A stretch of DNA of 63,025 nt, the filler included, from Bipalium vagum (Eukaryota): assembly GCA_037834085.1 (NCBI GenBank). It is 3 parts of 3 records of this genome, joined end to end, with 100 filler letters (N's around TTAATTAATTAA, not from the genome) between each part and the next. Parts side by side here need not be neighbours in the genome. Positions count along the whole stretch, not along the records: positions 1 to 27,323 come from JBBMKC010092593.1; 2 more parts are not named here. One strand, 5' to 3'. A model generated the notes under the pieces. That model was not told where the DNA came from. It saw nothing but the letters and a program-made list of their open reading frames with translations, and did no database searches. Positions within the stretch are counted from its first letter, which is position 1; each line of letters starts with the position of its first letter. This document shows positions 1 to 63,025 of the stretch, piece by piece. The position numbers and the translations under genes were made by a program.

Positions 1-1001
1 TGTCTTACAATCTTGTATTCAAAATGACTAAGAAAATCATGTTTTTGAAAAATTCAATTTTTCTACTATTGAAAAATATTTTAAAAATTTTTTTGAGGAA
101 ACATGTACTTTAACATATTCTTCTATATATTTAAATATAAACTAAATTAAAGTAATTATAATTATATTTCCATCATTTTATGTAAATTACAGGGTTGGCT
201 CCAAACATATGGATGGCATTGTATATTGATTAAGTGTGCGACAAAAATAATTTTAATGAACTCAGAGTAGTCGGATCATTAAAAAAGGTTTGGAAAAGAG
301 AATATTTAAAAGGAAAAATATTTGGAACGTTCAGCGACGTTTCTTAACAATAATCTGAAAATCATACTTGAAGTTTGTCTAAAGAAAACATCATGAGATC
401 GAAAAATAATTTAATGTCAACAATTCAGGAATATCCTGGGATTTTTGAAAATGAAAAGTTGATGTTACACATTAATTACGGCTCAGACGTACTGTTAAGA
501 AATTGAAAGACTATTAAAACCAGAATTCGAATAAATTGAGTTTGAAGTTGAAAACTTGTCTTATTTTATCAACAGACAAATAGATGTTTATTTAAAAATA
601 TTTTAAAAAATAATTATTTTACATTATACCTTAATAAAATGTGTTGAGTTTTATTATAAAGTATTAGTTAATAAAATTAATAATTAAAAAATTATAATAT
701 ATTAAAATTTATTAATAGGAAAAATTATAAATAATATTAAAAATTTCTACATTGTGTTTAATTGAATTAGATATATTATCTGCCCGAGATAATAACTTGA
801 ATAAATATACCAATTTCAAAAAATTAGATTTATATTTATGACTAATTAAAAATTTTCTTTAGAAAAATTTTTTTAATCAATGAATAATAAAAAATTTCTA
901 AAATTATTATTGATAATTTCTTATTGAAAAACATCTTGGTAAATCTTCTATCGGTACTTTAATTTTAGAATTCTACTATTGTCGGTCGTAATTTTAAAAC
1001 T

Positions 1002-1326
1002 ATGATGGGTGAAAAAATATACTCTGGTCAATTTATGATTAGCAAATATGACGAAGAATCGGACAATGAAGATATCAAAGACTACAGCAAAGCCAAAGGC
1101 TATAACTTTGAATCAAGTTTATTTAAAAAGAACTTCACTTTTTCCAACGGCACACAAGAAATGCTAGAGATAGATGGCAGTTTGCAGAAAATGTTTCAGT
1201 TTTTGTCAATAGCATTGTCAGGAAAAATAACAAATCCCAAATGGAACTCTTTCAAGGGGGTCAAGTTTCAGACTAAAGATAAAATTAGATTGAATAACAT
1301 CATTTGGCGAGAGTATCACATGCAAT
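1002..1326 (+). CDS. MLXIP: Mondo exon 1 (MCR I-III)
   Basis: IYSGQFMIS; SGKITNPKWNSFKG; DKIRLNNIIWREYHMQ; donor GTAAGT at 1327. Confidence 0.93.
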
Positions 1327-4300
1327 GTAAGTCATCCTTTGTTATAATATATATCTATTATATTTTTCTCAACAATATTTAATTTTTTGATATGAAGGAA
1401 TCAATAAAAATGTTAATAGCGAACATATTTTATTATTGATTTCCCTTGTAAACTTTTTGTTGAACAGTTTAAATAGATCTCTGTTGCGTCTTCGTTTTGT
1501 GAATTGGCCATAAAAGATTAGATAAATGAATCCATAAACCAGTTTCTCAGAAAGCATCTCCGTTTTAGTTTTTTTGACAATAATCTTTGATTGTGATCAC
1601 TCAATCATAACTGGCCTTGAAAGTTGTTTTCGAATGTTCCGGTTTTAGTGAAATATTTATTCATTTATATTCGCTTATTCACGCGGTAGACTATTGTGCG
1701 TTAATATCAGCTTTCTCTGGTCAAATGACGATTGAATCATAACGTCCGTGGTAATTTTGGAGAATTGTTTACCAATTCACCAAAGGGGCTTGGTAGGCTC
1801 CTTTGGTTAACGGAATTTTGTAATATTAAAGGTGTGTTAGCTATGATAGGATTGTATTTCTTTATTGATAGTTTTAATACTTTATTACGTTATTATTATA
1901 CATTTTTAAGAAATTATTATTATATTATCATTTATTATAATATATTCGTTGAAATTCGATTTAACTTTGGTGGTTCATGGAACTAATCCTCTGCAACCCG
2001 TAAAGGCTCCTAGCATATTCACTAATGGTCTGACAGATTCTGCGGTGTTTTTTACCTTGGAAATTTGGATCGGATTATTGAGGTCGGTATTGTATAAAGT
2101 TGATGCTCTTTGTATGAGTAATAGGAAATCTCGTTGGTATTTGCTCCTGGACCTCACATCCTCTCAATGGACAGGTCTCGATATTCTGATTCGATACCTG
2201 TGTAATATTGACAAGTCTGTGCAACCGGTAACAGCTGCTGGTCGTAAGAAAATAAGACAGTTAAATCAAAATAAATCCAATATATTATTATTATATTATT
2301 ATTATTGACAGATATATTCTCCAAGTCATAATACGACATTTATATGAGCTTAATTAAAATATTCCTAGTCTGTTTTCACACCCACATCCATTTTGAATTC
2401 AGTTTTTAAAAATCTTTTTCTTTACACTTATATTTAAAGTTAGAAATGTTTTGATTCACTTTGCACAGATTTCCTCTAATTGTCTCCCCTCGGTTTTCTT
2501 TGAATTTATTTTCTCGAAATAAAAATATAATTTTCTTTACTGCCAATGTAATTGTATAATTTTCAGTTGTCAAAAAACTGAAACCAGTCGTTGTCCAGTT
2601 TGCTTCGCCTCTGACCGATATTACGCCGATGATCCTAGGAGTAAGTCCTCATTGATAATTTTTAATCGATATTTTCGCATCATTTTAAAACAATATAATT
2701 TCATCTTTCCACATTTCATTATGCGAACATTTGTCAATAAATAACTTATATTATCGATTGTGTGGTTAAGACTTTGGTCGTTCTTTTGTTCTAATATAAC
2801 GCTTGATCGATAAATTCGCTCATATTATCACAATCGTTTATAAATTTTTACTGGTTCTATCACTAATAGTTCACCGTGGACCTGTTTAAAAATAATGTTT
2901 ACGGCGACACCCTAATAATGCAAAACTTTTTGTTCACTATTTCAATTGTTTCATATCATTTGGGGTCATGTTTAATATATTTCAATTCACTCAAATTTTT
3001 GTATAATGACGTCATTGTTATGATAGGTTTTATAACTAATGACAAATCTATGAAATCAATCATCTAATGAACTTGGTGTAATTTTTCCAGTTATTACTCT
3101 TTTGTCCGCCTTTCTTAAGTTTACGATTTATTATTAGTAGTAAGAGTAGCAGTATTTATTGTTTAAGATTATTTATCATCAAAGGAAAAGATTTTGGCAT
3201 AACGAAGAAATTGAAAATTTTTAAGAATCTCATTACTCTTGAGCTGGTGATAACAAAGCTACATCATCTAGAAAGAGAGCGCTCGAGAATTTCTTTATCT
3301 GCATTTTTATAAAATATTTTGAACTGTAACATAGGAAATAAGAATATTTTAAATAAACAATAAACAACACACGTTCACTTTCACAAATCAATGATCAGTT
3401 TGGTATCTTCAGTCAGCAAGGTCAACTAATGATTCACAAACTGAAATATTTCTTTTGTTTAAATTGTCGATATTTTAAGACGATATTCTCTTGCAAAGCA
3501 AAAAATCCACCTGACACAAAATACAACGTGGAATTTTTTCAAGCCACTGTTTTAGAAAAGTCACTATTTTGATCTTCTAAATTTTTAAAACAGTTGTAAT
3601 ATTCGTTATCTTCAGACAATGAAATAAATCTTGTATCACTTTTTCTTAGTTTTATGCTTTAAACTAAAGCTTTGAAATTTCACAGGTACAGTATGAACTT
3701 TCAGTTACAACATCATTCGAGTTTCGATGTTTGACTATCTTAACAGTGACCCATTATTGTTATCTTTTATTATGTATTTGTGTATTTAAATGTATTATTT
3801 TTTATCAAATGAAAATCAATAAATCTTCAATAGTAATCGATATAATAAAATTTCTATAAACTTTTGTTTAAAATAATTAAAAATTATTTAATAATATAAA
3901 TTCTCTCTTGGTGAAGATTAAGAATAATTTTTAATATATCCTCAAATTATTATTAAAGGATTCCTAAATAACTTCATCAATCATGCTACGATAGTTCATC
4001 GAAATGCGGCCTGGATAATGGCTCAGGATCATATTTACTTTGATGATATCAGTTATATTTTTCCCATTTTTTAAAGGAATGTTCACTGAGAATTATTCAC
4101 AAATTTACTTTGACTTTCCTTTCTTAAGCATTTTTGAATTTCACTATGGTCACGTGACGAAATTTTTAATGAAAGAAAAAATCAATAATTAAACATCATA
4201 TATAAAATGTTTAAATTTCAATATTATTGTGTAAACATTCGACATTTTCAAAAGCCAAAATAAATATGGTTCTTTATATCACGTATTGTTTAATCGATTT

Positions 4301-6099
4301 TCGATAGAACGTCAAATCATCGTTTGTCAACCGTTGAAGTCATTCATTTGTTATTTAGCAATAGTTCTCTGGGAAAAAATCTGGAAAATGTTTCATTGAT
4401 TTATTACTAAGATTATCATTATTTTTATTATCAATGAGAGATTTGGTTCTACGATATTCATTTTTACACCATCTTTTCCCTTTGTGATGCTTGCTTCAAT
4501 TTGAAATAATGAGCTACCATCATTCAGATATTATATCTATAATTATTGAATGTCGTAAAGATATATTTCAATAAATCAATTCTTGTTCTATGATCATAGA
4601 GTGCGTTATCTTCACAAATGGTCTATTTTAAATGTTAATCTTTTCCAGAGAGCTCTTGCAGTCAATTTTAGGACTGATCTCATTGTTATTCTGAATTCAG
4701 ATTGTTTTGGCCATTGTAAAAATTTGATCAGAAATGTCCGAAAAAGTTTCCTAGACCAATTTTTTATATTAAACATAATAAAATTAAATCATTTAACCAT
4801 ATGGCCTATAAATATTTTAGAGTGAAATTAAAGGTTTTATAAAAATAATCGATATTTCACAATTAAAATTATTGATTTCCAATTAGGTTTCAATTCCATT
4901 GTTTGTTGATCCATTTTGTTCATTTGTTGTTAAATGTCAAATTGGTTTCAATGGAATAAATTTTACCTTGGTATGAGAAACAATATTAGAAATATTAGTA
5001 TAATTGAACTTTTCATCAAACTGTCCTTCCCTCTTAAGGTCGAAAAGATTTTTCTAAACTATTTAGTACATTTTCGAATTACTTTCATCTGGGTAATTGG
5101 GACAATGGTAACAGATCATTTGTGATCCATAATATTTCAATTAATTAATGATACTTTTGTGTCGGATTTTCTTGATTGAAAATTTAATGCTTTTTGATTA
5201 GTAAAAGTATCTTTCTTTTAATTTCATACGCAGACAGTTGTTCTGGAAGGTAAATACTGGAAACGAAAAAATGACATAATTATTGACCAATACAAAAAGT
5301 GGCGAGAGTTTTCGAAACAGAGATCGTTAACGATCTCGACCAGTCACGATGTTACAGCTGGTCTTTTCAAGTCTATAAACGTGCAAAGAAATAGGCATTA
5401 TAAGTTCGCTCGGACCAGTTCTCCACCTAAATTGAATGACATTTTTATGGATTTGGACGATTTGGATATACCTTACTGTGATATGTCTGAAGTAGAGCAC
5501 ACTGCGGAAATTATGCAACCGCAATTGACAAATTTACAGCCACGCATGGACAGCTCAGTGGATTTCCTTAATGATTTTTTCTGCTCACCTCAAAAATCTT
5601 TCAAAAGTCAAAAATCTTTCTCTTCAGAAACATGCCTCAAGTCTTTCGATTATTCCCAGAAAATCAATCCTAATTACAGTTCATATGAAAACAATGTATC
5701 ATCAAATTATTTCCAAGCACCAGTCACGTCAATGTCTCAAACTGTTCCATTGTCATTGTTCAATATCTCTTCTATTGTATCTTCTGAGTCGGGTCTCAGC
5801 CAATTCAATTCACAACGAGCCTTTCACACAGATGCCAAACCAAGGTCCAACGAGGGTGGGTTTTGTAAAACACCTAACCTCTTGTCGATCCTATTGCAGC
5901 CAGTGTGTTGTCAGCCATCACAAAACAAGGTAGTCATTAGCATTATATTGATTTCTTGAATGTAAATTTCGTTTTAAAAACTTGCATTTTTGATAATCTC
6001 ATAAAACAGTGCATCAGTTAACATTATTATTTTAAATAATAATGTCACCAGAGTAAATTGTTTTACAACTTTGAAGTATAATTTTAAGAAAATGGATCG

Positions 6100-6162
<63 letters not shown>

Positions 6163-9100
6163 TAGTAAATATTTATCATTACAGATTTTTTCATATTTAT
6201 TTGAAACGATTATTTGTTTAGTTTTGGAAATATTATTTTTAGTTTGTCTAGTATGAAATGTAGTATTCTTTAGTAAATGAAATAAGTCGTAAAGAGCCTA
6301 GTAAACAACATATTAATAAAAAAAAATTCAATTACTGTTCAAATAGTCTTGCCAACGAGATAATAGCTTATTGATTCCAATTCGATAAAACTCCAGACTT
6401 CTGGATTTTAAAAAAGATACTTTGACCGCGGTACGTTTTACTGACAAGAAAAGCATTTATGCGCTTCTGAATACCGAGTCATTCAAAATTAACCTACCAT
6501 TTTTATTTTTTATTTAAATAAATCGAATTTTTTTAAAAAACGATATTTGTATATAAAGTAATAATGCGCATTTTTAAATAAATAAAAATTTTGTCCATAG
6601 AAGATCGCGTATTTGTTGTAAAGAAAGGTGAATCTATTGAACAAAGTATTCAAGAATTTGAAACAGCACGAAATTATCAACGCGACAGCACTTGTGTGAT
6701 CGTCATACTGTGCGTGAGCTGATTTTAAAATTTCAGACATATGTGACATTTCATGATCTACCGAAAACAAAATTCAGAAATGAGAGAAATCACAAAGTTA
6801 GTAGCAGAACAGACTTTGTCTTTAATGTCTACAGCTATCATTGGTAAAATTTTTGGCAAGCTGTTTGGAAAGTTTTTATACATGAATTAAAACATCAACC
6901 TTATAAATGACAAATTGGTCAATTATTATCTGAAACTAGCCAGATGAGCCGTCTATCATATTGTCAAAAATTCTTTTTCAAATTTGAGAAATCCTTAATA
7001 CGTTTCTGAACAATGTCTGATGGAGCGATAAATCAAATTTTCTTACTTACTCCGTATCGAAAAGGAAAAATAGTCCCTGTTGGACTGAAGGAAAATATAA
7101 TATTACACTAATTGGGACGCCTCTGTTTTCCCACCAATAACGGTATTTGCGCATTCAATAATCACTATGTTATTGAACCATTTTTCTTTACGGAAAACAA
7201 AATCCTGTCAGTATATGGTGACAGATATCGACCAATGATTGGTGATCACCTCATTTAACAGTTAAAGCAAAAGCGATCTTACAACAAGATTGAGCTCCTC
7301 CCCATTGCTATTGTCACAAAAATATGGGGTTTACCCCCAAGTTCGGTACTGAATCATTAGTAAAGTATTCCCAATGGTATGGCCTGTCTGCAGTTCTGAC
7401 CTCACACCACGTGATTTCTAGTTGTGGAATGGTGTGAATGAAGACATATATGCTGATCCTTTACCTAATACTGTTTGAAAAAAAACAAAATCAAAGAGGC
7501 ATTTGAAAATATTCAAACTGAAAATCTATCTTCTATGATTTTGAGTGTTATAAAGAGTGACTGTTTTTGTTGATGTCAGCGGAGCATATCTTGATTTATT
7601 GTCAAATCATAATCCGAAACCTTGTTAATATCAATAGATATACTTCTGACGTCTTGTGTTATTTTTTTAGTTACAAATAGAAAAATAAGATTGTATCTTA
7701 ATTTTGAATGGCTTGGTAGAATAATCTTTTGTTAAAAAAATCGGGAATAATATGTATGAGACATAACTTCTACTGTAATTTTTTGCAATTTCTCTGCAAT
7801 CATTTGAGAAATATATTTTCTTTAATTATAGTGAAGCAAAATTGACCCCTTTCTAATTATCAGCCCTGGCTGCTTGTCAAACAATTTCCTGGTGGTATGA
7901 CTGTATAATAATAGTTTCACTAACTTTTCATAGATTATAATAGATTAAAGCAACAAACAGTTATCATTGTCTTCTTGGATAAAAGCTTTGTTTATGTATC
8001 TGTCTGGGTTGTTCATCTGTATCTAGCCATTGTGTTGATGGTTAACGATAATCGTAAGCAATCTACTGTGCATCGCATTTCACAAGAAGGAATCAATTTA
8101 ATTTCGAATAAATCATGATGAACAAATTAATAATCTTACTTTTTGTTGGTTTGTATTCAAATCATGGGGAATCTATAAGTCGTACTTCTTGACCTTCAAG
8201 AGAAATAGTGGATTTTGACACATTGAGATCCTGTACAAGTTCTCTCAATGTTGGGTGAGTGTTTCCTTCAATATCTGCTTTCAGTCTCTTTACTTAACAA
8301 ATCAGTCTTCCACGGTCTTCATTTAACAATCTCATTTCATCATTGCGAAATTTATTGAACTACTGTCATTTGGTTCCTGCATTAGTAGTACCGCATTCCC
8401 ATTCAGAATAGATGTTTTCAACTGGCTTTGATGCATTGTTCTTGAGCTTAAACAAGTACCATATGCCACGTCGAATTTGTTATTCTATCATATTTAGAAT
8501 GGATTTAAAATAAAATTCTTTAATATAAATTTTTTCCCGTTCAATGTTAATAAACTTTGAACTTCCTGATTTCTTTTTTTATATTTAAACAAAGTGTGTA
8601 ATTATTACTTATTGAATAATTTTATTTTGAAATTTCACACTGGACAATCTAATAATTTTGTCAATTTCCATTATTGATCGAAAAAAATAGTTGCATTTAA
8701 ACAAAATATTGACATAAACATTAAAAATTGTTAATCTTTTATTTTCAATATTAATAATTTTCTTCACGTTTGTGGGAATTGTTTTAAATATTGAGGCCTC
8801 GAACGAAAATCGTTCAGATTCATGTTTATCAGAAATATTTTTGTTTAATCCATCCCAATAAATTATGGTAATATTTTTAGTCTGCAGACCTGGCTAGGTC
8901 AAAGTCTAGGGAGGTGTTTACATATGTATCGGTGTAAATAGCATAGGTATTGTGATGGCCTTGATAGTATGAAAAATATATTTTCTCTGTGCTTGAAAAT
9001 GTCAGTTTAATGTGAAAAAACTGTGACCAGGGAATTGTTTTTCTGTGAATATTTTCAATGAAATTTAAGACATCTAACGGAAAAGCACCGAAAAATGTTT

Positions 9101-12100
9101 TCTTAATATTTCATCTCCATCAGTGCTTTTCTATTTTTACCTTGATTTCATATTTGGCTTCAATATGATTATGAAAGAATTGACTTTTTCAGCTATAAAA
9201 AATATATTTTGTTGATAAATTAGAGTTCTCTAAAGTGTATTATCACTGCATATAGAAAGTTAAGTGGTTGTCAATGTGTTATAATCTATATTTAATGCTA
9301 AATGTCGCGTGCAAAAGCCAAGGCCCACAAATCAATAATCAAAAGATCAATTCACGCATACCAATGCACAATATAGGTTAAATTTGGAGAGCAACAAATG
9401 ATTTCATGGTTGTCAGTAGTATGCAGTGCTGTCTGTTTGTCAACAGGCATGTGGCTAGACCTGAATATATACAGTTTTTATTAATATTATGAAATACTGT
9501 TCCACACCAGTGTTATTATTATTTACTATATAAGGTGACCTTAATGGATGTTCAAGGCCTGTGTTATTTGTGGGTGCGTTAGGACAGTATGTACTTCTAC
9601 GTGTTCATTTTCACTTGTTGAAAATTTAGTTTTTCGGATACAACTCTCAGTCTTGGGAATGATTTCGAATTAAAATTCCCAATTATTAAAAATCTATTTC
9701 CTTTAAACTTTGAACTTGTTTCCCTGGTTGGAAGATAGAATATTGGTTTTTTTCTGAACATATTTTGCAGGGTTTAGATTACAGATCAAATGGTATTAAT
9801 TTTTAGATACTCCTTCAACGAAAATTCTTATTCAAAAAATGAAAACCATAATTATTTTATTAATATTTTGGAGACGGAGACTAGAAGTATTTTGTCTGGA
9901 AAATTCTTGAAAACAAATCAGTTTGTAATTGCATAAAGTGAAGAAAATATTCTTGAAAAATATCTATTAAAAATGGGACATTTACCAATTGTAGAAAAAA
10001 GAAGCAGAACATCTTGATTTTTCGAATCAAATCGAATCGTATAAAATTTATTTTCTATGAAAATTATAATATTACAATATTTTGAATTAGTAAAAAATTG
10101 ATATTTTTTAGAAATATTTGGATCTTCATTTTTCATAATTAAAATATTTTTTTAACTTTAATTTTACCATTTTAAAATTCACAATTACTTTAAATCACAT
10201 TATTATTGATTTTTCATTATAATTTTATAATGATATAATTAATTATGAGTATGTTTTAATTGATTTTTAGAATTTTAATAAAATTACATTTTAGTTGGAT
10301 ATAATGCCTTCAAAATATTCTAGACATAATCAATTTAATAAATATTCTTAAAGTTGACTGAGTAATAATAATAGTAATAATAATAATAATAATTACGATT
10401 AAACTTTTTAAATTTAAGTTTTTTATTTAAATATAATTGATCATAATATTTTTTTGTTTCTCTTGTATTCTGGTATCGGAATAAATTTTATAATTTTATT
10501 TAATAATTATTTGTTTTGATGTATAAATGTGTTCTTTTTTAATGTAAGAAGATATTAATCAGACATTTTAATTAAAAATTCTTAACTTATTTTTTATTAA
10601 TATATATTTTTATTAAGATAAAATTAAATCATTACATTTGTTTTTCCATTGTTTTTATTTAGGTTTCAAAAATAAATAATTATCAGAGTTTTCTACACAT
10701 TTTTAGTTTTTCTTTACATTTTTGTATCTTTTATTAATATATTGCAAAATCATTAAATTTCAGAAGAATTAGATGACCTTGTGCTGCTTTATCTGATTAA
10801 TTTTATTTATTTATAGATTAAAATATTATCCGCGTCTAAATTATTTAATGATGATGATATCAGTGAAAACAAATATATAAAGTGCAATGAAGAATCATTT
10901 TAGAACAAACGTTTTCATTTTAATATATTGACATTGACTTTGAATTTATGTAAATGGATTTCTTTAGAATCCAAGATCTTTTTTTCTTGAATATTAAGAT
11001 TATTCAGAAACATTACTCGACTTTAGGTTGTATTAATTGTGTTATTCTCTTTATTTTTACCTTTCTCTTTTCATTGAAATTTTTATTTTTTTAATAATAT
11101 TATGATTAATTAATTGTTTCAAAATTTAATTTTCTGATGATTAATGAATAAACTTATGTTGTAATCATTGCCATCTGTGTCGTTTTCTCTTGGTTCAATG
11201 ATGAGAGATAACGTCAAAAACAGTCAAATTGAAATGTTTACTTTCAGCCAATATCATCTACGACTGTTGGCCAGTCACATAATACATCTCTGATTGCAAC
11301 AGTGCCGGGTTATTGTGGATCTCAAATTCATTCGCAAACCGCAATAGTCAGTTCCAATAGTCTGCAACAGATCAGCAGCTCCTCTAATGTCGGCAATGTG
11401 TGTCAGAATCCATCTATCAGTAAGCCCAAATTACTACATATGTATAGTCGAAAGATATATTGTGGGGTAAATTACTAAAAAAATATATTTAATATTAAAT
11501 ATCTAGAAACAGTTTTCCAGCATTGATAAGGTGCTGTGTAAATTATCTTTACATTATTCAAAATAGGGCTCGCAAAAAACTGACATTTTTAAAACAGATT
11601 TTATTCTACTGTCATTTATCTAATGTTCTCAGGCCTTAACACACTATTATACTTCTGCTTTCAAAAGATTCTCGGTAATAGAATTTCAGAAAATTCATTT
11701 ATCGATTGATTTATTAAGTTTTCATTCACATAAATCCATTAGGCTTATTACTTAAAGAGATCCTTTTTTAAGTAATCACATAAAAATCGACCACCATTTT
11801 TCGAATCTGAATGTTTGTTTGAATAACAACCGATTGGAATAAATCTTTATGAGCCGAAAGATTTTTCGTGTCCCATAACTCTGGAAATGATACAGAAATG
11901 TTTCTGTGATCAATTTCCGAAGCACGGTTTTATCAGAAGGTGAAGAATTCATGGAAGATGACCAACGTTACGCCATTAACTAACGATAGACACATTAGGA
12001 AAATTAAAAATATGGTTCATCAGAGAGATATTTAAACAAAGTTGATTATCAATTAAGACGTGCCAATTGATTTGAAAGATAAATTTAAATGAGACGCATT

Positions 12101-15100
12101 ACATCTCGACTTTTTTCGAGGCAATTACATTTTTGCATGAACAGCATTGTCTTATCTCTCAAAAAATGCTTTCTGTGGACCATTATTTGTTGGAAAACAT
12201 TATTATCGGTGATGAGACATAGGTATATCAGTACTATACAGAAGCAAGTCGACAGGGAAGTAAATGGCGTGCGAAAATCAAACAGAAACAAAAAAGACCT
12301 CGTCAAAGTTATTCCAAAATCAAAATCATGTTTGCCTTTTTGTGATTTTCGTGTTTTTGGCCCACTTCGAATTTCTTACAAACAGTAATTAAGAAATATT
12401 ATATGCAAGTCATTAAACAATTCGTGGATTGTTTACCACGATAATGCACAATTTCATACTGCTCTTATTATTCTTGACGTTTTTGGGATACATCAAACCA
12501 AAACCATTCCCAAAGCACCATTATCACCTTATATGAATCCGTGTGACTTCTGCCTTTTCCTTCTGCTGAAGTCATCATTTCGCTTTTAATAGAGTAAATT
12601 ATTTTTATAAGATTCCGTTAAGTTTTCCGTCCAGTTCTCAAAAATGTACTCAAAACATATTTAATGGCTGCATTTATTATCAGTGTCTTGTTGGTCGGAT
12701 TCTCATCAATCGTTTCGATTTCTAGATTTGAATGAATGAACAATGTTCTATCATTAATAAATATTATTAAACAGTGTAAATTTGTTTGTACCTAATGTAA
12801 ACATTCATTATTCGTAAATTTTTCAATCAATCTTTTGATAAATTTCACAACAGATTAATTTAAAACGTAAAATTGTCAATCAACTCATGGTAGAATGGTT
12901 TACATAGTTTTTTAGCAGATTAGAAAATTGGAGGGTATTTCGAGTTCTTTTGATTGAAGGTTGGTTGAGATTTTCCTACATCTGATGCCTAAACCATTTT
13001 TGATGGAAATACATACATTTTCTATGGTTGATTGACTGTGATAGTTTCATAACTTCAACAATTTTTTCTCAATTTCTTGTTTTATATGATCCCATGTTTG
13101 TTCATAGATCAATATTTAAACCATTTCTGTTACATAATATTTAAAACGACAATTATATATAATTCAGTCCATTTTAACAGAAATATAAAGTTATCCAAAA
13201 ATTCCAAACGAAATTTTGTACACTGAAATTTTAAATAGCAATATAAACCTCTAAATGTTAAAATTCTAGAAATGCACCCAAATTTCTTATCACAGAAACT
13301 ACAGAACACATTTTAAGTGAATTGTGACATTAAAGAGGAATTTACCTTTTAGTGATTTTTCAGTTAGGAGACACAAATATTAGGTAGTGTAATCTGAAAT
13401 ATTTGATTAGATGATAAATAGAAAAAATCAATGAAATATGTATAAGAACCTTTTTAATCTAACCAACCGCTATCAAACATCTTTCAATTTTCTTGGAACT
13501 AATAATGAAGGAAAATCTCGAACGATTTGACTTGAATTTAATTCCATGTGAATCATTAAATCAGCATTTTCAATGACCTTCCTGATCATGTCACGGTCTA
13601 AGTTTGATCGGCTTTTGTTACCTTCCGCATATTTCACATACCAACGCTTAATTGTGTATTCATTACCTGTACTATTGCCGAATACCTGATTAATTGTTTT
13701 AACAGCCTCCAAAGTTGTGTCTTAATTTTCATTCGTAGAAGTAAATTGTTTGTCAGTTTTCAACCCATTCTTGATATACTCTAAGAATTTAGTGGATTAT
13801 TTAAACAAATACAAAAATATTATATTTTGATTTGAGGATTTCAAATTGCAATCTCTTGTGTATGAAACCTTAACAAAAAGATTGCAAAAGAGTTTTATTA
13901 AAAATGGATTACTAAAATATTAACCCGTTGGCAAGAAAGTTTGAACAGTATATTTTAAATAAAATTTATTTAGAGGCTTTTGATGACTTATTTTACTTAA
14001 TATTGAAAATCAGTAAATTTATAATAGACAACTTAATATAATCATTATTTGTAATATAAAAATTGATCATTAATTAAAATTAATCACCGTGTAGCCCGCG
14101 AATTTTTAGAAACTGTAACAATTACCTATGTATAACCAACATTTTTATATGCCTCGCAGTTTCATGTATAACCTATATTACATAAATGACCCGTGTATAA
14201 AGTAAATTAAAGATGAAGTTATTTTATATACTTTATATTATTTAAATTTCCATATCTAAAAACAATAGAAATCAAGAAAACTAGGTGTACGAGAAAATCG
14301 TATTCAGCTTCAACAAATGTGGAAGCGGTTTAATATACCAAAACAACTCGAATCGAAAAGCCCCTGGATTGGTCTTTACTTGCAATAAGAGGAGATAATG
14401 AAAAGATGGTTAGGAATGAGAATAAGTGCATTTTTACTAAGAAATCATTATTAGTTTTAGATTCAATGTCTACTTATCGTCGTGAATCTAACATAGTCAT
14501 TAAATTGTATAGGTAATACTCATATTGTCATCATACCGGGTGAATTGACCTCAAGACTGATGTTGACCCCTGAATATTGTTGTTAATCATTCACTTAAAT
14601 CATTTGTTAATAAAAAATGGAATGAATGAATGAAAGTGGTGAGCATACGTTCAGTAAATCATGAAAGCAAAGAAAGGTATCATATGCAAAAATATGCAAA
14701 GAACTCAATAGTATTGTCATTGAATTTGTCAAAGCTAAAATAATTTCCAAAGACAATTATGAAAATTTAGGAAACATCAAAGAAAGCAATAAAATAAATG
14801 AACATGACCTGATCATGGTGAAATATTTCCTTTTGTTAGCTGAGGAATCTGGTTTTGAGGGTTTTTCATCTACAGATTAATAAATATTTCAAAGAATATA
14901 TTTTGTGTTTCGATTTTTTTGTAAAATAAAATTACTGAATTTTAAAAATATGAAAAGGAAATTTATAACTCGAGGGTCATACACGCGAAAATACGGTATT
15001 TTAAACTTAATGAAAATCAATTTTAGTGAATTAGAAATTTTAATTATTGGTATAATTATTAATTATCATTTTATTATATTAATAATCTAAATTAAAGTAT

Positions 15101-16346
15101 AAACAATAAAAGTTCAAGTTCAATTTTCTTCTAATAGTTTGATACCTTTTAAATATTTTTCGACATTAATGTTCCTAAACATAATTCACTTAAATAAATA
15201 TATACACACTAAAGTGACATTGAAATTCTTCACTGCAAACAAAGTTTGGTTGGGTTGTCATAATTCTTATGTTAAGAAAAAGAAATATTGACTTCGATAA
15301 TCCTTTCAATCACTATTCAAATGATACTTTTCAGTTAGTATAATATAACATAGTTGGTATCTGACCATAAAAATAATCCGCAGAATTTCGAAATATTGAA
15401 AATCTATTATAAATAATTTCATGTATAGAATTTTATAACGAAATTATTGTTTCCTTTTAAATATGCTCTCCCGTTTTCCATTTCACTTGAGTTTAGTAGG
15501 TTATCAAACTTATAGCCAGTCTATTCCGAACAGTAAATACAGAAAGCCCAACTTGATGAAGATGAAGCACAACCTTTCCGCTAACACCGTGGTGCAGCAA
15601 TATTTAGATGAACTTAACTCCATCCTCACCACAAATCAAGATCAAAATAAAATATCAAAAGCCGCTCTTCTTCACAAAGCATCTGAGTGTATTAAACGAT
15701 TGCGAAATGAAAAATACCAGATTCAATCTGAAATAATAGCTTTGCAAAACGAAATCGACGCGCTCCAAAACCGATTCAGGTATCGTTTCTCCTTCAGTTT
15801 TTATTTTCTATTTTGCTTTTAGAAGATAGATTTATTGATTTTTAGTATATATCTTGTATTTTATTATCTGCTCGAAACTCGGGCTCTTTGCCTTTCTCTT
15901 ATTTGTGTCAAAGTTTTTATCAACTGTAGAAGAAAAATGAATATCAAAGTGAACTGTTTTTAAATAATTAATGCCACTTCCTCTTGTCGACAAACTCAAA
16001 AACCATACCTGTACCATTTCGGTCGCTCGCTGTTTCTGCTGTAGATCTTCATCTAGAAGTCAGAAAATAGAAAATAATAATTAATTCCCAAAAAACTATT
16101 TATTTTCAATAGAGAATATTTTATTATGATTACAATTTAATGATTATTTTTTAACTACTTCCCTTACGCTATCAGTAAATTTTTATTTTTAGATAATTTG
16201 TAGTGTTCGTTTCATTTTATCAATAATAATGCTATGATTTTAATTACTTTCAAGCGAATCTTAAGATAATTCAAGGATGCTTAAAACTTGATGAGATGGT
16301 TTTCGGTACATTATTGACCTGTCTTTGATGATGAAAATCGATAATG

Positions 16347-16396
<50 letters not shown>

Positions 16397-19300
16397 AACA
16401 ATAATAAATAATAATAAAAATATATTATTAAAGAACTAGGTTTAATAATATATAATAATAATGATTATTAATAACTACAAAAGGACTAAATCTTAATAGT
16501 TTACAAAAGACCCAAGATAAAATTGATTTTTTGACAATGTTGGACTTCATGTTATCATCAGATGCTAAAATTCATTTTTACTTGACATTATATGACAATT
16601 GACATTGTGCATTATGACAATAAAGCTTATCTGTATCAGTTCTTGCGTGGTACTGGTGGTATTTCACTGTCACCAAACATGTTCTGTGGTTACGTAACAT
16701 ACGAGGGTGCGTTTTCATTCTGTTTATAATCATTTTTGAACATTGGTTTGACTTGTTTCTCTTATCATTCTGATTCTTGTATCTTGTTAATTCGTGAACT
16801 TTACTTTCGTACACAGTTTTAGATAATAAGAAAAGAAATGTCAAAATTTGTTTTTGTCAATTTTTACGGTGCTGAGATTTATTTATTTTTACACTGCCAA
16901 AATAAAACCTGCACGTAGATTTTGTTCTTTTGGGTTTCCTCTACTCATTTCAGTCAAGTATGTGGTTTTTGATTAATTTTGGCCATATGAATTTTAATCA
17001 TAAAGTGAAATTGGTATATTTTTTCAGTCGTCGACTTTGCTTTAGTAGGCTCTTTCAATCAATAATGTATTAATAGATATTTTGCTAATGTTAAGAGTTG
17101 CTTATTGTTTTATATCTTTTTCTGTTGAAAAACGGGCCCTGTGGCTTATCAGCATGATAACAGAAAATTTCTTTTTCACTCTTGTTTTTCTGTTAATTTC
17201 TCATGGAATTTTGTTTATTATCATTCATAACTCGACCATACTTTAGAAGAATATCATTTGAGGGCTACGCACACAGATCAACAGAAAATGCTGTACAGTT
17301 AATGTTTCCTTTGGAAATAGTTTGGCAAGTGCACCTCAATTTGAAAGTTTTTCGTCTCTGCAGATAATTTTTCACGATAATTAATTCCAGTAAATATTCA
17401 ATATTAAAAAATTTTCAGAAATAAATAAATCTTATAGTCTTATTTTCAATATACCGTATCAGTACATTATGTTGAAATCAATAAAAATGTTTTCTTTAAA
17501 TTTAAAAATAGTTGAAATTTATTTTTTTCTCTCTAAGCTCTACTTTTATTTACTAAAATCATTTTGAAATACTTATTATTATTATTATCACTTTTATTGT
17601 TGTTGTTTTCTTGTTTATAACGGCTGTTAAGAATTCCAAGTCTTCTGTTCCTTCAGTTTTTATGGTATAACTCAAGTGTTTTACTGATCTAAGTCAATTT
17701 ATTCAACAATATATCAAATATTAAATCTGTAGCCACCAAACGTTTCTAAATAGATAAATTTAAAATTACGAATAATTAATAAGATTATAAAAAATAATTA
17801 AATAAATAGATTTTTAATATAATAATAATAATATAATTTAAATATTAATAATTAAATAATCTAAAAAAATGATTATGAGAGTACCAAACCAACATTTTAC
17901 ATAGCCCAATTCTTGATGACTAAAAGTTATGAGAAAAAGGTTCAACATATTTTTTTAGTTAAAAATGTGTTAGTATCCATTTTGATTTAACTGCTGTATT
18001 TCCCGTTTGTTTTAAATTATAATTTTACTCTTCAGAAACAAAATTTTGAAATTATTTAACTTATTAAAAATTATAATTTCGTAATCAGAATAATCAAAAT
18101 GTTATCAATTATTTTCAAAATTTTATGAAACGAGAAATTCATCAATTTTAATACATAACAACGTACGTATTGCCTTCGCAAAAATTTCTTATAAATTACA
18201 TGTTAATAGAAATTTTTAAAAATCAATATCCATGACCTTGGTGTGAGCCTTTTGTTCTTTTTTATATATTAAAATTAGAGTTATAATTTTAAAAAAAATA
18301 ATAAAATTAACCTTGAAATAAATCATTAAAACAATTTATAAATACGACTAAATTATAAATTATAAATCAACTAATTTTTCAACCATTTAGTTTATATTTT
18401 ATAAATATATATTTATATATGTTTATATTTTATATTTTTTTTTATATTTATTTTTCTTAACTTTCTATTGTCCTAAAGTTGAGTAAAGGATTTTTTCCTT
18501 ATAATCAATTTTATCATACAATTACATATCTTATCCTTGTGCTAATGATTTTTTATCAATTTCTTATTTCATATTTGAACTTATTACATAAATGAAATTG
18601 TTTATTTAGTGTTTTTTGTTCTCAACTTCCTGCCACAGGAGTGTGCTTGAACTCTAATCGGAGTTCTGAAGGTCGAAAGTGGTTCGATGAATTTGTCATT
18701 AAATCCAGTGCAACGAACTGGAAATTCTACATAGTAATGTTCTGTGATACCGTTAAACATAACTCATTTTTCTCAAGTTCTGCATGATGTTTGAAAATTT
18801 GTTTTCCTCATACAACAATTCCGTGAACACGCTTTCCATGGAGGCATTAGCCCACAATGTGGCCTCGTGGCTGGAAAAGGAATGCTCTTTGATGAAGCTG
18901 AGATTAAGTAATTTATTATTTCAATTTTATGTAATGAATTTTTGATAAAATCCGCTATTTTTGGTTGGTTATTGAATGGTGATGGTAGTTTTTAAAATAC
19001 TTTTATAATTTAAATTTTTTTGCTGGTAAATAATTGAAATATTCTTAAGGATAATAGGGAAGATAATTGTTGTGTTCCGCGATGGTAATTGTTCTTATTT
19101 CCAACAACAATAAAAACAGTGAATTTTCTGTAACTTTAAGTTTTTTCATAGAAGAGTGTTTATATTTTTAATTTTATTATTGTCACTAATATTAAAATTC
19201 TGTTTCTATTCCTTTTTAGATTGCAATACATGGAATATCCTATTTAGGGCTTTATTCTTATAAATATTGTAGATCTATGAATCTTTCAACATCATTTTTG

Positions 19301-20560
19301 AAGATCAAACTCAACTGTAAATGAATGATATTTTTAAAAGATCTAAATATCGGAAAATTGATTTTTAATTAAAATTTTTAACTTCATAAAAAAATTTGGA
19401 AGTTAACCAAAAGTGGAAAAAAACCTTTTTTGAATTCGTTGTGAATTCAACAGACGATTTGATCTTTATCATAATTTAACAAAAGCCCCTCGCAGTAGGT
19501 CTGGAATCACAATTGTTTTCGGAGATTTGAGAACACGCTTTGAATTAAATTCTTGTCCTTTCGTTTTGTGATCTTCCAATGGATTTTGAATAGAATTCGA
19601 AGGTAAACATATTTGAGAATCAGTTCCACATTTACTGGACAAATAACAAAATTTCAAATATTTCTACATTTGCAAATCACTTGATTTGAAATACAATGAA
19701 TTCTTTATAAAATCGTTGACGTTACGGACATTAGTTGATAGCCGATATAACAGCTGCAACATACAAAAACCAGATTTGTGCCAAAAAAACACAATGATTG
19801 TTGGTTGGTGGTCTACGATTGAGTCGATACTTCTTTTCTTTCTGGATCCGTGTTAAAAACTAACAGCGTAAACAAAGATTGTGTTGAACATGTAATAATG
19901 AACGAGTAAAAGACCTGAATTGGTCAATAGAATTTTTTTAATCCTGCTATATGATTCAAAGATAATTAAGCAAAACCTGAGAGAACTTAAGATTTGAAAC
20001 TTGTCATATTATCCATTTTTACGTCATTCCTTAGTCAAATTAATGGGAATTGTAATGTCCTCTAAGGAATCTAAGGTTGAATTTCTAACTCGTCATAAAA
20101 ATATTCATTTTTTATATTTATTTTATGAATATGAATGTACAAATTTTTATTCAAGTGCATAAAGATATTAACGTCGACGTCCACTCTTTCTCTCAATCTT
20201 TCAAAATTCTTTCTATTTTCCATTGTGATGCTTAATATTATTATTTCAGCTGTCATAAATGGTATGAGAACCTTAAGCAGGAAAACGTCTATTGTTCATA
20301 ACCCAAAAAAGGTCATGGAAGAAGTCAAGGCGTTAATATCAAACACCAGCTTTTCGCATAATAATAATAATAATCAAGATGCCTCAAAATGGTCATCGTC
20401 ATTATCATCTGATAACAAGCCAGTCAATTCCTTGGGGTTCTTGGATTCGGACCTCAACCAATTCAAGCAATCAAAATATGATACCAGTGACCATTGTTGG
20501 CCTCAAATGATTGCACATCACTCTCGATTAGGAAACACGCCCGATAATACGGAAATATAG
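1002..20560 (+). CDS. MLXIP: Mondo/MLXIP/ChREBP-family bHLH-Zip transcription factor, spliced: join(1002-1326,2567-2640,5234-5929,11248-11419,15497-15779,18610-18733,18778-18907,20250-20560), about 704 aa
   Basis: All junctions are GT-AG and phase-consistent; the exons total 2115 nt. Family motifs appear in order: IYSGQFMIS, IDGSLQKMF..GKITNPKW..FKG..KDKIRLNNIIWREYHMQF, QFASPL, VVLEGKYWKRK..YKKWR, QPQLTNLQP, KISKAALLHKA plus zipper, QLPATGV, NWKFYIF, WLEKECSL, TVINGMRTLSRKTSI. Confidence 0.9.
2567..2640 (+). CDS. MLXIP: Mondo exon 2
   Basis: tttcag acceptor; (F)VKKLKPVVVQFASPLTDITPMILG; donor GTAAGT at 2641. Confidence 0.88.
3960..5130 (-). mobile_element. highly degenerate Gypsy-like pol remnant in Mondo intron 2
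   Basis: Only weak RT/RNase H-like peptide scraps on the minus strand, with many stops; tentative. Confidence 0.25.
5234..5929 (+). CDS. MLXIP: Mondo exon 3 (MCR IV onward and Ser-rich linker)
   Basis: cgcag acceptor; TVVLEGKYWKRKNDIIIDQYKKWREF, in frame with ORF 5381-5959; probable donor AAG|GTAGTC. Confidence 0.85.
6100..6160. repeat. (AAT)n microsatellite
   Basis: About 20 perfect AAT units. Confidence 0.95.
6700..7600 (+). mobile_element. decayed Tc1/mariner-superfamily transposase
   Basis: KHQPYK*QIGQLL, VIEPFFF..VYGDRYRPMI, LQQD*APPH, WPVCSSDLTPRDF*LW (compare WPPRSPDLTPLDFFLW). Confidence 0.75.
7860..8491 (-). mobile_element. decayed mariner transposase, N-terminal part
   Basis: MIE*QIRRGIWYLFKL...FNKFR HTH; IPHD; VKCDAQ*IAYDYR..QWLDTDE (compare VTCDEKWIxYDN..QW). 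Confidence 0.7.
8850..9900 (-). mobile_element. possible LINE (RTE-like) endonuclease remnant
   Basis: Weak YAPT-like (NAPTNN) and NGxRL-like scraps; heavily decayed. Confidence 0.25.
11248..11419 (+). CDS. MLXIP: Mondo exon 4 (Ser/Gln-rich, poorly conserved)
   Basis: GC-richer island; ctttcag acceptor; open frame PISSTTVGQSH...NPSI; donor GTAAGC; phases (0 in, 1 out) bridge exons 3 and 5. Confidence 0.65.
11810..12585 (+). mobile_element. decayed mariner transposase
   Basis: IIIGDET*VYQY..KRPRQSYSKIKIM; HDNAQFH; APLSPYMNPCDFCLF (D,D34D type). Confidence 0.8.
13473..13770 (-). mobile_element. mariner N-terminal HTH fragment
   Basis: EAVKTINQVFGNSTGNEYTIKRWYVKY. Confidence 0.65.
14086..14998 (+). 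mobile_element. internally deleted pogo/Tigger-like element (DDE_1)
   Basis: LVLDSMSTY, IVIIPGELTSRL, VVNHSLKSFVNKKWNE; the right end reads ...cgcgaaaatacggta, a pogo-type TIR. Confidence 0.7.
15497..15779 (+). CDS. MLXIP: Mondo exon 5 (bHLH-leucine zipper, degenerate basic region)
   Basis: LDELNSIL..KISKAALLHKASECIKRLRNEK..LQNEIDALQ; tandem TAGTAG acceptor (exon start 15497 or 15500); donor AG|GTATCG. Confidence 0.88.
16341..16395. repeat. (AAT)n directly followed by (ATT)n, a self-complementary microsatellite
   Basis: ...aataataataatattattattatt... Confidence 0.85.
16850..17340 (-). mobile_element. possible piggyBac-like remnant
   Basis: GNINCTAFSVDLC (compare NITxDNFFTSV) and KKKFSVIML-like scraps; weak. 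Confidence 0.25.
18610..18733 (+). CDS. MLXIP: Mondo exon 6 (start of DCD)
   Basis: atttag acceptor; SVFCSQLPATGV...WFDEFV..TNWKFYI; donor GTAATG. Confidence 0.9.
18778..18907 (+). CDS. MLXIP: Mondo exon 7 (DCD)
   Basis: FCMMFENLFSSYNNSVNT...SWLEKECSLMKLRL, after a 44-nt intron; donor GTAATT. Confidence 0.88.
19380..20040 (+). mobile_element. decayed mariner transposase in Mondo intron 7
   Basis: PDLCQKNTMIVGWWS..LLFFLDP (compare PKLHQKKVMVTVWW), LVNR. Confidence 0.55.
20250..20560 (+). CDS. MLXIP: Mondo exon 8 (end of DCD plus C-terminal extension, stop)
   Basis: atttcag acceptor; TVINGMRTLSRKTSIVHNPKKVMEEV; TAG at 20558-20560. Confidence 0.87.
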
Positions 20561-21879
20561 GCAGCCTGAACTGCCAAATCATTAATTATCGCCCACTGGT
20601 GATCATTGATGAAGCTGGAATTTTGATAATTTTCTAAAGTGAAATGCTAAACAAAGTCACATGATATTTGTATATAAACATATTCCGTGTTTATTGTCTA
20701 TTAACGGTTGTCCGAGTTTATTATTATTACTTGTTATGGAGGTGATATGTGAGGCAACTTTGATCGAAATGAATTTTCCACTTTCATTATTATTATTATT
20801 ATTTGTTTTTTAAGTTTCCTTTTAAGATAATTATCAGTAACCTAAATGGAAATAATTATTTACTTTTCCACAAAAAATATTACCATCTCTTTTAAAGGGT
20901 TTAATGAATGAACTTTTTAATTGAATTTTAGGAAACGCTAATTGAATTCGGGTCGATCTGACATTGTTGAACAATATTTTTACCTTTCTCATTTAATTTC
21001 TTTATTGATGATATTGGTTATAAAAATTGAAATCTTTTTTTTTAAAAATTCTAAGTCCTTGGTATTTTGATTCTTAAAGTCAAAGTTTTGGCATTGCTAT
21101 TTTTACTTCAATAAAAATGAAATTTTATAAATCTCCGACCTCTTTGGTTTAATCCACGTATTTTATTTTTTGGCTTACATAATATTTCTTAAATTATAAA
21201 ATTTTTAATAAGATAAATGTTCAAATTATTTTTTATGAGCCAAACTTTGAAGAATTCAATATTAATATTTAGGTCACTAACATTTATACCTAAGGGTCAA
21301 AAATAACTGAAATTTAATTTATTAATAAATTTAAACTTTGCTGTACTATTGAAGCATATTTTCTGAAATATATTTATACTTCATGAAACCTCAATCTAAT
21401 CTACTTTTATGAATCACTCTGTTTTAGCTATAATGCATAATATTTTTCGAACACTGATCTAACGTAATCCGATTGGTGCGTTATGGTTTTAGTATCTATA
21501 TTTAATTGCTTTTACAAGCTATTGTGTAACAAAAAGATTAAGTTAATAATTAAGGAAAATAGCTTAGAAGAATTTTTTAAAAATTGGTGTGTACAATCAT
21601 GATCCCGGTGATCCCATTGATTGATAATGCCAGGAGAATCGGTGACTTCAAGCTGACTACTGGGGTTGAGATCGTGGAGCTTCTCTTCAAAGCTGATGGT
21701 TGCTTTGATAACGCATGTTCAGGGAAAGATCCTCTTTGAGTGTAGCCTGCATATTCATTCATTCTTTTTATTGTCATCGGAAGGTTTTTTCTGAAACATG
21801 GAGTGAATATGAGGATTTAACTCCTATCGAGTCATCTAATTATCCCTATTGATGCTGTTTTCTGTTAGATAAATCTGAT

Positions 21880-22467
21880 AAATACATATGGCTGCAGCAG
21901 AAATGGAAAGGTATGAATATCAAGCAAGAATTCAGTACTCCCTATCAACACAAATCCAATGGTCTTGTGGAGAGGATAATAAGAACAATTCCAGACATGA
22001 TAACTGCTTCAATAAAGAGTGATTGTGAAGAACAGGAGTGGCACGAACTTCTATCGATGATCGAGTTTAGCATTAATGCTACACAGCAAAGCTCAACAAA
22101 ATTCTCACCGTTTGAAATTGTCTACGGTCACAAAGTGAATATCCATTCGGTATTGGAAGAGGTTATTGGGATTCAGACGGATATCACAAAGGAAGTGAAA
22201 ATAAATTTGGATGCAGTTGCAGATAACATGGATCAATTCGAAACGAGCAAACGCGGACAATGAATTTTCTCGATTTGAGATTCAGTGTTGGTCAGGGTAG
22301 AACCACACAAGAGGAAGAATGATTTTCAATATGAAGGGCCCTACGAAATTTCGCTTTACTTGTCTCCTAATCAAGTGAAACTAAAAGGTCCAGATGACAT
22401 CAAGCAGAGAAGAATAGAATGGTTGAATAGATGGTCGTCTTCTTGTCCGAATGGCGAGTTACACTAA
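21880..22467 (+). mobile_element. Gypsy/Ty3 integrase C-terminal remnant with GPY/F motif
   Basis: STPYQHKSNGLVERIIRTI...IEFSINAT..TKFSPFEIVYG; VLVR..YEGPYEI. Confidence 0.85.
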
Positions 22468-22828
22468 ATTTGTTTGTTTGAATATTAAATAAATAGTCTT
22501 AAAATCCAACTTGTTGTGATGTAATTAAAAGATTTAACTAAGAATCTATTTTAGAATTAGTTATTAACATTGAATTTTATTTCAAATTTAATCATAATGC
22601 AAAATTCCATTTCTACCTAATCTATGGTTTTATAGTCTATGATTCAATTGCTAATCAATCAATGCCGATTTGTTGATTGTTTAAATTGATGGTATTCACT
22701 GGTTACTACTGTAAATTAAAATCTGGTTTAACATTCTAAGTATCTACAATACTTGTTTCACACCTCTAAAACAACGGTCTATTTTATTAATATTCCATGA
22801 GTATTTTTTATGTTTATTTCATTTAGAA

Positions 22829-24260
22829 ATGAACCCAATGTCTAACAGTAGTATAATTACTGGGAGAAATAACAAAAGTTCTTCAATATTCAAAGGAATA
22901 CTTAAAATGGGGCTTCATACCAGCCAACCATGATAAACATTTACCTTTCGTTTATTTACATTTCCTTTTATGCCAGCAATGATTGTCTAATGAATCAATG
23001 AAAAAAGGTCGTCTTCAGGCGCATTAATGGTGAAACATAGTGCATATGTAGATTCAGATTTACATTATTTCAAGTCTTTAAATGATAAGTTTGAAAAGCG
23101 GTCACCTATAAAGTCTCTGTTCAATGCACAGACTATTTCAATCAGTTGTAAAATTGTGGCTAACTATAAAATTTCCCTACTCATTGCTATATCTGGGAAA
23201 AATTATACCATAGGGGAGGAATTACCAGCAATATCTGAATATGTCAAAACAGTTCTGGAAAAAGATAACAGAGATGCGAAAGTCATTTCACTTAGTAATG
23301 ATAGTGTCAGAAGAAGAATAGATGAAATGAACAATGACATTGAAACACAATTTGTTGAAAGACTAAAATCAAGAAATTTTTCACGACAGCTGGATGAATT
23401 AACTGTAGGAGATAGAGGCCATATTGCTAACCTATGTAAGATATATTGATAAAGATGAATTTGCTGAAGAACTGTTATTCTGCAAATCTATAAAGACCAC
23501 CACTACTGCCTCTGATATATACAAAAAAGCTCAAAGACTATTTGAATACCAATAGCATACCAATGGAAAACATGTCATCTTGTGCTCCAGATGGTGCTCC
23601 AGTTATTATGGGGAAGAAATCTATCTGCTTAAAATAAATGAAAGATGCGAATCCTGACATGGTTCTTGTTCACTGCGTTATTCATAGAGAGAACTTAGTG
23701 GCCAAACATTTTCCTCCTGTGCTTAATGATATTATGGAATTAGTAATAAAAATTATCAATGCCATCAAAGCCAATGACAGATATCAGCTTCTTTTCAAGC
23801 AGTTTTGTAGAGATGAGAATGCAGACCATATGAGACTTTTACTTCACACTGAGGTCAGGTGGCTGTCGAAAGTTAATTGCTTAAAAAGACTCATAAAATT
23901 ATTTAATGTTCTTGGTGAATTTTTAAGGGACGAAATTGAAATGAAAAATCTACTAACCACTGAGAACAAAGCATTTTTCAGTTACTTGGCAAATATTTTC
24001 GTAAAACTGAATGTGTTGAATTAACAGCTTCGGGTACAAACAAAACTCTTGTTGATACAAACACAAAGATATTTGGCTTCATCACATTATTAGACTTATG
24101 TCAAAAACAAAGAAAGAAACTTTGAACTGTTTCATTCGCCAAAAAAGTGAGATAATTGATGCTGCTGTGCTTGTTATTGTGAATCATCTGAAAATATTGA
24201 CATCTGATTTTAATGAAAGATTTTCTGATTTGAAGCTAATTTCCATCATGGGTACACCGA
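22829..24260 (+). pseudogene. hAT (Buster/ZBED5-ZBED8-like) transposase pseudogene
   Basis: QYSKEYLKWGF, LSNESMK, SLSNDSVRRRIDEM, FSRQLDE, DGAPVIMG, HCVIHRENL, LLLHTEVRWLS; frameshifts and stops. Confidence 0.9.
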
Positions 24261-24519
24261 AAATTAAATAGGTATCTTTTGATTTTGAATTTTATTTAGA
24301 AAAATAAAAAATCGTAAAATTCTAAAATAAATACTAGAAATAGCTAATGAATATAAAAAAATAAATACAAAATATACAAAAATTATAAAAATATGAAACT
24401 TGTATGATTTAAAAATTAAAAGACGAAGACATTGCAAAATTGAATTTAAACGTTTAGGTTCTATGTTTATTTTCTTTCTTAATTTTAACACTACTTATAC
24501 GTCTTTTTTATTTAATATA

Positions 24520-25375
24520 TATTAGGGGCTATTTTCCATATATGACTTTCAACTATTTCGTTCTATGAAGAACATTCTTTCGGGTACGTGATTCAAGAAT
24601 ATTGAAGAGGTTAATAAATTCATCGACAACTTCATTCTACTTAAGAACAAAGACTTCTTTCATCGGGGTATCCATCTCTAACCTGAAAGACTGGAAAGTT
24701 GTGAATAATGACGGAAAATATTTTGATTGAATGTGTTATTAATAATAAAAATTATTCGTTTTAAAATGATGTGAAAGTATGCATACCCCTAATACATATC
24801 CACTATTCTATGCAAAAAAGGCTTTGGTTTGTGTCTATTGAGAAACGAAAGACAAGTAATGAGTTGATTGGTAATGTTCTTTTCGGATAAATTATCAGGA
24901 ACTAATTTTCCTACTTTATGAATCTTTCCCAACTGATGTAACAGTCGAATTATAGTACTTTGGTTAACATGTAACCTTCTTGCAAATTCTACACCTGATT
25001 GAGTAGAATCCTCTTTCAAAAGTGCTTCCCAGTCCTTCGAGCTCATCTCATGTGGCCGTCCAGTGCGTTCTTTATACCTGAAATCAAAATCATTGCTTTT
25101 GAAGCATCGAAACCATTGAGAACATATGTATTGCAAATGGTCCGAGTTACAATGTTTTGCTATGATTAAACAAGAACATAAATTGGCGTATATGCATTTT
25201 ATTTACTTCCATTATAACTTTTGCAAACGATTTGGTAAATTTATATTCATTTTCAAATTAATGCTATAAATATAATCAATATTGACTTACTTAAAAAAAA
25301 TACAAATTTTTAAATGTAATATTATTTAAATTCCACATATACATCAGCGCTATGAACTTATGCAAACTTTTAATA
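24520..25375. mobile_element. rearranged mariner: 5' half on the minus strand (25212-24795), 3' end inverted on the plus strand (24530-24794)
   Basis: Minus: MEVNKMHIRQFM..QWFRCFK..RTGRP..GKLVP..FLHRIV. Plus: DFQLFRSMKNILSG..FFHRGIH..VVNNDGKYFD*. TIR-like copies at 24767-24794 and 25348-25375 lie in direct orientation. Confidence 0.8.
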
Positions 25376-26176
25376 GATATCATACTTAAAATTAAATTTT
25401 ATTCTATTCTAAATTATTAAAATTTTATTAGTTTTTTTTTAATCAATTAAAGCAGATTTAGTGTTATTCGTTTTCAATTAGGTCATATACTATATTTAAT
25501 TTTTTTTCTTGATTTATCTGGAATTTTTAAAAATTTAGTTATATTTTAAAAATATTAAGTGTATTAAAATTTTTAAAATCTTATAAAACCTATAAAAATA
25601 ACTGAGGAGGATCATATTATTTTAATCTTTATTAAATATTACGGACCATGGCATAGACGTAATAACTGACAAGCCAAAATAAGATCTAATAAGCAAGTCA
25701 CTCAATATATTTGCAACTAAAATTGGTATATTGTTTTGATTATTTGTTAAAGTCAAGGATCAACAGTTGTAATTAAGAATCCGAAATTGAAATTAATGCT
25801 TAAATATAATTTATTCAATTTCTTAAATTTTGAGAAATTATTTCAGCTTAAGATATGTGGTGTTTATCAAAAATTTTAAATGTGATACATCTTATATTCT
25901 CCCGTGAGTTAATCTGAAGAATAACTATTCCTCTTTATTACGATTAATTCTCTCTGAAGAACGTAATTTGCTGCTTTTCAATATTTTAAAATACTGTCCT
26001 TTTAAAATTGCAGTCCTAAATTAAACAGAAATATATTGTTAGTCGAAAATTTACTTAAAATTACATAGATACGAGCGGTTTGAAATATTTATATACATTT
26101 TGTTTTTTTATTTATTTTTAATTTGATAATTGATTTTATTGATATAACCTTAAGCTTTATATTCATTAATGCATAA

Positions 26177-26700
26177 ATGATACAACGTCGCAAGTCTTAC
26201 ACGGTGGTTTTTAAGCGTGAAGCGGTGAAGCACCGGGATGTGCATGGAACATTAGCCACAGCTAATTATTTCAATGTAACTGAAAGAATGGTTAGAAATG
26301 GGTTGCGGATAGGGATATCCTCGAGGATATGCCAGCAACAAAAAGAACCCGGCGTTACAAAAGGCCAAGTGTGGAAGAAATTGAGGATGACATTTACAAC
26401 TGGGTTTTGCAAAAGAGAAACCACAATAGAGCAGTTAAAATGATAAACAAACCAGAGCAAAGAAGTTGGCAGAAGAGCACGGTTACCACGAATTTAAGGC
26501 ATGTTCGCGTTGGTGCAACTTATTCATGGTACGAAAAAAATTGTCAGTGCGAAGAAGAACAAGTGTAGGACAAACACTGCCATGTGATCATCAGCAAAAA
26601 TAATTTTCTTTCTGGAAGTTTGTCAAAGCTGAAGCTTTAAACATTTCTCACAACTTAGGGAATATCGACGAAGTTCCTATTCCTTTGATGTCGTGTATGG
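26177..26700 (+). mobile_element. pogo (POGK-like) transposase N-terminal remnant (Brinker-like plus CENP-B HTH)
   Basis: RRKSYTVVFKREAV; EIEDDIYNWV; LSVRRRTSVGQ; GNIDEVP. Confidence 0.8.
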
Positions 26701-27248
26701 ATGCCAAGTGGCGAGACAATATAAAAATTGATTTCACTGGTATAGTACGAAACAATAATGAAAACAGTTTCTTAGATTGTTTCTCTATTTATCATCGATT
26801 TGCAAACATTTATAATCTTGTTCTGAATATGACTTGTACATTTCATATTTTTCTTTTCAAAACTTTCTTTTCAATGTTTGATTGTTCGAATTTTAAAATT
26901 TATATAAATTATGAAGTTTACATTTTATTCTTTAGTAAATTTTACTGATGAATAAAACATGTTAAAAATGCATTTTTTTCGATAAATGAAAACTAACACG
27001 ATTCACAATAAAAAGAAATCCATTCGATAAATGTGGAAACGTTTTATTATTAAATATAAAGTATCAAAAAAACATAATTTTGAGAAAATGTTTCCAATAA
27101 AAATTAGAAAATAGAAAGTAGGAATAATTGTAAATCAATAATGTAAAAGAGAACGAGATAGAGAAAAATATATACTGTGTCGTCTTGGAAACATGATAAA
27201 TGGTTTTTTATTCGTTTTTTCTTCATCGTGAATATATAAAAAAGGTCA

Positions 27249-27250
<2 letters not shown>

Positions 27251-41917: not shown

Positions 41918-42256
41918 CCATTTAAACATTGGACAGCAAGGACAGCCTCATTGTAATTGATCATCTGAACGAATCCGTAACCGGAACACGTGTTGGTGAT
42001 CAGATCCTTTGATAAGAAGACGGACTGGACTGCTCCAAATGGATTGAATAACTGCCATATGTTGTCGTCCGTGGTGTCCTGACTCAAATTATTGACAAAA
42101 ATTATCCAATTTCTGAAACCGTAATCAGAAATGGAGGGTGTCGTTTGATTTGTACATGGTATACAGGTAAATGGAACTAATGGAGTTAGAGTGTTTTGAT
42201 TGAATGATTCCAGCGTGTTCAAAGGGAGAATTGGAAATGATGGATGAAATGGAGTA
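41918..42256 (-). CDS. elav: ELAV/Hu-family RNA-binding protein, exon encoding hinge plus RRM3 (other exons not identified)
   Basis: WIIFVNNLSQDTTDDNIWQLFNPFGAVQSV...CSGYGFVQMINYNEAVLAVQCLNG matches Hu/ELAV RRM3; acceptor ttaag and putative donor GG|GTTCGT. Confidence 0.82.
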
Positions 42257-43578
42257 CTTAATAAACAATCAAATTAGTTTCACGACATCTCCTTATCTCA
42301 AGAAAAATATAACGAAAATCATTTAAAATAGAAATAAAATTATTTTATTAAATATTTCTTAAATAAACCTCAATAGGAATGTTTATTTAAATATTAAAAG
42401 TTTTCATTTCAAAAATTCACAACAATATTAACCAATAAAAGATTTTATATTTATTTTATTTGATAAATATTTTTAATATAAATTATATAAAACTATATAT
42501 ATATATATATATCTTTTTTTGAATTTTATAAATAATTATAAAAACTAATTGATAATAATAATGATGTTATTTCATTTATTTTGGAGTATCGGATTCACCA
42601 ATTCAAACAAATAAAGATAAAAATTGAGCTAAAAGAAATAATTAAATTTTGAGTTTAAAAATATTGGCGTCTATAATCAGCCCATTGTTAAATATTATTA
42701 ATTAAATAAAGTATCCTTAATTTGAACGATGGACCATGTAAAAGTACATTATAATTGAAAATTATAAATTTCTCGAAATAAATTTTATTTATATTTTAAA
42801 AGTATAAAATATTCCTGGTTTACGTTTTTCTATTTTGAGGTACATTAAACTAAGTTTTATTCAATAATTAAATTATAAATAAAATGAATTAATCAATAAT
42901 TAAAAAATTAAATATTGGTTAATTTTATAAAATTAACACTTGATGAAAAAATAATTAATCTTTTTTTTTATTTTTATGCCTTTGTATAAATAATAAATTA
43001 CAATTGGAACCACTTTAAACAAAAATTATTTATTTTGTATTGCCTTTCGTGAAAACAATTAAGAATAGAAGACAATATTAATTAAGTATTGGTTGAAATT
43101 AATTAATATTATTGCATTTATTAAAATTTAAAATTAATAAAAATAGACAAATTAATTAATTGAAAAAATGTAGGTAAAATAATAAATAACAAAAAATAAT
43201 ACCCTGGTTACAAAATGCAATATATCGAAAGATAAGGAATACATAATAATGACAATTTATATATAATTACATGATGACAATTGAAAATTATAATATTATT
43301 TTGTGTATTATTAATTCATTATAAAATTAATAATTTATATTTTTAAGGATTTACATATTCACCATTACAATAAATGGTCTTTCAACTAACGTCTTTATTG
43401 CACATTTGCGTTTAATGATACTAATGTCGATTCTACTGACTGTCAATGAATGTCTGACCATTCAATGAAATCTGTGACAACCAATACAAATGATAATCGG
43501 TATGAACGAAGTCAAACAAGTATAGAGGGTGAGATAATTTGCATATTTCGGATTCTATTGTTGTATCAACTTATCAAC

Positions 43579-44729
43579 TGTTGTATATGATATAATTCCA
43601 TGTAATAAAGTTCCACGTGTTTGTTTAAATAATTCAAATTTAACTTTAATAACCTTAAATAATTTTAAGTTTTAATAATTATTACAATTATTGTGCTGAC
43701 AAATCTTAAAATAACAAGCAAAGCAGAATATGCTGAAATTTTAAAATACTTAAAAGAGGGATCGTTGCCATACTTTAATAAAATATCTGAAAAAAAGTAT
43801 TTATGAAATTTTTTTTAAAAAAATGGTTATAATGAACAACCGTATCTTCATCAATACTCCAAAGCACGGATCTTTAGAATATATTGAAGATTGTAACGAA
43901 GAAAGAAAGATTGCATGTATTCAAGATATTCATTTATATTCACACAGATGAATAAATGCTATTTATGAGGAATTGAAACAAAAGTTTTATAATATTAAGC
44001 AATTAGATGCTAAAAATTGCTTATTTTCATGCGATATTTGTTCTTATAGAACAGTAAGTACTGTCGCTGTACAGACAACTCCAATTATCATTAATAATTA
44101 ATTCGATCGTTTTCAAGCAGACATTACCTACATGCTTGAGTTTGCAGACGAAAATTTTGGTCTTCAATATATATATATTGAATATCATAGATTGCAGAAC
44201 TAAATTCGCCTGGTCATATCCATGTATTACAAAAACGGTTGATGAAATCTATATACATTTTCAAGACTTGTTTCATAGGTGCTTTATTCCAAAGGAGTTA
44301 CATACAGACAATGATGGTGAATTTAAGAATAAGAAAATCGCATCATTATGTTCGAAATTTAATATTAGGTGGTTTATCAATATAACATAAAAAACAGAGC
44401 CATAAATGCAGCACCAGCTTTGGAAATGTTAAATATTTCGGGATTTAATAGGTCTGCAAATCTATACACGGAAAATGAAAATGTTCATATATCAACACTA
44501 TCTTCAGAGGAATCTGAACATATAGAATCATTTAGGATGCATTATTTTTCAGAAATAGCTAAGCCGCAAAGAATACGTATATTAAGACACGGTTAAGACC
44601 ATTAATGTAGCTGTTTTTATGTTAATTAATCAAATACAATATTAGGTCTTCTTTTTTCTTAGTGAAGTTATATTTGAATTATTTAAACAAATACATGGAA
44701 CTTTACACGCAATTATATTATATACAACA
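43579..44729 (+). mobile_element. Ginger-like DNA transposon (integrase-type transposase, about 65-70 bp TIRs), internally deleted
   Basis: TGTTGTATA...TATACAACA inverted repeats (43579-43647 and 44665-44729); H2C2 remnant (HLYSH..CDIC), RFQADI, YILNIIDCRTKFAWSYP, LHTDNDGEF. Confidence 0.75.
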
Positions 44730-46762
44730 TATTACTCTTTTTAACTGGTCGAAACAAATAATATCTTTGAAATTCAAAGAAACTGAAAGCATGCGTTATT
44801 CGGTGCAATCCTGCCATCGAAGACCATATCGGGCCACTTGATATTTTTTATCCAGTTTCAGTTTAATGATGGTCTCAAATCAATTTCGAATGTATGAAAG
44901 AAGGGTACCATTTATAGGTAATCCTGTGCATTTGAATTTAGCATACCTTTTTTGACATTCATTGCTAATTGACTTTTCCTAAATAACGAAAATATTATTT
45001 TTCGACAATTATGGTCAAATATCTTGTGAAAAATTGTGTAGAAATTCCGTTATTAAAAGACATACTAGCATATTTGCCAATAAGCTAATATGTGCTACAT
45101 AGAAGTATAAAATATTTTATATGTAATATATTTTTGTGCTAAGCTTTTAAGCATAGAAATCAATTTATTATTTGAGTTTCTATCAAAGCTTAGACAATAT
45201 AACCCTTATGTCAGTGCTAGATGTCAGATCCTGGAGTTTTATTTGGACATGAATGCTTTGGAAGCCAAGCTAAAAGAGGGTCATCAGATGGCATTTGAAT
45301 GAATAATAAATCGAAATAAAATCACAACGAATCAGAAATAAAGTTAGAACCTTTATGTAATAATAAAATTCATAATATTAATTTATAAATATAAAAAATA
45401 TATATTAATTACATAATTATAAATAATATAGATAGTCTAAATAATATTTATATTATATGTGTGTATTTAAACTGATTTATAATTTTTAAATTTTTATATT
45501 TACCAAATAAAAATTTTTAAATAATTATAAATTTAATTTTAATATTTATTTTAAATAATTTTTATTGAAATGAATTTTGACACTTAATGGCACAATATAT
45601 ATTGTGAGTTATTAAGAATGGAAATGTTTAAAGTATTATTATTTTTTTAAAAAGCATTCAAAAATATATTTTTCAAAATATGACTGATTTTGTTGATATC
45701 GCAACTAATAATATATAATATATATTATATTATTATTCAGTATAAATAATATTTAATCTTTGAGGACAATGTGAAAATCACCAATTAAAGTTTGATTATT
45801 TATAAAAGATAATATGTCGTTTAAATTAAATTGAAAAAAAATCCAATAACAAAATGGAAAATAAATTTTTAATAAATAAAAAAAATTAAAAATCATTACC
45901 AGTCTAGCATGTTCACAGTCTACAGTTTTACTTTTAATTAAAACAAGAAATTGTAATAAAAGTAAAATAATTATGTAATGAATAATTTTTCTATTTTTCT
46001 CAAAATATTCAAATGAATTTCGTAGAGCTGAAGAATGGGCATCAAAATCAATATTTTTACATTAAATTATTCCAAAACTGGGACAATTTAATTAAGTTCC
46101 ATTTTTATTATCTAGGTTCATTGAAAGTCTTACAACGAAGTTATGGTAATCACGTTGACTTATTGATAGCGGACAATTGAGTCTTAATAAAGGTACAAAA
46201 TGTTGTTTAAATAATACAAAAAATTGGCAAAACCAAAAAGAATTAAATGTTAAGAAAATAAAAAAAATAAAAAATTATTATTATTATATACGTCTGATAA
46301 AAGTCAAGTAAAACAAAATTGAAGGAAAATAAATATTAAATAAAATTAAAGATTTTTTCCAAATATTTTTAATTGATTTTTATTAACTGATTCTTAAAAA
46401 AATAACATAAAAATCACTAAAATCATTTATTACATAAAATATTGAGAAATATATTTCAAAGTTCTAATAGTAATATAAATTAAATCGTAAATAATTTTTT
46501 GTTAAAATTGATATATTTCTTCATCAAAATAAAGAAATGAAATTTATTTCGCAATATTTTAATAAATCATAAAAATACTTTTAAAAATTTAAAAATTTAG
46601 ACTTTTGAAATAAATATTAAAAACAAAAATAATAAGTACATGTAAATTGATTCTTAATTAAAACATTATTAAAATGTAAAAATAATTTATGAGGAGTTTT
46701 TTGTGTAATTATATTTTTTTTACATTTTATTATTTTTTCCATTTATTATGCTATAAATTATG

Positions 46763-46861
46763 TATTATTATTAATATTAATATTATTATTAATATTATTA
46801 TTAATATTATTATTAATATTAATATTAATATTATTATTAATATTAATATTAATATTATTAT
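46763..46861. repeat. compound ATT/AAT microsatellite at segment end
   Basis: attattattaatattaat... running into the Ns. Confidence 0.85.
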
Positions 46862-46961
46862 NNNNNNNNNNNNNNNNNNNNNNNNNNNNNNNNNNNNNNN
46901 NNNNNTTAATTAATTAANNNNNNNNNNNNNNNNNNNNNNNNNNNNNNNNNNNNNNNNNNNN
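46862..46961. other. artificial assembly linker N44-TTAATTAATTAA-N44
   Basis: Identical to 27324-27423. Confidence 0.95.
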
Positions 46962-47208
46962 CTCCTTGCGGACCCTGATCTAATCTTGGCAATTTAGGTT
47001 CGCCATTGTCAAGATTAGATCCTTTTTAGAAATAATTATTTGCCCATTTTTGTACTTTTTAATTAATTATTATTTTATTATTATTAATTTATTCTGACCC
47101 TCTTGCGGTCTTAATAATTAACTGATAATAATCAATTTAAACCCTATTGCGGTCTCTACCATATACTTTACAAGGGATGGTAAGGATGTGTCCTTGGCTA
47201 ACCCAACA
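46962..47208 (-). repeat. LTR-like repeat copy A (truncated by segment end)
   Basis: Starts TGTTGGGTTAGCC on the minus strand; alignable by eye in direct orientation with 56295-56518. Confidence 0.7.
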
Positions 47209-48356
47209 TTTTTGTGAATCATTATATCATATAAAAAAACCATCCTATTTTTCAAATTTCCTGAAACCTTCGTCATTAACTCATGAAAAGTTCCTGTGGC
47301 AGTGGCAATATCAAAAGGCATTCTTGTGAAGCAAAATTTTCCTGCTTTTGTTGAAAAAGCCGTTTTTTCCTGTGAATCCGTCCTTAATTCAAGCTGGTAG
47401 TATTGTGCATTACCCAAGTTAATTGTGCTAAAATATTTAGCTCCTTCTAATCTATCCAGTAAATGTTCTAAGTTTGGCATCGAAATACCCTGACGTTCAG
47501 TCACCTGGATCAGCTTTCTAAAGTCTAGACATAACCTAACATTTTTTCTTTCTTTTTTCCAAACGCAAATTAGTGGCGTGTTCCATGGAGAGTTGCACCT
47601 TCTTATTATTTCCTTCTCACATAACTTTTCTATTGCTTCATCGGTTTTCTCTTTAGATGCATTGGCTGTCTCCACGGTTTCGTGTTAATTTGTTTACCAG
47701 TTGTTTTGTTCTCGTGTTTCATCATTTTTGTAAATCCAATATCGCACGAATCTGCCGTAAATGCTTCTTTATTTTTGTATATCACTTTCAAGAGCTTCTT
47801 ATCTTCGACGGTGACTAGTATCTTCGTTGCTCTCCGCAGGCGCTTTTCATCTTTAACAATTCTTCCAAATTTTGCCTCAATGTTGCATATCTGTGAGACC
47901 TTCATTTCCATCGAAATCTTCATTAATTTAAATCCGAATTTTGTCAAAAATTCTGTTCCTGCAATCAGCTCTGGTGAAATCTGCTCTACAATTGTGAATG
48001 ACATTGACTCAGCTCTACCTCCAACATAAACATCAACTGTTATCATTCCTACAACATTCATTGCACTATTATTCACAGTCTTTATTATCTTTATGAATCT
48101 TTGTATTTCAAAATTGCCTAATTCTAGAAATTTATTCCGACTCATTACATTTATGCTAGCTCCAGTATCCAGTAAGCATACCATTTCGTGTCCGTGTATA
48201 TTAACAGTTATTCTTGACCTTCCTTTCATCATGTTATACTTAATACTCTGTTCTCTAAAATTATTCAGCATTACTATCTCCTTTTCATCACCATTCTCAA
48301 AATTCTTCTTTAAAAATCTATTCAACTTTTCCAATTCTTTCTTTTCCCCTGACACT
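47209..48356 (-). mobile_element. Gypsy/Ty3 pol remnant: aspartic protease plus N-terminal RT, frameshifted
   Basis: CLLDTGASINVM; SPWNTPL, RLCLDFRKL, EKTAFST, RMPF, degenerate YLDD (FLYD). Confidence 0.92.
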
Positions 48357-48537
48357 AGTACTATGTATAACCAGACTTTGAGGACAGGACCCCAACTTTT
48401 TTTTCACTCACCCCCCAGAAGGGGCTCCCTCAAAAAATAAAAAAACTTTGGGGGCATTTTTTTCTCTTTTTCGGTACCGGAGCTCCCTCAAAATAGAAAA
48501 AAATTCCTCTCCTCAAAGACTGGTTATACATACTACT
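48357..48537. repeat. 181-bp fold-back with Polinton-type termini
   Basis: 48357-48384 matches the reverse complement of 48510-48537 at 26/28; ends AGTACT...ACTACT. Confidence 0.85.
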
Positions 48538-48603
48538 TCATTTATTATATTCTTATATTACTGGTTTTTAAAAACTTTAAAATATCAAATTTTTTCTTAA
48601 AAA

Positions 48604-50660
48604 ATGAATTCAACTTACTGTGACATTTGTGAAAAAGATTGTAGAACACTTGCATGATTAATTTCTCAAAAATTATTTAAATCACATTTATAAATTTTAA
48701 ATAATGTTCAAACACCAAATAAATAAAAATATAATTTTTGTGGAGATATTTTCAGAACGGTTGCAGCAAGAATAAGTCATGAAAAATATTGTGATAATAA
48801 TCCAAATAATCTTGATAAGCAAAATAATCAGCTGCAACAAATTTCACAACAAAATTTAAATAATTTTAATAATGAAAATAATATTACTTTAAAAGATCAA
48901 TTTTATAATTCTTCAAAAGATTATTTAATTTCTAAACAAGTATATGAAGGAAATGATGTAAGAGATTATTTAAGTAATTTTCTTCCTAAAATTAGAGAAT
49001 CAATGTTCTATCATATTCAAGATGGAAGATTTTTTAAACCATTTAAATTTCCATTAAACTTAAATATTAAATTTTTTCATCTAACTGATTCTGAATACTT
49101 TGCTTTAAAAACTTCATGTGATGTAGGAACAATAATTACAATAAATAATATTAAATCAGAAACAGAAAATATTTTTAAAAATTTAGAAGAAGAAATGTAA
49201 AACACCTGACAAAGATTAAAAAATCTGGGTGGACAATCGATAGTTTTCTCACTTAACACTTTCAATTGATGATATAAAAGTTTTAAGAGGAAGATCATTT
49301 ATTCCTTTACCTTTTCAATCTCATTCAATAATTAATATTCAGAACCAAGATAAAAAATGTTTTACATGGTCAATTATTTCTTATTTTATACAACGTAAAA
49401 TTCCTTAACATAAAAAAAGAGTGAGTTGGTATAAAAAATATGAAAATCAATTTAAATATAATGAAAATAATAATATAAAATAAATAATATGCCAATGAAA
49501 ATGTGTAATATTAATAAATTTGAAAAAGAAAATGGATTAAGAATAAATGTTTGTATGATTGAATGTATTAATAAAAGGAAAGCAAATCCCTTGGAACTAA
49601 TGCTTCCGTTTCCGAAATTGAATTAAGAAAATCTTGGAGAACATATCCATTAAATATTTCTTCACAGGATATTAATAATTATAAAACAATATCTTTATTA
49701 TTTCATGAAGATCATTACATTTTAATTAAAGATTTTAAAGCATGGATTAATGAAGAAATTGGATATAGACTTAAGTCGAGTGAAGATGAGAAATTATTTA
49801 TTTGTGAAAGATATTTATCAATAAATATTAATAGATCTCCCTATGAAAAATATTATGATTTCTGTATTTTAAATAAACCAACAAAATATATTTTTCTTGA
49901 CCCGAATTCAAAAATAACAAATTATGCATATAAACTAAGACTTCCATTTGTAATTTATGCAGACATTGAATGTATTAATCAACCAATAAATGAAATAAAA
50001 TTTAAATGTAATTATCGAGAAATATTATTAAACGATCCTCATTTTCGAGAGTATTACTCTCAAACAGCGTTGCTGTGGAATCCAAATGAAATATATAATT
50101 ATAATTACATCATTGATTACTTTACAAATTTTAATATAAATTTATATGGAAAAATATTTACAAATACATTTATAAAATTTCAACAAAAACCATCATGCAT
50201 TTTCTTAAACATTGTTTGTCATTATCCAAATTTAATTGAAGAATATCCTCAATTATTTAAATTAAATAATCGTTTATTTAAAGGTGAAAATTGTATAAAA
50301 TAATTTTGTCATTAATTAACAAATGTTGAAAAAACTTTTTACAATGCTTTGAGAGAAGAAAAACCTTATAAGTTAACTAAAGAAGAAATGGAAAATTTTA
50401 AGAATAATAATATTTGTCATTTTTGTGAAAGCGAGATTGAAGATAAAGTTTCTGCTTATGATGCAGCTGGAAATCAATTTATGAATAAAGAATTGGTCAT
50501 AATCATTATGATGGAAGTTTTAGAGATCCTGCACATTTAGATTGTAATTTTAATGCAAGTGTTCCAAAATCAGTTCCAACATTTTTTCATAATGGATCTG
50601 GTTATGACTTTCATTTAATAATAAAAGATTTGGCAAATGAAATTCATCTGAACGAAAATA
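48604..50660 (+). pseudogene. protein-primed DNA polymerase B, N-terminal half (Zn fingers, terminal-protein region, Exo I, EndoVII-like insert, Exo II)
   Basis: FIPLP..IINIQNQDKKCFTWSI; HYILIKDF; PFVIYADIEC; CHFC..HYDGSFRDPAHLDCN; FFHNGSGYDFHLIIKDL; many stops; polymerase core absent. Confidence 0.88.
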
Positions 50661-51265
50661 CTTCAAATCTAAATATGATATGAAAAAATGATTATAGATG
50701 TTATAAATCTTATCAACAGCACCACACGAAATAAAATTTTGGATTTATATGCATCAATAAGATTGAGACTATGTAAAGTATTAAATAATAAAGGAAATTT
50801 GTACAATTGTTAATTATTCTTGTGTATAAATAAAGTGTGCCCAAAATTGTGTCGTTTTACATATTTAAAAAAACAGTAAACATTTAAATATTATTTAAAC
50901 AAAAATTAATATATCTAAGTAGTGATAATTAATATAAGTACTACTATATTAAATATAATTATACAAATTTTACTTCATTACTTAAATTATTCATGAAGTT
51001 ATAATGACATTTCTAACTGAGCCAAAAATTTTGTCGCAAGTGAATTAAAATTATCAAGCATTTTAAAATTAAAACTTGTCCCGCACCTAACAACTTGACA
51101 AATTAAAAAATGTTAGTATACCTATAGTAAATAAAATATTTGAAAAAAAATTATAAAAATTAAAAAAAATTATAAAGATTAAAAAATATCGTAAAAGGGG
51201 CAATAAAAATGTTGTAAAAAATTATTAATTAGTATATTATTTAATAATTATGAAAAAATTTATTT

Positions 51266-52441
51266 TTAATTACTTTTAACTTTTGTTTTAATATTAAATA
51301 TTTTTCCTCCTTTTAACTTTATTTCCAAATATTTCTCTTGCAATAAAACAACATTTGTTTATCTTTTAAAATATGTAAAGTTATAAATGCTCCATTTAAA
51401 CATAAATTTTCTGGTTGATCTTTCAAATCAAAACAAAATATAGAATATAAATTTTGAAATTCTATTAAAGACAATAAAGGATAATTCTCAAAATATTTGC
51501 AAGCTTTGACATAATTTGAATAAGTTCTATTTTTCCTTTTTCAAATTGAACAGGGTTTAAAGGATAGTAAGAATTTACTTTTATTCTTAAAGATTTTATT
51601 TTATCTTGAATAAATAAACTATTATGTTTTGCAAATTCAAATTCAGATTCTCGAAATCCAATAAAAATATAAATTGGTTTTTTTGGAATATTATATAATT
51701 GTAAAGTTTGAGTTGTTCCTTCTGTTAAATTTCTTTCTTCACAATATCTTGATAAAAAATTTACACTTATATTTTTTCCATCATCAATTCCAGAAATTAA
51801 TTGTAATTCTGGAATGAATAATTTTAAATCAAGTAATTTTATTTTTCCATCTCCGTTTGTTCCGTAAAATATTTCTTAATCAATTTCTATTTTTCTTGTA
51901 AAAGCTAATTCTCCATGTAAATTATATATAACTCTATTAAAAATTGTAAAAATCCAAACATTAATTTTAAATGAAATTCAGCAATAAATTTTTTATTTAA
52001 ATATAAAATTTTTCTTGTTTTAAATCCTTTTTATCTTTATTTGGATCTTCTTTAATTTTATCAGGAACTCATCCAAAAATTTATCCATCATTATTTTTAT
52101 CAATTAATACAAAATCTGTTATAGAATTTGAAGTTCCTATATATTCAAGTGTTTCTACTTCTGTTGATCATAATTTTAAAATTGCATTAGAAAATAAATA
52201 AGGAAAGAAATTATTTTGTAATGTACCTAATGTTTTCAACTGCTTTTATATTTGTTATTTCAATTTCAAAAACTAAAATTGCTTCTGATAAATCCAAAGC
52301 ATTTGCTGTTTGTAATAAACTAAAAGTTAAATTTCTAGTTTTACTTAAATTTCTTGCTGTTGTTGGATTTAAACAAATTTCTAAATAATCACATTTTTCA
52401 CTGTTAAATCTTGATGATATGTTTTTTTTATCTAAGGTCAA
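51266..52441 (-). pseudogene. Polinton major capsid protein (double jelly-roll, hexon-like)
   Basis: About 390 codons in the expected position: LDLSEAILVFE, SNAILKL, RVIYNLHGELAFTR, KPIYIFIGF, YSIFCFDLKDQPE. Confidence 0.72.
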
Positions 52442-52494
52442 ATTATTACTTATTTTTTAGAAATAAAATTGATTTTTAAAATATTTTTATTTTT

Positions 52495-53200
52495 AAATAT
52501 TTGTACAAGTAGATTTAAAAATTGAAGGTAATATTTTTTCATTTTGTGAATTTATAAAAATATGATTATATTTATCTTTCATATGAAAATTATACAAATA
52601 ATCAAAATCATTTTTCTCTATGAAATGAGCTAACATTTTTGAATAAATTTTATTTTTATTATTTTTCGAAATTTTAAATAAAATTAAAACATTAGTGTAT
52701 TTCTATTACTTCTTAAAGGTAAATCAAAAAATGATTGAGATAAATAAACTACTGAACTTTTATTATGTCTTCCTCTTGTAAAATACATTTCCATAATAGT
52801 TTGATTTTTTTCATTTATTACGTCATCAAAATAATTATTTTTTAAAATTCTTATCTTATTTCATTCGCTTTATCACTCAATTTAACTTTTATTGTTCTTT
52901 CTTTAAATTCAAAATCTTTACTTTCATTGAATTTTAATTTTTCTTTTTTTTTAAACTTTTCATAAATCTAATTTTTTGCTAATCCTGATTCAAAGTAATT
53001 TTTTATATATTTAAATGCTGGTTGAAGAAAAAATCTAATTATTATAATCAATAAAATTTAGAGTTAATAAAATTTTATATAATAATTCAGTTTTTCCTGA
53101 TCTTGAAGGACCAATAATTAACATTTTAAATATTGTGAGTAAGTTTTTATGATTATTAATTTGAATTGTGTTATCATCCAAAATATCTGAAGAAAAATTT
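52495..53200 (-). pseudogene. A32-like (FtsK/HerA superfamily) genome-packaging ATPase
   Basis: Walker A IIGPSRSGKT, Walker B IIIFDD, FTRGRH..YLSQSFF. Confidence 0.9.
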
Positions 53201-53246
53201 GCTATTTTTTACTATTTACTATTTACTATTTTTACTATTTTTTTAG

Positions 53247-53820
53247 TTATACTTGTTTGAGGTGAATTGTAACACAAATTTCTTCTCCATTAAAATCTAT
53301 TAATTCTCCTTTATCATCAATTATTTTAAATTTTGTTTCATTATTTTTTTGGAATCAAAGGAAAATAGATTGAAAATTTGGTCTTTCAATAATTCTATAA
53401 TCTTTTCGAACAGTATTTGAAGGAAAATCAAAAATAATATTAGTTCTTTCTCCATTGAAAAATGCTCCTTCAACAATATTACAATCAATCATAATTCTAT
53501 TTATATTTGAAATATTAACAGGTTTTGATTCATGAATTCCTTCTTTATAAACTTTATTAGTTTCAAATCCTAAAAGATTATCTAAAGAATTTTGAACACT
53601 AAATTGAACAGTACAACCTTTTAATATCTTCATTAGACAATTTAAAGAAATTTGTTTCGGTTTTATTTATATATATAATAATCTTTTTCTTTCAATGGTT
53701 CTAGCTCTTTATTATATTTAAATAGATTTTCAATAACTTTTGACATTTCTTCAATTTTATATACACCTGGAGTTAAATTTATATTTTTAGTTTTTTTCTA
53801 TTTTTTGAATCTGTAACTGT
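53247..53820 (-). pseudogene. Polinton minor capsid protein (penton)
   Basis: PGVYKIEE; LLGF..PVNISNINRIMIDCNIVEGAFFNG..YRIIERP; DDKGELIDFNGEEICVTIHLK. Confidence 0.82.
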
Positions 53821-53869
53821 TACAATTATTTTTTTATTTTTTCATTAATATTAAAAATTTGTAATTTAA

Positions 53870-54145
53870 TTTATCATCTATATATTTTTTTATTTACAAC
53901 ATCATTATCTTCAGTGGGATTTAAAATACTTATTATTTTATTATTATTCATATTTAAAATTCCTTTCATTGAATTACCAGTAAAATTTAAAATTTATTTT
54001 CCGAGTCATTTTGAATATTTTTTATTTCTTCATTTATTTTGTTTATTTCTTTATTATAATTATCATCATAATAAAATGGTTGTTTAGTTATAGTATAATT
54101 ATATTTTCCATTTTCAGCAGTATTACCAAATTCTTGATCGCCCAT
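53870..54145 (-). pseudogene. fibre-like virion protein remnant 1
   Basis: GNSMKGILNMNNNKIISILNPTEDNDVVNKKYIDD, resembling the tail-fibre/YadA neck motif. Confidence 0.6.
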
Positions 54146-54171
54146 ATTTTTTTAATTTTAATTTTAACTTT

Positions 54172-54365
54172 TTAAAAATAAAATATTCTATTTCTTCTAA
54201 AACTTCCACAATTTTTTTCCACATATAAAGATAATTGTCCACAATACTCTAAATCTGCTTCAGACTGAGAATCAGATTTATTATATTCTTTAAAAAAATT
54301 TTCTAAATCTTCAAGTGGTGGTAAACCGTAAGAATCAAAATAATTTCCTTCTTCTGGTATCAATA
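54172..54365 (-). pseudogene. adenain-like cysteine protease, C-terminal half
   Basis: YFDSYGLPP..YN..Q..CGQLSLY; the N-terminal catalytic His region is absent. Confidence 0.8.
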
Positions 54366-54850
54366 TTCCTTTATCAAATCTCTTCATTTCATTTATAATT
54401 TCTTTTGAATCCTACTTTTCCTTCCTTTGCAAGTTTTGCCACATCTCTTTGTCATTACAACAGTGTAGCAATTCACTTTTTAGCGTTTCTTTGTACCACG
54501 TGTACTCCATTAATCGGTCAGCAAATTCCGAGATTCTTTTCACATACACATCTTCTTCTCCACGCTTATAATTGAAAGCTTCTTTCAGGTCTTTCATCCT
54601 TGATTTTACTTTCCCGAATGCCTTTCTCATTCGTTCTCCATAGTCCGTCTTTGGATCAGTTAATTCTCTTGCAGTTCGTTTTCCATCAATCCAATGACGG
54701 CTAATCCTCTAACGTTATTGGGTAATCCCAACATGTTGAAATAATCTTTACATTTGTGTAGAAACTTATCGACATCATCTGATCTTCGAAATAAGTCATG
54801 CCTAAATTAAATGATCAAGATTGTCGTATTCACCTTTTTGTCTAGCAGAC
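54366..54850 (-). mobile_element. Gypsy gag-like remnant
   Basis: DDVDKFLHKCKDYFNMLG...MRKAFGK..EAFNYKRGEE..ELLHCCNDKE; GC content and strand match the pol at 47209-48356. Confidence 0.6.
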
Positions 54851-55559
54851 AAATATTTTCTTTAAGTTATAAATAGATATAACGATGTTGTAGACCATGA
54901 AGTTGAATCAAGTATATTCTTTGGTTTAAAAATTTTAAAACCATTCTCAGAATTTTTTTAACTCTAACTCTAACTGATAGTTATAAAAATAGTTTTCAGT
55001 ATACTTACCTTTAAAATTCATGTAAATTCTTTTCTAAATATAATTTTTTGTTTTTATTTATAACTGGAATATTTGTTTGATTTATTTTTAAAATATTTTC
55101 ATGGACCGATAGTTTTAGCACTTTTTATATTTTTGTCAGAAATAAATATTTTTGAATAATGATCACCATTATATGTTGGTGGTTCTTCTTAAACTTTTTA
55201 TCAAGTACAGTCTTTTCTTTATCTTCATCTTTATTTCTATTGGATTATTTTTAAACGTTATCGCTTGTTGATCTTTATCTTTTACAACTTTTTGTTTTTC
55301 TAATTTATCAGACAATGTTTTGTGCTTAGCGCATCAGTCACAGTTTTATGAAAATTTGTTAAATCTTGTTGTAATCTTATTTCTGCACCACATTGATTTA
55401 ATAAAGAAGTGTTATTTAAATTCTTCCCTTCCAGAAATATGTTTTGTTTAATTTTTACGCCAAGATCAATGACATTTTGACTTGCATCCATTTTCAAAAT
55501 TTTAACATGTAATATATTTCACTTATTTAAATTTTCTATCTTCTCTTTATACTGTTTTT

Positions 55560-55910
55560 TAATCTCCTTTTTATTTTTTTAAATCTTATTATTTAATTTT
55601 CCAATAATAGTTCCATTTTAATTTTTTAAAAATATGATCTTTACCTTTTTATTTACACTAATTTCATTTAGTAAATCTTTTCTAATTTGTTTCAAATATT
55701 TTAAATTTAAAACATCATCATTTTTTGGATCTTCTACATTTATTATTATTCATAATTATACTTTCTATCATGTCATCGCCAGTAACATGGAAAAATTTAT
55801 TTTTAAATTCAGTCTGAATAAAAGTAAATTCTTCTCTTATTTTATTATTTTTATTTTTATAATCATCACTAAAATAAGAAGTTTTAAAATGTCAAATTAT
55901 TATTTTCCAT
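55560..55910 (-). pseudogene. fibre-like virion protein remnant 2, related to 53870-54145
   Basis: YFSDDY..NKIREE..NKF..TGDDMIESIIMNNNK..INVEDPKNDDVLNLKYL. Confidence 0.55.
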
Positions 55911-55964
55911 TTTTTAATATTTTTATTGAGACCTTGCCTCTAATCACAATGATAACAATATAAA

Positions 55965-56518
55965 AAAACCTAGAGATTCTCCACCTTGATTGAGTCTTTT
56001 CTATATAGTAGAGTTATCCGTACATCTTGTGTAATCTTAAATATTGGCGACATGGCCTACCCACTCTCCAAAACCTTTGGTTTCGCTTCTTTTTCCAGCA
56101 TAATTCTAGTGACATATCGCTCCTCATTTAGCCAAATAACTGATATTTCGTTTGAGCATTCTCCAGCCCTCCTCAATTGGACGTTTACTAATGCATACTT
56201 ATAGCTGGATATAATTTTCCCCTTAATTCTGGAAAATACTTCTTGGTCTGATAAAAGCATACGCGCTACTGACACTGGATTTCTAGTTGTTCTTCTAATC
56301 TAATCTTGACAATTTAGCTTTGCAGTTGTCAAGATTAAATCATTTTTGGAAAAATGATAAATTACTATTTTTATTATTATTATTTCATTTCCGACCCTTT
56401 TGTGGTTTTCATAATTAATTGATTAATATTAAAAATATTCCACACCCCTTTATGGTCTTTAACAGATAATTTAATAATAATGAGGGTTAACGGGGAAGTG
56501 CCTTTGGCTAACACAAAA
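55965..56518 (-). repeat. LTR-like repeat copy B (inner boundary uncertain)
   Basis: 56295-56518 is homologous to 46975-47208, including a shared hairpin. Confidence 0.6.
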
Positions 56519-57605
56519 ATAACATATTCTCAGATTTCATAATTTTGGTTTTCATTTTGAAAGAATCATATTCCAAAAAATTTCATAGAATTCTTCTACA
56601 TTCTTTTTTTAGTTATTGTACCCAAATCATTTTAGAGAAATATAATTCAGTATGTGGGTCATGATACATTCATTATCTACAAACACATTAGGTGTACAAA
56701 TTACTAATTTTGGGCTTTCAATTTTCAGTTATATTAAAACTACTCTCATTAATTTATTATTTATACCTTTAAAACTGACTGTGGCTCTTAAATTTAATCA
56801 AACCCTTAGAAATATTAATTTTAAAATTTTATAAAAATCACTGATTACACAGAAAACATTGTACAAGAGAAAGAATTATAAAATCACAAGCGATAGATAA
56901 GTGTTAACTCTTCCTGAATGAATATTTGAAAACTAAGCCAAATACAATAAAATAATATAATTTAAACAAAATGTAAATAAAATAATCCTAGCACACCATT
57001 ATATCTAAGACTTTTAGTGTCAAAGAATAACTAATGATAAGTATTTAACATGTATTATGTAAAACTAAATTAAATGTAGTCAGGAAATTTTTTAGTTTTA
57101 TAATTAAAATTCGAAGTAATAATTTTTACATCAGTTCCATAAAAAATAAGAATTTTACAGAAATCAATAGAAAACCTAGTTATGAAACCTTGAAATATAA
57201 ATACTTTGGATTTTGAAATTCAAATAATATATTGTAAAGGAATATATGTATTAAATTTAACATATTTCAATATTGACTTGCAAACAGAAATATTGTTCAA
57301 CCAATACTCAACATAATTAATGTCTTAGCAAATAGATAAGTATCAAATTAATTCTATAACAAAAACTAATAATATGAAAATCAGTATTAAAAAAACTTAA
57401 TAACTTATTTAAGTTTAATATTTGACACTTATTTTAAACAAATATTTAAATAATTTTTACCAGTGAATATTAAGAATTGATTACGAAATCTATGCATCAA
57501 TAATTAAAGATTAATCAATTATAAATTGTATAAATCATTTATCTTACAACGTATTGGTTGCTTACAAATATAAAAATCGTAATTTAACTCATTTTGAAAA
57601 TCAAT

Positions 57606-57949
57606 TTAGTATTTATAATCACTTTTAACTTGATTAAAATATTTGATCAGAGATTGAATGGCATATATACAATTATCATCAGGTTCAGATATCGATGAAA
57701 CATGAGTAAAATCTATAAGCTTCACCAGAACATTTGAATTACAATAACCATTCATTTCTTGGGTTTCATTGTATGTAGTTTTTAAATAATTAGGATCTCC
57801 ACTTTCATAAGCCATTAAAATAGACGAAGCGATGAATCCCAATTGGTTTTGTTTCAGAAACCAATCCAATAGGCCTTGCAGGTTTAAAATAAATTTATCG
57901 GCAAGATAAATAGCTCTATGATGGTTTGAACCAAGAAACTTTTTAATTC
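57606..57949 (-). CDS. IPMK: inositol polyphosphate multikinase, last exon
   Basis: LLDWFLKQ..FIASSILMAYE (SSLL motif), VKLIDFTHV (IDF motif), DDNCIYAIQSLI; ttttcag acceptor; stop at 57606. Confidence 0.88.
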
Positions 57950-58149
57950 CTGAAAATATAAAAATTACAAAAAGAATACAATTCCAAAACAAACTAAAGT
58001 AATTAAAAGTATTTCAAACTAATTAAACACGCAAGTTTATTTTCCAGAAAATTCAATTCGATTCGCAAACTTAAAAGTTTTATAGTGGACCCAAAGCAGA
58101 GTCATCAATTTAAATGGATTTACCTTTTTATAATCCAAAATACATTCAG

Positions 58150-58990
58150 TAATAACAATTTTCGATAAATAACGGTTTAGGTACTAATTTTTAAAAACTA
58201 TTTATAATTTCTGTTATAAATGAAATGGGCAGCTATCATGACCCGCGAAAGAAATGGTAGGCCGTAGAAGACGTGTAATGATGATCGTGTAATCAGTCGA
58301 TCTATGGTTTTAATTTTTAATAAATTGTGTAGGACAGCAGATGTTCGAAAGAATTTCTTATATACTGGAATAAATCTCCACAGCAGCACGATTAGAAGAC
58401 GCACCAGTACATGGATTTGAAAACTTTGAAGTCTGCAAAAAAATCTCTCCTAACTCAAGGAAGAAGAAATTACAATTTGTGAAAACCTACCGACATTGAA
58501 CCTCAGAAAATTGGAAGAAAGTAATCTGGTTTGATGAGTGCTGCTTAAACCTGTTTGGACTTTATTCTCAAAATGTTCGCAAACCAACTGATGGAAGGTA
58601 CAACAAAAGGTACATACAACCGACAATGAAGCATGCAGACTCCCTGATGATATTAGGTTGCATTAGTGCCAATGGTCCTGGTGAAGAAGAGAGAAAATAA
58701 CAAAAATGGACTTCAAAGTGAACACAGACATAATACATAGAAAGCTGGCAAAATCTTTGGAAAATCTGGATTGTAATATTTTAATGCAGGATTCCGTGCC
58801 ATTTCATGTTTTAAAAGTAAGAATTCGTTAAGAAATCATAACTTTGGAGTGACCTGGATATTTCCCAGACTTAAATCCCTTAATAGACATATGGAAAAAA
58901 TGAAGGAATTAATTTCCCAAAGATAGTCAATCAACCGTCAGCAACTATATGTAATAAAATCTGTTTTCCGTATAGAAATAAACAGCAAGG
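58150..58990 (+). mobile_element. decayed Tc1 (DD34E) transposase in IPMK intron
   Basis: WKKVIWFDEC, PTMKH..LMILGCIS..GPG, MQDSVPFH, PGYFPDLNP. Confidence 0.8.
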
Positions 58991-59140
58991 TCTAAGTGAT
59001 CTTAAGTAATATAATTTTTTTAAAAATTAAATACTTTCAATTGATGCGTTTAAACAATAGCTTTCAGAAAAATGTATAGATGCTTATGTTTATTCAAGAT
59101 TTATCTCTTTTTGGTGTTAAAAGACAATTATATAAAAACT

Positions 59141-59420
59141 CTACGAATTTATGTTAAAACCTAATATAACATTCCATCTCATAACACAATAGAATCCTAC
59201 AAAATTATCTCGCCTTATTCTTGAAGCTGATGTTAAAATTATTTTCAAAATATTCGGAGTTTCAGAAATTAAATCTGTGGAAACACATTTCATCTTAGAA
59301 GACATTCGTTCAATTAGGTTCAGCATGTAACAGTATGGACACAGAAAAATCCATCGGATATTAGGGGATGGCATAAGATCTTGAGACATTCTTTTCCTAT
59401 GTGGCGCTGCATTATCTATA
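59141..59420 (-). mobile_element. IS630/Tc1-type transposase C-terminal fragment
   Basis: DNAAPH...IFLCPYCYMLNLIERMSSKMK (compare FLPPYSPxLNPIExxFSKxK). Confidence 0.7.
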
Positions 59421-59499
59421 AAAATAGTTTACTTCTCTAGATTTCCTTAACTTGTTAATTTAATTTCAAGATTTTTTGGATATTGAACAAAAGTTACAA

Positions 59500-60304
59500 C
59501 TCTGTACCCTCCCCTCTGAATGAGTAAGATAAAAGAAAGCCTTCATATTGGAATAACACCCGCTGAAATAATAAAATTTTTGGATACAAAATCCGCAATG
59601 TACGATGTAGCAAAGAGATACACGATCTCAAACAAATCTGAGGAGGCCACTGTGTCATTTCACTAAGGAGGATCTAAGGTAAAGAGTTTCCTAGTGCAAA
59701 TTGCTTCTTCACCCTGAAAAACGAAAATTCTAGCTGCATCCGTTTTATTCTCAGATGAAAAGATTTTTATTGTGAATGAAAAAGTGAGCAGAAAGAATGG
59801 CCAGTGGCCTGCTTAAAGCCCTAAGGATGTACCAACTAGTGTCTATGTCCTTAGAGTGGTTTCGAGTGAAGGCGATACTATGCCACCATTCTGTTTTTAG
59901 AAGTGTCAGAAAATCACCAAGGACGTTTATTTGAAACTCAGGAAGAAGAGTGTGGCCTCAAGAAGATCATATGTGTTTCAACTGCTCATTCAATTGGATT
60001 AGTTCAATTTTGGTCAAATGATTTATGGTCTCCTAACAGTCCAGAACTAAACCCCCTGGTCAATTATGTGCGGGGCATAATTGAAAGACAGGCAAATAAG
60101 TTCCAGCCTCCTAATACCGATTCTCTGATGCCGAATTCAGAATTATTAACTATGAGCAAAAAGAATTGAGCAACTGATAACGACAAATGGTGACTATATT
60201 GAATAAAAGGTATAGCAAATATGTCATAAATAAAAATGTCTACTAGTATTTCATTTTTTTATTATAAATATAAAACTGTCAAATTTATTTTGTCCGCAAC
60301 CTGT
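59500..60304 (+). mobile_element. decayed Tc1/mariner-superfamily element (maT/DD37D-like)
   Basis: FSDEKIF, VVSSEGDTMPPF, WSPNSPELNPLVNYV; ends ...caacctgta. Confidence 0.75.
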
Positions 60305-60651
60305 ATAAGTGCATAAATATGGTTTATTTAGTCCGATAAAAATATTTCACTTATTTCAATGCAATGTGAAAATATTAACTCGTTTTTTGTCCGCCAACAA
60401 ATAAAAATTATAAATTCTTTTCATCTTCATAAATTATGACAAAAAACTGTTTCCAGATGTTTCTTAACCAAAACCATTCATTTCAGGTGAGATATCGCAG
60501 AATATTTATGATAATTTTTGTTATATCTTAAATCAAAATGCAACATGTTGAAAATTATCATTAACATAAATTAAACAAACAGAAAGTTATGATATTATCA
60601 TCAAATAAGTATTTCATTTCTATTTTCTTAAAATATTATTTCAGAACTAAC

Positions 60652-60727
60652 CACTGGAATAAACTTGTTCTGGATTCAAACTTCTACCGTGATATCGGTC
60701 CATAAAAATTGGCTCAGGATCATTCAC
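60652..60727 (-). CDS. IPMK: inositol polyphosphate multikinase, penultimate exon
   Basis: tttaaag|VNDPEPIFMDRYHGRSLNPEQVYSS(G)|gttagt; GRSL motif; phase 1 matches the last exon. Confidence 0.75.
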
Positions 60728-60849
60728 CTTTAAAAACCATCTTTAAGACATGGTTATTAGAAAAATGTTAATATTAATAACCATTTTTAATAATTAAAAA
60801 AATCATAAAAAATCTAAATGATCGGTATCATAATTAAAATTTTAATTAT

Positions 60850-61500
60850 TAAAACTATCAAATAGGATAACCAGTCTAATAAATATTTATTTGAATTTTC
60901 TAATTCATGGACTTCGTTCAAATAAGTCGATTTCATAGGACTAATTCCGATACCAAAAATCTGCTGTCTTCTTAAACCAATTATATGCAGTCCGACGAAA
61001 AATAGTTTTTTTTCCAAAGGCCTACTGGTACGACATTGTGATTGATTTTGTAGGGCATTACCATATTGTAAATAAAGCGTAAGTATGGTGAATATGTAAA
61101 CACATCAAATAAATATACAGATATCAATTAAATAGCTTTACAACTACTTTCTTCGTTTTCTGATCATCCACAAGTTCTGAAAAAAACTCGAAATACTCTG
61201 CTTTATTACATTTAGTGTAACTGACAATTCTCGAGTTTGGTAAGGATTTTTTTTCAAGTCAGTTCCTGATGATTAATTTTTTTCTCACGTTCTCTGCCAT
61301 CGGTGTTGAAATAGCTGGTTTTGAATAGTCAAAACCACTTTTTGCTTGTTGTCCTCGATGTGGATTGTTAATCATACATTTCCTTAAGATCACAATGTGT
61401 TTCTGATGCACTTTTCTTCACAATGAAATAATGCAAAACAACTTCCAGGAAATACTGATTCGTCGGTAGAAGTGTCCAATTTGAAATCTATTAATAAAAA
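60850..61500 (-). mobile_element. possible Mutator/MULE-like remnant
   Basis: FDVFTYSPY..HNVVPV scraps resemble DGTF..P..F..VP; weak. Confidence 0.3.
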
Positions 61501-62169
61501 ATAGATGTCTTACTGATTTTAAATGCCTGAGTCAGCTTTCAAATGACATAAACTGTTTCAATCCCTTACAAAATTAAATTTTTGAATCTTTTTACAAGAT
61601 TCAATTTTTAAAAAATTAGAAAAAATTATCTTTTAATCTTGAAATTGTTCGTGAACAAAACCAATTGTGAATGAGATAAATATGAGCTTAATGATCACTC
61701 AAATCAACAAGCTAAAAAAATAATCTAAAATTATTTTGAATAAGTACGAACTTTTTGCTTAATAATAAAAACAAAGTACAATTACATTTATAATCATAAT
61801 CTATCTAGTCTGTGAAGCATATTTATAGTCGACTCTGAATAAAAGTAGCAATCCATTGATAAAAGAAAATTTTCTCTTTTAATTGCAATTATCTAAACAA
61901 AAACTAAAATCTGTATACATTAAAGAAAAATCTTTCTTTAGTAACGTCTAAGAAATAAAAACCATTTTGGGTTAAATAAACAAGAATTGCACAAATTTTA
62001 CTTATCGCTATTTGACCTATGATTCTTGCAAATACATTTTGAAAAGCACATATTTAAAGATAATAGAAAACTGATTTAGTATCATCTGATAATTGATTTA
62101 ATATTGGATTTAATTCCTATCGTTTTTTATAAAAATAAAGTCGATTACTTAAAAGTATCGAAAATTTTA

Positions 62170-62400
62170 TTTCAATCAACAACATATTATCCGTTGGCAG
62201 CTACAATTTTTGACCATCTTTCTGGTAAAGAATGGATTCCAAGCTAAAAGAAATCTTGATTCTTTGAAGCAATCCATTGATCCATCAATTTTAGACATCT
62301 TCATATGAATTGAAGGCCTGTCCAGCAAGAGAATTCTACAAGGACTGAAACAAGTGGAAGTCAGATGGCGATATATCTGGTGAGTACGGTGGATGAAGTA
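62170..62400 (-). mobile_element. mariner C-terminal fragment
   Basis: HPPYSPDISPSDFHLFQSL...GIHSLPERWSKIV. Confidence 0.85.
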
Positions 62401-62449
62401 GAAAAAAAATCAACACTTTATTTAATATACACTTTGGTTCAGTCTTAAT

Positions 62450-62720
62450 TTTCGATTTTTAAGCTCCGCACTGTTTAATATATTCTTTTCTGCCATCTAG
62501 TGTTGTGATTTGGACTGGATTGGTGTTGGTCTTATGTTTGCTAGTCATCGGCTAGTATTGGCGTTGAATCTTTTTTTCACCAATCATCGGCCAGATACGG
62601 GTATTAAACAAGTATTAAATCACCTTTTTTGAGGTCTTCTTCGGCTGCGCAGATCTTTCCGGAAATGGCTTACCACACAAAAACCAAAAGAAACCCAATA
62701 AAAATCGACAAACAAATCTT
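62450..62720 (-). mobile_element. Tc1-like fragment
   Basis: VFVW*AISGK and a degenerate FQQDNDPKH-like stretch. Confidence 0.4.
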
Positions 62721-63025
62721 AACTTACTCTAGAGAGTGTATTTCCTAATTCCCCCTCGATTTCAGTTAAAAATTAATATTAGATTTCTTTGAAGTCATAT
62801 TTATTAAGAAATTTTGTAAAGTTAATTAAAAGGAAAGAAATCTTTTGATTTTGGAGTCTTAATTAGGTTGTTCATTAATTTGATTATTTAAGTTATTAAT
62901 TTGATTATTATTATTATCAATTTTTTTATTAATTGTAATGATAATAATTAATATTAGGTGTACAAGTTGAAAATGACGTTTTTTAAGACTGTAAAAAAGT
63001 TTATTTTTTACAAGAATAAACAAAA

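Follow-up and report, generated by a model that had tools for sequence, protein, structure and literature searches.

The window, by which we mean the whole stretch of 63,025 nucleotides analyzed here, is AT-rich (19–33% GC per 2 kb), contains spliceosomal introns, and harbors many broken mobile elements. It carries a Mondo gene on its + strand, which was modeled as eight exons encoding 704 amino acids with zero internal stops and with in-phase GT-AG junctions, in agreement with the original prediction of an intact, phase-consistent gene. The features of this gene are as follows.

1002–1326 (+): exon 1, with MCR1 (YSGQFMISK), the MCR2 export-signal-like helix, GKI, and the MCR3 14-3-3-type helix; homologue search, alignment, and invariant sites.
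2567–2640 (+): exon 2, the end of MCR3 (VKKLKPVVVQFASP); AG/GT ends, phase fit, and alignment, with predicted junctions.
5234–5929 (+): exon 3, with MCR4, MCR5, an acidic MCR6-equivalent stretch lacking the Ser/Thr motif (5432–5473), and a single LxxLL (5882–5896); alignment and invariant sites.
11248–11419 (+): exon 4, a Ser/Gln-rich linker; X2 and X3 contigs, in which 11419 is spliced to 15497 across GT..AG ends.
15497–15779 (+): exon 5, with the remodeled basic region, helix 1, loop, helix 2, and leucine zipper; Pfam HLH and contigs.
15559–15615 (+): the remodeled segment KMKHNLSANTVVQQYLDEL, followed by the loop; no Glu9, Arg12, or Arg13, and apparently about one helical turn short; registers, P0001, and structural model.
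15649–15779 (+): helix 2 and zipper, the heptads reading L-I-L-L and I-K-I-I-F; heptad pattern and AlphaFold2.
18610–18733 (+): exon 6, a linker (QLPATG) and the start of the DCD (WKFY); gene model, with P0001 crossing the exon 5/6 junction.
18778–18907 (+): exon 7, DCD, preceded by a 44-base intron; gene model and invariant sites, with predicted junctions.
20250–20560 (+): exon 8, the end of the DCD, the C-terminal tail, and the stop codon; predicted.

Only the joint between exons 4 and 5 is shown by contigs. For junctions 3-4 and 5-6, support comes from loose contig ends and from P0001, a protein 85% identical to the window protein and distinguished from it by indels upstream. Among the contigs of a related organism (organism B), one loose end translates like the end of window exon 3, and the other crosses the exon 5/6 junction into exon 6. 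The remaining junctions are predicted, and the acceptor of exon 8 was picked from several candidates by its pyrimidine tract and the resemblance of the product to homologue tails. Two other acceptors for exon 5 were rejected: position 15500, which is likewise in frame, because the contigs use 15497, and an internal acceptor immediately ahead of DELNS that would have been spliced to a basic exon upstream, because nothing of that kind scores. Intron 4 holds several multicopy repeats (11900–12600, 13470–14100, and 14300–15100) on which many contigs pile up; some of these pieces are presumably mariner-like.

Contigs from runs X1, X2, and X3 all carry exon 5 without gaps. One X1 contig covers 12191–16100 with 0 differences from the window; it does not provide independent support, because the assembly may itself derive from X1. 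In organism B, contigs from two studies (X2 and X3) join 11419 to 15497 with GT..AG ends, the spliced joint being present in two of the four runs examined; the kind of X2 is unrecorded, and X3 is RNA by guess only. Over 15497–15758, the organism B contigs differ from the window by 39 substitutions and 0 gaps; therefore, no insertion restores the missing turn. Up to 15579, the part of exon 5 covered by the codon comparison (the remodeled segment runs on to 15615), 10 of these 39 differences occur, and six of nine changed codons are synonymous, as are both changes listed within MKHNLS. A contig from organism C (X5) covers exon 4, not exon 5. Of the 19 positions of the remodeled segment, P0001 shares 18 with the window; the loop agrees at 7 of 11 positions, helix 2 at 14 of 15, and the zipper at 24 of 28. 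A hidden basic exon was sought with a b5–b13 profile on the + strand of 11420–15620, where the best score was −4.2 against a panel leave-one-out minimum of 5.3; the two best matches of this profile in the window (9.8 and 8.6) both lie on the − strand.

We consider it very improbable that the segment reflects an error of assembly, an overlooked exon, or a pseudogene in decay. X1 is possibly the assembly's own source and contigs drop rare isoforms, but P0001 carries the same segment, organism B splices the same exon gap-free, the frame runs through 704 codons without a stop, and the hidden-exon search came up empty. The outcomes against which the original prediction had been set, namely an alternative exon, a sequence error, or a pseudogene, thus find no support in the contigs, the exon scan, or the open frame. 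As judged from these comparisons, the remodeled segment is real, and its conservation extends to two related organisms at the least and probably to a third.

The gene was then placed among Mondo proteins. We used a comparison panel of 149 representatives besides P0001, drawn from the best 150 of 183 matches; a few panel members may be Mondo-like paralogues and not Mondo proper. Homologue searching with exon 1 returned flatworm Mondo/MLXIP proteins only (seven matches among 59 candidates, E 8e-15 to 6e-11). The MCR3 sequence WREYH, present in the window, was found in 11 of the 69 panel proteins with MCR3, all of them named flatworms. In a tree built from the MCR, HLH, and DCD regions of 58 proteins having both MCR3 and DCD, plus the window model, the window grouped with six flatworm rows (SH-aLRT 99, from a quick search carrying a long-branch warning). 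In a FastTree analysis of helix 2, zipper, and DCD, which excluded the basic region and comprised 153 rows with five N-terminal fragments left out, the window and P0001 were sister to seven cestode/trematode Mondos with a support of 95, and Macrostomum was placed elsewhere. Both trees contain long branches and were built without an Mlx/Max outgroup; in both, the window falls with flatworm Mondos. The affinity so indicated is to flatworms in general, and a triclad or monogenean host is a guess. Together with the retention of 22 of 24 invariant Mondo residues (as listed in the accessible part of PMC3323566), comprising 16 of 16 MCR3–5 sites and six of eight DCD sites (P813 and L819 differ), this placement bears out the original assignment as a Mondo orthologue-type gene.

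The trees also bear on whether this gene is a derived duplicate beside a canonical Mondo, in which case normal ChoRE control would be retained and this copy would be a modulator. A second copy more than 20% diverged would escape the contig comparison, and the homologues considered are the best 150 of 183 matches. However, the 153 tree rows include no E..RR protein as sister to the window and P0001, and the X1 depth over 15300–15627 amounts to one contig at 80% likeness, so that we regard a duplicate as distinctly improbable.

The architecture is that of the Mondo family (MondoA/MLXIP, ChREBP/MLXIPL, fly Mondo, and worm MML-1), with MCR1–5, LxxLL, HLH-zipper, and DCD in the same order. MCR1–5 were recognized by alignment, including the MCR2 export-type helix. 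The HLH-zipper dimer surface is represented by Pfam HLH positions 18–53, regular zipper heptads, and two modeled helices, and a DCD/WMC domain is present, its exon 7 and 8 junctions being predicted. Helix 2, zipper, and DCD were thus found to be kept, as had been proposed. The accompanying proposal of a conserved MCR sensing module held for MCR1–5 but not for MCR6, whose motif [ST]DTLF[ST] is absent from the window in the alignment. A relaxed form of this motif occurs in 37 of the 58 panel proteins, and all eight named flatworm rows counted are among the 21 without it. The MCR6 motif has been proposed to bind glucose-6-phosphate (PMC3323566, in part), whereas the portion of PMC6962712 available implicates GKL139–141 instead and reports no significant effect of S287A. 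The place matching GKL reads GKI in the window Mondo. Given that the MCR6 motif is absent and GKI stands at the GKL place, sugar sensing by this protein is therefore only putative.

The basic region differs markedly from this pattern. In the accessible part of PMC3177325, residues b5, b9, and b13 contact the bases, b12 and b13 make backbone contacts, and b5, b9, b12, and b13 have near-zero entropy across the Max/Mlx network. Anchoring on helix 1, we tried nine registers, and in 9/9 of them positions b9, b12, and b13 were never Glu, Arg, and Arg, which confirms the claimed absence of E and RR and sets the protein outside the group B E-box-binding bHLH-ZIP factors. Consistent with this, Pfam HLH matched the window Mondo at profile positions 18–53 of 53 only (E 1.9e-05), against positions 8–53 in the Macrostomum Mondo, and the Echinococcus protein was likewise matched from position 8. 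Register scores were −17.7 for a four-residue deletion (LSA at b6–b8), −26.4 for a three-residue deletion, and −48.0 for the ungapped alignment, under a scheme that has no gap penalty, favors deletions, and uses a profile built from E..RR rows; the register of the remodeled segment is therefore not fixed. The proposal that the spacing is 3 amino acids shorter agrees with the distance from His to helix 1, but the best-scoring register suggests that four residues, about one helical turn, may be gone where EQKR stands.

AlphaFold2 modeled two helices and started helix 1 at the Ala of LSA with modest confidence; the helix modeled for helix 2 and the zipper spans residues 54–93, with pLDDT values of 86–97 in blocks from residue 61. 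In a structure control, P0126, the helix begins at the Ala after Ser, as in the LSA register, and little weight was given to this control because its model runs helix 1, the loop, and helix 2 together as a single helix. The count of Lys and Arg in b1–b13 is 2 in the window, equal to the panel minimum of 2 and not lower, with a median of 5 over 133 rows. The window bHLH has zero basic residues from the His to the loop; K-M-K-H and the Lys at the loop end are retained and could contact the DNA backbone.

Among the panel representatives, 135 of 149 contain ExxRR, nine begin after the basic region, and five lack ExxRR. The last are a coelacanth model (its cluster mate carries AEQKRR), a fish model without that stretch, a record with E..KR, and two single records with a partly eroded basic region. 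In its full form, the remodeled segment is, as far as these alignments tell, absent from all Mondos examined outside the related organisms described above. A search for short homologues of exon 5 gave two candidates, none of which scored, and 0 of 79 pattern matches in a metagenome scan were confirmed. Searching the PDB by sequence returned weak bHLH-ZIP matches only (Tye7 and Max, E about 0.45), with no Mondo or Mlx chain among 15 matches, and the ESM Atlas returned generic HLH clusters at 0.88, which we treat as a lead only.

As a separate observation, P0064, P0138, P0147, and P0128 form a Mondo-like clade (support 98) with its own basic-region erosion: His5 is lost in P0064, Glu9 is changed to Asp in P0147, and in P0128 Glu9 is changed to Gly and Arg13 to His. 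This clade may be a second, independent case, although its members are single records that may be erroneous.

The named flatworm Mondos (Macrostomum, Echinococcus, Spirometra, Mesocestoides, Rodentolepis, Schistosoma, Trichobilharzia, and Calicophoron) share with the window WREYH in MCR3 and the lack of His5 and of the MCR6 motif, and flatworm Mondos are its nearest clade in both trees. Unlike the window, all eight of those with the domain keep E..RR. None of these eight has His at b5, so His5 was probably lost early and the window His need not be His5; it is thus doubtful that the claimed spacing can be anchored on a basic-region His. Compared with the Mondo family at large, the window lacks the b5 His, b9 Glu, b12 Arg, and b13 Arg, its recognition helix is 3–4 residues short, and the MCR6 Ser/Thr motif is absent. 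The loss looks stepwise in these alignments: the sampled flatworms as a whole lack His5 and the MCR6 Ser/Thr motif, and the EQKR turn is gone from the window lineage alone. Very long bHLH loops were seen in the cestode/trematode Mondos (P0008, P0088, P0091, P0114, P0116, P0139, and P0143), whose basic motif starts 55–103 residues before helix 2 and in which, where checked, His5 and the MCR6 Ser/Thr motif are absent; the window loop, in contrast, is of normal length.

This history raises the reading that the whole Mlx arm has left DNA, with Mlx lost or equally eroded and the window protein serving, alone or as a homodimer, as a cytoplasmic or organelle-bound metabolic scaffold. The early absence of His5 and the MCR6 motif in the sampled flatworms is compatible with such a course, as is the description of trematode networks as reconfigured, but an Mlx orthologue is kept in Schistosoma (both from part of PMC3177325), and helix 2 and the zipper of the window protein are still strongly conserved. 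We judge this scaffold role to be improbable. No Mlx-type sequence was found among the homologue proteins retrieved.

Given the residues missing from the remodeled segment, it is very likely that the window Mondo half of a dimer cannot bind CACGTG. The protein likely acts by holding its partner, because the DNA-reading residues are gone and the regulatory and pairing domains are kept. As an explanation of the locus, we see about an even chance that this flatworm-type Mondo without E-box-reading residues is a regulated, non-DNA-binding partner that holds Mlx off DNA. In such a mechanism, the window Mondo half would be unable to grip CACGTG, and pairing with Mlx would persist through helix 1, helix 2, the zipper, and the DCD. 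The MCR2 export helix and the MCR3 14-3-3 helix would still set the cellular location, so that the window Mondo would regulate the supply of Mlx left over for Mlx homodimers or for Mxd-type repressors. The signal feeding into it may be metabolic, with no particular metabolite specified.

Published work supplies the parts of this scheme. Mlx is described as the obligate partner of MondoA (PMC6363388, in part), and the bHLHZ and the DCD are each presented as an Mlx interface and as a control of cytoplasmic retention (PMC3323566, in part). An engineered ChREBP in which two basic-region arginines are replaced (R673A/R674G) acts as a dominant negative that blocks the response to glucose; like dominant-negative Mlx, it has lost basic-region Arg with the dimer surface left, according to the available part of PMC1761440. 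By analogy, this behavior fits an Id-like role for the window Mondo, although those proteins are laboratory mutants acting against a wild-type copy, whereas the change in the window is natural and conserved.

Id/extramacrochaetae proteins are HLH factors without a working basic region that sequester their partners; these small proteins, which target E proteins, lack both a zipper and a DCD. The window Mondo shares with these group D proteins the apparent lack of a functional basic region, as judged by Pfam and the registers. It is not a small, zipper-less HLH protein of the Id clade, having 704 amino acids, MCRs, a zipper, a DCD, and homologues named Mondo/MLXIP. We therefore describe it as a Mondo by descent and architecture that is likely, by analogy, an Id-type inhibitor in action, an analogue and not an Id member.

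Several points weigh against sequestration. The Mlx partner may be altered or absent in this lineage; the new segment is so strongly conserved as to suggest a separate function, for which plain sequestration has no need; LxxLL with the acidic MCR6-like stretch points to a coactivator role; and the retained K-M-K-H and loop-end Lys could contact DNA. A coactivator tethered to chromatin, through Mlx half-site contact, reading of an altered site, or docking of LxxLL to nuclear receptors, stays in play because the new segment is strongly conserved and LxxLL is present, unlikely as we hold it to be. CHOP is an example of a bZIP factor that reads a changed site. The segment is conserved at 18/19 positions and retains Lys, His, and Asn, and MCR4, MCR5, and the acidic activation-like stretch are retained along with LxxLL, a box linked to nuclear receptors (PMC3323566, in part). 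Against tethering, the stretch from the His to the loop is free of basic residues, and the engineered Arg-less ChREBP blocks and does not activate (PMC1761440, in part).

Sequestration of Mlx, our preferred reading, would take its strongest form if the only Mondo of one flatworm lineage had become an inhibitor under metabolic gating, a naturally occurring Id-like member of the Myc/Max/Mlx superfamily that releases or withholds Mlx; we put this forward tentatively, the balance being against it. The Mondo:Mlx pair is a conserved animal route from sugar to transcription. If the stronger form were true, nutrient control of transcription would run without a ChoRE-binding activator, with the sensing and shuttling module kept. 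A lineage that dropped its DNA-contact residues with the rest conserved would amount to a natural separation-of-function allele, which opens to test the roles of Mondo without DNA binding: partner titration, tethered coactivation, and cytoplasmic roles. If the organism is a planarian, as is suspected, RNAi and feeding/starvation assays are routine, and a link to food-dependent growth and shrinkage would be directly testable. In the literature searched, which was mainly open-access, we found no description of a natural Mondo without a basic region or of a planarian Mondo. Supplementary alignments of Mondo evolution papers could bear on this novelty, and a genome-wide survey of planarian bHLH genes (Cowles and colleagues, 2013) reportedly exists that may list this gene.

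The remainder of the window contains mobile-element debris and fragments of other genes. LTR-retroelement remnants lie at 47118–48403 (−), 44058–44390 (+), and 21853–22263 (+), among them pieces of an aspartyl protease and of a reverse transcriptase, while 44058 holds an integrase core; the piece at 21853 is presumably integrase-like. Broken DNA-transposon-like ORFs at 22994–24271 (+), 24789–25202 (−), and 26177–26568 (+), which we take to be hAT-, mariner-, and pogo-like, gave no Pfam match in the three pieces scanned. A cluster of short, broken ORFs at 48700–56000 resembles a Polinton-type endogenous element; we assume that it includes polymerase-, minor-capsid-, and protease-like pieces, and a weak double-jelly-roll match at 51468–51875 (−) fell below the cut-off (E 0.0057). 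Paired 44-N runs with ATT-type microsatellite flanks at 27324–27423 and 46862–46961 are assembly gaps or masks far from the Mondo gene. Finally, an exon with an RNA recognition motif (E 1e-17), presumably ELAV-like, was found at 41863–42273 (−), and a C-terminal exon of an inositol polyphosphate kinase (E 5e-15) at 57606–58013 (−).
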